Shown here piece after piece: positions 1 through 64,000 of a DNA stretch of 64,000 bases. Under the pieces are notes generated by a model, which was not told the DNA's origin, made no database searches, and saw only the letters and a program-made list of their open reading frames with translations. This DNA comes from Nitrospinaceae bacterium (GTDB lineage: Bacteria; Nitrospinota; Nitrospinia; Nitrospinales; Nitrospinaceae). Both the position numbers and the translations under genes were made by a program. The stretch covers positions 2,944,001 to 3,008,000 of the forward strand of contig OZ245011.1 in the NCBI GenBank assembly GCA_965223665.1. The letters run 5' to 3'. The first letter of the stretch is position 1. Every line of letters starts with the position of its first letter.

Positions 1-1
1 T

Positions 2-451
2 TCTCCTATTGCAAAACAAGTGGCAGAGGAAGTAGGAATTCAAAAGCAATGCAAAAACCCATTTAAAAGTATTGTTATCCGGAGCATAGAAGTTTTATAT
101 GCTTTTGATGAAGCGCTTAGAATTATCGACTCTTATGTTATGCCGGAAAAACCTTATATTGAAGCATTCCCAAAAGCGGGAATCGGCCATTCATGTACCG
201 AAGCTCCTAGGGGAGCTTTATACCACCGTTATAAAATCGATGATGACGGAAAAGTAAAAGAAGCCAAAATTGTTCCTCCCACTTCCCAAAATCAAAAAAC
301 GATCGAAAATGATTTATGGCAATTTGTTGAGAAGTATATTCAATTACCAAAGGACAAATTGACATGGCAATGTGAACAAGCGATTCGTAATTACGATCCC
401 TGCATCAGTTGCTCCACTCATTTTTTAAAACTGGAAATTGAAAGAACTTAA
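2..451 (+). CDS. [NiFe]-hydrogenase large subunit, C-terminal part (group 3b / sulfhydrogenase-like); 5' end outside window
   Basis: Frame is open from base 2. Contains EAPRGALYH, IVPPTSQN and the C-terminal Ni-binding L2 motif RNYDPCISCSTH followed by a short cleavable tail; a maturation protease follows. Confidence 0.92.
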   Translation, partial: SPIAKQVAEEVGIQKQCKNPFKSIVIRSIEVLYAFDEALRIIDSYVMPEKPYIEAFPKAGIGHSCTEAPRGALYHRYKIDDDGKVKEAKIVPPTSQNQKTIENDLWQFVEKYIQLPKDKLTWQCEQAIRNYDPCISCSTHFLKLEIERT

Positions 452-466
452 AATATAAAGTCAAAA

Positions 467-937
467 TTGGCTGTGAACCCAGATAAAAATCCATCCACAA
501 TAGTCATAGGAGTTGGCAATTTGTTCAGAAGTGATGATTCCGTTGGAATCCTTGTGGTCCGAGAATTGAAGAAGTATCAAAAGGATAATCTAACAATCAT
601 GGAACATAGCGGTGAAGGAATTTCTTTAATGGATATTTTCAAGAATGAAAAACAGATTATTTTAGTAGACGCTGTTTCTTCCAAAGAAAAACCCGGAACC
701 ATTCATTTGATTGATCCTCATAAACAAGTTTTACCTAAAAAAATGTTCTCCTGCTCGACTCATAACTTTGGTGTTGCAGAAGCTGTGGAAATGTCCCGGT
801 CTTTAAACCAACTGCCGGAGCAATTATTGATTTTTGGAATCGAAGGAAAAAATTTCCATCCCGGAGAAGACCTGTCCCCGGAAGTAGAACATGCAAAAAA
901 AAAGGTCATTCAGGAAATCGTAAAAAAGACTGGTTAG
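467..937 (+). CDS. Hydrogenase maturation protease (HyaD/HycI family)
   Basis: IGVGNLFRSDDSVG, ILVDAV and STHNFG motifs; directly downstream of the large subunit. Confidence 0.92.
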   Translation: MAVNPDKNPSTIVIGVGNLFRSDDSVGILVVRELKKYQKDNLTIMEHSGEGISLMDIFKNEKQIILVDAVSSKEKPGTIHLIDPHKQVLPKKMFSCSTHNFGVAEAVEMSRSLNQLPEQLLIFGIEGKNFHPGEDLSPEVEHAKKKVIQEIVKKTG

Positions 938-1006
938 TCCAAAATAATTGATTCGTTAAGTATTTTCCCACCTTTTAAAAATAAGAACCTTTGTAAACTT
1001 TAATTT

Positions 1007-1097
1007 TGCCGTATTTTTACTACAAGAATTACTAAGAAAATGCGGCTTTATTTTGGCAATTCCCACGATATTTATTCTTCCCGGTAATTCATATAAT
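1007..1097 (+). promoter_or_regulatory. Putative activator-dependent promoter: palindromic box, two further boxes and a -10 element
   Basis: TGCCGTATTTTTACTACA (1007-1024), TGCGGC (1041-1046), CAATTCCCACGAT (1057-1069) and TATAAT (1092-1097). The same architecture recurs at 30937-31026. Confidence 0.6.
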
Positions 1098-1183
1098 CAA
1101 TTCGGAAATTGAGATTTCCAAATTAAAAAATTATTTATTCAATTCTTTAAATAGGTTGTTATTTTCAAACCAAGGAGGAAATT

Positions 1184-1579
1184 ATGGCGAAGAGCAAAAT
1201 TATGATCGTTGATGATGAGCAGGATATTCGTGAAGTAATAAAACTTCATTTGGGAGAGGACACATTCCAAATTTTAGAAGCCGGGGATGGTGGGGAGGCC
1301 ATACGGATACTTAAGAGCGAAGACAATTTAGTAAGTGTGGGCTTGATTCTATGTGACATTCGTATGCCTAATGTCGATGGGGTGGAGTGTATAGATTACC
1401 TCAAACAAAATGCTCCGGGGATTCCCATTGTGGTTATAACCGCTTTTCCTGATCCTGAACTTGCAGCTTCTTTGATTAAGCGGGGAATAAAAGATTATTT
1501 AGTAAAACCGCTTGAAAAAGAAAAATTAAGAAAAACGGTCGATACTATTTTGGCCGCAGGGAAAGATTTTGATTATTAA
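1184..1579 (+). CDS. Single-domain response regulator (receiver)
   Basis: IMIVDDE, LCDIRMPNVDG (phosphoacceptor Asp), ITA and YLVKP motifs; strong RBS AAGGAGG. Confidence 0.92.
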   Translation: MAKSKIMIVDDEQDIREVIKLHLGEDTFQILEAGDGGEAIRILKSEDNLVSVGLILCDIRMPNVDGVECIDYLKQNAPGIPIVVITAFPDPELAASLIKRGIKDYLVKPLEKEKLRKTVDTILAAGKDFDY

Positions 1580-1695
1580 CATTGAAGAACTGACCTGTTA
1601 TTCCTCTTCCTCTCCTCTAACACTACCTTATTTCGAATGAGGGATAGCAGGTCCTCTTAGATTTTTGAACGAATTTTATTTGAGGGATTTATCCA

Positions 1696-2985
1696 ATGGA
1701 TACTTGTCTAAATGAAAGTCAGAACAATAAAGAAAATATCTCTAAGGAAGAAGAGATTCGGCAAAGGACAGATGAATATAAAGTTCTACATCAAGTTGCG
1801 AAAATTCTCCACAATTCCAAAGATACGAAGGAAATGTTAGAGGGTGCATTGACGGCTCTAACTCGCTTTGAGGAATTGGAAGTAGAAAACAAGGCCGGTA
1901 TTTTTTTGGCGGATGAAGAAAATAAAAAATTAAAACTCTTTAGCACAATTGGGGATTTTTCTGAAGAGTTTTTGACCAAGGAGAAGGAAATACCTTATGG
2001 AAATTGTTTGTGTGGCCGAGCGGCGGTATCTAAAGAGATGATTGTTAGCAACAATTGTTTTTCTGATAAACGACATGACAATGTTTTCGAAGATATGACC
2101 GCCCATGGACACTATATTGTGCCTTTATTAAGTCAAGGAACTTTAGTTGGTGTTCTTTTTCTTTACACAGATGAAAATCCCCCCTGGTATGTACGAAGTA
2201 AAGAGATTTTGCTTTCAATTGGAGGTCTCATAGCCGATGCCATCGTTTCACGCCAAAGGGAGGAACAAATTTTCCATAAAAACCTACAGTTGGAAGAGCT
2301 TAATAATTTAAAAAATAAATTTTTAGGAATTGCCAGTCATGATTTAAGAAATCCTCTTTATTTGATTCGAACCTTTAGTGAGGTTATGAAAGAGGGTTCG
2401 GTGGGCCAGGTTAATACTAAACAAAAAGAGCTTCTTACAAAAATATTTAATTCTAGCAATTTTATGAAATCGCTTTTGGAAAATTTGTTAGACATTTCCA
2501 AAATTGAAAGTGGAAAAATTGATTTAAATAAAAAAGTCAATGATTTTAATTCCATAGTTAAACAACAAGTGGAAATTATGGAACTGACCGCTAAAAATAA
2601 AAATATTTCCATAGAACTTTGTTTAGGCAAGGTTCCTTCTTTTGCCTTTGATGAAAACGCTGTTGTTCAGGCAGTCGCAAATTTTTTGAGTAACGCAATA
2701 AAGTTTTCTCCCAACGACACAAAGGTTATCGTTCAAACCTCAAAAGAAAATGATGCCATTCGTTTTTCAGTGAAAGATGAAGGACCCGGATTGAAAGATG
2801 AAGACCAAAGGTTATTGTTTAAAGAATTTCAAACTTTAAGCAGTAAACCAACAGGAGGAGAGAAATCCACGGGACTGGGGTTAGCGATTGTGAAAAAACT
2901 GATTCATTTACACGAAGGTCAAGTGGGAGTATTCAGTCAATTTGGAAAAGGCAGTACCTTTTATTTTACTTTGCCTACAGATTAA
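1696..2985 (+). CDS. GAF-domain sensor histidine kinase (HisKA class)
   Basis: N-terminal GAF with CLCG...C...HGHY; H-box ASHDLRNPL, N-box NFLSNAIKFS, DEGPG and STGLGL. Confidence 0.92.
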   Translation: MDTCLNESQNNKENISKEEEIRQRTDEYKVLHQVAKILHNSKDTKEMLEGALTALTRFEELEVENKAGIFLADEENKKLKLFSTIGDFSEEFLTKEKEIPYGNCLCGRAAVSKEMIVSNNCFSDKRHDNVFEDMTAHGHYIVPLLSQGTLVGVLFLYTDENPPWYVRSKEILLSIGGLIADAIVSRQREEQIFHKNLQLEELNNLKNKFLGIASHDLRNPLYLIRTFSEVMKEGSVGQVNTKQKELLTKIFNSSNFMKSLLENLLDISKIESGKIDLNKKVNDFNSIVKQQVEIMELTAKNKNISIELCLGKVPSFAFDENAVVQAVANFLSNAIKFSPNDTKVIVQTSKENDAIRFSVKDEGPGLKDEDQRLLFKEFQTLSSKPTGGEKSTGLGLAIVKKLIHLHEGQVGVFSQFGKGSTFYFTLPTD

Positions 2986-3001
2986 AAGGAAAGGGTTGGG
3001 T

Positions 3002-4117
3002 TTGGAAAACTTATTTTGTGCAATTTTATCAAAGATTCCCCATTGCATTGTGGTGGTTGATTCTGATCTGAAAATTCATTTTGCCAACCCGGCTTTTGGG
3101 ATTTTGATGGAGAGGCGTGTGGAAGATTTTATTGGTCACTGTTTTAAAGAAATGATGACAGGTTTAGGTGAACCGGGCAATTTGATGCTAAACGAATTTA
3201 GTAAGTGTTTTAAAAATGCCATGGATACAACCGATGCAAAATCAAGAAGAGAAAAACTTTTGACCTATGAAGCTCGAGATCCTTTATTCCCGATGAATGG
3301 AAATTCCAAACAACAATTTTCGAAGACCATAACATTGAAGGGTAGAGTTTTTTCTTATTGGTTGTTTGATCCCAGTGTCGATGGAAACAACTTAAGGGGA
3401 ATGGTTCTAATTGACTTGACTGAGACGAAGGAATTCCTGGAGCGCATGTCAGAAACTGAGAACATGGCATCTTTAAAAATTCTTGCAGCGGGGATTGCGC
3501 ATGAAATGAATAATCCACTTTATTCACTAACTGGATTTTCAGAAATTATTTTAAAAGAAAATGATATTAGAAAGATTAAGATTTATGCCTCAAAGATAAA
3601 AAATAATTGTGACCGGCTGTCGCAAGCTATTTCCAAATTCACGAGTTATGTTCATGATAAAAAAAGTGGGGTTGTTGAAGAAACCAATATTGTCAATCAA
3701 ATCGAAGCGGCCATTGATTTTGCTTCTCTTCCTTACAGAGATAAGAAAATCGAATTTGAAAAAGATTTTTCATATAAACCTTTTCTTCGTGGAGACCCCG
3801 AAGAAATCAGGCAGATATTTATTAATATTATTAATAATTCAGTACAGGCTATTGACCCTGGTGGAAAAATTAAAATTACCATAAAAAAAATAGAAGAACG
3901 TTTTCGGGTGAGTATTGAGGACAATGGTCCCGGAATTTCACCGGAAAACTTACAAAGAATATTTAATCCATTTTTTACTACTAAAAAACAAGGTGAGGGG
4001 ACCGGTTTGGGTTTGAGCATTGCTCAAAGATTAATCGAAAAATATAAAGGAAACATAGAGGTGAAATCCCAGGAAGGAGTAGGGACTACGGTGAATTTAA
4101 TGTTTTCTAATCAATAA
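3002..4117 (+). CDS. PAS-domain sensor histidine kinase (NtrB-like)
   Basis: PAS-like start (IVVVDSDLKIHFANPAF), AHEMNNPL H-box, DNGPGI, FNPFFTTK and GTGLGL. The start is probably TTG at 2996 or 3002 rather than 2942. Confidence 0.85.
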   Translation: MENLFCAILSKIPHCIVVVDSDLKIHFANPAFGILMERRVEDFIGHCFKEMMTGLGEPGNLMLNEFSKCFKNAMDTTDAKSRREKLLTYEARDPLFPMNGNSKQQFSKTITLKGRVFSYWLFDPSVDGNNLRGMVLIDLTETKEFLERMSETENMASLKILAAGIAHEMNNPLYSLTGFSEIILKENDIRKIKIYASKIKNNCDRLSQAISKFTSYVHDKKSGVVEETNIVNQIEAAIDFASLPYRDKKIEFEKDFSYKPFLRGDPEEIRQIFINIINNSVQAIDPGGKIKITIKKIEERFRVSIEDNGPGISPENLQRIFNPFFTTKKQGEGTGLGLSIAQRLIEKYKGNIEVKSQEGVGTTVNLMFSNQ

Positions 4118-4227
4118 AATAAGAAAAATAAAACAGTAAGGCATTCTCGATTTCAATTTGCTGAACCTAGTAAGTCTCTTGTGCAGCCTTGCTCTTGATT
4201 TTGAAGGCTTTATTAAATTAAGGAGGC

Positions 4228-4806
4228 GTGATTATGTTTTTTAAATCCATTAAAAAAATTATAGGTATCACCATTTTTGTTTTATTTATTCCATTCGTTT
4301 CTATGGTTCAAGCAGAGGAAGTTGTGGCTTCGGCAGAAATTTTAGGCTGTACCGACAAAAGTATTACCGGAAAGGGTATGTTGGTAGAGCGTGAGTCTGA
4401 TGAAGGAATAAAACAAGTCGATGTGGCGTTATTTATCCGAGGATTGAAAGATGGAAAGCATGCAGTTCATGTGCATGAAACCGGAATGTGTACTCCTTGT
4501 AAAGCAGCAAAAGGGCACCATGATCCTGGTCCTAACAGTAATTCCAAACCCGATGCTCCAAATTTTAACCATCCTTTTCACATGGGAGACTTGGTAAATA
4601 TAGACGTAAAGGGTGGAATCGGTTTTATGCAAACTACGACTAATCGGTTTACCCTTTCAGATGGAAGGCTGAGTATCTTTGATAAGGATGGTGCATCCTT
4701 TATTATTCATTCTATGGAAGATAAATATTGTGACCATGAAGACGAGTTAAAAAAAGGGTGTGCCGGTGGAGCTAGAGATGCTTGCGGAATTATCAAGCGT
4801 CACTAA
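4228..4806 (+). CDS. sodC: Periplasmic Cu/Zn superoxide dismutase
   Basis: Signal peptide; HAVHVHE, GHHDP, HMGDL, FIIH and GARDACG metal-ligand and disulfide motifs. Confidence 0.88.
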   Translation: MIMFFKSIKKIIGITIFVLFIPFVSMVQAEEVVASAEILGCTDKSITGKGMLVERESDEGIKQVDVALFIRGLKDGKHAVHVHETGMCTPCKAAKGHHDPGPNSNSKPDAPNFNHPFHMGDLVNIDVKGGIGFMQTTTNRFTLSDGRLSIFDKDGASFIIHSMEDKYCDHEDELKKGCAGGARDACGIIKRH

Positions 4807-4830
4807 AAATTTTGTTGATTGGCTCAAAAA

Positions 4831-4866
4831 GGAGCCGATTTGAAAATATCAATCGGTTCCTTTTTA
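4831..4866 (+). terminator. Intrinsic terminator after sodC
   Basis: GGAGCCGATT...AATCGGTTCC stem followed by TTTTTT. Confidence 0.7.
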
Positions 4867-4918
4867 ATAAAATGGGTATTAAAAATAAGTTAATCATTAG
4901 TTTTGGAAAGCGTTACAT

Positions 4919-6346
4919 ATGAAAATACCTATAGATATAAAAACCAATCCAAATTTTATTTATCTATTGACGATTTTCCTTTTTCTCTTTCATTCAACTC
5001 CAATTTTTGCAGCAGATTTTCAAATTGGTAAACAATTGATAAAAGACAAGTGTTCCTCTTGTCATCGATTTATGGGAAATTCTCATTCTCGATTTAAGCT
5101 TAAAGCTCCTGATCTCATGTGGGGAGGCAGTAAGTTTCAAAGAGATTGGTTGGTGAGCTATCTTTTGGGGAAGAAACCTCCTGTTTATCAAAAGGGTTAT
5201 CGGTGGGATTTAGTCCGAAAACCTGTCCAACATATGATTTTGACCAAAAAAGAAGCTGAAGCTATTGCAGATTATTTTTTTGAAGAATTAAAAGATTCCA
5301 GGGTTAAAAAAAATTCTCTTAACCTTGCGTTTTTTACTGAAATGGAAGCCGCATTAGGAAAAAAGATTTTCGAAAACCATTCTTGTATTGCTTGTCACCA
5401 AATTCAGGAAGATGGGAAATCAATAGGAGGTTCGCAAAGTACTTCGTTACATGATGCGGGAAAACGACTTAATGTGGATTGGGTTTACCGCTTTAACTCA
5501 GATCCCCCGGACTTTGTTCCGCATAGCGGTGAGTTTGTTGCGGATGTTAGTGAGTTAGGACTTCGCTACGTTACCGGATTTATTATGACCTTGGGAGTGA
5601 AAGATTTTAAATTTTATGAACCCTGGAAAGATAAAATTTTTAAAAATGCCAGCGTAAAACGCGGTGAAAATTTTTATAAAGAATATTGTGCACAATGCCA
5701 TGGATTAACCGGAAACGGAGATGGCCCAGCCGCAAAAGATCTCAATCCAAAACCTGCAATTCATTCCCAAATGGCGATTGATAAAGAGCCGATCGATTAT
5801 TTGTTCAATGTAATTTATTACGGGGGGAAGAATGTTGGCAAGTCTTCACTTATGCCTTATTGGGGTCTGACCCTTAAACCCCAAGGAGTTGCGGACGTAA
5901 TGGCTTATATGAGAAAAGAATTCCGTGGAGACACGACAAAAAATAAAGTTTCAATGGAGGGAGTAGCCGTAACTAAATTAGGAACTTGCCCTCAGGTTCG
6001 AAATACGGTGCAAGCCCCAAGTAATATTCATGACATGAAGAATCCTTTGAAACAAACTGCAAAAAACCTTAAAAAAGGAAAGGTTTTATTTCAAAGCAGA
6101 GCAAAACCCTTGGCTTGTAAACATTGCCATGGTATGCAGGGTGATGGAAAGGGCTATAAGGCCCTTAATATGGTTCCTCCGCCTAGAAATTTTACTTGTG
6201 CAGAAACAATGAAAAAAATTACAGATGGTCAAATGTATTGGATAATAAAAAACGGATCTAAGGGTACAGAAATGCAAGCTTATGACAAACTGAAGGAAAA
6301 TCAAATTTGGCAATTGATCATTTATTTAAGGCAGTTTGCTGGATAA
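4919..6346 (+). CDS. Periplasmic multi-domain c-type cytochrome (4 CxxCH motifs)
   Basis: Signal peptide; heme motifs CSSCH, CIACH, CAQCH and CKHCH. Confidence 0.9.
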   Translation: MKIPIDIKTNPNFIYLLTIFLFLFHSTPIFAADFQIGKQLIKDKCSSCHRFMGNSHSRFKLKAPDLMWGGSKFQRDWLVSYLLGKKPPVYQKGYRWDLVRKPVQHMILTKKEAEAIADYFFEELKDSRVKKNSLNLAFFTEMEAALGKKIFENHSCIACHQIQEDGKSIGGSQSTSLHDAGKRLNVDWVYRFNSDPPDFVPHSGEFVADVSELGLRYVTGFIMTLGVKDFKFYEPWKDKIFKNASVKRGENFYKEYCAQCHGLTGNGDGPAAKDLNPKPAIHSQMAIDKEPIDYLFNVIYYGGKNVGKSSLMPYWGLTLKPQGVADVMAYMRKEFRGDTTKNKVSMEGVAVTKLGTCPQVRNTVQAPSNIHDMKNPLKQTAKNLKKGKVLFQSRAKPLACKHCHGMQGDGKGYKALNMVPPPRNFTCAETMKKITDGQMYWIIKNGSKGTEMQAYDKLKENQIWQLIIYLRQFAG

Positions 6347-6361
6347 AAAATAATACGAAAC

Positions 6362-8053
6362 ATGTTTGAGATAATGGATAAGAAAAAAATAGTAATTGTG
6401 GGTGGTGTGGCCGGAGGTGCTACGGCAGCGGCACATGCACGACGAATTTCTGAAGAAGCAGAGATTATAATTTTTGAACGGGGTGAACATGTTTCTTTCG
6501 ACAATTGTGGACTACCTTATTTTCTTGGTGGAGAAATACCTGAAAAAGAAAGTTTGTTAGTACAAACTCCCATAGGGCTAAAAGAAAGGTTTAATCTGGA
6601 TGTCAGGATTAAATCTGAGGTTGTTCAAGTTGAACCTACCCATAAAAAAATAAAAATTCGTGATTTAAAAAACGAAAAGGATTATTGGGAAATTTATGAT
6701 GACCTGATTCTATCCACAGGTGCTTATCCGTTAAAACCCCCCATTCCGGGGATTGACCGCCCCGGTCATTTTACTGTGCGGAACATTCCGGATGTTGACC
6801 AGATCAACCAGTGGATTTCTAAGAACCAAATAAATCGAGTTGCAATCATTGGCGGAGGATTTATTGGGTTGGAATTGGCGGAGCAGTTTTATCGAAGGGG
6901 TTTTAATATCAGCTTAATTGAAGCATCGCCTCAGGTCATGCCGCCCTTAGACCAAGATATGGCAGCGTGGCTTCATAAAGAAATAGGTAGAAACGAAATA
7001 AATCTTTATTTAAGTGATGCTGTGGTGGAATTTAAATCTCCCAACAGTCCTGAAGAATGTTCAGCATCAATTGTAAGGCTTAAAAGTGGAGTGCAAATTG
7101 CGGCTGATTTAGTGATTCTTGGATTAGGAGTTCGACCGGAATCAGGATTAGCAAAAATGGCAGGTTTAAAAATAGGGGAAAAGGGGGGAATTCGAGTAGA
7201 TAATAAATTACAAACCAGCGAAAAAAATATTTGGGCCATTGGCGATGCTATTGAAGTACGTGACCTTGTAACAAATGAATGGACTTTAATTCCCCTTGCA
7301 GGTCCTGCCAACCGTCAAGGGAGAATAGTTGCAGAAAATATTTTTGGTGGATCCCTTAATTACCCTGGAACTCTGGGAACAGCAATATTGCGGTTTTTTG
7401 ATCTTACAGTGGCTTGTACAGGGGCTAATGAAAAAACTCTTAGTAAGTTAAAGATCCCTTTTAAAGTGGTTCATTTGCATCCTCACTCCAATGCTAATTA
7501 TTATCCAGGGGGGCATCGTCTTGCTATGAAAGTGATTTTTAAACCCGAAAATGGCAAACTTTTGGGTGCCCAAATTGTTGGAAAAGAAGGTGTGGATAAA
7601 AGGATAGATGTTTTGGCCACTGCTCTAAAAGCAAACTTGTCCGTTCATGACCTTGAGGACTTGGAATTGGCTTATGCACCCCCCTTTGGTTCTGCCAAAG
7701 ATCCTGTGAACCTTGCAGGGATGGTGGCACAACATTCCGTTCATCAAGATATTAAAGTAGCGCAATGGTATGAAATTGAAAACTTAGATAAAGAAAAAAC
7801 TATATTGCTGGATGTAAGAGACGAGGAAGAAATAAAAGAAGGTGACATTCCGGGTGCATGCCATATACCGTTACCTCAGTTACGGGGACGTATGCAAGAG
7901 CTGCCTAAAGACCACGAAATAATTGTTTATTGTCAAACCGGACAGCGCTCTTACTTTGCTTGCAGATTGTTAAAACAAAATGGATTTCAGGTGCGTAATC
8001 TTTCCGGGGCTTATCGGACCTGGAAAGTAGCTACTAGTGGTAAAAATAGTTAA
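6362..8053 (+). CDS. CoA-disulfide reductase / NAD(P)H-dependent persulfide reductase with C-terminal rhodanese domain
   Basis: GGVAGG FAD motif, SFDNCGLPY redox Cys, GGGFIG NAD motif, YAPPF and rhodanese LLDVR...YCQTGQR. Confidence 0.9.
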   Translation: MFEIMDKKKIVIVGGVAGGATAAAHARRISEEAEIIIFERGEHVSFDNCGLPYFLGGEIPEKESLLVQTPIGLKERFNLDVRIKSEVVQVEPTHKKIKIRDLKNEKDYWEIYDDLILSTGAYPLKPPIPGIDRPGHFTVRNIPDVDQINQWISKNQINRVAIIGGGFIGLELAEQFYRRGFNISLIEASPQVMPPLDQDMAAWLHKEIGRNEINLYLSDAVVEFKSPNSPEECSASIVRLKSGVQIAADLVILGLGVRPESGLAKMAGLKIGEKGGIRVDNKLQTSEKNIWAIGDAIEVRDLVTNEWTLIPLAGPANRQGRIVAENIFGGSLNYPGTLGTAILRFFDLTVACTGANEKTLSKLKIPFKVVHLHPHSNANYYPGGHRLAMKVIFKPENGKLLGAQIVGKEGVDKRIDVLATALKANLSVHDLEDLELAYAPPFGSAKDPVNLAGMVAQHSVHQDIKVAQWYEIENLDKEKTILLDVRDEEEIKEGDIPGACHIPLPQLRGRMQELPKDHEIIVYCQTGQRSYFACRLLKQNGFQVRNLSGAYRTWKVATSGKNS

Positions 8054-8067
8054 ATAAGTTTTTAAGA

Positions 8068-9534
8068 TTAACGCTTTTTGAGAAAAGATCCTAACAGTCC
8101 GCGAACTAATTGTCTTCCTACTACACGCCCTATGGTACGAATCATTGATTTGATACCTGCTTCTACAAATCCCTGCCGCTTTCTTCCAGGTGATTTTTTT
8201 GAAGATTCTAATTTTTCCTTTTGGTTGGCTTCTTCAGTTTTTTCTACTCTTTCCAAAAGAATTTCATATGCGGATTTTCTATCTACCAATTGATTATAAA
8301 CACCTTCGAAATCACTTTGGGCGATAATATATTTTCTTTCACCAGATGTTATGGGTCCCATCCTGGATGAAGGGGGGCGAATTAAAGTTCTTTCGACAAT
8401 AGTCGGTTTGCCTTTTAAATCTAAAGTGGAAACTAAGGCCTCTCCTATTCCTAATTGCGTAATTACATCAGCAGCCCGAAATTTAGAATTGGGACGAAAA
8501 GTATCTCCCACTGCACGCACAACTTTTTTGTCTTTGGGAGTAAACGCTCTTAAGGCATGTTGAATTCTATTTCCTAATTGACCTAAAATATCTTCCGGAA
8601 TATCCAAAGGACTTTGGGTTACAAAATAAACTCCAACTCCTTTGGAACGAATAAGTCGAACCACTTGCTCTACCTTATCCAATAGTGCCTTGGGTGCATC
8701 TTCAAATAAAAGATGGGCTTCATCGAAGAAAAAAACTAATTTGGGTCGATCCGGATCTCCCACTTCTGGAAGTTCTTCAAATAATTCAGATAATAACCAG
8801 AGTAAGAAAGTAGAATACAATTTTGGATTTTGCATGAGTTTATCCGCTGCCAATATATTTATCATTCCCTGGCCATCACCATCCGAACGAATAAAATCAT
8901 GGAGTTTTAAAGACGGTTCTCCAAAAAACTTTTTTCCACCCTGTTGTTCCAAAGTTAACAAGCGTCTTAAAATAGCCCCGACAGAAGCTTTGGTCACATA
9001 TCCATATTTTGTTGTAAAATCGGAAGCGTTATCCCCAACAAAATTGAGAAGAGCCCGCAAATCTTTTAAATCAAGAAGTAATAGCCCTTCTTCGTCAGCA
9101 ACTGAAAAGACAATACTCATTACCCCTTCTTGGGTTTCGTTAAGACCCAGCAACCGGGATAATAACACTGGGCCCATTTCGGAAACTGTAGTTCGAACAG
9201 GATGACCTTTTTTCCCAAACAGATCCCAAAATACAGTTGAAAAATTTCTAAAACTGTAATCAGCAAGTTGAATAGTTTTGGCACGCTCTAATAATTTTTC
9301 AGAGGGTTTCCCTGATTGGCTAATTCCTGCAAGGTCACCTTTGACATCGGCAAGGAACACTGGAACTCCCTCTTTGGAAAATGCTTCCGCCATGATTTGT
9401 AGCGTTACAGTTTTTCCGGTTCCTGTTGCCCCTGAAATTAAACCATGACGATTGGCATTCTTTAGCAGGAGTTGCTGCGGTTTATTTCCACTTCCTAAAA
9501 AAATGGATGTAGCTTTTTGATCCTTTTTACCCAT
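8068..9534 (-). CDS. HerA/FtsK-like ATPase, DUF853 (YjgR family)
   Basis: NRHGLISGATGTGKT Walker A, FFDEAHLLF Walker B, RSKGVGVYFVTQ and QHALRAFTP. Confidence 0.9.
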   Translation of the reverse strand: MGKKDQKATSIFLGSGNKPQQLLLKNANRHGLISGATGTGKTVTLQIMAEAFSKEGVPVFLADVKGDLAGISQSGKPSEKLLERAKTIQLADYSFRNFSTVFWDLFGKKGHPVRTTVSEMGPVLLSRLLGLNETQEGVMSIVFSVADEEGLLLLDLKDLRALLNFVGDNASDFTTKYGYVTKASVGAILRRLLTLEQQGGKKFFGEPSLKLHDFIRSDGDGQGMINILAADKLMQNPKLYSTFLLWLLSELFEELPEVGDPDRPKLVFFFDEAHLLFEDAPKALLDKVEQVVRLIRSKGVGVYFVTQSPLDIPEDILGQLGNRIQHALRAFTPKDKKVVRAVGDTFRPNSKFRAADVITQLGIGEALVSTLDLKGKPTIVERTLIRPPSSRMGPITSGERKYIIAQSDFEGVYNQLVDRKSAYEILLERVEKTEEANQKEKLESSKKSPGRKRQGFVEAGIKSMIRTIGRVVGRQLVRGLLGSFLKKR

Positions 9535-10033
9535 GTATCCTCTCTTAACTCAGCCTTAACCATAGAAGATTGTAATAAGTTTTTTCTCTGGAAAATCTGA
9601 GGGCCAATTATCGCATAAAAAGGAATAATCCTGAGAGATAATTCCCTATTTTTCTAATACTTTGAAATTAATAGGATTTACCAATGGATTATTTTCTATC
9701 GCTTAAGTTCCTAAATCCTAAAAGTAAGATCTTTTAAAAAAAACCATTTTCAGATTCAAATAAAAATTATACCTTTGGGAAAAATTAGGTATTTAAAATA
9801 TTTTTTATGGCACTAATTTTTATAACCCATTGATTTTTATATTTAATCTTCTATAAGATTGACTGTAATGTTGCATCCCCTAATTAAACAGCAAGATCAT
9901 TTTTAACAAAATTGTAACAAAAACTTCTTTTAATTTTTGTTTAAATGGGTTTATCTGGATTTATAGATACTTTCTCACCGGTATTTTTAATTTTGGTTGT
10001 TTTTCTTTAATAAAAACAAAAAAGATAATATTT

Positions 10034-10966
10034 ATGCCTAATCCCACCAAGTCACAATATAAAGTTTTGATAGTGGATGATACGAAAACTAATGTAGAAG
10101 TCTTAGTAGGAATTTTAGAATTTGAAGGATTTCAAACATATACTTCGTTTAATGGAAAACATGCACTGGAAATTTTAGATGAAATTCAACCTGATATCAT
10201 CCTTTTGGATATCATGATGCCAGGAATGAATGGGTTGGAAGTTTGTAAAAAATTAAAAGAGAATCCTATTTGGAAATACATTCCAGTAATTTTTATTACC
10301 GCTCTTTGTTCTCCACAAGATATTTCTAAAGCTTATGAGGCCGGTGGTGTGGATTATATTACAAAGCCCATTTGTCGGGAAGAAGTGATACATCGAATTA
10401 AAACTCAATTAGAATATGTGAGTTTATTTGAAAAGCAGCGAGAATTAATTGAAAAACTGGATACTATTGCTAAAACTGATCAACTAACCGGGTTACCTAA
10501 CCGGCGGCAGATGATCGAAAATATTAAGTATGAAGTAATTCGGTTTCAAAGAGGGGGGAAACCGTTTTCCATTGCAATTGGTGATATTGATGATTTTAAG
10601 AAAATAAATGATACCTATGGACATGCAGGCGGAGATTTTGTGTTAATAAAGGTGGCCGAATTTTTAAGAAAGGGATGTCGTGATCAAGATCTTGTTTGTC
10701 GCTGGGGAGGGGAAGAATTCTTATTATTGCTCCCTGAAACCGATGCCGCCGGGGCCTTTACTTTAGCGGAGAAACAAAGGGAAACCATTGCTAATGTTGA
10801 TTTGGAATTTGAGGGTAAACATCTGAATGTCACAATCTGCTTTGGAATAAGTACATTTAATCAAAAAGATCAGACCTATGAAGAATGTATAAGATTAGCG
10901 GATGATAGTCTTTATGCCGCAAAAGAAGGACAAAAAAATAAAGTTGTTGTTCACCAGCCTGTTTAA
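10034..10966 (+). CDS. Response regulator / diguanylate cyclase (REC-GGDEF)
   Basis: REC domain (LLDIMMP); DQLTGLPNRR, DIDDFKKINDTYGH, RxxD I-site (RDQD) and RWGGEEF. Confidence 0.93.
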   Translation: MPNPTKSQYKVLIVDDTKTNVEVLVGILEFEGFQTYTSFNGKHALEILDEIQPDIILLDIMMPGMNGLEVCKKLKENPIWKYIPVIFITALCSPQDISKAYEAGGVDYITKPICREEVIHRIKTQLEYVSLFEKQRELIEKLDTIAKTDQLTGLPNRRQMIENIKYEVIRFQRGGKPFSIAIGDIDDFKKINDTYGHAGGDFVLIKVAEFLRKGCRDQDLVCRWGGEEFLLLLPETDAAGAFTLAEKQRETIANVDLEFEGKHLNVTICFGISTFNQKDQTYEECIRLADDSLYAAKEGQKNKVVVHQPV

Positions 10967-10978
10967 ATAAAGCCTACA

Positions 10979-12073
10979 TCAATCAATAAAGTTTTTAAAA
11001 CCCGCCCCTGATGAAATTAAATTTTGTTGAGGAAGTACGATTTCTTTTTGTTGGCTTTCTTCTACATACCCAATACCATGACAGGAAATTTCATAATTTT
11101 TACAAATTTCCTGAACCTTCTGAGCTTCATTGGCATGGCTAACAATTACCACAAAACCAACTCCCATATTAAATACCTCATACATCTCGGCATCACTGAC
11201 TGCACTATTTTGTTGAATCTTTTGAAATACCGGTGGAACATCAAGTGGAGAATCGACAACGAAACGGATAGATTCACTTTTCACACGTAGTAAATTTTCC
11301 AATCCCCCACCGGTAATGTGGACCATGGCTTTTAAATTTATATTTTCATTTAACATTTCAAGGATAGGTTGAACATAAATGCGAGTTGGCTCTAACAATT
11401 CTGCGCCCAAGGTTCTATTAAATGTGGGTTCAAATTGATTGATATTAGATTTTTGTTCTTCCAGTGAGGTTCCCAAAAGAGACTGTCGAGCCAAAGTAAG
11501 TCCATTAGAATGAATTCCGCTGGATGCTAAACCTAGAATAAGATCCCCAGTTTGGATGTTTTGACCCGTATTAATTTTTTCTAATTCTATGTGACCTATA
11601 GCAGCAGCTGTTAAATCAATTCCCTGTATGATTTCTCGAATTTGAGAAATTTCTCCTCCGGAAATACTAATATTTGCCTGCCGAGCGCCTTCGGCCAACC
11701 CTTGCCCCAGTTCTTCGAATACCTTAGGATCAGTGTGTGAACACGCAATATAATCCACCATACTCACAGGTTGAGCACCAAGACAAATTAAATCATTTAC
11801 ATTCATTGCCACACAATCGATTCCAATTGTGTCATATTGATTCATCATTTCTGCCACTATCATTTTTGTTCCCACTCCATCGGTACAAAATGCAACTCCT
11901 CGGCCGTTTCCAAATTCAATGACGTTTGCAAAATAACCAATGTCTGCTTTCACTGGAAATTGTTTATTAAATTGATGAGTGGGTAAAATATTTTTTAACA
12001 AACCAGAGAGTGCCTTTTCAGCACCTGTTCCGCTTACACCACTTTCTTCATATTGTGAAGATGATTTTGACAT
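10979..12073 (-). CDS. purM: Phosphoribosylformylglycinamidine cyclo-ligase (AIR synthase)
   Basis: TDGVGTK, DCVAMNVND, SSGIHSNG, HITGGG and FNMGVG motifs. Confidence 0.95.
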   Translation of the reverse strand: MSKSSSQYEESGVSGTGAEKALSGLLKNILPTHQFNKQFPVKADIGYFANVIEFGNGRGVAFCTDGVGTKMIVAEMMNQYDTIGIDCVAMNVNDLICLGAQPVSMVDYIACSHTDPKVFEELGQGLAEGARQANISISGGEISQIREIIQGIDLTAAAIGHIELEKINTGQNIQTGDLILGLASSGIHSNGLTLARQSLLGTSLEEQKSNINQFEPTFNRTLGAELLEPTRIYVQPILEMLNENINLKAMVHITGGGLENLLRVKSESIRFVVDSPLDVPPVFQKIQQNSAVSDAEMYEVFNMGVGFVVIVSHANEAQKVQEICKNYEISCHGIGYVEESQQKEIVLPQQNLISSGAGFKNFID

Positions 12074-12130
12074 GAATTTCTCTATAGGTTTTATGGAAAT
12101 TAAAAGCCGAATTAAAAATATACTATAGCA

Positions 12131-13654
12131 TTACTTGGCTAACGGTTGAATGTTTTTAGGACTATAAATTATTCCAAAAAAGCAGATTAATAAATTGACC
12201 CCTAAACTCAGTACCCCGGAATGAAATCCCCAAACCTTGTTATAGTTTTTTTCCATTATCCCTAAATCACCGGAAAAACTAAGTAGTAGAGTAATTAAAG
12301 TTCCAACTATTAAGCCAAGGAATATAGTTTTTGAAGAAAGCCTGGGAAAATGAACCCCCAGGTAAAATGCGGGAACGCATTGTAATAAAATATCAAATTT
12401 AATTTTTAAAAGTTGAATCAGAGTTCCCTCATAATTAATGGCTATCAAAACAATGGGGGCCATTAAAATCCAGGTCACAAATTTGCCTATTTTTGTAAGA
12501 TGTTTTTGATCTGCGTCCGGACGAAAATATTCCCCGTAAATGTCTTTGGTGATCATAGAGCTTATACTTAACATTGCAGAATCTGCAGTGGACATGACGG
12601 CTGCTAATATGGCAGAAAATATAATAACCACTAACCAATAACCTAATTCGGAAGATTTCATTACCTTTAAACACATGAGGGCTAAAACTGTTTCTGAAGG
12701 GACTACAGCAGATTTTCCTAAAGCAAGTGTACTCCCTAAGTCTGGCTCTTCGGCTGCCATTAAAATACCTACGGCCACTGCCACCAGTGTTGTGGTAAGA
12801 GGTAAAAACCCCATTATTGCTAGTGATTTCTTTAATGCCATACTATTTTTGGACGCATAAATCCGTTGAATCGCTTGAGGATAAAGCGTTGCACCTAGAC
12901 CCACCATTAAAATAAAACTGAACCATGTTCTTAGCCCATCTCCCTCGGGAACTAGAATTTTATGTTTTGTATTGGGATCGGAAGCTAGTTTCTCAATGGC
13001 GCTGGGTAAATCTCCCAATTCTATAAAGGCCACTATAATAAGCAGAATAAATCCGATCATTAAAATTCCACCTTGCAAAACGTCTGTCCAAGCGACACTG
13101 CGCATTCCCCCCAGGGATTCATATATAAGCATAATTAAAGCTAGACCAACCACCCCAACCCATAAAGGAATTCGCCCATGTGACAAACCGGAAAATACTG
13201 TGCCCAAGGCCTTCATTTGACTCAATGTAAAATTACAAAGAACATAAATCATGATCACTGTAATCACTAATCGAAGACCTTTGCTTTGAAAACGATAGTA
13301 AATAAAATCACCGGGAGTGATGAATTTTTGTTCCCGACTTAAACGAAACAATCTCGGTGCCAGAATCAAATATCCCACCACAATGGCAGTCATGAATTGT
13401 GTACAAACTAAAAATCCTAAACCATTCCGATAAGCGGCTCCACTAAACCCAAACAAAGTATTTCCACTGTACTGAGTGGCATAAAGCGTTAGTAAAAGAA
13501 CACCGACTCCAAACTCGCGACCCCCAAGAAAAAAATCAGTTAAACTGGTTTCCTTTCTTTTATAGTATGCGTAACCACCTACGCCTAATAGGGAAAAGAT
13601 ATATATACACATCACGAATAAAGCACCCGGACCAAAGGGGAGATCAGTTGGCAT
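12131..13654 (-). CDS. Sodium:solute symporter family transporter (PanF/PutP-like)
   Basis: Multiple TM helices; DFFLGGR, ATQYSGNT, GGMRSVAWTD and AAVMSTADS. Start placed at MPTDLP (13654), overlapping the upstream small gene. Confidence 0.9.
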   Translation of the reverse strand: MPTDLPFGPGALFVMCIYIFSLLGVGGYAYYKRKETSLTDFFLGGREFGVGVLLLTLYATQYSGNTLFGFSGAAYRNGLGFLVCTQFMTAIVVGYLILAPRLFRLSREQKFITPGDFIYYRFQSKGLRLVITVIMIYVLCNFTLSQMKALGTVFSGLSHGRIPLWVGVVGLALIMLIYESLGGMRSVAWTDVLQGGILMIGFILLIIVAFIELGDLPSAIEKLASDPNTKHKILVPEGDGLRTWFSFILMVGLGATLYPQAIQRIYASKNSMALKKSLAIMGFLPLTTTLVAVAVGILMAAEEPDLGSTLALGKSAVVPSETVLALMCLKVMKSSELGYWLVVIIFSAILAAVMSTADSAMLSISSMITKDIYGEYFRPDADQKHLTKIGKFVTWILMAPIVLIAINYEGTLIQLLKIKFDILLQCVPAFYLGVHFPRLSSKTIFLGLIVGTLITLLLSFSGDLGIMEKNYNKVWGFHSGVLSLGVNLLICFFGIIYSPKNIQPLAK

Positions 13655-13931
13655 CGTTGACATCCGAGGAAATGGTGGAGTCCTCCGGATCTTTCCAAAC
13701 TCGGAGAAACACATAGGCAATAAATATACTGACAATAAAACTGATACAGACTGCAAAAACAGCCCAGGTGGGAATTCCAATGATCAATCCGGAAAATGGC
13801 CAAACAGGTAACATAAAGAAAAAAAGAAAAATAAGCCCTAACCCCACCCACACCTTGCGGATAGGATCTACAAAGTTAGGAGAATCAGAATCTATATTTT
13901 GATTGGATTCATTAGAAGGAGAGTTTTTCAT
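13644..13931 (-). CDS. Small two-TM membrane protein (DUF997/DUF3311-like symporter accessory)
   Basis: PVWP...IIGIPTWAV pattern; overlaps the start of the SSF symporter, the usual arrangement for these accessory subunits. Confidence 0.7.
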   Translation of the reverse strand: MKNSPSNESNQNIDSDSPNFVDPIRKVWVGLGLIFLFFFMLPVWPFSGLIIGIPTWAVFAVCISFIVSIFIAYVFLRVWKDPEDSTISSDVNDAN

Positions 13932-14321
13932 AATAGAAAAAAATATAACTACTTTACGTATGCAAAAAGTTGAAATAGAGTTTACCAATTTGCATCCTGT
14001 AGGTCAGCTTTTAAAATTTACTTTGGGTATTAAATATATTTGTGAGAAATGATGAAAAGTTTTTTTTGCAAGTTTTTGATGGGACGAAGTACTGGTGCAA
14101 AAATTGAGTTGCGAATTTGGTCAATAAATGTGATCAAATTGTTGACAAGTTTGGAATTCCTGGTTTTTTTGATGTGGAAAAAAATTTCCAGAATTCAAAC
14201 TTTATAATTGGTTTGATGAACCGGAAACCTTGGATTTGATGGTACGTATTTTCAAGAATTCCTTTAGAACACCAATCTGGTATGTGTTACTAGTGAAGAA
14301 TGGTTCCGATAAATTGATGAA

Positions 14322-15746
14322 TTAAGGATAAACTCCTAATTCTTGATAGCTGGTGGCTACTTTATCAATGGCCAGAGCCATAGCTGCAATTCGGTACGAA
14401 TCGATTTTATCATTAGCCCAATAAAGCTCGCGCATATGTTGAAACGCCTCGCGCATGGAATCATCCAACCCCGACCGCACCAAATCAATTTCACTGGAAC
14501 CTTTCAATAATTTATTCGAGAGATCGTTACTAATATTGTTTCCATTTTTTTCTAAAGCATCAATCAACAATTGATTTTGCCCTTCTTCATAACGACGTGT
14601 CATTCGACCGAAACGAATGTGGGATAAATTTTTAATCCACTCAAAATATGAAACAATAACACCCCCGGCATTTAAATAAATATCGGGAATCATCACAATA
14701 CCTTTTTGTTTAAGAATCGCTTCTGCATCAAAGGTTACCGGACCGTTAGCAGCTTCAGCAATTAATTTTGCTTTCACTCGGGCTGCATTTTCTTGATGGA
14801 TCACTCCTTCCATTGCGGCAGGGATAAATATATCGCACTCTTCTTCTAATAATTTTTTGCCATCTTCAATGTATTGAGCGTCTGGGTATCCTTTTATCCC
14901 GCCATGCTCAGCTTTATATTCCATGATCTTTGGAATATTCAATCCATTAGGATTGTATAAAGCTCCATCGAATTCAATGATGCCGACGATTTTTGCCTTA
15001 TCCTCTTCGAACAAAATTTTGGCAGCATGCGATCCTACATTACCCAGTCCTTGTACGATCACTGATTTCCCTTCCAAGGTTCCGGTTAGATTGGATTTTT
15101 TAACGTCTTCAGGGTGCCGAAAAAATTCCCGAAGTCCAAAAACGACTCCTCTTCCTGTTGCCTCGGTACGTCCTCGAATTCCACCCTGGCTCACAGGTTT
15201 TCCTGTAACACAACCCAGGTGGTCAATATCTTGAGGACGATGGGCTGTATAGGTGCTTGCAATCCATGCCATTTCCCTTGCACCTGTTCCCATATCAGGA
15301 GCCGGAACATTGGTAGCAGGATTTATATAATCTTTTTTAATCAACTCGAAGGCAAAGCGTCGTGTAATCCTTTCCATGGTTTCTTCATCATATTGTTTTG
15401 GATCAATAACTAAACCACCTTTGGAACCTCCAAAAGGAACATTCACTAAGGCACATTTATAAGTCATTAAAGACGCTAAAGCTTCTACTTCGTCTTGATT
15501 CACCATGGGTGAAAAACGAATTCCCCCTTTGACCGGTAATCTGTGGTCGCTATGTGCGGCTCGCCAACCAATAAAACTTTCTACCTTTCCTTTTATTTTG
15601 ACTGGAAATCGAACCTGGTACACATTATTCACTCCCTTAATGTAATATGCTAAGCCTTGAGGAATGTCTAAGGATGCTGCAGCTATATCAAAAGTTAAAT
15701 TGACGTTGTCACGAAACGTTTTTTCATGAGGAATGGTAGTTTGCAT
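14322..15746 (-). CDS. gdhA: Glutamate dehydrogenase (Glu/Leu/Phe/Val dehydrogenase family)
   Basis: KGGIRF, MTYKCA, PFGGSKGG, VPAPDMGT, TGRG, QGLGNVG, EAANGP and NAGGVIVSYFEW. Confidence 0.93.
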   Translation of the reverse strand: MQTTIPHEKTFRDNVNLTFDIAAASLDIPQGLAYYIKGVNNVYQVRFPVKIKGKVESFIGWRAAHSDHRLPVKGGIRFSPMVNQDEVEALASLMTYKCALVNVPFGGSKGGLVIDPKQYDEETMERITRRFAFELIKKDYINPATNVPAPDMGTGAREMAWIASTYTAHRPQDIDHLGCVTGKPVSQGGIRGRTEATGRGVVFGLREFFRHPEDVKKSNLTGTLEGKSVIVQGLGNVGSHAAKILFEEDKAKIVGIIEFDGALYNPNGLNIPKIMEYKAEHGGIKGYPDAQYIEDGKKLLEEECDIFIPAAMEGVIHQENAARVKAKLIAEAANGPVTFDAEAILKQKGIVMIPDIYLNAGGVIVSYFEWIKNLSHIRFGRMTRRYEEGQNQLLIDALEKNGNNISNDLSNKLLKGSSEIDLVRSGLDDSMREAFQHMRELYWANDKIDSYRIAAMALAIDKVATSYQELGVYP

Positions 15747-16029
15747 TTATAACTCCAAAAGGGTCAAATTTCACCCAGGTTAGAAATTTTGTCTATAATA
15801 TTGATTTTAAAGGAAGATATCCCAATTGGGAACATTTTGTTTAGGTTGATTTTTTATTTTTACAATTCATATAAGAAGTGGATTTGCACTAGACCACAAT
15901 GTGTGTGGAAGTGAGGATATAATTGGTCCGACCTTAGAGGGTATGTGATTTAGAATAATTTCTTTATAATTGGTTTAAATACATTAAAATTCCCTTACTT
16001 AAAAAATATTTTTAAAAAGAAGGAAATTA

Positions 16030-16449
16030 ATGAAACAAGCAACACATCAATTATCTTTTAAAACCACTGGACGGGGATTGGTTAATATCAATAACGAGAT
16101 AATTCAATGGGTAAACCAACAATCATTCAAAAATGGCTTGTTAACAATATTTATTCGTCATACTTCGGCTTCTTTAGTTATTCAAGAAAATGCAGACCCA
16201 GATGTTTTATTTGATTTAAGCTCCTTTTTGGACCGACTGGTCCCAGATGGAGACTCTTCATTTTTACATTCCGCAGAAGGACCGGATGACATGCCTGCAC
16301 ATATACGATCCGCTTTAACTCAAACACAACTATCTATTCCTCTTATAGATGGTCGGCTGGCATTGGGTACCTGGCAAGACGTTTATTTGTTTGAACACCG
16401 TACTCACCCGCATCATAGAACTATTGCCCTTCATTTGCTTGGAGAGTGA
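16030..16449 (+). CDS. yjbQ: UPF0047 / YjbQ family protein
   Basis: HTSASLVIQENADPDV, EGPDDMPAHI and LGTWQ motifs. Confidence 0.9.
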   Translation: MKQATHQLSFKTTGRGLVNINNEIIQWVNQQSFKNGLLTIFIRHTSASLVIQENADPDVLFDLSSFLDRLVPDGDSSFLHSAEGPDDMPAHIRSALTQTQLSIPLIDGRLALGTWQDVYLFEHRTHPHHRTIALHLLGE

Positions 16450-16577
16450 ATTTAAATAATTCTCCTTTCTCATCTTTTCTTAAAATATAGAAGCTTGCTG
16501 GGTAGACTTTACAATTGGCAAGGAGCCTTTTAGACTAATTTGTAACGACTAATCCTAAAAATTTAAGTATTGAATCA

Positions 16578-17501
16578 ATGACCGAAGTCGCAGAAGAAGA
16601 AACTCAAGAAGTTTCCGAAGAAGTTCAGGAAGTTTCCAATGAAGTAAAAGAAGAAACCGAACCAGTTTCGAAAAAACCTTCAAAAAAATTGCTCATTATT
16701 GGAATTGTGGTTTTAGTTTTAATTTTGGGTACCTCTGTTTTCTTTTTATTTTCTTCTTCGGAAGATTCTACAGATTCTAACGAGGCCAATTCAGTTCAAG
16801 AAGACGAATATGTGACTCAAACAAAAGAATTCATTGCAGCGAAAGATTTAGAAAATGCTTTAAACGTTATCAAAACTCAACGCAAAGCTTCTCCCAAGAA
16901 CGTTGATTATGTTTATTGGGAGGGTTATGTAAATTATTTGTTTGATAGAAGGAAAGAAGCGTTTAGGCTGGCTCAAAATGCTGTGGAATTGGATGAAAAG
17001 AGGGGAGACGCACAGGCCCTGCTTGGCGCAAGTTTTCTTCTCTATGCAGATTATGAAAATGCATTGAAACATTCTCGCAAGGCGCTCCAACTTGATCCCA
17101 ACATTGCAATGGGCTATTTGACCATGGGCGATATTTATTTAAAGCGCGGGTATTCTAAAAAAGGGTTAACCATCTTAAAAGCTGCAGGGCGGTTAGATCC
17201 TAAAAATCCTAAAATTTGGGTTTTGCTCGGTTCGGCTTTTTTAAAATTGGGTAACCTGGAAAACGCGTTGGAAGCGGCAAAAACTGCCGTGAAATTAGAT
17301 CCTAAGTCTGCAGGAGCTCATTTTAATTTGGGAATGGTTTATTTAAAAAAAGAAGACGCTTCGCGCGCCCTGTACCATGTTCAAACTGCTGAAATCCTTT
17401 TTACAGAAGCTGAAAATACCGCTTGGGTTGCCAAAGCTCGCCATAATAAAGATTTTATTTTAAAAAAATATAAATTGCGGGCTGAAGATATTTTTCAGTA
17501 A
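16578..17501 (+). CDS. Membrane-anchored TPR protein
   Basis: Acidic N-terminus, one TM helix and several TPR repeats (ALQLDP, AVKLDP, AHFNLG). Confidence 0.85.
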   Translation: MTEVAEEETQEVSEEVQEVSNEVKEETEPVSKKPSKKLLIIGIVVLVLILGTSVFFLFSSSEDSTDSNEANSVQEDEYVTQTKEFIAAKDLENALNVIKTQRKASPKNVDYVYWEGYVNYLFDRRKEAFRLAQNAVELDEKRGDAQALLGASFLLYADYENALKHSRKALQLDPNIAMGYLTMGDIYLKRGYSKKGLTILKAAGRLDPKNPKIWVLLGSAFLKLGNLENALEAAKTAVKLDPKSAGAHFNLGMVYLKKEDASRALYHVQTAEILFTEAENTAWVAKARHNKDFILKKYKLRAEDIFQ

Positions 17502-17561
17502 CCTCTTTCCAGGTAACTGGGTTAAAATTCTATTTTTACGAATACTAATGGAATCCACCCA

Positions 17562-17900
17562 GTGACTGAAAATAACCAACCGAATAAATTTCAGGTAAAA
17601 CCTCCACCCACCGACCCGGCTGAAATTCATTTTAAAAATGCCTGGCAACATCGTAAAAATAAACAATTTGCTGAAGCAGTAGAGGAATTTTTAAAATCGT
17701 TGCAATACCAACCGGATAAAGCCGCCACCCATTTTAATTTAGGAATTGTCTATGATGAACTGGGAAAGGGGGTTGAAGCGGTTCAACATGCTACAAAGGC
17801 CGAAGTTTTATTTTTTAAGGAAGGTAAAGAATCAAATATTAAAACGGCCACTAAATTCTTAAAAAAACTAAAAAGAAAATATTCAAATACTAGCGATTAA
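17562..17900 (+). CDS. Small TPR protein
   Basis: AEIHFKNA...THFNLGIVY TPR motifs. Confidence 0.75.
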   Translation: MTENNQPNKFQVKPPPTDPAEIHFKNAWQHRKNKQFAEAVEEFLKSLQYQPDKAATHFNLGIVYDELGKGVEAVQHATKAEVLFFKEGKESNIKTATKFLKKLKRKYSNTSD

Positions 17901-19304
17901 CTATTTAGTTTTAGAGCGCCACTCTTTTAAAGAACGCGTGATTTGAGCCAGGACTTGTTTTTTAGCCGTACCCCCATAGACGTTTTTTCTTTGAACAGAA
18001 TTTTCCAAGGAAATGTAATTAAAAATATCTTTATCAAACTTATTGGAAATGGTTTGTAGTTCTTTTAACGTCAAATCTTCTAATGTACGTTTTTGGTTAA
18101 TGCAATAAGCGACAGTTTTTCCCGTAATTTCGTGGGCGTTGCGAAAGGGAATATTTTTTAGAACCAAATAGTCTGCCAAATCCGTTGCCGTTAAAAACCC
18201 GCTATTAATTAAATCTGCTTTGGGAATTTTTTTGAATACTGCGGTACTTAACATTCCAGCGAACACTTCCAAAGATATTTTAACTGTATCGACCATATCG
18301 AATAAGGGTTCCTTGTCTTCCTGCAAATCTTTGTTGTAGGCCAGAGGTTGTCCTTTCATCAAGGTCAAAAGTCCCATTAAATGTCCATAGACACGACCGG
18401 TTTTACCTCGGATCAGTTCGGCGGCATCGGGATTTTTCTTTTGCGGCATAATACTGGAACCTGTTGTGAAAGCATCCGACAATTCTAGAAATGCGAACTC
18501 GCTGGTACACCACAGGACAATTTCCTCACAAAATCGGCTTAAATGCATCATAAGTAAGGAAGCGGCAGAACCAAACTCTACAATAAAATCCCGGTCACTG
18601 ACGGAATCCAAACTGTTGTGCGTCACTTTAGGGAATTTTAGCAATTTTGCGGTGTGCTTTCGGTCGATGGGGAAATTAGTTCCCGCTAAAGCCGCAGCTC
18701 CTAAAGGCAAAACATTGACCCGGTTCAAAACATCATTCAAGCGGTCACGATCACGCGCCAGCATTTCAACATAAGCCATTAAATGATGAGCCAGCAAGAT
18801 GGGCTGCGCCCGTTGTAAATGGGTATAACCGGGAATGATGTGATTGATATTTTTTTTCGCCAGTTGTATTAGTATGTTTGCCAACTCTTTGAGTAATTTT
18901 TGAATTTCTTTGATTTGATCTCGAAGGTACAACCGGATATCCAGTGCAACCTGGTCGTTACGACTTCTTCCGGTATGCAATTTACCGCCAACGGGTCCAA
19001 CTAATTGGATCAATCGGTTTTCGATATTCATATGAATATCTTCTAAATCTTCTCGAATTTGAAAACTTCCTTCTTCGAATTCTTTTAAGATTTTCTTTAA
19101 ACCTTGGGAAATCTTTTTTGCTTCCGCCGGTTTTATAATTTTACATTTTGCCAATGTTTGACAATGGGCCAGGCTCCCCTGAATATCATAGGCATACAAC
19201 CGACGATCAAAGAATATAGAAGCAGAAAACCGGATCATTAAATCATCAGTACTTTCCTGGAACCGACCGCTCCAGGGTTTTTTAGTTTTTGTTTTTTTTG
19301 CCAT
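17901..19304 (-). CDS. argH: Argininosuccinate lyase
   Basis: [36 protein letters not shown] and YNKDLQEDK. Confidence 0.97.
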
Positions 19305-19405
19305 GAATCAAAAGAAGTTAAATAATTAATTAGAGTGGATTGTACTTCGGGTTGGATACAAACAACAACCAGAAATTATCAAAAGGTCTTTATTTAATGA
19401 TAATT

Positions 19406-20530
19406 TTAGGAGCTTTTCCGCCATTTGTCTTTAGGAACAATATTAACATGAACTTTTTCAGGAAGAACATGTGCTAAAAAATCAAGGTACCAGGCTTGAA
19501 TATTGGGGCAACCCGCACTGCCATTACGCCAATCAAAGTTTTTTTTCACAAATTCATTTGATTTGGAAACATTGACCCCATGGATTCCATAGCTTCCTCT
19601 TATAGGAGCCCCTAATTTTTTCAATCCTAACCACCAGTAACCTATTTCATGATCCGGATCGCCAAATGGGATGACACGTACTTTAACTCGACCCTCCACC
19701 CTTTCTTTTTTATACCAGGTAGGTTTATAAATTTTATTTTTTATTTCATATTCTCCAATAGGGGTTTCTTCCCCTTTGCGCCCAAATATAGTTTCAATTT
19801 CCATTAAATGTTCATTATTGTAGTAAATGTTAAGCATTCCCGTTTCCAGAATACCTACCAAATACCAAAGGTCGGGATTTTGGGAATACTCTCCAATTTT
19901 TCTTCCGTCGTAAATCAGCTGTATGGTAGATTCCGTATTATAATAACTGGTACGGGGGTCATTATAAATTTGTTTCACAATGTATTTTAAGTTTTTAGTT
20001 AATTCATTATTTTTTATAAGACGATCCACCATTTGCACTAATTCTTTATATTCCTTTTTCGTTTTCTTTAAACTTTTCTGAGTTTTTGCTAAGTGCTGTT
20101 GAATGGAATCGACTTTTTCCTGGGAAACCCAACCTAATTCCCTTAAACCCTCGTAATAAACCAGATCTATTTCAGTGCGCATTCCTTCCGTAATAAAAAA
20201 TTTGTAAGTAACAAAACCCCCAAAAATTAAAGTTCCGAGAACTAATGCAGAAGCCTTCAGGGTATTTTTCATTTTGTTAGAAATTTTATACCGGGCCACT
20301 TCAAGCTTTACTTTTTTTCCTTTTTCTTCCAGGGCCGAAAACTTGGCGTAACGAAATTTTTTGAAAAGTTTAGTTTCTAATCTGGAAAGAAAGGTATGGG
20401 ATTGTTCCAATTTGTTGATCACTGCATATAAATTCTCACGGGTTCGGCGGTCGTAACTTCCCTGAGGATCTTTGTTGGCAATTAGATTATATTCAGTGAC
20501 ACTGAGGACTTTAAGTTTTTTGGCATCCAT
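19406..20530 (-). CDS. Membrane-anchored L,D-transpeptidase (YkuD domain) with an unrecognised cytoplasmic N-terminal domain and a coiled coil
   Basis: C-terminal ETPIGEY...PTW...YGIHG...GSAGCPN catalytic His/Cys motif; TM at ~aa 94-113; coiled-coil stretch at ~aa 135-180. Confidence 0.85.
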   Translation of the reverse strand: MDAKKLKVLSVTEYNLIANKDPQGSYDRRTRENLYAVINKLEQSHTFLSRLETKLFKKFRYAKFSALEEKGKKVKLEVARYKISNKMKNTLKASALVLGTLIFGGFVTYKFFITEGMRTEIDLVYYEGLRELGWVSQEKVDSIQQHLAKTQKSLKKTKKEYKELVQMVDRLIKNNELTKNLKYIVKQIYNDPRTSYYNTESTIQLIYDGRKIGEYSQNPDLWYLVGILETGMLNIYYNNEHLMEIETIFGRKGEETPIGEYEIKNKIYKPTWYKKERVEGRVKVRVIPFGDPDHEIGYWWLGLKKLGAPIRGSYGIHGVNVSKSNEFVKKNFDWRNGSAGCPNIQAWYLDFLAHVLPEKVHVNIVPKDKWRKSS

Positions 20531-20708
20531 GTAAACTTACTAACACCTATTTTGCGTGGAGACCTTCGTTAAATAATTTAATGGGATAGCTTTTTTTAAA
20601 AAGACAAATCAACTTTAAAGAAATAAATTGAATTTATTTCTAAATTATTCCCTGAGAATAAGAGCTAAAATATTAGTGGAATATTTGTATAGTTTAGCGC
20701 AATTAAAT

Positions 20709-21272
20709 TTAGCCTACACTAAATAATTGGCTGACCAGGCTCTTCCTGGGTTTGGGAACTTCCGGGATAAATTTGGGACGAAATTTACATTGCCCCTGGA
20801 ACAAGGCTCCCGGTTCGATTTTTATGGAAGGGGCTTTTAAATCACCCATTAACATTCCCGTAGGATATACTTTTACTTTATGACTTGCCTCAACATCGCC
20901 AACAATTTTTCCTTTGCAATAAAGGGACTTTGCATAGACATTGCCTCTTAAATTTCCGGGTTCGGTCAAAATAAATATTCCATTTACGGTAATATCTCCT
21001 TCATGTCGACCTTCCAGGCAAACATTGCAATTGAATTTTAAGGATCCCTCGCTTTGATGCTCTATAGGCAGCAATAAACCAAAATCTGCATTTTGGAACT
21101 TTTTATAAAGGCGGTTTTCTTTCCAACAAGTACCTTTTTTATAAGTCTCTAATTTTCTGATAATTCTAAATAATTTTTCACGAACACTTCTTTCGAAAAA
21201 TCCTTGAGGATCTTTATCAATCAAAAATTCATATTCTGAATGGGTGAGAACATTTAATTTTATTTTTTTCAT
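20709..21272 (-). CDS. Bactofilin (polymer-forming cytoskeletal protein) with N-terminal extension
   Basis: Beta-helix repeats EGSLKF...LEGRHEGDI...GKIVGDV...GDLKAPSIKIEPGALFQGQC; the N-terminal ~65 aa are homologous to those of the downstream transpeptidase. Confidence 0.88.
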   Translation of the reverse strand: MKKIKLNVLTHSEYEFLIDKDPQGFFERSVREKLFRIIRKLETYKKGTCWKENRLYKKFQNADFGLLLPIEHQSEGSLKFNCNVCLEGRHEGDITVNGIFILTEPGNLRGNVYAKSLYCKGKIVGDVEASHKVKVYPTGMLMGDLKAPSIKIEPGALFQGQCKFRPKFIPEVPKPRKSLVSQLFSVG

Positions 21273-21280
21273 AGGGGCTC

Positions 21281-22597
21281 TCAGCTAAAGTTGGTGGCAA
21301 TTTGGGAAATTTTTCCCATTAGGGGAGGTTTTTTGGCTGCCGTCAAATATTCCATGATAGTTTTTTCACCACTTTCCAGCGTGGGGCAGGTCTTATAATC
21401 AGATAGGATGGCCCGAGCCACCATATCCATACAACCACTTAAACCGGGATCCATTTTGTAAAATAGAGTCCCATGGTTGTTGGTTATATTAATGACTTTA
21501 TGGTTAGGTAAAGAGCTTAAAATATGAATACGTTTTTTTAACTGCTGATACTTATCTAAAGTTTCTAAATAATCCTTCAACATGTTTAAGGCATTGGGAA
21601 TTTCTGATGGATTTTGTCCTCGGTTAAAAATTATTCCCAGTTTTTTATTCTTTAAGGATTGAACAATAGCATTATGACCCTTTTGGGCTGTCAATTGGGT
21701 GACATAATTTTTGTCCAACCCGGTTAGCTTCCCTGTCTGAAAGTCGGCCAAAAACTCTTCATAATAATCAATGAAAGAATGTAGTGCATCAATACTTCCA
21801 TTAATGGCAATATTGTTACTCAAATCAAAAACAAATATTACCTGATCGATTACATTCATTAATGAAGATAAATGGTTGATGCCTCCCGCAGGAGTGTCTA
21901 AAACCACATATCGGAATCTATCAAATACAGAATTCAAAAATTCTAGAAACAGTAGTAAATACTCCGGTTCATTGATCCGTTTGCGATGTCCTCGTTTTCC
22001 TAAAACAGGAACTTCCCCGCCAATGATAGAGAAATCGTATTCTTCAATAAAATTAATATATTCTTGAACCATAGGGCGGGAATTGTGTTCTGCCTGTTTA
22101 AGGATTTTTCGTAAAGCCGGCAGGTCAATATTTTTCAGAAGGGGTTTCAGTTTTTTGATTTCCGGAATACTGTGTATGTTTCCTCGACTCAGAAACAATT
22201 CATAAGCGGCTAAACCTTCCTTATATTCCATATGTTGGAACAATTCAGTTTTTAATGTTTTGAATAAAACAAAAGCCTTCTGTAATTTTTTATTGCGACC
22301 TTGAATTTCTCCCTCTAAATAGGCATTGAACCAGGTAACGATTTGATAAAGATTCCGCAAAAAATCGATTTGATAGGTTTTGTTTGCCAGAGTCTCAAAT
22401 AAATTATAAAAAGTTTTTCGTGGATGGCAGTCCAATAAACTTGTAATGGTGGGCAATCGCAAATCTAAATCCACTAAACAAATTTGTTTTTTAGGTGTTT
22501 TTTTTCCTAATAGTTGAGTGAGTGCGGCGGTGGTATTGATGGAAAGAGTGGTTTTTCCAATTCCTCCCTTGGGACCTACAATAGAAATAATTGGCAT
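21281..22597 (-). CDS. Orphan ParA/MinD-family ATPase with large insertions
   Basis: Deviant Walker A GPKGGIGKTT, LVDLD, Walker B VVLDTPAG and IIFNR; 438 aa, much longer than a canonical ParA. Confidence 0.85.
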   Translation of the reverse strand: MPIISIVGPKGGIGKTTLSINTTAALTQLLGKKTPKKQICLVDLDLRLPTITSLLDCHPRKTFYNLFETLANKTYQIDFLRNLYQIVTWFNAYLEGEIQGRNKKLQKAFVLFKTLKTELFQHMEYKEGLAAYELFLSRGNIHSIPEIKKLKPLLKNIDLPALRKILKQAEHNSRPMVQEYINFIEEYDFSIIGGEVPVLGKRGHRKRINEPEYLLLFLEFLNSVFDRFRYVVLDTPAGGINHLSSLMNVIDQVIFVFDLSNNIAINGSIDALHSFIDYYEEFLADFQTGKLTGLDKNYVTQLTAQKGHNAIVQSLKNKKLGIIFNRGQNPSEIPNALNMLKDYLETLDKYQQLKKRIHILSSLPNHKVINITNNHGTLFYKMDPGLSGCMDMVARAILSDYKTCPTLESGEKTIMEYLTAAKKPPLMGKISQIATNFS

Positions 22598-23305
22598 TTA
22601 ATTTGACCCCTCTGACTTGATTTTTGTAGCCCCTGCAATGACCAAAGTAATTTCCCCTTTCCATTTTTTAGATTTAGTTTGTTGAATGACTTCTTGCACC
22701 GATCCTCGAATCACTTCTTCATGCATTTTGGTTAATTCACGGGTAACGGCAATTTGTCGTTCTCCAAAAACTTCTGCAATTTCTTCTAGAGTTTTTTGAA
22801 TCCGTTGAGGGGATTCAAAAAGCACGACCGAAGCGGAATGTTGAGCTAAGGTTTCCATTGTTTTTCTTCGTCGTTTTTTTCTCGGCAGAAAACCGGCAAA
22901 AACAAATCGGTCAACCGGAAGACCTGAAACAATCAATGATGCCAAAACCGCTGATGGTCCTGGCAACGGGTAAACCGGAATCCCGTTATTAATTGCTAAT
23001 TGAACTAATTGATATAGTGGATCTGATACCCCGGGTGTACCTGCGTCTGAAACTAAGGCAACATTTTGCCCCTCTAGCAAATTGCGAATTATTACAGGTC
23101 CTTTTTTTATTTGGTTATAACTATTATAACTGGAAAGGGGCGTGGAAATATCATAATGGTTTAATAGAATTCGAGTGCGCCTCGTATCTTCCGCTGCAAT
23201 TAGTTGCACTTCCCTTAAAGTTTCCACGGCGCGATAAGTGATGTCTCCCAGGTTGCCAATGGGAGTACTCACAATAAAAAGCGAGCCCTTTTCATTTTTT
23301 AGCAT
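22598..23305 (-). CDS. rsmI: 16S rRNA C1402 2'-O-methyltransferase
   Basis: TPIGNLGDIT, AAEDTR, SDAGTPGVSDP, FESPQR and RELTKMHEE. Confidence 0.95.
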   Translation of the reverse strand: MLKNEKGSLFIVSTPIGNLGDITYRAVETLREVQLIAAEDTRRTRILLNHYDISTPLSSYNSYNQIKKGPVIIRNLLEGQNVALVSDAGTPGVSDPLYQLVQLAINNGIPVYPLPGPSAVLASLIVSGLPVDRFVFAGFLPRKKRRRKTMETLAQHSASVVLFESPQRIQKTLEEIAEVFGERQIAVTRELTKMHEEVIRGSVQEVIQQTKSKKWKGEITLVIAGATKIKSEGSN

Positions 23306-23444
23306 ACAGGCTAATTTTACAGGGTCCCTGAGCTAAACTCAATAAATTATTGATATAATTAGCGTTATAATTTATTTCACAAAAAAAGGACCTTAAAGCC
23401 AATATCTGCTCGCCAGTCCCTTTTAGGTATTTATTCGATAATAT

Positions 23445-23858
23445 TTAGCCTAATGCTTCTTTTTCCGAGTCTCCCGATTCATCTTTCATCAAATTAATGA
23501 TCTTTTTTTCTTTTGGAACCATGTTACATTGGCCATCCAAAACGGCTCCCACCTCAACGAATAAAGAAGGGGTATTAACGTCACCAATGACTTCGCTATT
23601 AGAATAAATTTCAACACGTGTTGCGGCATTGATAGAACCTTTAATTTTTCCTTTACAAATTACAGTTCCCGCTGTGATATTGGCTTCTAGAACTCCCTTT
23701 TCTCCAACAATTAATGTGTCCTCCGTTTTAACTTCTCCCTCTAAGGTTCCGTCAACTCGAACTGCACCCGCAAAAGTGAGCGATCCTTTAAAAACCGCAT
23801 CTTCACCCATATAGGCTTTTATATCTTTAATATTTTCGTAATCTTTTTTGCTTCCCAT
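23445..23858 (-). CDS. Bactofilin (canonical short form)
   Basis: YMGEDAVFKGSLTF...VRVDGTLEGEV...IGDVNTPSLFVEVGAVLDGQC; start likely MGSKK (23858), after a G-rich RBS. Confidence 0.9.
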   Translation of the reverse strand: MGSKKDYENIKDIKAYMGEDAVFKGSLTFAGAVRVDGTLEGEVKTEDTLIVGEKGVLEANITAGTVICKGKIKGSINAATRVEIYSNSEVIGDVNTPSLFVEVGAVLDGQCNMVPKEKKIINLMKDESGDSEKEALG

Positions 23859-23920
23859 AATAAAATTCCCCCCCGCCGACACATTCGGTAGAAAATTTGT
23901 TTCAAATTGTTTTTGGTTAT

Positions 23921-24784
23921 TTATTTACCCATTATAATATCACGAATTCTCGTTAAGTCATCATTAGAATAGTAAGAAATCAATAACTTACCTCCTTTTT
24001 TTGCTGGATGGATGGTTACTTTGGTTCCTACCTTCCTTTCCAATTCGGTTTCTAAAGATTTGATAAAAGCGTCTTTATGGGCAATTGGTGTGGCGGGTTT
24101 TTCCTTTTCGGGTCTCTTTAAGTTTTTTACTAAATTTTCTACCTGTCGCACGTTTAGTGACTGTTTAATTACAGCTAAACGGGCCTCTTCCATTTCTTTT
24201 TCTGTTTCTAAAGCCAAAATTGCCCTTGCATGTCCCATTGTTAATCGGCCGGAAACTAAATCTTCTTTAAAAGAATGAGAAAGTTTTAGTAACCGTAAAT
24301 AATTGGCGATGGTTGCTCGATTTTTTCCTACTTTTTTGGAAATGGCTTCCTGGGTGAGTCCAAATTCATGTGCCAGTTGATGATAGGCTTCTGCTTCTTC
24401 TATCGGATTTAAGTCTGCACGATGAATATTTTCTATAAGGGCTAATTGTAAAGACTCTGTGCTGCTGACTTCCCGAATCACAGCGGGTATTTTTTTTAAT
24501 CCCAGTTTTTTACAAGCACGCCATCGCCTTTCTCCACAAATCAACTCAAATTGGTTTTCTGCTTTTTGAACCACCACGGGTTGGATAATTCCATTTTCTT
24601 TAATGGAATCCACCAATTCCTGAAAAGGCTCATCTTCAAATTGTTTTCTGGGTTGATTGGGGTTGGGTGATATTTCATCGACCAATAATTCAGTAAGTCC
24701 CTCCTTGGCTTCGGTTTCTGTGATTCCCATTTCAAAATCAGGAATCAGGGCGTTGATCCCTTTTCCAAGTGCTTTTCGATTCAC
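23921..24784 (-). CDS. parB: Chromosome partitioning protein ParB/Spo0J
   Basis: ALGKG N-terminal ParA-activating motif, PNPNQPRK, GERRWRA, ENIHRADLNPIEEA and an HTH. Confidence 0.96.
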   Translation of the reverse strand: MNRKALGKGINALIPDFEMGITETEAKEGLTELLVDEISPNPNQPRKQFEDEPFQELVDSIKENGIIQPVVVQKAENQFELICGERRWRACKKLGLKKIPAVIREVSSTESLQLALIENIHRADLNPIEEAEAYHQLAHEFGLTQEAISKKVGKNRATIANYLRLLKLSHSFKEDLVSGRLTMGHARAILALETEKEMEEARLAVIKQSLNVRQVENLVKNLKRPEKEKPATPIAHKDAFIKSLETELERKVGTKVTIHPAKKGGKLLISYYSNDDLTRIRDIIMGK

Positions 24785-25584
24785 GATGATTGATCCATTA
24801 TGGTTAAAGGTTTATTGAAGGGTTTGGAGCGGGCAATAATTTCTTTGGCTAATTCCACATAAGAGTCTGCTCCACTGGAACGATTGTCGTAAAGAATAAC
24901 CGGCTTTCCATGACTGGGTGCCTCGCTCAAACGAACGTTTCGAGGAATAACTGTTTCAAGAAGATTTTCTTTGAAATATTTTTTAACCTGTTCATGAACT
25001 TGAGCTGCCAAACTGGTACGCTTGTCATACATGGTTAATAGAATGCCTTCTATTTTTAAATCAGGATTGAAGGAATGTTTGACCAACTTGAGAGTTTTCA
25101 TCAAATGGCTCAACCCCTGAAGCGAGTAATATTCGCATTGCATAGGGATTAGTACCGAACGCGACACGTTTAAAGCATTTAAAGTTAGCAATCCTAAAGA
25201 GGGTGGGCAATCTATCATGACAAAGTCATAATAATTTTCTATGCCATTTAGGGCTAATTTTAATTGAGACTCCCGATTCTCCTGACTCACCAATTCAATT
25301 TCGGCTCCGGCCAAATCGACAGTTGCAGGAACCAGCTTCAGAGTTTCGACTTCCGTTTCATGGGTGACTTGATCCAAACTTGTTCTTCCCAAGAGCAAAT
25401 CATAGGTTCCCTTTCCTCCTTCTGGCAAACTCACTCCTAAACCACTGGTTGCGTTGCTTTGAGGGTCCATATCGATTAGAAGAACATTTTTTCCTGTTGT
25501 AGCTAGGCAAGCAGCAAGATTTATGGACGTAGTGGTCTTTCCGACGCCACCTTTTTGATTAGCCACACTAATGATTTTCGCCAT
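24781..25584 (-). CDS. parA: Chromosome partitioning ATPase ParA/Soj
   Basis: NQKGGVGKTT, DMDPQ, IDCPPSLG, QCEYY and IPRNVRLSEAPSHG; start at MAKIIS (25584). Confidence 0.96.
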   Translation of the reverse strand: MAKIISVANQKGGVGKTTTSINLAACLATTGKNVLLIDMDPQSNATSGLGVSLPEGGKGTYDLLLGRTSLDQVTHETEVETLKLVPATVDLAGAEIELVSQENRESQLKLALNGIENYYDFVMIDCPPSLGLLTLNALNVSRSVLIPMQCEYYSLQGLSHLMKTLKLVKHSFNPDLKIEGILLTMYDKRTSLAAQVHEQVKKYFKENLLETVIPRNVRLSEAPSHGKPVILYDNRSSGADSYVELAKEIIARSKPFNKPLTIMDQSS

Positions 25585-25836
25585 AGAATTAATTGGAAGG
25601 GTAAAATAAAAATAAATTATCACAAAAAATGGAACTTTCCAATTCAATTCCCACGGCCCGCGGCCGGTGGGAACTTTTTAGTACCGATGATCGGCAATAA
25701 ACGCCGAACCCTCAGAAACTTTTCCTGAGTTGAACTTGTCTCTAGAGGAAAAGTAAATAATAAGAGGCGATATGTCCCTCCTTATAGAAATTATGGAGCA
25801 AAAATCAATAGATACAAGAGGGAAAGCCGATGTTCG

Positions 25837-26072
25837 CCCTCTTTCCTAAAGAGGGTCGGGGTGATTCACCTTCTGGGATTTTCCATTTTTGTGGTTACGC
25901 AAAGGTCTCTTTCATGAAGGGGGCTGGGGGGATTTTACCTTCAGGAGCTTTATGTTATCTGACTTACGCAAATGTCTCCTTTTTAAAGAGAACCGGGGTG
26001 ATTGATCGCCTGGGGTTTTGAAATTTTTCCAATTATACAAAGGTCTCTTTGGGGATCGACCTTTAGGGTTTA
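25837..26072. repeat. Degenerate tandem repeat, ~69-bp period, ~3.5 units
   Basis: TTACGCAAAGGTCTC (25895), TTACGCAAATGTCTC (25964) and TTATACAAAGGTCTC (26033) are exactly 69 bp apart. Each is followed by a CTCTTT...AAAGAG(G)...GGGG.GATT-type segment, truncated in the last unit. Confidence 0.8.
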
Positions 26073-26170
26073 TGAGTTAAGGGAAGAAAAATTTTCGAAA
26101 AATTTCAAATAATACCGTTTGCAAGCCAAAACATCTAAAATAAAATATTCCAACCGGCCGGGGGCCGGAT

Positions 26171-26186
26171 TGTTTCACGTGGAACA
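26171..26186. promoter_or_regulatory. parS: parS centromere-like site
   Basis: TGTTTCACGTGGAACA, one mismatch to the conserved parS palindrome TGTTTCACGTGAAACA; ~600 bp upstream of parA. Confidence 0.9.
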
Positions 26187-26242
26187 TTAACTAATTAAAT
26201 TGTGACTGGAAAAGGAAAAATTTATAAAGTTCTTTATTTCAG

Positions 26243-26899
26243 CTACTTTTTTTCGAAAACCAACATAAGCGAGAGTTTGCCCCCTATGTCTTTTATTCGA
26301 TTTTGGCTTTTTAAATGATACTTAGAATGCAAAGAAGTATTTTTTCCTTCACTTTCGATGGATCCTTTTTTGACTACGATAGTTCCGGATGTTTTTAGAA
26401 ATGGATCGGCGAGTTGTAAACACTCTTCCAGTCTCCCTACGGCTCTAAATAATACGCAATCATATTGTCCCTGGTGTTCCGCCAGATTTTGCAATTCCTC
26501 GGATCTTCCTCCATATACATGGGCTTTTTCCATTTCTAATTCCTTAATTACCAATTTTAAGAAATTGACCCTTTTTCTGCGGCTTTCTACTAAAAGTATC
26601 TCAAGGCAGGGAGAAAATATCTTGACAGGAATTCCTGGAAACCCCGGGCCACTACCAATATCCATAACTTTAAAATTTTCCTTTATATAAGGAAGGTATT
26701 GCAAAGAGTCGAAAAAGTGCTTTTCTAAAATGGATTGAACTTCTTTTTCAGACGTTAAATTATAAGTTCGATTCCATTTGCATAAAAGCTCCAGGTATTT
26801 CTGGGTTTGATCAATTATGGATGGGGTTAGATCTATTGGGAGTGATAAATTGGGATGATTTAAAGTAGAAAAAATTTGATCCTTGATGGGGGTCCGCAT
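26243..26899 (-). CDS. rsmG: 16S rRNA m7G527 methyltransferase (GidB)
   Basis: KWNRTYNLT, HFFDSL, DIGSGPGFPG, VESRRKR and FRAV; upstream of parA. Confidence 0.93.
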   Translation of the reverse strand: MRTPIKDQIFSTLNHPNLSLPIDLTPSIIDQTQKYLELLCKWNRTYNLTSEKEVQSILEKHFFDSLQYLPYIKENFKVMDIGSGPGFPGIPVKIFSPCLEILLVESRRKRVNFLKLVIKELEMEKAHVYGGRSEELQNLAEHQGQYDCVLFRAVGRLEECLQLADPFLKTSGTIVVKKGSIESEGKNTSLHSKYHLKSQNRIKDIGGKLSLMLVFEKK

Positions 26900-26914
26900 G
26901 GAGAGACGGCCTAT

Positions 26915-27910
26915 TTATTTTCCGATTATTTTTTTTATTTCTTGAGTAAGAGATGGCAAGACTTCTAAAACATCTCCAATAATACCATAATCGCAAACAT
27001 CAAAAATAGGTGCGTTGGAATCACTATTGATTGCAACAATACATCGGGAAGAAGACATGCCTGCCAAATGCTGCACCGCTCCAGAAATCCCACATGCAAT
27101 GTACAAATCTGGGCTAACGGTTCGGCCCGTTTGACCGACCTGGTTGGAATAGTTTCGCCATCCATTATCAACAACGGGACGGCTTGCTCCCACAGCGCCT
27201 CCCACCACTTCCGCTAATTCCTCTAGAAGTTTGAAATTTTCAGGACCCTGCATGCCCATTCCTCCGGAAACTATAATACGTGCTTCAGTGATATCTAATG
27301 TTTTACCCGTTTCCTTTCTGATTTCTTTTAAAATACCCCCCAATTGCGATTCTTGAATATGATCCACCTCAAACTTTTGGATATTAGGAGTAGATCCTGA
27401 GTCCATATCTTCAGTTCGGAAAATATTAGGACGTAGAGTTGCAATATAGGGTCCGTCTCCTTTAAAAACCAAAGTTGAAATGGCTTTTCCAGCATATATG
27501 GGTCGCTTAACTACAAGCCCCTTTGAATCATCATATCCTAATGAAATACAATCCGTCGCTAAACCACAATTTAATTCACCGGACAACCCGGCAGCAAGCT
27601 CTTTACCATGATTAGTGGCTCCCAATAAAATGGCGTATGGATTTCTTTCTTTTATTATTGGAGTAAGAGCAGCAAGGTAAGTTGAGTTGGTAAAAGACTG
27701 TAAGTTTTCATTTTTTAGCTGGATTACCTGGTCTACAGGAAGTTCAGATACTGCCTGATCCAAAGGAGTATCACTTCCACAACACACTACAGCCGTCAAA
27801 GTACTACCCAATTCAGATTTTAGTTTTAACGCTCCTTGAATCGATTCTTTGGAAATTGATTTAATTTCGGAATCACTGTGTTCGATAATGATCCAAATAT
27901 CTTTATTCAT
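26915..27910 (-). CDS. etfA: Electron transfer flavoprotein alpha subunit
   Basis: RPIYAG, IIVSGGMG, GASRPVVD, QVGQTG, GISGAVQHLAGM and AINSD...APIF. Confidence 0.95.
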   Translation of the reverse strand: MNKDIWIIIEHSDSEIKSISKESIQGALKLKSELGSTLTAVVCCGSDTPLDQAVSELPVDQVIQLKNENLQSFTNSTYLAALTPIIKERNPYAILLGATNHGKELAAGLSGELNCGLATDCISLGYDDSKGLVVKRPIYAGKAISTLVFKGDGPYIATLRPNIFRTEDMDSGSTPNIQKFEVDHIQESQLGGILKEIRKETGKTLDITEARIIVSGGMGMQGPENFKLLEELAEVVGGAVGASRPVVDNGWRNYSNQVGQTGRTVSPDLYIACGISGAVQHLAGMSSSRCIVAINSDSNAPIFDVCDYGIIGDVLEVLPSLTQEIKKIIGK

Positions 27911-28019
27911 AGCTAATTTTGAAAGCTGCTTTAACGTTTCGGTTTTTAATTGAGTAGTATTACGCAGGTGAAAAGTTAAATAAAAAAATCTTCTTTTGGA
28001 AAGAATAATTCAATAAAAA

Positions 28020-28035
28020 AGTTCCACGTGGAACA
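28020..28035. promoter_or_regulatory. parS: Second parS site
   Basis: AGTTCCACGTGGAACA with a perfect 14-bp palindromic core GTTCCACGTGGAAC; intergenic. Confidence 0.82.
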
Positions 28036-28077
28036 ATTCATATTTGATATAGAATTATCTTAAGGAAAAATTATGGC

Positions 28078-28102
28078 CAGACTGGAGGTAGCCTCCAGTC
28101 TG
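28078..28102 (-). terminator. Perfect hairpin downstream of osmC
   Basis: CAGACTGGAGG-TAG-CCTCCAGTCTG, 16 bp after the osmC stop; the U-tract is weak. Confidence 0.5.
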
Positions 28103-28118
28103 TTCATCAGAAGATTAA

Positions 28119-28547
28119 TTAATTTTTGAGAGTGGCCTTCAAAGAAATTTCAGGACCCGCTAATGCTTTAGAAACAGGGCAACCATTTTTTGCGCCTTCT
28201 GCTTGTTCCTGGAATTTAGCTTCATCTATATCTGGAATACTTGCTTCCATGACTAGATCAATTTTTGTAATGGCAAAACCTCCTTCAACTGCTTCTAAAT
28301 GAGCCGTTGCCGTAGTTTCTACCCAGTTGGGATTGAATCCCGCTTTGCCTAATCCCGCTGAAAACGCCATCGAATAACATCCGGCATGAGCAGCTGCAAT
28401 TAATTCCTCAGGATTCGTCCCGTCACCACTTTCAAATCTTGAAGGAAACGAGTAAGCGCCTTCATAGGCACCGCTTCCTAATTTCATTGTTCCTTTTCCC
28501 TCTTTTAAATTTCCTTCCCATCGAGCACTTGATGATCTTGCTGGCAT
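28119..28547 (-). CDS. osmC: OsmC peroxiredoxin
   Basis: ARWEG, YSFPSRFE, GTNPEELIAAAHAGC and CPVSKAL. Confidence 0.94.
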   Translation of the reverse strand: MPARSSSARWEGNLKEGKGTMKLGSGAYEGAYSFPSRFESGDGTNPEELIAAAHAGCYSMAFSAGLGKAGFNPNWVETTATAHLEAVEGGFAITKIDLVMEASIPDIDEAKFQEQAEGAKNGCPVSKALAGPEISLKATLKN

Positions 28548-28817
28548 TTTTTAATTTCCTTTCTATTAAAAATTAGAGAAGGGAATTGGCCCCCCGTCCC
28601 TTTGTTTGATTAATGCTGCTTTATTTAGATGAAAAAACCCGTAAACGGTAGCAAATTGTTTTATCGGTCTCAAGAATAAAGAAACAATATCCATGAAATA
28701 AATAAAGTGCCCATTTAGGCTTATTTTTAATATACGAAGGAATATTTTCTTTGAAAATCGAATATGATAAAGTCGTAAACGCTATTCATTATATAGTTAA
28801 CTCTTGAGTATGATTTT

Positions 28818-30089
28818 ATGAGCCATCAACCCATTATTCAAACTGAATCTGCAAGCCCTTCGCGCATGACTCAGGAGTATCAAGTGCTCCATGAAGTGGC
28901 GAAAACCCTTCAAACAACCGAAGACATAAAAACTATATTAATTAAAGTTCTTCGGGTGATCACTCAGTTTGATGAATTAAAAGTGGAACGCAAAGCAGGC
29001 ATTTTTTTAGCGGATAGAGAAAATAAGGTTCTTCGCCTTTACTGTACCATTGGTGATTTTACTGATGAGTTTTTGGAAAAGGAAAAAGTGATTCCCTTCG
29101 GAGATTGTTTATGCGGTCGGGTCGCAGAAACCGGTCAACTATTGTTGAGCGACAATTGTTTCTCCGACACAAGGCATGAAAGGCGTTTCAAAGAAATGAC
29201 GGCTCATGGACATTACATCATTCCTTTAAAAAGTGGAAATTCTTTAACGGGAGTGCTTTTTCTATATACTGATCCTTCTCCCAATTGGTATTTACACAGC
29301 CAGGAAGTTTTGCTTTCAATTGGTGGTCTGATTGGCAATGCCATTGAGCTGAAAAAATTTGAAACGGAACTCACCGAATACAAAAACCACCTCGAAGAAC
29401 TGGTAAAAAATAAAACTGAAAATTTAATGGAAGTGAATAGTCGATTGCGCAACTTGAGCCAACGGTTACAATCGATGCGAGAAGAAGAAAAAACCCGCAT
29501 TGCCCGAGAAGTGCATGACGAATTGGGTCAGTCTTTAACCACACTGCGGATGGACTTGTTATGTATGGAAAAAGAGTTTGCTCCGGAGCAGGATGCATTT
29601 AAAAAACGTATTCATTCTCAAGTGGAACTCATTGAAGGCACTATTAAATCAGTTCAGCGTATATGCACAGAATTGCGACCCCAAATTTTGGATGTCTTTG
29701 GGTTTTGTGATGCTTTGGCCTGGCAGGCCAAAGAATATGAAAAACGAACGAATCTTATTTTTGATTTAGCCTGTTTGGACAAACCTGTAGAATTGGACAG
29801 GGAACTGACCACTGCCTTGTTCCGGATTTTCCAGGAAACGATCACCAATGTGCTGCGTCACTCCAATGCAACTAAGGTGAACGTTTCTTTTGAGAACAAG
29901 GACAATCAACTCATTCTGAAAATCAAGGATAATGGCAAAGGTATTTCCCAGGAGAAAATCAATGACCCGGAATCCATTGGACTTTTAGGTATGCGTGAGC
30001 GAATTCAATTTTGGGATGGAAATGTTTCCATTCAGGGCGAACCGAATGTTGGAACTTCAGTAACCGTCACCATTCCCTGGACGATTTAA
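28818..30089 (+). CDS. GAF-domain sensor histidine kinase (HisKA_3, NarX/UhpB class)
   Basis: GAF paralogous to that of 1696..2985; RIAREVHDELGQSL, ELRP, FQETITNVLRHS, DNGKG and GLLGMRER. Confidence 0.93.
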   Translation: MSHQPIIQTESASPSRMTQEYQVLHEVAKTLQTTEDIKTILIKVLRVITQFDELKVERKAGIFLADRENKVLRLYCTIGDFTDEFLEKEKVIPFGDCLCGRVAETGQLLLSDNCFSDTRHERRFKEMTAHGHYIIPLKSGNSLTGVLFLYTDPSPNWYLHSQEVLLSIGGLIGNAIELKKFETELTEYKNHLEELVKNKTENLMEVNSRLRNLSQRLQSMREEEKTRIAREVHDELGQSLTTLRMDLLCMEKEFAPEQDAFKKRIHSQVELIEGTIKSVQRICTELRPQILDVFGFCDALAWQAKEYEKRTNLIFDLACLDKPVELDRELTTALFRIFQETITNVLRHSNATKVNVSFENKDNQLILKIKDNGKGISQEKINDPESIGLLGMRERIQFWDGNVSIQGEPNVGTSVTVTIPWTI

Positions 30090-30742
30090 TGACGAAATCA
30101 TCCGGAAAAATAAAAATACTCGTTGCCGATGATCATGCCATTGCCCGCCAGGGAGTACGCATGATTATTTCGCAAGCGTCAGATATGGAAATCGTTGGAG
30201 AAGCTGAAAACGGAAACGACGCGCTCAGGCAAATTCAAAAACTGAATGTCGATGTCTTGATCATGGATATTGAAATGCCGGAAAAAAGCGGATGGGATGC
30301 GCTCCTCGAAATAAAATCCATTAAACCCAAGTTACCCGTTCTGATTTTAAGTATTTTTCCTGAAGATCATTATGGCACCCGATTCCTCAAGGCGGGGGCA
30401 GCGGGATATCTTTCGAAAGCGAGTACTCCTGATGAAGTTGTTGAAGCGATCCGGCGCGTGCATCGTGGCGGAAAGTACGTCAGTCAAAACCTGGCCGAAA
30501 AATTAGTGACTGACCTCACCCATGATACCGACAAACCGTTGCATGAAACCCTGTCCGACCGCGAGTTCCAGGTGTTTCAATTGATCGCCTCTGGAAAAAA
30601 ACTTTCAGAAATTGCCGACCAATTGGCGTTGGGGGTGACCACGGTCAGTTCTTACCGCTCTCGCATTTTCGAAAAAATGAATTTCAAAACCAATACCGAC
30701 CTCATCCACTACGCCCTGCAAAATAAATTGATTTCTCATTAA
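30089..30742 (+). CDS. NarL/UvrY-family DNA-binding response regulator
   Basis: ADDHAIAR, MDIEMP and LuxR-type HTH (LSDREFQV...TVSSYRSRIFEK); its ATG overlaps the kinase stop codon (TAATG). Confidence 0.93.
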   Translation: MTKSSGKIKILVADDHAIARQGVRMIISQASDMEIVGEAENGNDALRQIQKLNVDVLIMDIEMPEKSGWDALLEIKSIKPKLPVLILSIFPEDHYGTRFLKAGAAGYLSKASTPDEVVEAIRRVHRGGKYVSQNLAEKLVTDLTHDTDKPLHETLSDREFQVFQLIASGKKLSEIADQLALGVTTVSSYRSRIFEKMNFKTNTDLIHYALQNKLISH

Positions 30743-30936
30743 ATCTCTTTTCTAGACCGAGCACTACCGAATAAACTGACTACCTACCGCTATTTTTTGC
30801 CATTTTCCACGGAAACTTAGGACACTCTTGAAAAGATTTTGTAAATTAAGCATCCTTACCCACTTGTTGAACGTTCATATTGCCCCATGTAGTGAGTGAG
30901 CCATCGCAAAATGAATTCTACCTCAGGCGGTTCACC

Positions 30937-31026
30937 TGTCGTAAAAATACGGCAAATGATTCAGGAAATTACGGCATAAAAATCCCAATTCCTACGATTT
31001 GATGGTTCTTTCTGTTTTTGTAATCT
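30937..31026 (+). promoter_or_regulatory. Putative response-regulator operator array and promoter of the DUF1264 gene
   Basis: TGTCGTAAAAATACGGCA (30937-30954), TACGGCA (30970-30976), CAATTCCTACGAT (30986-30998) and TAATCT (31021-31026). Confidence 0.6.
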
Positions 31027-31083
31027 AGCTCTCGTAGACAAACAATTAAGGAAACTTATTAACTATATTAAATCGAGGGCACC

Positions 31084-31632
31084 ATGAAATTGACGAAATC
31101 ATTAATCACCACATTGGCATTTACATTTTTAATCTTAATTTCGGTTGGGCGAGCATTTGGGGATGAAACTCCGCCTCCCAATCCTCTAGCCGGTTACACG
31201 ATTCATGTAACGGCGCCACATATGTTGAACGGAGAAGTGTCTGGACCGCATCATCATTATTGTAAACCCATTAATGATGACATTATTCAGTGCGTTCTGT
31301 TTGACTCGACGGATCCCAATGCTCGTTTGACCGAGGTTGAATATTTTGTTTCGAAGGATTTAGTGAGAAAAGTGATTCCGAAGTGGTCTCATAAAAAAAA
31401 TTGGCACGACCATGCGGAAGAAATTGCAACGGGACGGGTAGCAATTTTGAATCCCATGGATGCGGAGTCACAAAAGAAATTGGCGGAATATGTTGGCAAA
31501 ACAGACGGTATTATTTTCCACTTGTGGCCGGATGGTGCCCCGATTCCGGACGGCACAGTGGACATTGCCCAATCTGTGGGTCATTGGGAAGCAACCCATG
31601 GCAAGGTGGAGACCGCCAACTCTGCTAAGTAA
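31084..31632 (+). CDS. Secreted DUF1264 / OBAP-like protein
   Basis: Signal peptide; HHYCKP...IQCVLFDS...ARLTEVEYFV and WHDH motifs typical of DUF1264. Confidence 0.8.
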   Translation: MKLTKSLITTLAFTFLILISVGRAFGDETPPPNPLAGYTIHVTAPHMLNGEVSGPHHHYCKPINDDIIQCVLFDSTDPNARLTEVEYFVSKDLVRKVIPKWSHKKNWHDHAEEIATGRVAILNPMDAESQKKLAEYVGKTDGIIFHLWPDGAPIPDGTVDIAQSVGHWEATHGKVETANSAK

Positions 31633-31819
31633 ACCATGTTTTCCTCCCCCAATACCCTTTGGGTGATGGGGCTTAGCCCGTAGGTGATAGGTTAGTGCCA
31701 GGATGGAAAGTGAATTTATTCCCAGATTCTGGTGCTAACCTGTTGCCTGTTTTTTTTAGGAGATGAGTTGGTTGTAAGGAAAATGGAAGTGAAGATAAAA
31801 TTTTTTCCGGTTATGAAGC

Positions 31820-32794
31820 TTAATTCATCACCGGACCCATGAGGACAATGAATTCCTTCAAAATCTCAACATCAAAACTGGATCGAAATTCCTGGGTCAT
31901 CAAAGTAAAAGCTTCAATGGGAACCATTCCCTTACGGTGAGGCCGGGGTGAAGTCAGGGCATCATAAACGTCCATGATTTTCACGATTCTAGCTAAATAG
32001 GGAATTTTCTCTCCTGAAAGACCTCTTGGGTAACCCCCTCCTCCGAATTCTTCATGATGATTTTCTAAAATTTGGACTACCTTTTCATCCTTGATTCCAA
32101 TTTTATCCAAAATTTCTTTTCCATATTGAGTATGCTTTTTTACTTCATTAGTTTCTTCAGGGGTTAAGGGTCCCTGTTTATTAAGAATGTTTTTAGGAAC
32201 TTTTGACATCCCAATATCGAACAGCACCCCGCCTAATCCAAGAACTTTTATTTCCTCGGGATCCAACTTAATATGGGTTCCAAAACTCAAACAGTAAAGC
32301 CCAACATTAGTGCAGTGTGTATACAAAGAAAAATCTTTTATTAAGGTTTCGGTGATTACCTGACAACCCTGATCTGATTTAAGAATACATTCTTCCATGG
32401 TTTCCATGACGCTTTCCATAGAAGTTAAAATATTTTCCGAAGCATGGAATTCGAAAAACCCCTTCATAATGTCATGAGACAGTCCATAAACTTTTTTGGC
32501 CTTTTCCTCAGGAGAAATTTGGTCATTATTTTTCCAAGCCGTCAGCTTTTTAGTGGCTTGCTCAAAATAATTTTCCATTTCATTTTTATGGACATACAAA
32601 GTTTCCTTAAGGGAATTGTCTTCCAGCATTCCACGGACTTTCTTTTGATGACTTGGGCTTCTACCGGCGAACTTGATAAACAATTCAGGGTTGGTGTTTT
32701 TGTCCTTGATATAGAGATCAAAACATTGATCGGTAGAGGTGTTTAAAAACTCGTTACTGATGGGCCAATAAGAAGGAATGTTCATTGAGATCAA
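31820..32794 (-). CDS. HD-GYP domain protein, degenerate HD dyad
   Basis: YTH, LFDIG (in place of LHDIG), HHE...GGGYPRGL and DVYDALTSPRP. Confidence 0.85.
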   Translation of the reverse strand: MISMNIPSYWPISNEFLNTSTDQCFDLYIKDKNTNPELFIKFAGRSPSHQKKVRGMLEDNSLKETLYVHKNEMENYFEQATKKLTAWKNNDQISPEEKAKKVYGLSHDIMKGFFEFHASENILTSMESVMETMEECILKSDQGCQVITETLIKDFSLYTHCTNVGLYCLSFGTHIKLDPEEIKVLGLGGVLFDIGMSKVPKNILNKQGPLTPEETNEVKKHTQYGKEILDKIGIKDEKVVQILENHHEEFGGGGYPRGLSGEKIPYLARIVKIMDVYDALTSPRPHRKGMVPIEAFTLMTQEFRSSFDVEILKEFIVLMGPVMN

Positions 32795-32971
32795 AAACTT
32801 AAAAACTAAAAAGGTTTTATTACTTTTAGAATAAAGTAAGTTTTTGAAATTGACGCAAACTTTTTGGAAATTAATCTATAAACACCCTTTTATAGGTAAT
32901 AAAAGATAGTTATTTTAGTATTGGAGCAATACTTATATAATTTTTAATATTCTATTTCATAGTGAAAAATA

Positions 32972-34279
32972 TCACCATACACCTTTTAATTTTTGGGATT
33001 CAATTATTTGCTGGGTTTCAGTATTAATTTTACCTGGATTATTGATAAGAATTTCTTCTGCAATAGGTTTTAATTTGGCATCCCCATTAGTCTTAAGGTC
33101 TTCTAAAGCGTCTCTCACCTTTTTATGTATTTTAGCGTTACTGGATAAAGACCATTTGGCGGACGCAGCAGTTAAAAACAGCATTAAATCTTTTCTTTCA
33201 TCTAAGTGTCCAAGTGTCGCGATGATAGCATCTAAATATTTCTGTTCTCCGGTGATAAAGAAACTACTCCAATACATGTCATTTTTTGCAGGTGAGGTTT
33301 CAACATTATTAAGTAATTCATCCGGAGTTTGATTTATAGATCTTAACAAAATTGTTTTGGCGGGTGGGTTCAACTCCAAAATTTTTTCTCTCCATTTTTC
33401 TTTTTGTCCAGAACTGCTCAAATCAAAGATACAACTAAAGGTCATTAGGATTGGAGCTATTGCATTTTCATTGTTAGCTAACCCGGAAGAATTGATAAAC
33501 TGTAACGCACTATCTACTAACTCCGGGTGCGGTTCCATGTAATAAGTTTCTACGAAATAGTTCAACTCATCGTTGTTGGTAACAGAAGTTATTTTTTTGG
33601 GTGCTTCACCTAAATGGGATTTGATTTTCACAAAATCTTCTGCCCTGGATCCATCGGGAAAATAGTATAGGTATTTATCAATTTGTGCATTTGCCTTTGA
33701 AAAATTTTCCTGATACAAATATAAAAAAACATACCCTGCTTCCACTTCAGAATTGAACTCCGGAGAATAAACTTTTCTCAACGTATTTAAACTTTTTTCG
33801 GCTCCACTAAGATTGGGAGGAGCAATTGATAAATACAAATATGACGCAGATAAATTACAAAGTACGGATTTAGGAAAAGGGGATAAGCAGGAATTTAAAT
33901 TTTCTTTTGCTTTATTTGCACTTCCCCGAACATCCATATTGTGACCCTGACGATATAACTCGGCTAAAAGGTAATATCCGCCCTCTTTTTTATCCGTTGT
34001 AGTTGCAAAAGCTTCTGCATCTGCTACAAGATCAAGCCATTTTTGATAGATTACTTCTCTTTCCTCTTCGTTTTTAAATCTGGGAGGATACATTCCAATA
34101 TATTGATTCAAATTGGTTATTTCTTTAAACAATTCCTTGTAATTTCTGGATGATACAGTTTTCTTTTTTACATTTAGTTCAAATATTTTCTGTTCTAAAT
34201 TCGTCCCACGAATTTTTTTGGTTTTCGGCCCACAACCCACCAAATGCATAGCTAGTAAAATAACCAAAAGATATCTCAT
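32972..34279 (-). CDS. Hypothetical lipoprotein, helical/TPR-like
   Basis: Lipobox LVGC after a hydrophobic stretch; 435-aa ORF. Confidence 0.75.
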   Translation of the reverse strand: MRYLLVILLAMHLVGCGPKTKKIRGTNLEQKIFELNVKKKTVSSRNYKELFKEITNLNQYIGMYPPRFKNEEEREVIYQKWLDLVADAEAFATTTDKKEGGYYLLAELYRQGHNMDVRGSANKAKENLNSCLSPFPKSVLCNLSASYLYLSIAPPNLSGAEKSLNTLRKVYSPEFNSEVEAGYVFLYLYQENFSKANAQIDKYLYYFPDGSRAEDFVKIKSHLGEAPKKITSVTNNDELNYFVETYYMEPHPELVDSALQFINSSGLANNENAIAPILMTFSCIFDLSSSGQKEKWREKILELNPPAKTILLRSINQTPDELLNNVETSPAKNDMYWSSFFITGEQKYLDAIIATLGHLDERKDLMLFLTAASAKWSLSSNAKIHKKVRDALEDLKTNGDAKLKPIAEEILINNPGKINTETQQIIESQKLKGVW

Positions 34280-34297
34280 TTTAGTTCCTTATATTTT

Positions 34298-34765
34298 TTA
34301 CTCATCTGGAATTTGTTTTTTGATAATAATCCCAGTTTGATTTGTTAAGTCTATTAAAAGAGAAAACCTATAGTCTTTTTCGCCCAGGCAATAAATTTTA
34401 ATTTTATTTTCTTTTTCTCTCCATTTGTGCTCTGTGGGATAGCAGTATTTTTTAAATTTGATTTTTTTTTCGGCCTCAGAGGTTAAATCAAACATGTATA
34501 AGCGACCATCGCGTGACTTTGTGTAAATAGCATATTTTCCATTTGGGGAAACTGAAAACCCATCCAACATTCCTAAATCTCGCCCTTTGTAAAAAGTTGC
34601 AGAGTAATGCGCTATACTTTCAAATATATGGGGAGGATTTTCTACTGTGTAATGTTTTAAAACAAATCCATTTCCAAGGTCTTTAGACATTCCATAATCT
34701 CTATATTCCGCAAACCCTTGGGTTGTGAATTGAATAACTAATATAATAATTACTGAAGTCCTCAT
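34298..34765 (-). CDS. Hypothetical exported protein
   Basis: Signal-like N-terminus; SVSPNGKYAIY resembles a TolB/WD-type beta blade. Confidence 0.6.
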   Translation of the reverse strand: MRTSVIIILVIQFTTQGFAEYRDYGMSKDLGNGFVLKHYTVENPPHIFESIAHYSATFYKGRDLGMLDGFSVSPNGKYAIYTKSRDGRLYMFDLTSEAEKKIKFKKYCYPTEHKWREKENKIKIYCLGEKDYRFSLLIDLTNQTGIIIKKQIPDE

Positions 34766-34910
34766 TTATGGATTCCCTTAGTTTATTTCTATTAGTTTCG
34801 AGTTTAGTCTAATTTAAATAATTGATTAATTCAATTGTTCTATTGTGGATACCTTTGACGAAAGTAAATCTCAAGAGAAATAAATTTTGTATCGCTAGGA
34901 TTCTTAATTT

Positions 34911-35969
34911 TTAAATGAAATATTTTCCGGTGTGAGTTTGTAGAAATTTATCAAGGGAAATGTCTTCCTGTTTGATGAACCCTTTTTTGGAAAGTTGGCC
35001 GTGGGCGACCATTTCTACAACGGCACACACGGAAGCGGCAGTGGTCCAGGAAATGGCCCGCCAGGTTTTCCCGTCGATGTCTTTGGGGTAATAACTGCGT
35101 ACGAATTCTTCTCGTCCTAATTTTTTCCCATTCCACCCTTCCACCGCTGCGTGAACATACACAACATCTTCGTTTACGGGAGGTTTGGCGTGAACTAAAA
35201 TTTCCCCGGCATGCTTCCGGTCGTTTTTCATGTGCAGTTCATCAAAGAAGAACCGCATCAGTTTGCCGTGGCCGGGATAACGAATCGTTTTATAGTTCAG
35301 CGTGTCCACTTTTCCCTCATAAGTCTGGCACATGGTGCCCAGCCCGCCGGAAGTGGTGAATGCCTCTAATTGCACTCCATCGATTACGATGGTTTCAATA
35401 CTTTCCATAGGTGGTACTTTGGCCCGAACCCCATTTTTAATCACTTCACAATCATTCAGGTATTCGTTAACCACTCCTTCCGGAGACCAATTGAAAGCAT
35501 AGCCCAGTAACCCTCGCGGATGTTGTGGCAAGGCACCGACACGTAATTCAATACTGCGGAGCTTATCGAACCGCCGCGCCAGGTCAGCCCCGACAATACC
35601 AATGAAACCCGGGGCCAAACCACATTGGGGAGCCATAACCGCTTTGGAAGTTTTTGACATTTTAAGGATTGCTTCAGTGGTGGGGACATCTTCCGTTAAA
35701 TCAAAGTAATGTTTGCCTGTTTTGTGGGTAATCTCCGCCACCGATTGGTTGAGGTGATAAGGCAGACAGGTGACCACCGCTTGATATTTTTTGATGATTT
35801 CGCGTAAGGATTTTTTATCGGTCACATCCCCCTTGATCGTCTCAAACGGGAGTTTGGGATTTTTTTTAGTGTCAAAACCCGCCACCTTATAATCGTTCAG
35901 ATGTAACAGCGTTGCGACCAGACCGCCCACCTTCCCTAAACCAATGACCAAAACCGATTCGATGTTCAT
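34911..35969 (-). CDS. Saccharopine dehydrogenase / lysine 6-dehydrogenase family oxidoreductase
   Basis: GLGKVG Rossmann motif, YFDLTED, CGLAPG, WSPEGVVNEY, EAFTTSGG and YKTIRYPGH. Confidence 0.9.
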   Translation of the reverse strand: MNIESVLVIGLGKVGGLVATLLHLNDYKVAGFDTKKNPKLPFETIKGDVTDKKSLREIIKKYQAVVTCLPYHLNQSVAEITHKTGKHYFDLTEDVPTTEAILKMSKTSKAVMAPQCGLAPGFIGIVGADLARRFDKLRSIELRVGALPQHPRGLLGYAFNWSPEGVVNEYLNDCEVIKNGVRAKVPPMESIETIVIDGVQLEAFTTSGGLGTMCQTYEGKVDTLNYKTIRYPGHGKLMRFFFDELHMKNDRKHAGEILVHAKPPVNEDVVYVHAAVEGWNGKKLGREEFVRSYYPKDIDGKTWRAISWTTAASVCAVVEMVAHGQLSKKGFIKQEDISLDKFLQTHTGKYFI

Positions 35970-36219
35970 AAATTTTTCCTATTGATTTTGTTATATTTAA
36001 AAAAATATTAAATGTTTAGGAATTGAGTTTTTCTAATGAACCATTTGTAAACACTACCTAGTATTTCATATGAAAGTAGCTTTGGTCTATTTTTAATTTA
36101 AATATTGCCCGGATGGGTAAACAAATAATTTGGAAGTGATTTGAAGGTTTAAGAATATGAATCAGAAGAAATTGCAAACAAAATAATTTTTCGGACTTTG
36201 TACATTTTTTATTCTAAGG

Positions 36220-37287
36220 TCAAGATTTTCGGTTCAGTATGCTGCATATCCATAAGCCGTGGGGGTTGACCCATTCATTGAATTTTTCGTAATGGAACCC
36301 GTGGTGCTCGACAAATTGTGCGAGGTCTTCTTCATGGAACCACAGGCTTTGTTTGGAGAGTCCGGATAGATTGTCCCCTCCTTCAGAAAAAATTTCGAAT
36401 GAAAACTTACCTGCATCCAGTGTTACTTCTTTGAAGCGGCGCGGTTCCGGAGAATGTTTGGAAGCCACCTGGCTGGAAAGGATAATGGTGTCGCAGTGAT
36501 TCATACAGGTTTCCAGGAACCACCAGGGTTTTTCAGAATGATAAAGAACTCCAGAACAAAATATAACGTCGAGAGGTTCCGGGACTATAGAGGGAAACAA
36601 ATGCATATCTCCGAACCGCAAAGTGTAATTGTCCCAATCCATATATGCTTTTAACAGAGCAGTTTTAGCATAATTATCAGAGCGTCCTTCCAAACCGATC
36701 ACTCGTTTCGGTTCCTGTTCCATCAGCATCATTGAAAAATGTCCTTCGAAAGGACCAAACTCCAATACCGTTTTATTTTTTAAATTGAAGTCCGGAGGTA
36801 AGTACTGCCAGGGGCTGGGTTTTTCAATTAAGTGTTTACGCCATCCACTCAATAAGAGTTCATTATATTTGTAGTCTAAAGGAATTTTCAAATCATGAAA
36901 GAGAGTGGGAAGATCGAGCAAATGTTCTAAACAGAGAACACGACCCGGAAAAACATTTTGAATTCGTTGTAACGTTTCCTCCAGTTCAATTGAAGAATCT
37001 AAAGAGGCGACCAAGACCACAGGTTGTGGATCAATAGTCGATAGCGCCTGAATCGGTTGCACCTTTTTCCCACCCAGTTCTGTGGGGTGTGGGGTATCGT
37101 CATAAATACCTGTGACTATAATCTCGGCGTCTTTTAGTATTTTAAGAATATGTTTCGAGGAATTTCGGCTTCCGACTATGGCAATGGGAGCTTTCAATGA
37201 TTTGCAACGGTTAGAGATAACGCTTTGAATTTCCGGGTTTGTTAAATTGAGGCTTTCTGACTTTGGAATTGAATGGATGTGATTCAT
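36220..37287 (-). CDS. Class I SAM-dependent methyltransferase with N-terminal Rossmann-like extension
   Basis: KTVLEFGPFEG motif I and DVIFCSGVLYH. Confidence 0.8.
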   Translation of the reverse strand: MNHIHSIPKSESLNLTNPEIQSVISNRCKSLKAPIAIVGSRNSSKHILKILKDAEIIVTGIYDDTPHPTELGGKKVQPIQALSTIDPQPVVLVASLDSSIELEETLQRIQNVFPGRVLCLEHLLDLPTLFHDLKIPLDYKYNELLLSGWRKHLIEKPSPWQYLPPDFNLKNKTVLEFGPFEGHFSMMLMEQEPKRVIGLEGRSDNYAKTALLKAYMDWDNYTLRFGDMHLFPSIVPEPLDVIFCSGVLYHSEKPWWFLETCMNHCDTIILSSQVASKHSPEPRRFKEVTLDAGKFSFEIFSEGGDNLSGLSKQSLWFHEEDLAQFVEHHGFHYEKFNEWVNPHGLWICSILNRKS

Positions 37288-37966
37288 GTTTAACTCTGAT
37301 ATATAGAGTGGAAGGTTGATTTTAGACTCTTTTGCTTAAATGGAACGGCAAATTCGAAAAATTACTTGAGTCAAAAAGGAGGTGGGTAAGAACCGAGAGA
37401 GTCTCGCCAACAAGGTTAACGACCCATGCCTCAATAAAGAAATCCAACTTAATTTTTAAGCGTGAGGGGTGTCGGGAATAATGGGGCGAATCCTTCGAAT
37501 TTATAGAAGTATAGAGAATGGCAGGTAGTAAAGGAAAGTGAATAAAAAATGATTGTCTTAATGAGAAAACCACTCAAAACCAAACTCCCGGCCCTTAGAG
37601 ACCGAAAATGCCTTATCGATTGATAGGATTCAATAAGATAAAAAACCCCAGATTTATACTAGTGGTTTTAAATTTTTTCGTAATCGATTCCTCGTTTTAT
37701 TCTGGAACTCTATTTTAATATAAATTCACCTGATTCTATTAGATAGAAAAGAGTTCCTTTTCTTCACTTAGATTTACTTCTTCTTTTCAAAAAGATTTAC
37801 ATTCTTGGGTCTTTCACTGACATTAATCGTCACTTTGGGAGTCTGATTCATCCAATCCCTTTGATTTTTTTTAAATTACAAAAAATGTAAATCTGTAAAT
37901 TAATTTTCTTCAAAACCCACATTGTAGCTTAATTTTGAATCTAAACCGAAAGATTCAGACCTTCTA

Positions 37967-37982
37967 TGGTATCGATGTTGCT
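37967..37982 (+). promoter_or_regulatory. Putative sigma-54 (-24/-12) promoter upstream of the PilX-like gene
   Basis: TGGTATCGATGTTGCT: GG-N10-GC spacing resembling TGGCAC-N5-TTGC, ~105 bp before the ATG. Confidence 0.45.
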
Positions 37983-38087
37983 CTTCCAACAATTGTCAGG
38001 CAAAGAAAGGAACCGGTAAAGAGGGGTCTAAACCATTTAAGTAAAAAAGCAGTTTAAAAAATTTTGTTAATAAACAGGGATTTAAAC

Positions 38088-39362
38088 ATGAAAATCACCA
38101 GGAAAATCAAAGACGAATCGGGATCCGCTTTAGTGGGTGTCCTTCTTTTTATGCTTGTATTAATGATTCTTATGCCGGCAATTTTGCAGGTCACCGGTTT
38201 GGATATTAAAAAAACAGGAATCTTCACTGAGTCTCGCGAGGCTTTTTATATTGCCGATGCCGGGCTGGAACAAGCGAAGGTAGTTGCCAAAAACCTGCCC
38301 GCAAATGATGTTCTTCAAGGGGCCGATGGGAATGCTACGAACACTTCTGACAACGGACTATTCAGTTCTATTCCGGGAAGTAATACCTACTCCTATAACA
38401 ATGCGAATTATACACAGGTATCTTTTAATGGAGGAACATACAATATTCGCGCTTTTGATAACAAAGATGAAGGAATCGGTATAGATGATCCTTGGGTTGA
38501 TAAGGATAATTCGTATTTTATTGAGTCCACAGGGATTTCCAATGACGGTACCATAAAAACCATTCGCGTTATGGTCCAAAATTACACTCTTCCTCCAAAC
38601 AAGTTTCCCGCAGCAGTTACACTGGTGGGTCCACTGTCGAATATAAACTCTCAGGGTTCTGGATTTGATGTTTTGGGAGGATATGAAAATGGTGGGACCA
38701 TAACTCATGGACTGGCAACAGATGGGACGGAAGATACTAGTTGTGATGGTTCCAGGGCGGTTGCCACAGAATCTCCGGGACCTATAGATGATGATGGATC
38801 CTGTGATTCGGCCACTTGTGTTGACTTTGGCGGAGGGGCTGAAAAGCATTTACAGGGATCAGGAGGAGGACCTCCTGACATCATGTTGGATCAAACCAGT
38901 TTTACCGCGAATGATGCCGAAAAGCTGCATACCTTACTCACCGCTTCGGGTGTCCCCGATTATGTTGATAATGGAAATACTACAATTAATAATAGCGACA
39001 ATGTCCAATGGGGAACCCATAGTGACCCGGACGTAGTTTATGTTAAAGGAGATCTGGATATTCGCGGTGACGTGAATGGTTCCGGGGTACTCATAGTAGA
39101 TGGAGACCTGGATATCTCCGGATCGTTCAACTGGGATGGAATTATATTGGTAGGATCCTGCGCTACCTGTGACGGCGCTTTAGTGGGAACCGGTTCGGCA
39201 ACGGTTTATGGAGCCATGGTGGTGGGTAATAGCGTAGACGCGGCCGTAAACTTTACCGGTAGCGCAACCATTGGTTTTAGTTGTGAAGGAATAGGCTATG
39301 GTAATTTAGCGACCAAAAAGAAATACCCGTTTACCGTCGCCTCGTGGAAAGAGATCAAGTGA
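38088..39362 (+). CDS. PilX N-terminal domain protein (type IV pilus minor-pilin-like) with beta-rich C-terminus
   Basis: DESG-SALVGVLLFMLVL prepilin-like start, AFYIADAGLEQA, IESTG, GVLIVDGDL repeats and C-terminal SWKE. Confidence 0.82.
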   Translation: MKITRKIKDESGSALVGVLLFMLVLMILMPAILQVTGLDIKKTGIFTESREAFYIADAGLEQAKVVAKNLPANDVLQGADGNATNTSDNGLFSSIPGSNTYSYNNANYTQVSFNGGTYNIRAFDNKDEGIGIDDPWVDKDNSYFIESTGISNDGTIKTIRVMVQNYTLPPNKFPAAVTLVGPLSNINSQGSGFDVLGGYENGGTITHGLATDGTEDTSCDGSRAVATESPGPIDDDGSCDSATCVDFGGGAEKHLQGSGGGPPDIMLDQTSFTANDAEKLHTLLTASGVPDYVDNGNTTINNSDNVQWGTHSDPDVVYVKGDLDIRGDVNGSGVLIVDGDLDISGSFNWDGIILVGSCATCDGALVGTGSATVYGAMVVGNSVDAAVNFTGSATIGFSCEGIGYGNLATKKKYPFTVASWKEIK

Positions 39363-39833
39363 TAATAAAACCAGGTTCGAGGCATGGGAGGTTGCAGTTT
39401 CATTCCATAAAAAAGGGGAGAAGTTGAAATGTTTTCACTTCCAACTCTTGAACAATTCTTTTTGGAAAAAATTGGACGGAGTAAGATTTAGTGGAACCAA
39501 AACATTCAGAAGGTTCTCTATTTGGCTAATATCCCCGAAGAACTCGATCTTATGTCCTCACCTCAAAGGTAATTGACCTTGTCTTCAACAAAGATACTCA
39601 TCCAACCCACCCCAACCCTGGGAAATCAAGAAAGGCTCTTTGGATAAATCTCATTTCAAACCTGATGTAATACGTTTAATGACAATAGAAACATCGTAAG
39701 TACGATATGGGTTTAAAATTCTTTCCCGCATAATCTCACTAAAGTTTTTATAGATCCAATTTCTTTCTCTTGATTTTTAATTTAAAAGGCACAAATAAAA
39801 TCTGTTCAAAGAGTTTTTAAGGGAGGAAATACT

Positions 39834-41123
39834 ATGAGAAAGTCTATCAGTTTATTTATATTTTTTATTGTGTTGTTTGCAAACACATTCTCTCATGCTG
39901 TCACCATCCAATTCACGGCCGTAGAGGACAGTTATATCAGTGAAACCAACCCCAATTCCAACTTTGGGACGGAAACCGTTTTGCTGGCCGATGGAAATGA
40001 TGGGTCAGGTGGAGAGATTGCTGCATTAATTAAATGGGACCTGTCTTCTATTCCACCTGATGCAACGGTTACTTCTGCTTCAATCATATTAAATTTAACG
40101 GACGCAAGTAGTGGGCCTTACAATATAATTCGTCAAAGCACAAATTGGAGTGAGGATACAGTGGACTGGAGTGACTTGTCTGGCTCCGCTACCATTCGTG
40201 GAATCATCCCAGCATTTGCCCAAGGCCAGACCACGATTAATTTAACTGTGGATGGAGTTAATTTAGTGCAGGGCTGGGTTGATGGGGGATTTGCCAATAA
40301 CGGAGTTACCATTCGCACTGCGGGAACCACCAATGGTATTGATATGGACTCCAGAGAGTCGGGAGGATTTTCTCCAATCCTGGAGGTGACTCATTCTGGT
40401 GGCACACCTACACTGGAATCGTTGCAGGCCAGGATTGCTGATTTAGAAGCTTTGTTAGCAGGAGTTGTCCGCAATGGAAATGATCTTCACTTTACCGGAA
40501 TGAACGTTCGTATCGAAAGTGGCTCCGGTGCGACCAATGGCGATACAGGGAGTGGAGGTCGTATTGTTAATGGGTTGGGAAATCTTATCGTTGGTTATGA
40601 TGAACCAAATCCTTTATTTCCACCTAATAAAACAGGTTCTCATAATCTCATTGTAGGCAGTGGGCATAATTATACGAGCTATGGTGGGTTTGCTGCAGGG
40701 GAAAATAATCAACTATTAAATATTTATGCGAGTGCCTGCGGAGGTCATCGCCACACGGTGGAGGGTCGTTGGGGAAGTGTTACCGGGGGTTGGTTCAATA
40801 CCGCAAGCGGGGATTCATCCACTGTCAGCGGAGGTCATTTCAATGAAGCTTCAGGTACTCATTCAATTGTAAGTGGTGGCCAGCAAAACACTGCTTCAGG
40901 GTTATCATCTAGTGTGAGTGGTGGTTGGTCCAACCAGGCCACGGCATTTGCTTCCAGTATTTCCGGAGGATTGGAAGGGATTGCCAGTGGTTTTTATTCC
41001 AGTGTTACTGGAGGTGAAGAGAATACCGCAAGTGGCAGTCGTTCAACTGTGAGCGGAGGACTTAATCGAAGTTCTGTCGGTCTTTATGATTGGAGAGCCG
41101 GAGGGCTTTTTGAAACCCAATAG
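39834..41123 (+). CDS. Secreted protein: DNRLRE/CBM96-like domain, coiled coil and 15-aa Gly/Ser-rich beta-solenoid repeats
   Basis: Signal peptide, EDSYISETNPNSNFG...LIKWDLSSIP...VTSA...NWSEDTVDW...PILEVT, LESLQARIADLEALL and tandem GGxxNxASGxxSxVS repeats. Confidence 0.78.
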   Translation: MRKSISLFIFFIVLFANTFSHAVTIQFTAVEDSYISETNPNSNFGTETVLLADGNDGSGGEIAALIKWDLSSIPPDATVTSASIILNLTDASSGPYNIIRQSTNWSEDTVDWSDLSGSATIRGIIPAFAQGQTTINLTVDGVNLVQGWVDGGFANNGVTIRTAGTTNGIDMDSRESGGFSPILEVTHSGGTPTLESLQARIADLEALLAGVVRNGNDLHFTGMNVRIESGSGATNGDTGSGGRIVNGLGNLIVGYDEPNPLFPPNKTGSHNLIVGSGHNYTSYGGFAAGENNQLLNIYASACGGHRHTVEGRWGSVTGGWFNTASGDSSTVSGGHFNEASGTHSIVSGGQQNTASGLSSSVSGGWSNQATAFASSISGGLEGIASGFYSSVTGGEENTASGSRSTVSGGLNRSSVGLYDWRAGGLFETQ

Positions 41124-41147
41124 TTTTAATCTATTTATATCTATAAA

Positions 41148-41174
41148 CCCGGGGAGCCTTTTCAGGCTTCCGGG
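41148..41174 (+). terminator. Hairpin between the convergent secreted-protein gene and the tRNA
   Basis: CCCGGGGAGCC-TTTTCA-GGCTTCCGGG. Confidence 0.5.
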
Positions 41175-41282
41175 AGGGAGAATCGAGAAAGAAAAAAATA
41201 CGAAAAGTGGCAAATTGCTTGCGAAAACTTGTGGAAAAATAAAATAGCAAGCAGGAGAATTTCAATAACTTGTATAAAATCA

Positions 41283-41358
41283 TGGAGCCGACGAGCGGGA
41301 TCGAACCGCTGACCTACGGATTACAAATCCGTTGCTCTACCAGCTGAGCTACGTCGGC
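41283..41358 (-). tRNA. tRNA-Thr (anticodon TGT)
   Basis: Reverse complement GCCGACGTAGCTCAGCTGGTAGAGCAACGGATTTGTAATCCGTAGGTCAGCGGTTCGATCCCGCTCGTCGGCTCCA folds as a cloverleaf with TTC loop and encoded CCA. Confidence 0.97.
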
Positions 41359-41884
41359 TTTGTGGCAGGATTTAGAATTCTAACTTCCTTTCCTTAAAGT
41401 TGCAATCGTAGAAATTTGTCGATTTCAATAAATTTTTCCGAAGAGAAAATAGTCTTAAACCCTCATAAAGGTGAATCACCCCAGCCCGCAGCGTGACTCT
41501 GCACCCGAAATAAATTTTCATCAGGTTTGTCTAAATATCATTTATCCACAAACTTTTGAGAATCCTTATTGCTTCCAACCGCAGGTTGGGGAAAGAGGGA
41601 GCACATCGATCTTTCTAATAGGAGTTACTTCTATGGATCGGATTTGCCAGGTCGATTCCCTTGTTGTCCATTCAAATATTTATTTTAAAATTTCATTGGT
41701 TTAGAAAGACCCCTGGTATATTAAGGGTCTCAGTTTTAAAGGTAGGTAAAAATTCTTTTCTAAATTCATTTTATTTTCCAGGGGGAGATTGGTAGTATGG
41801 GTCAAATTGAATTGGGTCCTTATTAGATATTTCCAATTTGATTGAAAAGTACTTGGACCTTCTTTTTGTCGAGAAATAAAAGTT

Positions 41885-42034
41885 ATGAATCCACCAGAAA
41901 GCAGAGCATTTATTAAAATCCTAATTTCATTGAGTATGGTTTTATGGTTTTTAGCCTGCGGTAACAAAAGAGCACCCACTCCTCCTGATGATAAGGCCAG
42001 TATGGGGAGCCAACAAATTAGCTCCCGAGTTTAG
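41885..42034 (+). CDS. Small lipoprotein, LptM/YifL/LppL-like (49 aa; not in the ORF track)
   Basis: MNPPESRAFIKILISLSMVLWFLA-CGNKRAPTPPDD...: lipobox FLAC followed by CGxKxxPxPP; upstream of a DUF484 gene. Confidence 0.65.
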   Translation: MNPPESRAFIKILISLSMVLWFLACGNKRAPTPPDDKASMGSQQISSRV

Positions 42035-42343
42035 GTTTTTGGATGATCAGAAAAATCAGGAAAATTTTTCTACAATCTTTCCATTTATTAATAAAATCCC
42101 CGGATGCCAAATCATCCTTTTGCAATTAAGAAGCATTATCCCCTTAAATTCAATCAGTTATAAAATAATTTGCGGGACAATGGCAACCTTTTGTGATATA
42201 AATTGAAACAAGGGGCAATCGGTTAAGCCCCAAATAATCAAATAATTATTTCGATTTTGGAAGCCAAGCCGACCCCACCGGCCCGCCGAAGATTTGCCAA
42301 TCGAAACCCAATTGTCTACAAACCCTGCAGAAGGATCGCATTC

Positions 42344-43552
42344 ATGGACAAACATCAAATTGCCCTTTACTTAAGTGAGCATCCCGAATTTTTTAAGGAT
42401 TTTCCGGATCTGTTACAAAAAATCAAAACTATTGAACCCGAAGATTTGCCGGATGAATCCAATAAAACCATCAATATTTCAAATAGAATTCTGGAGCGAG
42501 TGCAGGAGGACAATAAAACCATGAAGATCCAAATCAAATGGTTTTTGGATCTATTGGAAAACAATGAATCACTCCAGGAAAACTTGTTCGAAATTGAAAA
42601 AGTTCTTCTAACAAGCCCCAATATTGTAGAAATGATCCGTCAATTTAGAAAAGAAGTGATTCTTCGATTTAACCTTCCCGCTGTTTTAATTTTCCTTGTA
42701 GACGGACAAGATCACTTTATTCACAATTCTATTCAAGATCGCCTGCAGGAGGATTTGCTGGAGGGCTTGATTTTTATTGAGCAGGATACTTTGGATTCCT
42801 GGTTTGGTTCTAATCAACGGCCGGTATTAAGGGAAGATTTACAAGATGGTTCGGTTTTATTTAAAGCGCATTATCAAAAACCAATTTTGTCAGAAGCTCT
42901 GATTCCCATCATTCGTTATGGAAAATTAGCCGGAGCCCTTTGTTTTGGCAGTACCAAACCGAAGCATTTTTATGAAGGTTTACGAACGGATTACCTTGAA
43001 CGCACTGCGGAAAAATTAGGAATTGGACTGGATAATGTCCTTCTACAAGAAATCCTGAAAACCCAGGAAGCCTGGGAAGGCCCAACAGGTTTTATGAAAA
43101 CTTTGTATTTACGTCCTTTATTAGATCGGTACATGGAATTGGCGAGTAGCACAGAAACACCCCTTTCCTGCATAAAATTGGTCGTTGACTATTCGAGCGA
43201 AGTCCCGGATACTTATGACGAACCCCTTCAAGAGAGCCTAATCGAAGGTGTAGGCGAGGCGTTTCAGCAAAACACCCTACCCGATAAGGATCTCTTATTT
43301 TTTTCTGGGAATAATGTTTTTTGGATGCTCTTACCAAGGGTTCCTTTAGAAGGTGCCCGGCGAAGAGTGAAAAGAATTAGAGAAAGTCTTAAAGATTTAA
43401 GTTCGGGAATTAATAATGGAAAATTCCAATTCAAGTTTGGTGTTTCCGCTGTTCCCGGAGAATTTTCGGAAACTTCGAAAGAATTTTTAGAAGAAGTTTC
43501 GCAGAGTATTTTGAAAACACAAGAGGCTGAAGCCGAAAGTTTAATTTCATGA
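42344..43552 (+). CDS. DUF484 (YigA, GAF-like) protein fused to a degenerate GGDEF-like domain
   Basis: IALYLSEHPEFF, SEALIPI...LCFGS...HFYEGLRTDYL; the C-terminal half has a GGDEF-like layout (FSGNNVFWMLLP, FKFGVS) without catalytic residues. Start likely MDKHQ. Confidence 0.78.
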   Translation: MDKHQIALYLSEHPEFFKDFPDLLQKIKTIEPEDLPDESNKTINISNRILERVQEDNKTMKIQIKWFLDLLENNESLQENLFEIEKVLLTSPNIVEMIRQFRKEVILRFNLPAVLIFLVDGQDHFIHNSIQDRLQEDLLEGLIFIEQDTLDSWFGSNQRPVLREDLQDGSVLFKAHYQKPILSEALIPIIRYGKLAGALCFGSTKPKHFYEGLRTDYLERTAEKLGIGLDNVLLQEILKTQEAWEGPTGFMKTLYLRPLLDRYMELASSTETPLSCIKLVVDYSSEVPDTYDEPLQESLIEGVGEAFQQNTLPDKDLLFFSGNNVFWMLLPRVPLEGARRRVKRIRESLKDLSSGINNGKFQFKFGVSAVPGEFSETSKEFLEEVSQSILKTQEAEAESLIS

Positions 43553-44067
43553 TTCGAACTGCCAACAAAGATGAATCCAATGCCATTTTGGAGCTAATTA
43601 ATTTTCATGCCCAGGATGACCAAATGCTGTTTCGCTCTTTAGAGGAGATTCAATCGCATATTGGGGATTTTTTGGTTTATGTGGCGGAGGAAGATCAAAT
43701 TGTCGGTACCTGCAGCCTGAGTTGGAATATGGGGGGAATGGTTGAAATTCGTTCCTTGGCGGTTCGTCCAGATTTTTACCGGCAAGGGGTAGGCACTGCA
43801 TTAGTTGAGCAATGTATTAAGCGAGCTATTTTGGCGGAAGTCCCCCGGATATTCGTTTTGACCTATGCCGTACCCCTTTTTGAAAAATTAGGGTTTCGTA
43901 TTATTAATATGAACGAACTCCCACAAAAAATTTGGAAAGACTGTCAGGGCTGTCGGAAACAAGATCAGTGCGATGAAACTGCAATGATTCGAGACTTGGT
44001 TCCGGTGGTGGGACAATCCCTCCCGACACCAGATCAACAAGACTCGCAATCGACCGTTCCAGTTTAA
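43549..44067 (+). CDS. argA: GNAT N-acetyltransferase, short-form N-acetylglutamate synthase-like
   Basis: MLFRS, EIRSLAV, QGVGTAL, FVLTY and LPQKIWKDCxxC...CDE, typical of short ArgA. Confidence 0.75.
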   Translation: MIRTANKDESNAILELINFHAQDDQMLFRSLEEIQSHIGDFLVYVAEEDQIVGTCSLSWNMGGMVEIRSLAVRPDFYRQGVGTALVEQCIKRAILAEVPRIFVLTYAVPLFEKLGFRIINMNELPQKIWKDCQGCRKQDQCDETAMIRDLVPVVGQSLPTPDQQDSQSTVPV

Positions 44068-44092
44068 GCACATCCGTTTTAGGAGGTGGATT

Positions 44093-44806
44093 GTGATCGA
44101 TGCATTTTTTAATGCCCTCTCTGGTTTGCGCACCGCAAGCCGTCGCCTGGATATCAGCGCCAACAATACGGCAAACCTGCAGACCCCCGGATTTAAAAAA
44201 AGCCGTCCAGTGATAATGGATATTAAAACGGGTGGGTCGCAAATATTGGGAACCCAGCGTAACAATGCTTCCGGAGCTTTGCTTCCCACAAATGATCCCT
44301 TAAACGTTGCCATTGACGGTCCTGGATATTTTCAGGTAACTTTGCCGGATGGAAGTCCGGGGTTTACTCGGTTTGGTGCGTTTAAGACAGACAATTCCGG
44401 GCGCCTCGTCAATGCAAATGGATATTCTCTGCAACCAGAAATTACGGTCCCGTTAAATGCAGAATCGATTTCGATAAATAGCTCTGGTCAAGTCAACAGT
44501 TTCAGTAACGGTCAATCGGTCACTTTAGGTCAAATCCGTTTATCAGGATTTAATGATCCTTCTGGATTGACTTCTTTAGGTGGAAACATATTTGCCGCAT
44601 CAAATGCTTCCGGTCAACCTCTCTCCGGAAATCCCGGGTCTGGTGGTTTGGGATTAATTCGTTCCGGTGCATTGGAAACTTCTAATGTAGATATTACTGA
44701 AGAAGCGGTGGAGCAAATCCTATCCAAAGCCGCCTTTCGCGCTAATGCAAGTGTCATCCGTACCTCTAATGAAATTGTTGGAACAATTTTAGATATTAAA
44801 GCTTGA
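44093..44806 (+). CDS. Flagellar hook-basal body (FlgE/F/G family) protein, FlgG-like
   Basis: ALSGL...ANNTANLQTPGFK, AIDGPGYFQV, TRFGAF and LETSNVD. Confidence 0.88.
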   Translation: MIDAFFNALSGLRTASRRLDISANNTANLQTPGFKKSRPVIMDIKTGGSQILGTQRNNASGALLPTNDPLNVAIDGPGYFQVTLPDGSPGFTRFGAFKTDNSGRLVNANGYSLQPEITVPLNAESISINSSGQVNSFSNGQSVTLGQIRLSGFNDPSGLTSLGGNIFAASNASGQPLSGNPGSGGLGLIRSGALETSNVDITEEAVEQILSKAAFRANASVIRTSNEIVGTILDIKA

Positions 44807-44880
44807 AATTTATCACGCAACAGAGTTAGTATCGCTGTAAATATCTTAGATCCCCAAATTCAACTTGCGTTTATTCCAGC

Positions 44881-45153
44881 ATGAGTTTTCTCAATAAAGA
44901 AAACCTAAATTACCTGACTCGGGTGGAACAGTTTTTTCTATCGCTAAAAGACTCGGGTATGGCCTTATCTGCTAGCGATTATCATTTGATCAGTCAATGG
45001 GAACAACGCAATATTCCGGAAGAGCTTTTGTGCAGATGTATCGAAAAGTGTTACGTGGATTTTATTAAGTCTTCACGGAACCCGGATCCAAAAGTATCCT
45101 TAAGCCAACTGCGAGAATCGATTGAGATAGAATTAAAACAGGTGCCCCAATGA
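44881..45153 (+). CDS. Hypothetical protein, possibly a DnaD-like helical domain
   Basis: LSASDYHLISQWEQRNIPEELLCRCIE pattern; overlaps the start of the DnaC-like gene (ATGA). Confidence 0.65.
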   Translation: MSFLNKENLNYLTRVEQFFLSLKDSGMALSASDYHLISQWEQRNIPEELLCRCIEKCYVDFIKSSRNPDPKVSLSQLRESIEIELKQVPQ

Positions 45154-46082
45154 AAAAAACAAAAGCTAAAACTTGCAACGAGTGTAGAGGAGTTCATTAC
45201 ATTTTAATGAATGAATCCGGGAAAGTACACGGGGAAGTATGCTCCTGTTTTGAATGCGAGTTGTGTAATGGTCGTGGCATGGTGTTTTCTGAAGATGAAA
45301 AGGGCATCTCATTTTTGAGTCCCTGTGTCTGCGATGAACTCAAAGAAAATTTGAGTCGTCTCAATCAAAGTGGTATTCCCGGGAAATTTGTCAACGCGCA
45401 ATTTGAAACGTTTCATCCGATGGATGCGTCGCAAAAGCTGGCATTGAAAATTGCCAAAGATTTTGTGAAAGATTTTGGTAAAACCGATCAGGGAATTTTA
45501 TTTATGGGTCGTCCAGGATTGGGAAAAACCCATTTGGCAGTTTCTATTTTAAAACAATTGATTTTTGAAAAAGATGCCGAATGTAAATTCGTCGATTTTT
45601 TTCAATTGTTATCAGACATTCGATTTGGATATAGTCAGGATTTGTCGGAGCAGGCAATAATCAATCCTTATGTTCATGCACCCGTTTTGGTGATTGATGA
45701 ATTGGCAAAGGGTAGAAATACGGAATGGGAATTAACCATGCTCGACCAAATAATATCGAGTCGATATAACTCATCTGATAAGGTCACTCTTTTTACAACT
45801 AATTTTTTAAATGAAATTCCCAATACAAAAGAGAGTTCAAAGTGTGATACCCATGTAGAAATCAATGTGAGGTCTTCACGAAAGACGTTTGCCGGGGAAG
45901 AAACTTTAGAAGATAAAGTAGGAGAAAGAATTTACTCTCGATTGACGGAAATGTGTCGGTTTGTAAAAATTGAGGGGGAAGATTATCGGCATCATGTTCG
46001 GACTCACTCTCCTGGGTCAAGAAGTAGTCCAATTGGTAAAGCAAAGTCCAAATCCAAAATGAAATCTAAAACCAAAAAATAA
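45150..46082 (+). CDS. DnaC/IstB-like AAA+ ATPase with N-terminal Cys-rich Zn modules
   Basis: CNEC...CSC, CELC...CVC, GIPGKF, GRPGLGKTHL, LVIDEL, FTTN, RIYSRLTEMC and GEDYR. Confidence 0.88.
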   Translation: MKKTKAKTCNECRGVHYILMNESGKVHGEVCSCFECELCNGRGMVFSEDEKGISFLSPCVCDELKENLSRLNQSGIPGKFVNAQFETFHPMDASQKLALKIAKDFVKDFGKTDQGILFMGRPGLGKTHLAVSILKQLIFEKDAECKFVDFFQLLSDIRFGYSQDLSEQAIINPYVHAPVLVIDELAKGRNTEWELTMLDQIISSRYNSSDKVTLFTTNFLNEIPNTKESSKCDTHVEINVRSSRKTFAGEETLEDKVGERIYSRLTEMCRFVKIEGEDYRHHVRTHSPGSRSSPIGKAKSKSKMKSKTKK

Positions 46083-46110
46083 AGGGTGAGAATCGAATTT
46101 CTCACCCTTT
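46081..46110 (+). terminator. Intrinsic terminator after the DnaC-like gene
   Basis: AAAGGGTGAGAA-TCGAAT-TTCTCACCCTTT followed by ATT. Confidence 0.65.
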
Positions 46111-46413
46111 ATTCGAATCAGAGGATGCGAACCATTTGTCCAACTCTTGGTGGAGGATTAGGACGGGGTAGCGGACCCCCTGAAGGTCTATTCAATTTTT
46201 TTGGAATTTCGAGACTGATAAGTCCTCAAAATATCCTTTTTGTCCCTGGCAAAGCCGCCTTGCGAAACGGCGCAACTTCCTTTAAACCTGGTAAAACCGG
46301 TTTCCCATGAATCTACTGGGTTGTGGGTTTAATTTTTAATATAATTGATCCAAGAGATCGGATCATTCGGTTTTTAAAGAAATTGCTCATTATCTCTAAA
46401 ACGGAGAATTGAA

Positions 46414-47229
46414 TTGAAAGCTTTAGCGAAATTTTGCTTAATTTTGGGTTTTTTGACATTTTGTGGCTGTGATCGAGATCTAAAAGAACATAAAGTTCCT
46501 CCAGCAACTCTAAAAAAACTTGAACGACAATATGATCCTGCTCTTAAGGAAAAAGAAATTTCTGGCGTCATAACCCTTGAAAACGCGCAAGTTCCTCCCC
46601 CAGAGGGTTCAATGTTATTTTTATTTGTCCGACCGGAGGGGGTAAATTCAGGTCCCCCATTGGCGGCGAAGCGAATTGGCTATTTTGAATTTCCCTACGA
46701 GTTCGCTATAGGCCCCAAAGATATAATGATGCCAGGAGCTCAGTTTGAAGGCAGTTTAAGTGTGACTGCAAGGTTAGACCACGATGGGGATGCCAAAGCA
46801 CGTCCCGGAGATCTGTTAGGAAAGATAATTGCCAAACCTGGAGAAAAGGATGTAAGGATAGTTTTGAACCAGTCTGTTGAGGTGAGGGGCCAAACCATTT
46901 CTGGAACTCTTAAAATTGATAAATCCGTTGAAGCTAAAGTTCCGCCAAATGCTGTATTGTTTATCATTGCTAAGAAAAAAGGTCCAAGAGGAACACCTCC
47001 TATTGCGGTTCAGCGCATGGCCGACGTCCAATTTCCTTTGAAATTTTCCATCGGACAAAAAGATGTGATGATGCCGAACGCTGAGTTTGATGGGGAAATC
47101 TTGCTAATGGCTCGTTTAGACCAGGATGGAAGTGCGATGGGACAACCTGGAGATGTTGAAGGGGTTCTTTCTTCTCAAGCCGGGGAAAAAAATGTGGTGT
47201 TAACTTTGAATCGCGTGGTTGGGGAATAG
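46414..47229 (+). CDS. Putative lipoprotein with two tandem CcmI/CycH C-terminal-like domains
   Basis: Lipobox-like FCGC; duplicated unit LF(L/I)x(V/A)x...PP(L/I)A...FP..F.IG.KD.MMP.A.F.G.....ARLD.DG.A...PGD. Confidence 0.72.
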   Translation: MKALAKFCLILGFLTFCGCDRDLKEHKVPPATLKKLERQYDPALKEKEISGVITLENAQVPPPEGSMLFLFVRPEGVNSGPPLAAKRIGYFEFPYEFAIGPKDIMMPGAQFEGSLSVTARLDHDGDAKARPGDLLGKIIAKPGEKDVRIVLNQSVEVRGQTISGTLKIDKSVEAKVPPNAVLFIIAKKKGPRGTPPIAVQRMADVQFPLKFSIGQKDVMMPNAEFDGEILLMARLDQDGSAMGQPGDVEGVLSSQAGEKNVVLTLNRVVGE

Positions 47230-47283
47230 GTTCCTTAGTTGAATCAGGATGGGTGTCTTGGTACATCACTGAATTAATCGGCT

Positions 47284-48321
47284 TTATCCATTCGGAAGAC
47301 TTCTTTCGATCATAAACTTAACGTTATCATTTGCGTTAACATATTCGATTTTGATATTGGGATGTTGATTTTGAAATACGCGAAACACTTCATCGACAAA
47401 TCCCTGCCCCACCGATTTAACTCCTTTAAAGTCCAAACAAAGGTTTTTAAATTTTTCCAGGCTGAATAAAATTCTCTTGGCTTGCGAACGGGAAATAAAT
47501 TTGTCTTCTTCTAAATTACTGAGTTCTACAAGGACCTGTGTTTTGTCGAATAGGGGAGTCTCTGCATTAGTTTCTAAAGAGGAGTATTGGCGAAAAATGC
47601 TACCCAATGTTCTTATTGCGTGCATGTTAAGAGTGAAAGCTACGAGGGTGCCTTTATAAATTTCCTTTGTGGAATCGATAGTCCAGTCGTCATTTTCTCT
47701 TTGAAAGATGAGATCAAACGAACGAATAAGAAAAGTATCCACCGCGCGTGAAGTGAAAAAAATGCCTTCACCACTGTGCCGCTCGGGATCTGTCGTCAGT
47801 TTGCCTTTGGATAAATGTAAAATGCTTTCGCGTTGTGTTTCCAAGTTAAAATGAGTTTGAATTTTTCTGAAAATACCCATCCCATTATCTAGAATTTGCA
47901 ACCGCAGGTACTTCCCTTCCATTTTTGAAGTTACCGTGATGCGACTGCCTTCGGAGTGGTCGATGGCGTTATTAAATATTTCACCAAAAGCGTAGCAGCA
48001 AATATCAAAAACACTTTCAGAGTACAGGGACAAGGGCTTTGCAAAATGATCCTTCCATACCTGATCTTCTTTCAAGCCATAAGCTATTTCAAAGTGGATG
48101 ACTTTATCAAGGGAATTAGCTAGGTGGTACGATGCCGCGCGGGTTCGACCGGATTGAATAATTTTGTAGTCTCGCAGCAATCGGCTCAGGTGTCGATGCA
48201 CAGTGGTACGAGTGACGTTAAACTTTTGACCAGTCACGGTGACGATGTCTTTAGGATGTTCGGGTAGGGATTGCAAAATAAATTCTCGTATTTGCTTGGA
48301 GCGCGGCTCGGTTTCAAACAT
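47284..48321 (-). CDS. wHTH + HATPase + DUF4325 (STAS-like) protein, copy 1
   Basis: N-terminal HTH (TRTTVHRHL), EIFNNAIDHS, DNGMGIF, HSGEGIFFTSR, SRSQAKR and VGQGFVDEVFRVF. Confidence 0.85.
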   Translation of the reverse strand: MFETEPRSKQIREFILQSLPEHPKDIVTVTGQKFNVTRTTVHRHLSRLLRDYKIIQSGRTRAASYHLANSLDKVIHFEIAYGLKEDQVWKDHFAKPLSLYSESVFDICCYAFGEIFNNAIDHSEGSRITVTSKMEGKYLRLQILDNGMGIFRKIQTHFNLETQRESILHLSKGKLTTDPERHSGEGIFFTSRAVDTFLIRSFDLIFQRENDDWTIDSTKEIYKGTLVAFTLNMHAIRTLGSIFRQYSSLETNAETPLFDKTQVLVELSNLEEDKFISRSQAKRILFSLEKFKNLCLDFKGVKSVGQGFVDEVFRVFQNQHPNIKIEYVNANDNVKFMIERSLPNG

Positions 48322-49023
48322 TTGAAATTTAGCTGAGGGTTATCAGTGAATAAAGGCTTTAGAAACGGATTTTATTCCTTGACTCAAGATAAGCCTATGC
48401 AAAATCGTTAAAATTTACATAACCTTAAGAAATACAATACGTTGTTTTTTGCTAATTTAGAGGATTATAAATAGTTATAAAATAAATTACAACTAGTTAT
48501 AATAATATTTTATTTATAACGAAAAGCTGAAATTTTTATAACTACAAAATATGGCACCCAATTCATTTATTACCTACAAAATGTGGATTTTATGTACTTC
48601 ATCTAATTTCATGCTGAAATGCCTGGCCTTGGACGAATTTATGGTAAAAGTGGAAGAAATGATCAATTATTGAGGTTATTTCAGTGGTTGTGAATTTGTT
48701 TTTTATCAGAATTAAGGAAAATGGTGACGGGAAGTTCGCTCTATTGGGACTACATCTGATTTTCCAAATATTTAATATCTGTGGAATGGATTTTAAAAAG
48801 AATGTTTTTAGAGCTATTAGACTATCTTATAGATTAATAGCACAATAACTCATGTTGCCAACCGAGTGGGTGCCAACCCTAAGGAGGAAAGGGGAAAGGA
48901 TTTGTTACCTTTTTAACTAGGGATAGAAATGTTTGATTGAATTTGAACCCTATGAAAGAAGGAGAAATCTAGGATTATATTTTTCAAAAATGAATCTGGA
49001 AAAACAGCTTGGCACCATTTTTC

Positions 49024-49929
49024 TTAAGTGTTTTCATTCTTTCCGGTGAATAATCCTTTCAACCATTTCCAGGCAAAAATGACGGGGGCAATTAAAATAA
49101 ACCAAAACTTCTTAGCAAAAATGGCAATCATGGCCAATAACCCTGCTCCAACTTTGGCGGCGGCTTTACCTGTAATTAATTTATAAACTAAAGCACCTGC
49201 CCCTACAGCAGCAACAGTATCCACTCCTGGCATAAAATCAGCATAAGTTGATCCTTCTTTATATTGGTAAGCGGCCAATGTAGGTGAAAGAGTGGTTTCT
49301 GCATTGGAAAATTGATCCGATGACCCCACCCATATTATTTCTGTGTAACCTTTTCGCCCCAGTTTTAAAGCTTTTGCATTGACTATGGATTCGCCCAAAC
49401 TGGAATGGGCAGAAATAGCCCAATAAATTATTGCGTTTTTTTTATCCAAATAGGGTTCTTGAACCCATCCGTCTACAAATAGATCAGGGTAGCCTTCACC
49501 TTTTAACTTATTCGCTTCTTTAGTACTTTCCTTGATTTGCTCCAATAATTCGTTTTTATCAATATTTTGCTCCCAATCATCGGTTTTAACATAACCTATT
49601 TCTTGAAAGGTGTAATCCACTTGAGTGTCTTGGTTTGGACCTTGAATCCGAAAAACCACTGCATCGGGTTGAAATCCTTTATGGCCTTCCATAAGATACA
49701 TATATTCGTGTGCATCTTTTCCTTTGACGAGCCATTCATTTTGAGAAATGGTGATTGAAGCGTTGATATCCCCAAGTTCATAGTTACCGGGTTCTTTTTG
49801 CCAGTTCAATGCTCCAATTTTTTCTGCTAGGGAACCATCATCTAGAGCGTATGCCTTTCCGGAAAACAACCCCACAGAGAGTATTAACAAGAAAGCAACG
49901 AAACTTGAATTGAAAGGATTGTTTTTCAT
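49024..49929 (-). CDS. DUF2167 membrane-anchored protein
   Basis: Signal peptide; GYVKTDDW, GWVQEPYLD...IYWA, LGRKG, G..YADF..G.D.VA..G and a C-terminal TM with KKFW. Confidence 0.85.
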   Translation of the reverse strand: MKNNPFNSSFVAFLLILSVGLFSGKAYALDDGSLAEKIGALNWQKEPGNYELGDINASITISQNEWLVKGKDAHEYMYLMEGHKGFQPDAVVFRIQGPNQDTQVDYTFQEIGYVKTDDWEQNIDKNELLEQIKESTKEANKLKGEGYPDLFVDGWVQEPYLDKKNAIIYWAISAHSSLGESIVNAKALKLGRKGYTEIIWVGSSDQFSNAETTLSPTLAAYQYKEGSTYADFMPGVDTVAAVGAGALVYKLITGKAAAKVGAGLLAMIAIFAKKFWFILIAPVIFAWKWLKGLFTGKNENT

Positions 49930-50272
49930 GATACAAGCTCCTTGGTTGAAAAAACCAACCTTGTAATAAAAATTTTAATATTGAGTCATAATTTATAACT
50001 TACGAATAGATACATTTTAATTAAAAAATAGATAAAGTAAAATAGATATATTGTTCGGAATTTTTTATTTTTGAATCAAATCTGAATTATTTTGGTTGGT
50101 CAAGAATACTGTTATGCAAATAAATTGCAAATTTGTCGCTTTGAAGAACTAATCTTTAATCTGGTTTCCAAAATAATATTTTTTATGTGAAATGTAGAAC
50201 CTGAAGCCAATTTGAATATAAAATAAAAGAAATGGCTCCATCTTGTATAAAATGATCGAGGTTTCTTAATTT

Positions 50273-51043
50273 ATGAACCAAAAACTTACTTCTTCCCAAA
50301 TAAATACTATAGATGAGCGCAAACCTGGATATTGGGGGTTTTGGGCCACCGTTGGATTAAGCTTGCTCATCATTATTGCTAATATTGCCGTGAGTATCGT
50401 GATGGTTGTGATTTATTCAGGAGTTTTATTAGCGGAAGATCCAGATTTGGATATAGAAGCTTTAGGATCTGGTTTGGAGACGAATGGAATGTTTCTTTCG
50501 CTCTCTACCATTCCTTCCTGTATGATTTGTGTGGGGCTAATGCTTTTGTTTGTCAAAATTCGCAAAGACAATTCCATTCACAACTATTTCAAACTAACTC
50601 CCGTCTCCTCTAATGTATATTTTCAATGGGTGAGTATTTTTCTGTTATTTGAGTTTGGGGTGTTTGTCCTATTTTTGTTAATTAATCGTCCATCCATTCC
50701 ACCATTTATGGAAAAGGTTTATCTATCAGCGGGAAGTCTTCCCTTGTTATGGATAACGATCACGATAGCAGCACCAATTCTGGAAGAGTTTTTTTTCCGC
50801 GGATTTCTTTTTGAGGGGATATTGCATTCGCGGTTGGGTGCATTGGGGGCAATCAGTATCACTACCATTGTTTGGACAATAATTCATACTCAATATGAAA
50901 TACCTGAATTGGCAGTCATAGCTTCTATGGGTGTAGTACTGGGAATTGCAAAGATTAAAACACGGTCCCTTTATGTAACTTTGGTTCTACATTCTCTAGC
51001 CAATACTTTGGCAATGATCGAAGCTACCCTCCGATTATCGTAG
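50273..51043 (+). CDS. CPBP (CAAX/Abi) intramembrane metalloprotease
   Basis: APILEEFFFRG, WTIIH and LHSLAN motifs; multiple TM helices. Confidence 0.9.
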   Translation: MNQKLTSSQINTIDERKPGYWGFWATVGLSLLIIIANIAVSIVMVVIYSGVLLAEDPDLDIEALGSGLETNGMFLSLSTIPSCMICVGLMLLFVKIRKDNSIHNYFKLTPVSSNVYFQWVSIFLLFEFGVFVLFLLINRPSIPPFMEKVYLSAGSLPLLWITITIAAPILEEFFFRGFLFEGILHSRLGALGAISITTIVWTIIHTQYEIPELAVIASMGVVLGIAKIKTRSLYVTLVLHSLANTLAMIEATLRLS

Positions 51044-51163
51044 GATCCCTAAACCAACTTGCCAACCTCTTTGCTTTCAATAAAATTATTTTTGAAAAGT
51101 ATCTGTTAAAAACGTAGTGAACCGTGAAGAATAAATGAATTTTGCGAATTTGCGCTATACTAG

Positions 51164-51340
51164 CTATTCGTTTCCGAGGCCGAATAAGTCGTCTTGATAA
51201 AGTTCATCTAGGGCATTTTGATTTTCATTTGCGGGTTCCTTTTCTAAATCGATATCCAGCTGAGCCCATTTTTCTTTGATCCGGGTTTTGCTGAAATAAA
51301 AAGGACGTTTTGGGGTTGGAAATGAGACTTCTTCATTCAT
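51164..51340 (-). CDS. Small hypothetical protein (58 aa; not in the ORF track)
   Basis: MNEEVSFPTPKRPFYFSKTRIKEKWAQLDIDLEKEPANENQNALDELYQDDLFGLGNE*, with RBS GAGGA 6 nt upstream of the ATG. Confidence 0.5.
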   Translation of the reverse strand: MNEEVSFPTPKRPFYFSKTRIKEKWAQLDIDLEKEPANENQNALDELYQDDLFGLGNE

Positions 51341-51468
51341 GCTCTAATCCTCGCTTATTTAGTCTGGATGAAGTAATGACCTATGCCTATTATAGTCAAT
51401 AGGTCCCAGGAAAACGCAAATTTTTTTTAAGGGTGGACAAAAAAGGACACTTTTATGGGATGGATTAA

Positions 51469-52566
51469 TTACGAGGTTTTTTGATGTAAGGTGTGTTCAA
51501 TCATAAACTTAACATCATCATTGGCATTGGTGTACTTAATCTCGATCTGGGGGTACCTTGCCTGGAAAAGCCGAAACACCTCATCCACAAATCCTTGTGT
51601 AACAGAGTTTACATTTTTGAAGTCCACCAAAACATGTCGATATTTGTGAACCCCCTGCAATAACTTTTTCGCATTTTGCCTGTTACAACGGTTTAAAATT
51701 TCCTTAGAGCAGAGCTCTACCAAAATATGAATCTTATCGAAACGCGGGTCAGAGTCATCCACTAAAGTAGAATACTTTTTAAAAATTTCGGTGATTCGTC
51801 GTCGAGTGTTATAAGCAAGGGAAAGTGATACCGTAGTTCCTGTTAACTGGACTTGATGGGTTTCCAGGGTCCAATCATCTTGTCGATTATTACGGTAGAA
51901 ATGAATATTCCCGGATCGAAGCATAAACTGGTCAACGGCTCGGCTTGTAAAAAACAAACCCTGACCCCCATGTTTTTCCGGGGAGGTCGTAACTTTTTCG
52001 GTTGCCAATCGAATCACGCATTCTCTTTCATTTGAAAGGGATAAAGATTTCTGCATACAATCAAAAATACCAATCCCGTTATCCTGTATTTTTAAAGTCA
52101 ATTCGTCTTTTTCCCAAAGAGTTTGAATTTCTACTTCTGTTGCTTTGGAATGTTCCATTACGTTATTAAAGGTACGGGAAAACGCATAACGAAAAATCTC
52201 GTAAGCATATTTGGGTAATAAACAAAAAGTATCTTCTAAGTAATCAATCCATATTTGAGCTTCACTCAATTCGGGGAAAATATTTACTGAAAACTTTCTA
52301 TTGAGAGATGCCTTCAAAAAATACTGGGCGCTACTCGTGTTTCCAATTTTTATTATTTCCTTTTCATTAAGTAACCATTGCAAGTGCCGAAAAATAGTGG
52401 TTCTTGCTACCAGAAAATTGGAGGTCGCTAATGGAATGATTCCCTTGGGATGATCTGGGATATGTTGTAACAGAAAATCGCGAATGGCAGTGGGTTGATC
52501 TTTTTTGACCAATTGGCAAGGATGGATCAGAGAATCCTTTTCTTGTATCGGTGGATGACTTTTCAT
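51469..52566 (-). CDS. wHTH + HATPase + DUF4325 (STAS-like) protein, copy 2 (more divergent)
   Basis: Paralog of 47284..48321: ARTTIFRHL, RTFNNVMEHS, DNGIGIF, HGGQGLFFTSR and VTQGFVDEVFRLF. Confidence 0.85.
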   Translation of the reverse strand: MKSHPPIQEKDSLIHPCQLVKKDQPTAIRDFLLQHIPDHPKGIIPLATSNFLVARTTIFRHLQWLLNEKEIIKIGNTSSAQYFLKASLNRKFSVNIFPELSEAQIWIDYLEDTFCLLPKYAYEIFRYAFSRTFNNVMEHSKATEVEIQTLWEKDELTLKIQDNGIGIFDCMQKSLSLSNERECVIRLATEKVTTSPEKHGGQGLFFTSRAVDQFMLRSGNIHFYRNNRQDDWTLETHQVQLTGTTVSLSLAYNTRRRITEIFKKYSTLVDDSDPRFDKIHILVELCSKEILNRCNRQNAKKLLQGVHKYRHVLVDFKNVNSVTQGFVDEVFRLFQARYPQIEIKYTNANDDVKFMIEHTLHQKTS

Positions 52567-52712
52567 AATAGAAAGAAAATAATTGTTAATCTAACCTAGT
52601 TTAATAGGATTTGGAAGGAATTTGAAGGAGAAAATTCTTTGATTTCCAAATACTAAAATAGGAATTTGCAGGCTTTTATTTTGATTTTTTAACTAAAAAA
52701 ACAATGGTGAGT

Positions 52713-54251
52713 TTAGTAGGTTTTTTTGGGAACTTTGGGAGCCAGAATGGCGAGGATCGGAATAAATGCCAGGCAGAGATAACAAAAAATATCCCCAAAT
52801 TGAGCATATAAGGTTGGTCCGCTGGTGGTTGGCAGAATAGAAGTGACTAAATAGGCCTCAGTAAATATATCAGTCGTGGGTACAATTCTGCCCCAGGGGT
52901 CGATAGCCCCAGTAATACCGGTATTTGCAGCACGGACAATGGGAACACGATTTTCGACGGCCCGCAGGGCGGCCATACTAATATGTTGGTAGGAAGCCGC
53001 ACTTTTACCAAACCAGGCATCATTGGTAATATTCACCAGAAAATTCGCGCCATTAGAAACGGGTTGTCGAACTAAATCCGGGAAAGCAATTTCATAACAA
53101 ATGGAAATACCAAATTTATAAAGATTTTCAAAATCGAATACGACTCCCGCGTTTCCACGACCAAAATCCCCAATGCCTTCCACCATTTTATCCAGGAAAA
53201 ACAAAACTTTTCGAAATGGAATGAACTCGCCGAATGGAACGAGATGAATTTTGTCGTAACGTTTAGCTTTTGGTGAAGAGGGAGTTAGAAAATATGCACT
53301 GTTATAACTAATAGGAGTTTGGTTTTTCATTTTAAGAAAAGGACTACCAAAAACTAACGGTGTTTTTGTATCTTTGATAATTTGAGAAATATAAAGAAAA
53401 CCTTTTTCATCCCGCTCATAATAAAACGGTGTGACCGCTTCAGGCCAAACGATTAAATCCGGCTTATTCTTTAAAGAAGCCAATGTGAGATCCCTGTATT
53501 TTTCCATCACATCATTTTTGTATTTGGGATTCCACTTCATTTCTTGAGGAATGTTTCCTTGAATTAAGGCCACCTTAAGCGGGGAACCAAGATTGTGGAA
53601 AGATCTATCTAAGGAGAAATAGCCAAATCCCAAACAAGCTGCAAGGATTAACACCGTGGTGGTGACCACTCTCAATCGATATTGGTCCCAGGGTTTCTCC
53701 ATTGAAATGGCAGGACATAATATATAGAAACAACCCGCGTTAACCAAAACGATTAGTGCTGAGATTCCATAGACTCCCGTAAACTCGGCCATTTGTATTA
53801 TTGGTAAATTTTGAAATTGGGAGTAACCCAGGCCTTGCCATGAAAACCCATATTCAAGATGAGTGGAACGGATGTATTCCAGACCCGTCCAAATCAAAGG
53901 GGCCAGTATGAACCAATACACTGCATTTCCTTTGCTCAATAGATTTACCAAATAAGAAAATAAGCTAATATAAAAAGCTAGATAGACCGATAGAAGCAAC
54001 AAAATGAGCCAACTGATCACCATGGGGATGTTTCCATAGTTAACGAGAGTGTTGTTTATCCAGGAAAGACTAGTGACATAAAATACGGTTCCGGTAATGA
54101 ATCCACAACCTGCTGCTTTTTTAGGAGAGCTTCCATAAATACAGAAAAATAAAGGGATTAGGGCAACCCAACTGAGCCACTCAAAATTATATTTGGGAAA
54201 AGACAGTGAAAGCAAAATTCCACTGAGTGCAGATAAAATTAAAAATTTCAT
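52713..54251 (-). CDS. lnt: Apolipoprotein N-acyltransferase
   Basis: TM N-terminus, QGNIPQ, VWPE, YDKIHLVPFGE, ICYE, TNDAWFG and RAANTG. Confidence 0.96.
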   Translation of the reverse strand: MKFLILSALSGILLSLSFPKYNFEWLSWVALIPLFFCIYGSSPKKAAGCGFITGTVFYVTSLSWINNTLVNYGNIPMVISWLILLLLSVYLAFYISLFSYLVNLLSKGNAVYWFILAPLIWTGLEYIRSTHLEYGFSWQGLGYSQFQNLPIIQMAEFTGVYGISALIVLVNAGCFYILCPAISMEKPWDQYRLRVVTTTVLILAACLGFGYFSLDRSFHNLGSPLKVALIQGNIPQEMKWNPKYKNDVMEKYRDLTLASLKNKPDLIVWPEAVTPFYYERDEKGFLYISQIIKDTKTPLVFGSPFLKMKNQTPISYNSAYFLTPSSPKAKRYDKIHLVPFGEFIPFRKVLFFLDKMVEGIGDFGRGNAGVVFDFENLYKFGISICYEIAFPDLVRQPVSNGANFLVNITNDAWFGKSAASYQHISMAALRAVENRVPIVRAANTGITGAIDPWGRIVPTTDIFTEAYLVTSILPTTSGPTLYAQFGDIFCYLCLAFIPILAILAPKVPKKTY

Positions 54252-54333
54252 AGAGTTAGGAATAGTGTTCGCTTAATACGGCTAAATCCGATATAGTATA
54301 CAATTTGCGGAAAGAATTCTCAGGAAACTTATT

Positions 54334-54594
54334 GTGGCCTCACAAAAACAAATTTTAGAAAATTTTAAAAAGGTTTGCATTTGCCGTAGCATCACAGGTG
54401 GAACTATTTTAAAGGCCATGAAAGATGGACATCTCACGTTTGAATCTCTGCGCAGAAAAATAAATGTTGGTACCGGAAATTGTAATGCCAAACGTTGCCG
54501 CGAAAAAATTGAAGCCAAGCTTCGCGATTATAAAGCCTCCCTCCCAGAAAACCAAACAAACGATAACCCACCTGTTGCCAAAAAGATAAATTAA
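54334..54594 (+). CDS. BFD-like [2Fe-2S]-binding protein
   Basis: VCICRSIT...GTGNCNAKRC. Confidence 0.8.
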   Translation: MASQKQILENFKKVCICRSITGGTILKAMKDGHLTFESLRRKINVGTGNCNAKRCREKIEAKLRDYKASLPENQTNDNPPVAKKIN

Positions 54595-54674
54595 AATCGG
54601 CATCAATTATTTAAAAATATTTTCTACGATTTTACAAAAACATTTTTTTGTTTTTAAAGGTAGAATGATTCGCT

Positions 54675-55277
54675 ATGAAAATTAAATCCTGCATTTTAGT
54701 TTTAATATTATGGAATATATTTGTATTAGATCTCAGCGCTCAGGAAATTTCATATACCGATAAGTTTGTTCAAGCAGCCCTCAGGCGTACTCAAGAGCAA
54801 GTAGTTTATGATGGTCGTTATTTTACAATTCCGTATCCGGGTGGTGATGTTCCTGCTAATGTCGGAGTGTGTACCGATGTAATCATCCGCACTTATCGAG
54901 TTCTTGGAATTGATTTACAAAAAAGAGTGCATGAGGATATGAAATCCCATTTTGAACTTTACCCAAAAACCTGGGGATTGAAAAAACCGGATTCTAATAT
55001 TGATCATCGCCGAGTTCCCAACCTACAAGTGTTTTTTACTCGCAAGGGCCAGGCGCTTCCCATTTCAGGGAAAGGTAGCGATTATAAACCTGGTGATATT
55101 GTGACCTGGAATTTGTCAACCCAGAGAATTTTGCCTCATATTGGAATTGTTACGGATTTAAAATCTGAAAATAATAAGCGACCTTTAATAGTTCATAATA
55201 TTGGTCGCGGGCCGGAACTAGAAGATATGTTATTCGATTTCAAAATCACCGGGCACTATCGTTACTTAGAAAAGTAA
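54675..55277 (+). CDS. DUF1287 (YijF-like) exported protein
   Basis: YPGGDVP...GVCTDV, DSNIDHRRVPNL, HIGIV and HNIGRGP. Confidence 0.88.
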   Translation: MKIKSCILVLILWNIFVLDLSAQEISYTDKFVQAALRRTQEQVVYDGRYFTIPYPGGDVPANVGVCTDVIIRTYRVLGIDLQKRVHEDMKSHFELYPKTWGLKKPDSNIDHRRVPNLQVFFTRKGQALPISGKGSDYKPGDIVTWNLSTQRILPHIGIVTDLKSENNKRPLIVHNIGRGPELEDMLFDFKITGHYRYLEK

Positions 55278-55357
55278 AGATATCTAAATCGATTTTTGAG
55301 AAACGAATTTAGTGCATTGTTTGGTAGATTCTGAATTAAATCCCCCTTTCAACTTGG

Positions 55358-55795
55358 ATGTCTTCTCCAAGTTTCCAATCAGCCTTAAAGTTTATGACCG
55401 ACTTTAGAGAAGAAATTATTCGAAATGCTGCCATAATTAACCAACTTCATAAACACATACATTTTACCTTTCAATTTCGTTACGAAAGTGATGAAAAATA
55501 TGAGGAGTGGTCCGCGGCGTGTGAAAATTTCCGTGTCCAATATGACTTGCTTGCTTTTCCGGGGGGTTGGGACGGCGCGTTAATAAAGATCATTAAGGGC
55601 GATCCGGATGCCATGGAAGCGGCAATTTGTTTTTTGGAAATTCGACCTTATTTTTTTCAATCCGGTTACATGTTCAAAGACATTATAAGAAAAGCCAAAA
55701 AAGCTCCCCTATCTGAGAATCAACGCAAAAGATTTGAGACGGTGGTCAAAGCCTATAAGAAATATAGGGCTGCAAGAAATGCGGCGAAACATTAA
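55358..55795 (+). CDS. Hypothetical protein
   Basis: 145-aa ORF with protein-like composition (AICFLEIRPYFFQSGY). Confidence 0.65.
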   Translation: MSSPSFQSALKFMTDFREEIIRNAAIINQLHKHIHFTFQFRYESDEKYEEWSAACENFRVQYDLLAFPGGWDGALIKIIKGDPDAMEAAICFLEIRPYFFQSGYMFKDIIRKAKKAPLSENQRKRFETVVKAYKKYRAARNAAKH

Positions 55796-55822
55796 AATGT
55801 GGAAGTTTAATAAAAAAAAAGT

Positions 55823-57019
55823 CTAAAGAGATTTAAATGCCTGCTCTATTCTATCAAGTCCTTTTTCCAGGTTTTCCATAGAAGTAGCAAAGGAAAGTCG
55901 GGCATTATTATCTGCACCAAAAGCGACACCGGGAACGATTGCCACTTTAGCTTCTTCTAATAAATATGCGGCCGCATCAAGAGAACCTTTAATTGTTTTC
56001 CCATTCCATTCTTTGCCAAAACAACCCGAGATGTCCGGAAACGAATAAAATGAACCTACCGGTTGATAGCAGGACATTCCTTCGATTTCCTCATATCGTT
56101 TCATTACAAAATTTCTACGTTTTTGGAATTCTTGCACCATGGTTGCAATGACCTGAGGAGTCTCGTTTCCCGTCAGGGCTTCTATGCAAGCGGCTTGGGA
56201 AATAGAAGTGGGATTAGAAGTGGATTGACCCTGTAACTTGCCGACTGCTTTTGCAATTTCTGGTTCTGCTGCTAGGTAACCAATTCGCCATCCTGTCATG
56301 GCAAAACATTTGGATGCTCCGTTGATGACCACACTGTTGCGTTTTATCTCTTCATCTAAAGAAGCGATGCTTACATGTTCAAAATCATCGAATATGATTT
56401 TTTCATAAATTTCATCACTCACAATCAGCAGTTTATTTTTTAAGGCCACTTCTGCAAGTTGTTCTAGTTCTTGTTTAGAATAAGCGGATCCCGTCGGATT
56501 GGACGGGCTGTTAATGACTATCGCTCGAGTATTGGGTGTCACTGCTTCCTGCAATTGTTCCGGTGTCATTTTAAATCCGGAACTTTCATCCGTATTTAAG
56601 ATGACAGGTGTGGCATTGGATAAAGTCACCATATCCGGATACGAGACCCAATACGGTCCGGGAATAATCACTTCATCGCCCGTGTCCCACAACACCTGCG
56701 CCAAATTGTAAAATGAATGTTTCGCCCCGCAAGAAACTACGATTTGGTCTCGCTTGTAATCCAAATGGTTATCGGTTTTAAATTTATGGATGACGGCGTC
56801 TTTGAGAGCAAGGGTTCCCGTGACAACGGTGTAATACGTCTCATTGGCGTCAATCGCTTTTTTGGCAGCTTCCTTAATATTTTCAGGGGTGGAGAAATCC
56901 GGTTCACCCGCACCAAAGCCAATGACATCGATTCCCTGCGACCTCAGTTCGTTGGCCTTTGCGGTAATCGCAAGGGTCATTGAGGGTTGAACTTTCTGAA
57001 TTCGATTGGCAAATTTCAT
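55823..57019 (-). CDS. aspC: PLP-dependent aminotransferase class I/II (aspartate aminotransferase)
   Basis: GAGEPDF, GAKHS, PYWVSY, NSPSNPTG, SDEIYE and SKCFAMTGWRIG. Confidence 0.92.
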   Translation of the reverse strand: MKFANRIQKVQPSMTLAITAKANELRSQGIDVIGFGAGEPDFSTPENIKEAAKKAIDANETYYTVVTGTLALKDAVIHKFKTDNHLDYKRDQIVVSCGAKHSFYNLAQVLWDTGDEVIIPGPYWVSYPDMVTLSNATPVILNTDESSGFKMTPEQLQEAVTPNTRAIVINSPSNPTGSAYSKQELEQLAEVALKNKLLIVSDEIYEKIIFDDFEHVSIASLDEEIKRNSVVINGASKCFAMTGWRIGYLAAEPEIAKAVGKLQGQSTSNPTSISQAACIEALTGNETPQVIATMVQEFQKRRNFVMKRYEEIEGMSCYQPVGSFYSFPDISGCFGKEWNGKTIKGSLDAAAYLLEEAKVAIVPGVAFGADNNARLSFATSMENLEKGLDRIEQAFKSL

Positions 57020-57501
57020 AGTTTAAGTTTTGAGAAACCTTTAATTACGGGTTTAGGTACCATCTTGGAAACATCCCCACCGTGCTTGGCAATTTCCTTA
57101 ACAAAACTGGAGCTTAAAAAAGAGAACTCCTGGCTGGGAATTAAAAACACAGTTTCTAAAGAGTCGTTTAAATTTCGGTTCATGAGTCCCATTTGTAATT
57201 CATATTCAAAATCTGAAACTGCCCGTAATCCTTTAATAATAATTCTTGCGTCAAATGATTCTGCAAAATCAGTAAGCAAGGTTTCGAATGGTAATACTTC
57301 TATGTTTTCCCAACTTTTGACGGCTGAACTAATAAAACTAACTCTTTCATCAATGGAAAATAAAGGGTTTTTTTTAGGATTATGAGCGACTGCAACCACC
57401 AACCTGTCACAAAAGGTTAGGGCTCGTTTCATAATATCCAAATGACCAAAAGTGACGGGATCAAAAGTTCCAGGATATATGGCGGTTCGCTTATTTTTCA
57501 T
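57016..57501 (-). CDS. coaD: Phosphopantetheine adenylyltransferase
   Basis: YPGTFDPVTFGHLD, GLRAVSDFEYE and SSSFVKE. Confidence 0.97.
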   Translation of the reverse strand: MKNKRTAIYPGTFDPVTFGHLDIMKRALTFCDRLVVAVAHNPKKNPLFSIDERVSFISSAVKSWENIEVLPFETLLTDFAESFDARIIIKGLRAVSDFEYELQMGLMNRNLNDSLETVFLIPSQEFSFLSSSFVKEIAKHGGDVSKMVPKPVIKGFSKLKL

Positions 57502-58215
57502 AGATCCATAGATAACTTGAGTAAAAAGAACCGGGATTATAACTTTAAAAATATTTGGTGAAAAGTATAAATCTTCGCCTCATTAGGGATATTTATAACT
57601 ATTATGGATACTCACAACTCAATAGATGTTAAACCAGTGTTCTTTCTATATATGGAAGAAAACCTAAGGATTTTCCAAATTTTATGGCTTTTGGATTGAT
57701 TATAGAAACTACCCAAACAGCAACTAATAAAAATTCTTATAAGGGGTAGGATGTCTTTTTTGTTTGCAAGAAGGGGGTTTTATAAAATTTTTTAAGAGAA
57801 TTTTTTAATTATTGTTTGGAAAAATAAAAAAAGTTAAAAATTTTCAATTTGATACCTTAAAATATAAAATTTTTGCAGCAGATGCAGCCTCAAATGGAGA
57901 GCAGTATTTTATATTTTATAGATTTTAATAAATGAAAAAACTAGTGCAATTCTAATTATTTATTTAAAAACAGCAAGTTAGAATTAAATCGATTTAAAAA
58001 ATTCGATTATTTTGAATTTTTTTACCAAATTTTTTATGGTAAAAAATTCAAAAAATCCAAAAAAATACATGAAAAATATTGAATTGTTTGTAGTTATGTT
58101 ATAGATTGGCGGCAATTAAAAAGGGATAAAATTTGTCTTTTTTTATTCCAATTAATTTCCTGTATTGGGCTTCAAAACACGTCAAAAAAATTGCAATTTC
58201 CCTGAAAAAAAGGGT

Positions 58216-58244
58216 TTGACAAGATTTTTATATTCACGTATAAA
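58216..58244 (+). promoter_or_regulatory. Near-consensus sigma-70 promoter upstream of nxrA
   Basis: TTGACA (58216-58221), a 17-bp spacer and TATAAA (58239-58244), with A-tracts upstream. Confidence 0.65.
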
Positions 58245-58364
58245 GAGGCATGCTCAAAAGCCCCTGCAGGCAAAAAAACGGTTTTTTTGAATATAAAATT
58301 GTTTTTTCTTGGGATTTATTGTCCATGAAAATTAGTGATACAAATTATATTTTGTCCAAAACTC

Positions 58365-58416
58365 AAACCCCGTTTTGAGGCGTATTTATGCCTTGAGGCG
58401 GGGTTTATTTTTTTTT
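58365..58416 (+). terminator. Terminator-like hairpin inside the putative nxrA leader
   Basis: AAACCCCGTTTTGAGGCGT-ATTT-ATGCCTTGAGGCGGGGTTT (19-bp stem including 5 G-U pairs) followed by A and nine T. Confidence 0.6.
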
Positions 58417-58630
58417 GAAGTGTTTGTAATAAATAAGTATTGACCTTTGATATTTCGGGGCACAAATTTAGTTATAAAGTTGGAATTTTTAAGTTCAACA
58501 AAAAAAATTTTTAGATTTCAGAAAGGAGGGTTTTTAGGGTAGCTTCCAATTTGGAGGGGAGCTGCGAAGAAGGAACAGGATTAAATTTTAGGTTGTAAAA
58601 CTTAATTAACCTATAGGGAGGTTTCACTCT

Positions 58631-61600
58631 ATGCGTTTAAATCGAAGAAAATTCTTACAAGTGAGTGCTGGTGTAGCTACGGCTATGGCGCTTTCAAGTA
58701 AGAGAGTCGGAGCTCAATTAAAGCCCGTAGTGAAGGTAGGAAATCCTCTGGAATCCTATCCAGATCGTCGTTGGGAAGAAGTTTACCGAGATCAATATAA
58801 GTATGAGCGTTCTTTTACATACTGTTGTTCTCCTAACGACACTCACCAATGTCGCGTTCGTGGTTTCGTACGTAACGGCATCCTGATGCGTATTGAGCAG
58901 AACTATGACCATCATAAGGTTAAAGATCTGTATGGTAATCAGGCTGACGCTGCTTGGAACCCAAGAATGTGTCTGCGCGGTATGACCTATCCACGACGTG
59001 CTTACGGTCCTTACCGAAACAAGTATCCAATGATCCGCGTTGGTTGGAAACAATGGGCGGACGATGGGTTCCCATACTTGGATAAAGAAAATCGGGAAAA
59101 ATATAAGTTCACAAGCCGAGGTACAGATGAATTCGTTCGTTTGACCTGGGATGATACATTTACCTATCTCGCAAAAGGCCACGTAGCTGTTGGTAAAGCT
59201 TACAGTGGTGCTCGCGGTGCTCAGCGCTTGAAAAACGAAGGTTACCAGCCTGAAATGATCGAAGCGATGGGTGGATCCGGTCCTCGTACTTTTAAGTATC
59301 GTGGTGGAATGGGTCTATTAGGTGTTGTAGGTAAATATGGTATTTATCGACTTGCTAATATGGCTGGTCTGCTCGACGCGATTATTCGTGGTCGTGGTCC
59401 TGGTCAGGTATTAGGTGGTCGTGCATGGTCTAACTACACCTGGCACGGTGACCAAGCTCCTGGTCATTCCTGGACACACGGAATGCAGACTTCTGATATC
59501 GACTTTGCGGATCATCGTTATGCGAAGTTGACCATTCAATGGGGTAAAAACCTCATCGAAAACAAAATGCCTGAAGCGCACTGGTATACAGAAATTATGG
59601 AACGTGGTGGTACCTTGGTTACAGTGTGTCCAGAGTACAATCCTCCTTCCACAAAAGCTGACTACTGGGTGCCTTGTCGTGCAGGTTTGTCAGACATCTC
59701 CGTATTCTTGGGTTGTGCCAAGATTATTATGGACGAAGGTCTGGTAGATGTGCCTTACGTTAAAGATTACACCGATATGCCGTTGTTGGTAAGAACTGAC
59801 AACCTCATGCGGTTGCATCCTGATGATTATATTCCTGGTTATAAAAACCAGCCGCTTCCAAAAGATGGTTTCACCACGAAGTGGATGAAAAACTTCAATC
59901 GGGACAAAATGCCTGACTTTGTTGTGTGGGATACCACCACTGACAAGCCAGTAGCAATCAACCGTGAAGATATCGGCGCAAAAATGCGTAAGAAGAAAAT
60001 CGATCCTGCATTGGACGGTGTTTTCGATATCAAATTGGTAAGTGGTAAAACCATTACGGTTATGCCTCTTTATGAGATGTACAAAATCCATCTGAAGGAT
60101 TATGATCTGGATACAGTTAACCAGATTTCTCATGCTCCTAAAGACTTGGTAGTACGTCTTGCTCGTGATATCGGTACCATTAAGCCAGTTGAAATTCACT
60201 ATGGTGAAGGTATTAACCATTACTTCCATGCAACCATGCACAACCGTGCATCTTATGTTCCTCTTATGTTAACGGGTAACGTTGGACCGAAAGGTTCTGG
60301 TTCTCATACATGGGCAGGTAACTACAAAGCTGGTAACTACCAAGGATCTCACTGGTCTGGACCTGGTTTCGCAGCAATGGTTGCTGAAGATCCTTTCAAC
60401 CCAATTTTAGATCCAGCGAAAAATACTGACTGGGCTAATGTTAAGGGTTATTTGAAAGGTGAGGAAGTTAGTTACTGGGCTCACCGCGATAAAGCTTTGA
60501 TCGTTAATACCCCACGGTATGGACGAAAAGTTTTCACCGGTCGATCTCATATGCCAACACCTACCAAACTGGTTTGGTACGTAAACGTTAACGTAATTAA
60601 CAATGCGAAGTGGTTCTACGAATTGGTATTTAATACCAATAACAATGTAGACATGATCGTAGCTCAGGATATCGAGTTCACTGGTTCTTGTGAATACTCT
60701 GATATCGTTCTTGCCCCGAATTCTTGGGCAGAATTTGAAAGTTATGAAATCACTTCCGCATGTTCAAATCCGTTCCACCAAATTTGGGGTGGCACCGGTA
60801 TTAAACCGATTTTCGATACTATCGACGATAACCTGATCCACAGGGAATTCGCTAAGAGAATGTCGGTTGTAACTGGTGACAAGCGTTTTGCGGATTACTA
60901 TAAGGTTTACGAAGGTGAAGCTCCTAACCGAACAAAAGCGATGATTCGCCGATTGTTCACAACGTCGACCACTGGAATGGGTTACAACATCGATGACATC
61001 ATCAATGGTAAGTACGGTGAGCCAGGATGTTGTTTGATGCTTTTCAGAACCTATCCACGGTCTCCGTTCTGGGAAATGTTCACTGAGTCTAAGCCATACT
61101 ACACTCCTAACGGTCGTATTCAGTTCTATAATGATGAGCCAGAAGCGATTGAATGGGGTGAAAACTTCATCGTTCACAGAGAAGGTCCTGAAGCAACACC
61201 TTATCTGCCGAACGTAATCGTTTCCACAAACCCATATATCCGACCTGACGATTATGGAATTCCTGAAGATGAACAGGATCCAGATCTCCGTCACGTACGG
61301 AATATTAAGAAGCCTTGGTCTTCAGTACGTACGACTAAGAACTTCTTATGGGAAAAAGGTTATCGGTTCTATTGTGTAACTCCTAAGTCCCGACATACCG
61401 CTCATTCGTCCTGGGCGACGACTGACTGGAACATGATCTGGAACAACAACTTTGGTGATCCTTACCGAATGGATAAACGGTCTCCAGGTGTTGGTGAATG
61501 GCAAGTACACATGAACCCATTCCTATGTAAAGACTTGGGAATCAACGATGGTGACTACATCTATTGTGACGCGAATCCTGCGGATCGCCCATACATGGGT

Positions 61601-62092
61601 TGGAAACCATCAGATCCTCGATACAAAGTTGGTCGTTTGATGCTTCGTGCGAAGTATAACCCTGCGTATCCATATCACACCACGATGATGAAACACGCAA
61701 CGTGGATTGGTACAGAGCGTACGGTTAAAGCTCACGAAGAACGACCAGACGGACGTGCTATGTCGATGACGACTCCATATCAGTCTAACTTCCGATATGG
61801 TGGTCAGCAATCGATCACTCGTTCTTGGTTGATGCCTATGCATCAGACTGACAGTCTGTTCCATAAAGCAAAAACCAAAATGAAGTTTAAGCACGGTTAC
61901 GAAGCCGACAACCACGCAGTAAATGCTGTGCCTAAAGAAACTTTAGTTAAGTTCTCTAAGGCAGAGGATGGTGGATTGCACGGTAAGGGATTATGGGAAC
62001 CTGTGCGAACAGGTTACACCCCAGAATCTCCGTTGAAAGACCGTTTTGCTGAGATGTATCTCGCGGGTCAATACACTCGCGTTAAGATTTAA
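58631..62092 (+). CDS. nxrA: Nitrite oxidoreductase alpha subunit, periplasmic (Nitrospina/Nitrospira/anammox type)
   Basis: Tat signal NRRKFLQ, Fe-S motif CSPNDTHQC...PRMC, WHGDQAPG and TPKSRHTAHS; codon usage typical of a highly expressed gene. Confidence 0.96.
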   Translation: MRLNRRKFLQVSAGVATAMALSSKRVGAQLKPVVKVGNPLESYPDRRWEEVYRDQYKYERSFTYCCSPNDTHQCRVRGFVRNGILMRIEQNYDHHKVKDLYGNQADAAWNPRMCLRGMTYPRRAYGPYRNKYPMIRVGWKQWADDGFPYLDKENREKYKFTSRGTDEFVRLTWDDTFTYLAKGHVAVGKAYSGARGAQRLKNEGYQPEMIEAMGGSGPRTFKYRGGMGLLGVVGKYGIYRLANMAGLLDAIIRGRGPGQVLGGRAWSNYTWHGDQAPGHSWTHGMQTSDIDFADHRYAKLTIQWGKNLIENKMPEAHWYTEIMERGGTLVTVCPEYNPPSTKADYWVPCRAGLSDISVFLGCAKIIMDEGLVDVPYVKDYTDMPLLVRTDNLMRLHPDDYIPGYKNQPLPKDGFTTKWMKNFNRDKMPDFVVWDTTTDKPVAINREDIGAKMRKKKIDPALDGVFDIKLVSGKTITVMPLYEMYKIHLKDYDLDTVNQISHAPKDLVVRLARDIGTIKPVEIHYGEGINHYFHATMHNRASYVPLMLTGNVGPKGSGSHTWAGNYKAGNYQGSHWSGPGFAAMVAEDPFNPILDPAKNTDWANVKGYLKGEEVSYWAHRDKALIVNTPRYGRKVFTGRSHMPTPTKLVWYVNVNVINNAKWFYELVFNTNNNVDMIVAQDIEFTGSCEYSDIVLAPNSWAEFESYEITSACSNPFHQIWGGTGIKPIFDTIDDNLIHREFAKRMSVVTGDKRFADYYKVYEGEAPNRTKAMIRRLFTTSTTGMGYNIDDIINGKYGEPGCCLMLFRTYPRSPFWEMFTESKPYYTPNGRIQFYNDEPEAIEWGENFIVHREGPEATPYLPNVIVSTNPYIRPDDYGIPEDEQDPDLRHVRNIKKPWSSVRTTKNFLWEKGYRFYCVTPKSRHTAHSSWATTDWNMIWNNNFGDPYRMDKRSPGVGEWQVHMNPFLCKDLGINDGDYIYCDANPADRPYMGWKPSDPRYKVGRLMLRAKYNPAYPYHTTMMKHATWIGTERTVKAHEERPDGRAMSMTTPYQSNFRYGGQQSITRSWLMPMHQTDSLFHKAKTKMKFKHGYEADNHAVNAVPKETLVKFSKAEDGGLHGKGLWEPVRTGYTPESPLKDRFAEMYLAGQYTRVKI

Positions 62093-62103
62093 TCACGGTG
62101 ATA

Positions 62104-62131
62104 GATTGCGAGCCTTTTGGGGCTCGCAATC
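62104..62131 (+). other. Stable hairpin between nxrA and nxrB (mRNA stability or partial terminator)
   Basis: GATTGCGAGCC-TTTTGG-GGCTCGCAATC, a perfect 11-bp stem. Confidence 0.55.
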
Positions 62132-62205
62132 GAAACCCGGTTTTCAACTACTATTAATAACCAGAATCGGGAGATTTGAGCCCCGGTTTTTACGGAGGTA
62201 AAACG

Positions 62206-63483
62206 ATGCCTGAAGTATATAACTGGCAATTGGGTCGAATGGCGACCTATGTATACGAGGAGAAACACCCGAAGGAGCAGTTTACTTTCGTGTTCAACAC
62301 GAACCGTTGTATTGCGTGTCAAACCTGTACGATGGCTCATAAATCCACCTGGACCTTCTCAAAAGGTCAAGAATATATGTGGTGGAACAATGTTGAAACG
62401 AAGCCTTACGGTGGTTACCCTCAATTTTGGGATTGGAAAATCCTGAAAATGTTGGAACAGTCCAATCCTGGGCAAAACGTATGGAACGTACGCCGAACGT
62501 CTAACAAAGCGATTCATGGTGTTTATGAAGGTGTTACCATCTTCGAAGCTCCTGCAAAAATCGGTTTGAACCAACAGGCGATTGGTTATGTACCTACTGA
62601 CGAAGAGTGGCGCTTCCCGAACTTCGGTGAAGATACTGCTCATGGTCGTGAGTTTACCCAGTCTCGTGAAGGAACGTTCGGTGGTGATAACGGATGTAAA
62701 TCTGTATTGCCTGAACATAAAATTTGGTTTTTCTATTTACAACGGATTTGCAACCACTGTACATATCCAGGTTGTTTAGCAGCTTGTCCTCGAAAAGCGA
62801 TCTATAAGCGCCAAGAGGATGGAATTGTTTTAATCGACCAATCACGTTGTCGCGGATATAAAAAGTGTGTTGAGCAATGTCCTTATAAGAAGCCTATGTT
62901 CCGAGGTACAACTCGAATTTCTGAGAAATGTATCGCTTGTTATCCACGGATTGAAGGTCTGGATCCTTTGACTGAAGGTGATCAGATGGAAACCCGTTGT
63001 ATGGCAGCATGCGTAGGTAAAATTCGTTTACAAGGTCTGGTAAAAGTTGGATCTAACGGCGAATGGGCACATGATCCTGATAATCCACAGTACTACTTGA
63101 TTCGGGATCGAAAAGTTGCATTACCATTGTATCCTCAGTTCGGTACTGAGCCTAATGGTTACTATGTGCCTTCTCGACATGTACCACGTGCTTATTCACA
63201 ACAAATGTTTGGTCCTGGTGTTGACCATGCAATTGACCAGTACATGGTACCGGATCGTGATTTATTGGGTATCTTGCAATTATTCCGCACAACACAGCGG
63301 ATCATCTTTAAGTGGAAACGTGAGCCTGGTCCTAAGATTTTTGAGACCAATATCCACGGTAAGAAATTCGAGATGTTCAATGACACGGTTATCGGGTTTA
63401 ACAGAAAAGGTAAAGAAATCATCCGTGTTACGGTTGAAGAGCCTTTCTATGTAAGACCTGAAGAACATCCTGGTGCTATCTAA
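62206..63483 (+). CDS. nxrB: Nitrite oxidoreductase beta subunit
   Basis: MPEVYNWQLGR start after RBS GGAGG; CIACQTC, WWNNVETKP, ICNHCTYPGC, CRGYKKCVEQCPY and CIACYPR. Confidence 0.96.
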   Translation: MPEVYNWQLGRMATYVYEEKHPKEQFTFVFNTNRCIACQTCTMAHKSTWTFSKGQEYMWWNNVETKPYGGYPQFWDWKILKMLEQSNPGQNVWNVRRTSNKAIHGVYEGVTIFEAPAKIGLNQQAIGYVPTDEEWRFPNFGEDTAHGREFTQSREGTFGGDNGCKSVLPEHKIWFFYLQRICNHCTYPGCLAACPRKAIYKRQEDGIVLIDQSRCRGYKKCVEQCPYKKPMFRGTTRISEKCIACYPRIEGLDPLTEGDQMETRCMAACVGKIRLQGLVKVGSNGEWAHDPDNPQYYLIRDRKVALPLYPQFGTEPNGYYVPSRHVPRAYSQQMFGPGVDHAIDQYMVPDRDLLGILQLFRTTQRIIFKWKREPGPKIFETNIHGKKFEMFNDTVIGFNRKGKEIIRVTVEEPFYVRPEEHPGAI

Positions 63484-63600
63484 TCAACTTAGGTATTTTC
63501 CGCTCCGGGGGCGGGCTTTGGTCCGCCCCGGGATTGCGGTTGCCTGGGTCAATTTAGGCTAATATGGTCAACCCAGAAACTGCTAAACAGGAGGAAAACA

Positions 63601-64000
63601 GTGAAGGTTAAAAAATCCATTATTTGGGCATTGGTTGTTGCTTTCGTGCTTGGAAGTACCTTAGTTGCGAGCGCGGCAACTATTAAAGCTTTAAAAGTTA
63701 AAGGAGCGATCCCTACAGATCCTACAGATCCTTTTTGGTCTAATTATGGTCCTACAAAAGGAAAACATGTAGTGGTTGATATGGATCCTCAAATGATTAC
63801 CAATCCGATGTGGCCTAACCCAAGCACCAAGTGGGTTAATGTTAAAGCTGCTCGGAATGATAAAGAAATTGCTGTTCGCTTGGAATGGACTGATCCTGTA
63901 CGTAACGACATTATGATTCAGTCTCAGCAATACAAAGATCAAGCAGCTATCATGTTCCCTGTTAACCAAGGTGGAGAGGAACCTCCTTTCACCATGGGTG
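63601..64000 (+). CDS. nxrC: Nitrite oxidoreductase gamma subunit candidate (EbdC / DMSO-reductase type II heme b subunit); 3' end outside window
   Basis: GTG after RBS GGAGG; MKVKKSIIWALVVAFVLGSTLVASA signal peptide, then VKAARNDKEIAVRLEWTDP...YKDQAAIMFP...PPFTMG; frame open to the window end. Confidence 0.88.
   Translation, partial: MKVKKSIIWALVVAFVLGSTLVASAATIKALKVKGAIPTDPTDPFWSNYGPTKGKHVVVDMDPQMITNPMWPNPSTKWVNVKAARNDKEIAVRLEWTDPVRNDIMIQSQQYKDQAAIMFPVNQGGEEPPFTMG

Follow-up and report, generated by a model that had tools for sequence, protein, structure and literature searches.

A cassette of one order of Nitrospinota encoding a MinD/FlhG-like ATPase, a bactofilin and a YkuD-family enzyme, with a modelled contact between the ATPase and the N-terminal domain of the enzyme

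Organization of the locus

The window, i.e. the whole stretch of 64,000 nucleotides that was analysed, carries on its minus strand three open reading frames that lie where the preliminary description had placed them and that encode an ATPase (438 aa), a bactofilin (187 aa) and a YkuD-family enzyme (374 aa). Along the minus strand the order is ATPase, then bactofilin and enzyme. These genes and their neighbours are as follows.

19406..20530, minus strand: bitopic YkuD-family enzyme, 374 aa, consisting of N-domain, basic linker, transmembrane helix, coiled coil and YkuD domain
20709..21272, minus strand: bactofilin with the shared N-domain at its N-terminus, 187 aa (ORF, Pfam)
21281..22597, minus strand: MinD/FlhG-like deviant Walker-A ATPase with a helical insert (ORF, Pfam, AF2, Foldseek)
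22598..23305, minus strand: rsmI-like methyltransferase, conserved upstream neighbour (ORF, Pfam)
23445..23882, minus strand: plain bactofilin Bac1, after parB; context (Pfam, locus comparison)
23921..25647, minus strand: canonical parA-parB; context (ORF, Pfam)

The rsmI-like gene is separated from the start of the ATPase gene by a 0-nt gap, and it was the upstream neighbour in 19/19 fetched loci having the ATPase. According to Pfam, the canonical ParA is encoded by its own gene at 24781-25647 and is distinct from the cassette ATPase. The parA-parB genes were found upstream in 17 of the 20 fetched loci, the linkage being missing in the other 3/20, and Bac1 was present in the same gene row in 17/20 loci.

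Domain architecture of the YkuD-family enzyme

The enzyme can be divided into the following parts.

19448..19837, minus strand: YkuD catalytic domain, residues 232-361, with invariant IHG and SAGCPN motifs (Pfam)
19838..20182, minus strand: periplasmic region, residues 117-231, helical or coiled-coil (weak matches of coiled-coil type in Pfam and the PDB)
20192..20248, minus strand: transmembrane helix, residues 95-113 (hydropathy)
20252..20329, minus strand: conserved basic juxtamembrane linker, residues 68-93 (alignment, charge count)
20330..20530, minus strand: shared N-domain, enzyme copy, residues 1-67, three-helix (BLASTP, AF2)

The YkuD family has a catalytic motif in which HG is followed by SxGC, contributing a His and a Cys. 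Pfam recognised this domain (PF03734) in residues 232-361 with 46.9 bits against a cut-off of 23.4, and the catalytic His and Cys, H317 of the IHG motif and C341 of the SAGCPN motif, were invariant in 16/16 enzyme orthologues and in a 36-sequence alignment. The look-alikes of the enzyme in Atlas were YkuD clusters, no solved relative was detectable in a PDB sequence search, and the LdtE equivalog scored 13 against a cut-off of 480. The enzyme may carry out 3-3 cross-linking, although its sequence does not distinguish this reaction from L,D-carboxypeptidase or protein-attachment activity.

Residues 95-113 form a single hydrophobic segment (mean Kyte-Doolittle 1.79) and are the only 19-mer above 1.6; the N-terminal flank contains 9 K/R vs 3 D/E and the C-terminal flank 3 K/R vs 6 D/E. 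By the positive-inside rule this charge bias places the N-domain in the cytoplasm, so that the single transmembrane helix and the cytoplasmic location of the N-domain that had been proposed earlier are both borne out. Among 36 orthologues the mean identity was 60% (pairwise) in the linker (9 K/R vs 3 D/E) and 51% in the coiled-coil region; the transmembrane helix, with 33% identity, was the least conserved part of the protein.

An N-terminal domain common to the bactofilin and the enzyme

The cassette bactofilin contains two parts.

20784..21056, minus strand: Bactofilin domain PF04519, residues 73-163 (Pfam)
21072..21272, minus strand: shared N-domain, bactofilin copy, residues 1-67 (BLASTP)

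The Bactofilin domain scored 76.1 bits in Pfam (cut-off 27.9) and 77.7 bits in a six-frame search of the genome. According to the available text of PMC12448750, a short N-terminal membrane-targeting peptide of the MFSKQAKS type is typical of bactofilins but not obligatory, and membrane-bound clients can anchor these proteins. No peptide of this type was found at the N-terminus of the cassette bactofilin, which has instead a folded domain of 67 residues.

BLASTP of the full proteins aligned residues 1-67 of the enzyme and 1-67 of the bactofilin without gaps (28/67 identical, 39/67 positive, E 4e-13), and the second-best segment gave an E of only 0.15, which indicates that the remainder of the two proteins is unrelated; the likeness first seen by hand, as well as its confinement to the N-termini, was thus reproduced. 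The N-domain of the enzyme was modelled by AF2 with a pLDDT of 84.3 and helices at residues 11-18, 28-43 and 50-59, and the shared domain is basic in character. Residues 1-67 of either protein had no match in Pfam, no NCBIfam family was matched, and a fold search of the PDB gave a best E of 3.5 with nothing at E<=0.001; no characterised family that would speak against a docking role, as suggested in the preliminary description, was therefore matched in these three collections.

Given its basic character, its three helices and the presence of parAB in the same gene row, the domain could also be a small nucleic-acid-binding or regulatory module of the helix-turn-helix (HTH) type with no role in protein docking. 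However, the PDB contains many HTH folds and the search (best E 3.5) matched none of them; moreover, the domain is fused directly to a membrane anchor in one protein and to a cytoskeletal polymer in the other, and it co-occurs with the ATPase. We therefore regard such a role as very improbable.

A profile of the two N-domain copies found exactly 2 sites in the window's own genome, and most related genomes proved to have a comparable pair of neighbouring copies; hence the likeness is not due to chance. Run against 1.84e9 representative proteins, the profile gave 55 matches at E<=1e-3, comprising 43 bactofilin-type or YkuD-type proteins or fragments and 12 unrelated beta-repeat proteins; among these 1.84 billion proteins the shared domain is limited to the two protein types. 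In a tree, the 38 enzyme-type copies formed one clade with support 100/99. The enzyme and bactofilin copies split once, before the order radiated, and have since diverged at unequal rates (mean identity 62% vs 43.5%), while both have the same fold core and a patch formed by G24, Y26, T30 and R31. The N-domain of the bactofilin is thus an old paralogue of that of the enzyme, located at the site usually occupied by the membrane-targeting peptide in many bactofilins.

Distribution and loss of the cassette

In a phylum sample of 120 Nitrospinota genomes, 74 contained the N-domain and 71 contained the ATPase; all of these belong to four families of one order, and both were absent from the genomes of five other families (0/18). 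By a hand tally of two result tables, 69 genomes contained both, 5 the domain alone, 2 the ATPase alone and 44 neither. The enzyme-type N-domain was found in 69 genomes, 68 of which also had the ATPase, and the sole exception was cut by a contig end. The three-gene cassette is specific to one order of Nitrospinota, and the synteny of ATPase, bactofilin and enzyme suggested by the single locus extends across the four families.

In 16 genomes belonging to 5 genera and 3 families the ATPase gene was followed by the enzyme gene with a gap too short for a bactofilin, a count tallied by hand from coordinates, four such loci having been seen directly among the fetched ones. These genomes lack the bactofilin copy and keep a fully conserved N-domain on the enzyme, and the retention of ATPase and enzyme without the bactofilin indicates that these two constitute the core pair. 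A bactofilin with the N-domain but with no detectable ATPase or enzyme was found in four genomes of two genera, where the domain was well preserved in two (G054 and G093) and diverged in the other two (G042 and G082), so that it can persist without the ATPase. Loss affects the cassette as a whole: four genomes without it retain rsmG-parA-parB-bac1-rsmI and argH, and rsmI lies immediately against argH in 1 of these.

These data bear on the possibility that the N-domain binds the beta-helical core of Bac1 or of the cassette bactofilin, the ATPase regulating the scaffold. The enzyme has an LmdC-like layout (cytoplasmic N-terminus, transmembrane helix, coiled coil, catalytic domain), Bac1 shares the gene row in 17/20 loci, and the bitopic wall enzymes described so far use their cytoplasmic N-terminal parts to bind the core of a bactofilin (available text of PMC12448750 and PMC10945521). 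Nevertheless, Bac1 is retained where the cassette has been lost, the enzyme goes with the ATPase and not with a bactofilin in its phyletic distribution, and recruitment in the known cases depends on short peptides or a beta-hairpin rather than on a folded three-helix domain, all of which make client binding of this kind quite improbable.

Sequence and predicted structure of the ATPase

The following features were delimited in the ATPase.

21284..21319, minus strand: C-terminal tail, residues 427-438, weakly amphipathic helix, candidate membrane-targeting sequence
21965..22000, minus strand: conserved basic loop GKRxHRKRINEP, residues 200-211 (alignment)
21998..22054, minus strand: modelled N-domain contact segment 2, residues 182-200, beta-hairpin IEEY...GGEVPxLG (complex model)
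22082..22411, minus strand: family-specific helical insert, residues 63-172, between switch I and Walker B (AF2)
22403..22435, minus strand: modelled N-domain contact segment 1, residues 55-65, LDCHPRKTFYN (complex model)
22547..22576, minus strand: deviant Walker A GPKGGIGKTT, residues 8-17 (invariant in 37/37 aligned homologues)

The Pfam families AAA_31, CbiA and ParA matched only the N-terminal ~70 aa of the protein. In an alignment of 37 homologues, from which all conservation values for the ATPase were taken, GPKGGIGKTT, the switch I aspartates in DLDLRLPT and the Walker B motif LDTPAGG were invariant or nearly so (37/37 sequences); the protein accordingly has the KGGxGK[ST] motif with the signature lysine and the switch I and Walker B aspartates of the MinD/ParA superfamily. 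The AF2 model (pLDDT 81.8) matched FlhG best in Foldseek (4rz2, E 4e-7, TMt 0.74), then FleN and MinD (1hyq). On the grounds of the invariant Walker A, DxD and Walker B motifs and of the FlhG/FleN/MinD-like fold, the ATPase looks catalytically competent. Named homologues all come from Nitrospinota. Both MinD proper (TIGR01968, 33 bits vs an equivalog cut-off of 212.9) and partition ParA (NF041546, 25.7 bits vs 180) were rejected as identities for this protein.

The insert of ~110 residues was modelled as helices at residues 63-94, 103-114, 126-136, 144-154 and 159-172, and a PDB sequence search left it unaligned with both FleN and MinD. G200, K201, H204, R205, R207 and P211 of the basic loop were invariant, and residues 200-209 were modelled as disordered (pLDDT <50). 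The helix at residues 429-436 of the C-terminal tail was predicted at low confidence; when all 11-mers of a protein were ranked by hydrophobic moment, the best one of the tail fell in the top 7% for 27/37 homologues but only in the top 14% for the copy in the window, in which membrane targeting by the tail is weak. The ATPase may associate with the membrane or the nucleoid.

Modelled contact between the ATPase and the N-domain of the enzyme

The complex of the ATPase, modelled as a monomer without nucleotide, with the N-domain of the enzyme obtained scores of 0.73, 0.00 and 0.76 in three runs (median 0.73), which express the confidence of a model and are not a measurement. The mark of the tool, which was reached by 58/80 solved complexes and by 2/110 mismatched pairs, was passed in 2/3 ATPase-enzyme runs, and the best of 3 controls scored 0.00. 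At least 8% of the contacts agreed between runs, and the partner pLDDT was at least 72. Since the N-domain has no fold match in the PDB (best E 3.5), the pass cannot be explained by a similar solved complex.

On the enzyme N-domain the modelled contacts involve residues 2, 5-6, 11-12, 14-16, 18-20, 24-30, 33-34 and 67. On the ATPase, 13/20 contact residues are at least 90% conserved vs 160/438 over the whole protein. In contact segment 1, L55, H58 and P59 are invariant and S57, K61 and D65 at least 90% conserved; in segment 2, E185, E186, E195, P197 and G200 are invariant. In the enzyme-type N-domains (n=38) the mean entropy was 0.49 at modelled contacts vs 1.46 elsewhere, and with polar positions only it was 0.55 vs 1.79 (one-sided Mann-Whitney p 0.0014). 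Because structure predictors tend to favour conserved patches, neither the ATPase nor the enzyme side of this comparison is fully independent of the complex score. In contrast, the same surface was not conserved in the bactofilin copy (entropy 1.78 at contacts vs 1.71 elsewhere, p 0.47), and within it only the central G24, Y26, T30 and L34 are common to that copy. The preliminary description had offered the N-domain as a common binding site for the ATPase; for the enzyme copy the modelling supports such a contact, with a model that passes its controls and places the contacts on invariant motifs of the ATPase and on the best conserved positions of the domain, but this support does not extend to the bactofilin copy, in which the modelled surface is not conserved.

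The same description had also suggested homotypic docking, in which the N-domain copies bind each other and so hold the enzyme on the bactofilin polymer. In such a scheme the bactofilin, having no membrane-targeting peptide, would in turn be held at the membrane, and the ATPase would act separately. The two genes are adjacent in most genomes, the fold core and the G24/Y26/T30/R31 patch occur in both copies, and the domain occupies the site of the membrane-targeting peptide of other bactofilins, which membrane-bound clients can anchor (available text of PMC12448750). Nevertheless, the 16 genomes described above maintain the ATPase and a fully conserved N-domain on the enzyme with no bactofilin copy to pair with, the conserved surface of the enzyme copy is not mirrored in the bactofilin copy, and the copies split once and early and evolved at unequal rates thereafter (62% vs 43.5% mean identity). 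Homotypic docking thus appears unlikely, if less so than the other alternatives.

Cytoplasmic ATPases control periplasmic wall hydrolases in systems of the FtsEX type, and by analogy an ATP-driven dimer of the ATPase might pair two N-domains and switch the YkuD domain through the transmembrane helix and the coiled coil. This mode of control would rest on the same modelled contact, and a conserved linker (60%) and the coiled coil (51%) lie between the N-domain and the catalytic domain. The transmembrane helix that would carry the signal is, however, the least conserved part of the enzyme (33% identity), and we know of no ATPase of the MinD/FlhG-type fold that acts in this way. We consider this explanation rather improbable.

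Discussion

Bactofilins and MinD/ParA-type ATPases are the main nucleotide-independent and nucleotide-dependent placement systems, respectively, of bacterial cells. Known wall enzymes reach bactofilins by short cytoplasmic peptides and, to our knowledge, no case has been described of a MinD-type ATPase that binds a wall enzyme directly, or of an enzyme and a scaffold having one folded domain in common. Our literature search found no paper that describes the shared N-domain cassette.

That the ATPase holds the enzyme by its N-domain, with the bactofilin as an accessory, in a lineage-specific cassette, is a reading for which we judge the chances to be evenly balanced. According to the complex model, the cytoplasmic three-helix domain of 67 residues would most likely be a handle gripped by the ATPase, and the grip site would lie on elements specific to this ATPase subfamily, namely residues 55-65 just after switch I and the hairpin 182-200 at the end of the insert. 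The ATPase would cycle with ATP, as other MinD/ParA-type ATPases do, and its cycle would govern the action of the periplasmic YkuD domain on peptidoglycan by setting the location or the oligomeric state of this domain, with a possible effect on cell shape. The bactofilin, whose copy of the domain may also bind the ATPase, would either link the ATPase-enzyme pair with the bactofilin scaffold or be a competitor of the enzyme for ATPase binding. The fuller version, in which the grip sets the place and time of an L,D-type wall chemistry and the diverged copy of the bactofilin competes or bridges, is put forward tentatively and seems to us doubtful as a whole.

The same layout is found in BacA-LmdC, a morphogenetic module of Hyphomonas neptunium and Rhodospirillum rubrum in which, according to the available text of PMC10945521, the bactofilin gene likewise adjoins that of a bitopic peptidoglycan enzyme and the cytoplasmic part of LmdC is the recruitment determinant. 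As in the BacA-LmdC and BacA-PbpC systems, the cassette bactofilin gene adjoins that of a bitopic, N-in enzyme, although 16 genomes have the enzyme and no such bactofilin. Compared with the BacA-LmdC module, the enzyme here is of the YkuD family instead of an M23 peptidase, and where LmdC has a cytoplasmic tail of ~38 residues that includes a beta-hairpin, it carries a folded 67-residue three-helix domain, of which the bactofilin has a second copy. In addition, the constant partner of the enzyme is a dedicated MinD-like ATPase, the bactofilin being dispensable in those 16 genomes. In Caulobacter crescentus, it is likewise the N-terminal cytoplasmic region by which the bitopic wall synthase PbpC is recruited, and a bactofilin can do without its membrane-targeting peptide when a membrane-bound client takes over that role; PbpC, however, binds the bactofilin core by a 13-residue peptide, BacA has the MFSKQAKS peptide where the cassette bactofilin has a folded domain, and the available text of PMC12448750 includes no ATPase in that system.

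The cassette ATPase resembles MinD, FlhG and FleN (1hyq, 4rz2, 5j1j) in its deviant Walker A with the signature lysine, its MinD-type fold (TMt up to 0.74) and its candidate C-terminal amphipathic tail, and differs from them in the ~110-residue helical insert and invariant basic loop, in the lack of a flagellar or MinCE context, and in having, according to the model, the folded domain of a periplasmic wall enzyme as its partner. FlhG binds distinct partners, the C-ring proteins and GpsB, which recruits PBP1, and this partner binding links the ATPase switch to sites of wall synthesis (available text of PMC12826062). In Myxococcus xanthus, too, bactofilins function together with ParA-type ATPases and parAB, with which they are also encoded (Lin et al. 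2017, via PMC12448750). There, however, the adaptor PadC links the C-terminal tail of the bactofilin to the chromosomal ParA and, in the available text of PMC12448750, no wall enzyme is involved, whereas here a separate ATPase subfamily is paired with a wall enzyme and the parAB linkage is absent in 3/20 loci.

If the modelled contact is real, the cassette would be a compact three-protein system for the coupling of a cytoplasmic ATP switch to periplasmic peptidoglycan remodelling. If the fuller mechanism were true, it would amount to a switch of partners, driven by nucleotide, from cytoskeletal scaffold to wall enzyme and back, and we know of no bacterium in which wall patterning by such a switch has been described. 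The parts of the cassette are small and tractable in a heterologous host, and, because some genera of the order have it and others do not, nature itself provides a comparison for wall chemistry and cell shape in Nitrospina-type nitrite oxidisers, which are important in the marine nitrogen cycle and whose cell biology is essentially unstudied.

Organization of the gene row

The ATPase, bactofilin and YkuD (L,D-transpeptidase family) genes of the cassette lie in this order on the same strand of the window, within the row of genes listed below.

Genes of the row, assigned by ORF and family annotation
26243-26899, minus strand, rsmG
24781-25647, minus strand, parA
23921-24784, minus strand, parB
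23445-23882, minus strand, Bac1, a plain bactofilin outside the cassette
22598-23305, minus strand, rsmI-type methyltransferase
21281-22597, minus strand, ATPase, 438 aa
20709-21272, minus strand, bactofilin, 187 aa, with the shared N-terminal domain (N-domain)
19406-20530, minus strand, YkuD protein, 374 aa, with the N-domain
17901-19304, minus strand, argH

The ATPase start follows the rsmI stop with 0 nt between them, and 8 nt separate the ATPase from the bactofilin start and 178 nt the bactofilin from the enzyme. An Rfam search detected no RNA elements at positions 17000-27000, and the promoter and terminator scan gave numbers near the shuffle expectation (26 versus 17.2 and 9 versus 7.2 expected) that were not used as evidence. 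The annotated starts of parA (TTG, 288 aa) and Bac1 (GTG, 145 aa) probably lie upstream of the true ones: alignment with orthologues begins at residue 22 in ParA (MAKIISV...) and at about residue 9 to 21 in Bac1.

The shared N-domain and the YkuD enzyme

BLASTP aligned the cassette bactofilin and the YkuD protein without gaps over residues 1-67 of each (28/67 identical, E 4e-13) and returned no significant segment beyond them. The preliminary description, which had two otherwise unrelated proteins sharing an N-terminal domain downstream of a same-strand ATPase, is therefore confirmed in every detail. Pfam matched residues 73-163 of the bactofilin to the bactofilin family and residues 232-361 of the enzyme to YkuD, and neither Pfam nor NCBIfam matched a family on the N-domain of either. 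The AlphaFold2 model of the N-domain, computed from a 71-sequence alignment (pLDDT 84.3), consists of helices 11-18, 28-43 and 50-59 and a small beta bridge; Foldseek found nothing in the PDB at E≤0.001 (best E 3.5) and a feature search of the ESM Atlas yielded nothing usable, so the N-domain falls in no characterised family covered by these searches. Its by-eye likeness to a LuxR-type helix-turn-helix (pattern LTxxEYxLI...KL) was rejected because the spacing is about 10 residues short and Foldseek found no such fold in the PDB; a nucleic-acid-binding role of the domain is highly improbable.

The enzyme contains only one hydrophobic helix (residues 95-113), with a strongly basic N-terminal flank (9 K/R versus 3 D/E) and an acidic C-terminal flank, which places the N-domain in the cytoplasm, as had been proposed, and the YkuD domain in the periplasm. 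The YkuD domain keeps its catalytic His and Cys without exception among orthologues, and judging from sequence the enzyme is probably active. Neither the single sequence nor a 16-sequence profile of the YkuD part identified a solved relative; the enzyme may form 3-3 cross-links, trim peptides or attach proteins.

Distribution of the N-domain and the ATPase

A profile of the two copies matched the window's own 4.35-Mb genome at the two places of the cassette only, and detected the N-domain in 49 of 61 relatives. In a sample of 120 genomes of the phylum Nitrospinota, 74 carry the N-domain, all within four families of one order (19/20 in f1, 5/5 in f4, 6/6 in f3 and 43/70 in f2, plus the window's genome), and the 18 genomes from five other families gave no match. 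The ATPase, present in 71 of the 120, is distributed over the same four families and was found in none of the other five. By hand tally, 69 genomes have both, 5 the domain only, 2 the ATPase only and 44 neither. The domain-only genomes retain just the bactofilin (G054 and G093) or a diverged bactofilin (G042 and G082), or are cut at a contig end (G080), and the two ATPase-only assemblies are 57% (G079) and 74% (G083) complete. Named ATPase homologues all come from Nitrospinota, including Nitrospina gracilis; their annotations read ParA family, BcsQ or tyrosine-kinase family.

When a 71-sequence profile built from 38 genomes was searched against 1.84 billion representative proteins, 55 matches were obtained at E≤1e-3. 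BLAST against the proteins of the window assigned 43 of them to the bactofilin or YkuD type, as proteins or fragments, each of at most 386 aa. The remaining 12 are long repeat proteins aligned at profile positions 5-25 only, and they were rejected as relatives: the N-domain is helical, and the three that were scanned fall into repeat families of all-beta fold (Phage_tail_C, SpaA). This search thus found the N-domain on two protein architectures only. Each of these 12 database proteins (within P0162-P0177) shows several matches to positions 5-25, with a motif like LTxAEYxALxxKDPxT, which we judge to be a short-motif coincidence and not homology.

The 72%-complete assembly G005, possibly a mixture of two strains, gave four N-domain and two ATPase matches, corresponding to two full cassettes on contigs C138 and C107. 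No gene of genome G000 (98.6% complete) reached the MinD equivalog cut-off (best 109.8 bits versus 212.9). Its YkuD genes include a second one near 1.70 Mb, and a 758-aa open frame near 0.41 Mb contains a third bactofilin domain.

The ATPase and the enzyme form the constant unit

Gene order was compared in 20 loci of 18 kb, hand-picked to span genera and single-copy cases and hence not random. argH was downstream in 20/20 and rsmI directly upstream of the ATPase in all 19 ATPase-bearing loci; the full trio occupied 15 of the 20, the ATPase was followed directly by the enzyme in 4, and the bactofilin stood alone between rsmI and argH in 1. The ATPase-bactofilin-enzyme order is thus kept in related genomes. 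The genes rsmG-parA-parB-Bac1 were upstream in 17/20, which indicates that linkage of the partition genes to the cassette is common, not obligatory. Four genomes with neither N-domain nor ATPase (93-98% complete, one to five contigs) retain rsmG-parA-parB-Bac1-rsmI and argH; rsmI abuts argH in one, and the other three have other genes or a gap in the slot. This joint presence and absence, with Bac1 retained, indicates that the three genes constitute a cassette kept or lost together. Large ORFs of 652, 877 and 1002 aa were observed in the rsmI-argH slot of two cassette-less loci, L053 (genome G024, 1209-8143) and L054 (G036, 4993-8808).

Sixteen genomes of five genera and three families (four of genus g4, seven of g15, and G022, G049, G081, G059 and G071) show the ATPase followed by the enzyme N-domain at a distance of 35-500 nt, which is less than the bactofilin gene of about 560 nt, so the bactofilin is absent from between them. 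Moreover, 68 of the 69 genomes with an enzyme-type N-domain also have the ATPase, the exception being explained by a contig end. The constant unit is thus the pair of ATPase and enzyme, with the bactofilin as an accessory lost several times. Homotypic docking of the two N-domain copies, one of the two roles put forward in the preliminary description, has the residues shared by both copies in its favour and these 16 bactofilin-less genomes against it, and we regard it as unlikely. Two genera keep the bactofilin with its N-domain and have no ATPase or enzyme, which shows that the ATPase is not required for the domain to be kept; their copies sit on long branches (1.07 and 1.6 versus a median of 0.071), which may reflect relaxed or changed constraint.

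Features of the ATPase

The AlphaFold2 model of the ATPase (pLDDT 81.8) shows a MinD-type core into which a helical segment (residues 63-172) is inserted; residues 200-209 form a disordered loop and residues 429-436 a low-confidence C-terminal helix. FlhG was its closest fold in the PDB by Foldseek (4rz2, E 4e-7, TMt 0.74), ahead of FleN, MinD and then NifH-type proteins. The protein scored far below the NCBIfam cut-offs of MinD (33 versus 212.9 bits) and partition ParA (25.7 versus 180 bits), and it therefore belongs to the superfamily, but is neither MinD nor partition ParA proper. Across 37 homologues the deviant Walker A GPKGGIGKTT, the motifs DLDLRLPT and LDTPAGG, and the basic motif GGEVPxLGKxxHRKRINxP are invariant or nearly so. 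The invariant basic loop GKRxHRKRINEP (residues 200-211; window 21965-22000, minus strand), modelled as disordered and adjoining the modelled contact hairpin, could bind membrane, DNA or the partner. The C-terminal tail is moderately amphipathic: among 11-mers it ranks within the top 7% for 27 of the 37 homologues, but the copy in the window reaches no more than the top 14%, so that membrane targeting of the ATPase is a possibility only.

Predicted complex of the ATPase with the enzyme N-domain

The ATPase and the enzyme N-domain, a pair chosen by the phyletic pattern, were modelled as a complex with own alignments for both. Three runs scored 0.73, 0.00 and 0.76 (median 0.73), and the best of three was 0.00 for the controls, two with unrelated partners and one with an unrelated protein replacing the ATPase. 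The mark set for this score is reached by 58/80 solved complexes and 2/110 mismatched pairs, rates that apply only roughly here because own alignments were supplied. As nothing solved resembles the N-domain, the predictor cannot have passed by reproducing a known complex. The score expresses the model's confidence and is not a measurement; of the domain-ATPase docking suggested earlier, the enzyme copy is thus predicted to dock, with one run in three dissenting.

The runs share at least 8% of their contacts, and the pLDDT of the partner is 72 or more. The modelled interface comprises ATPase residues 55-62, 64-65, 182, 184-187, 195 and 197-200 and N-domain residues 2, 5-6, 11-12, 14-16, 18-20, 24-30, 33-34 and 67. 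ATPase segment 55-62 comes after switch I and aligns with FleN residues 63-70, and segment 182-200 is the hairpin closing the family-specific insert. Conservation of at least 90% was found for 13/20 ATPase contact residues versus 160/438 of the whole protein, L55, H58, P59, E185, E186, E195, P197 and G200 being invariant and S57, K61, D65, I184 and L199 nearly so. The ATPase entered this model as a monomer free of nucleotide. With a bitopic enzyme whose cytoplasmic domain is predicted to meet the ATPase, activation of the enzyme across the membrane through ATPase-driven dimerisation comes into consideration, and we hold it to be rather improbable.

Divergence of the two N-domain copies

All 38 enzyme-type copies form one clade in a maximum-likelihood tree of 71 N-domains (support 100/99), which indicates that the duplication is older than the radiation of the order, with no homogenisation of neighbouring copies afterwards. 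Mean pairwise identity among enzyme orthologues is 62% for the N-domain, 60% for the basic linker, 33% for the TM helix, 51% for the coiled coil and 74% for the YkuD domain, and among bactofilin orthologues the N-domain (43.5%) exceeds the bactofilin domain (38%). One genus has a bactofilin frame of about 258-265 aa with the N-domain from about residue 78 (locus L040 of G029, 9350-10126, minus strand; protein P0137), either a real N-terminal extension or a start called too far upstream.

Column entropy at modelled contacts was compared with that of the other columns in the 38 enzyme-type and 33 bactofilin-type copies, labelled by gene context. The enzyme copy gave 0.49 at contacts versus 1.46 elsewhere, and 0.55 versus 1.79 when only polar columns were considered (one-sided Mann-Whitney p 0.0014), whereas the bactofilin copy gave 1.78 versus 1.71 (p 0.47). 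The hydrophobic core and P22, G24, Y26, T30, R31, K40 and E52 are at least 80% conserved in both copy types, with G24, Y26 and T30 lying in the middle of the modelled interface. In the enzyme copy alone, helix 1 and N15, R28 and N33 are fixed. For these shares, and for the tree, copies were sorted by a three-letter rule that placed one bactofilin copy, of locus L042, with the enzyme type. These data suggest a constrained surface that is strong in the enzyme copy and largely given up by the bactofilin copy, an asymmetry that fits the gene-presence pattern and whose test is not fully independent of the complex model, since predictors favour conserved patches. A common ATPase-binding site on both copies, the other role proposed in the preliminary description, is accordingly at best partly true: the complex model and the contact entropy speak for it in the enzyme copy, and the entropy of the bactofilin copy speaks against it.

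Relation to known systems and proposed mechanism

The nearest systems described are the bactofilin-client modules BacA-LmdC (PMC10945521) and BacA-PbpC (PMC12448750). The enzyme studied here has the layout of LmdC, but it belongs to another catalytic family, carries a folded domain instead of a peptide or hairpin, shares this domain in duplicate with its bactofilin, and has a dedicated ATPase as its constant partner. Binding of the N-domain to a bactofilin core, as for PbpC or LmdC, would suit the LmdC-like layout, and is quite improbable for a domain whose constant partner is the ATPase. The position held here by the N-domain is occupied in other bactofilins by a membrane-targeting peptide, according to PMC12448750, and FlhG connects to wall synthesis via GpsB and PBP1, according to a review (PMC12826062). 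We found no published description of an ATPase-bactofilin-YkuD module; the supplementary tables of PMC10945521 and PMC12448750 might list such bactofilins.

We propose, as a scheme with roughly an even chance of being right as a whole, that the ATPase binds and controls the YkuD enzyme via the N-domain and that the bactofilin copy links or competes. The ATPase would cycle with ATP like MinD/ParA-type proteins and bind the cytoplasmic N-domain of the bitopic enzyme, and the diverged N-domain of the bactofilin would either tie the ATPase-enzyme pair to a scaffold or compete for the ATPase. By binding the enzyme, the ATPase would set its place or oligomeric state and thereby where L,D-type peptidoglycan chemistry happens.
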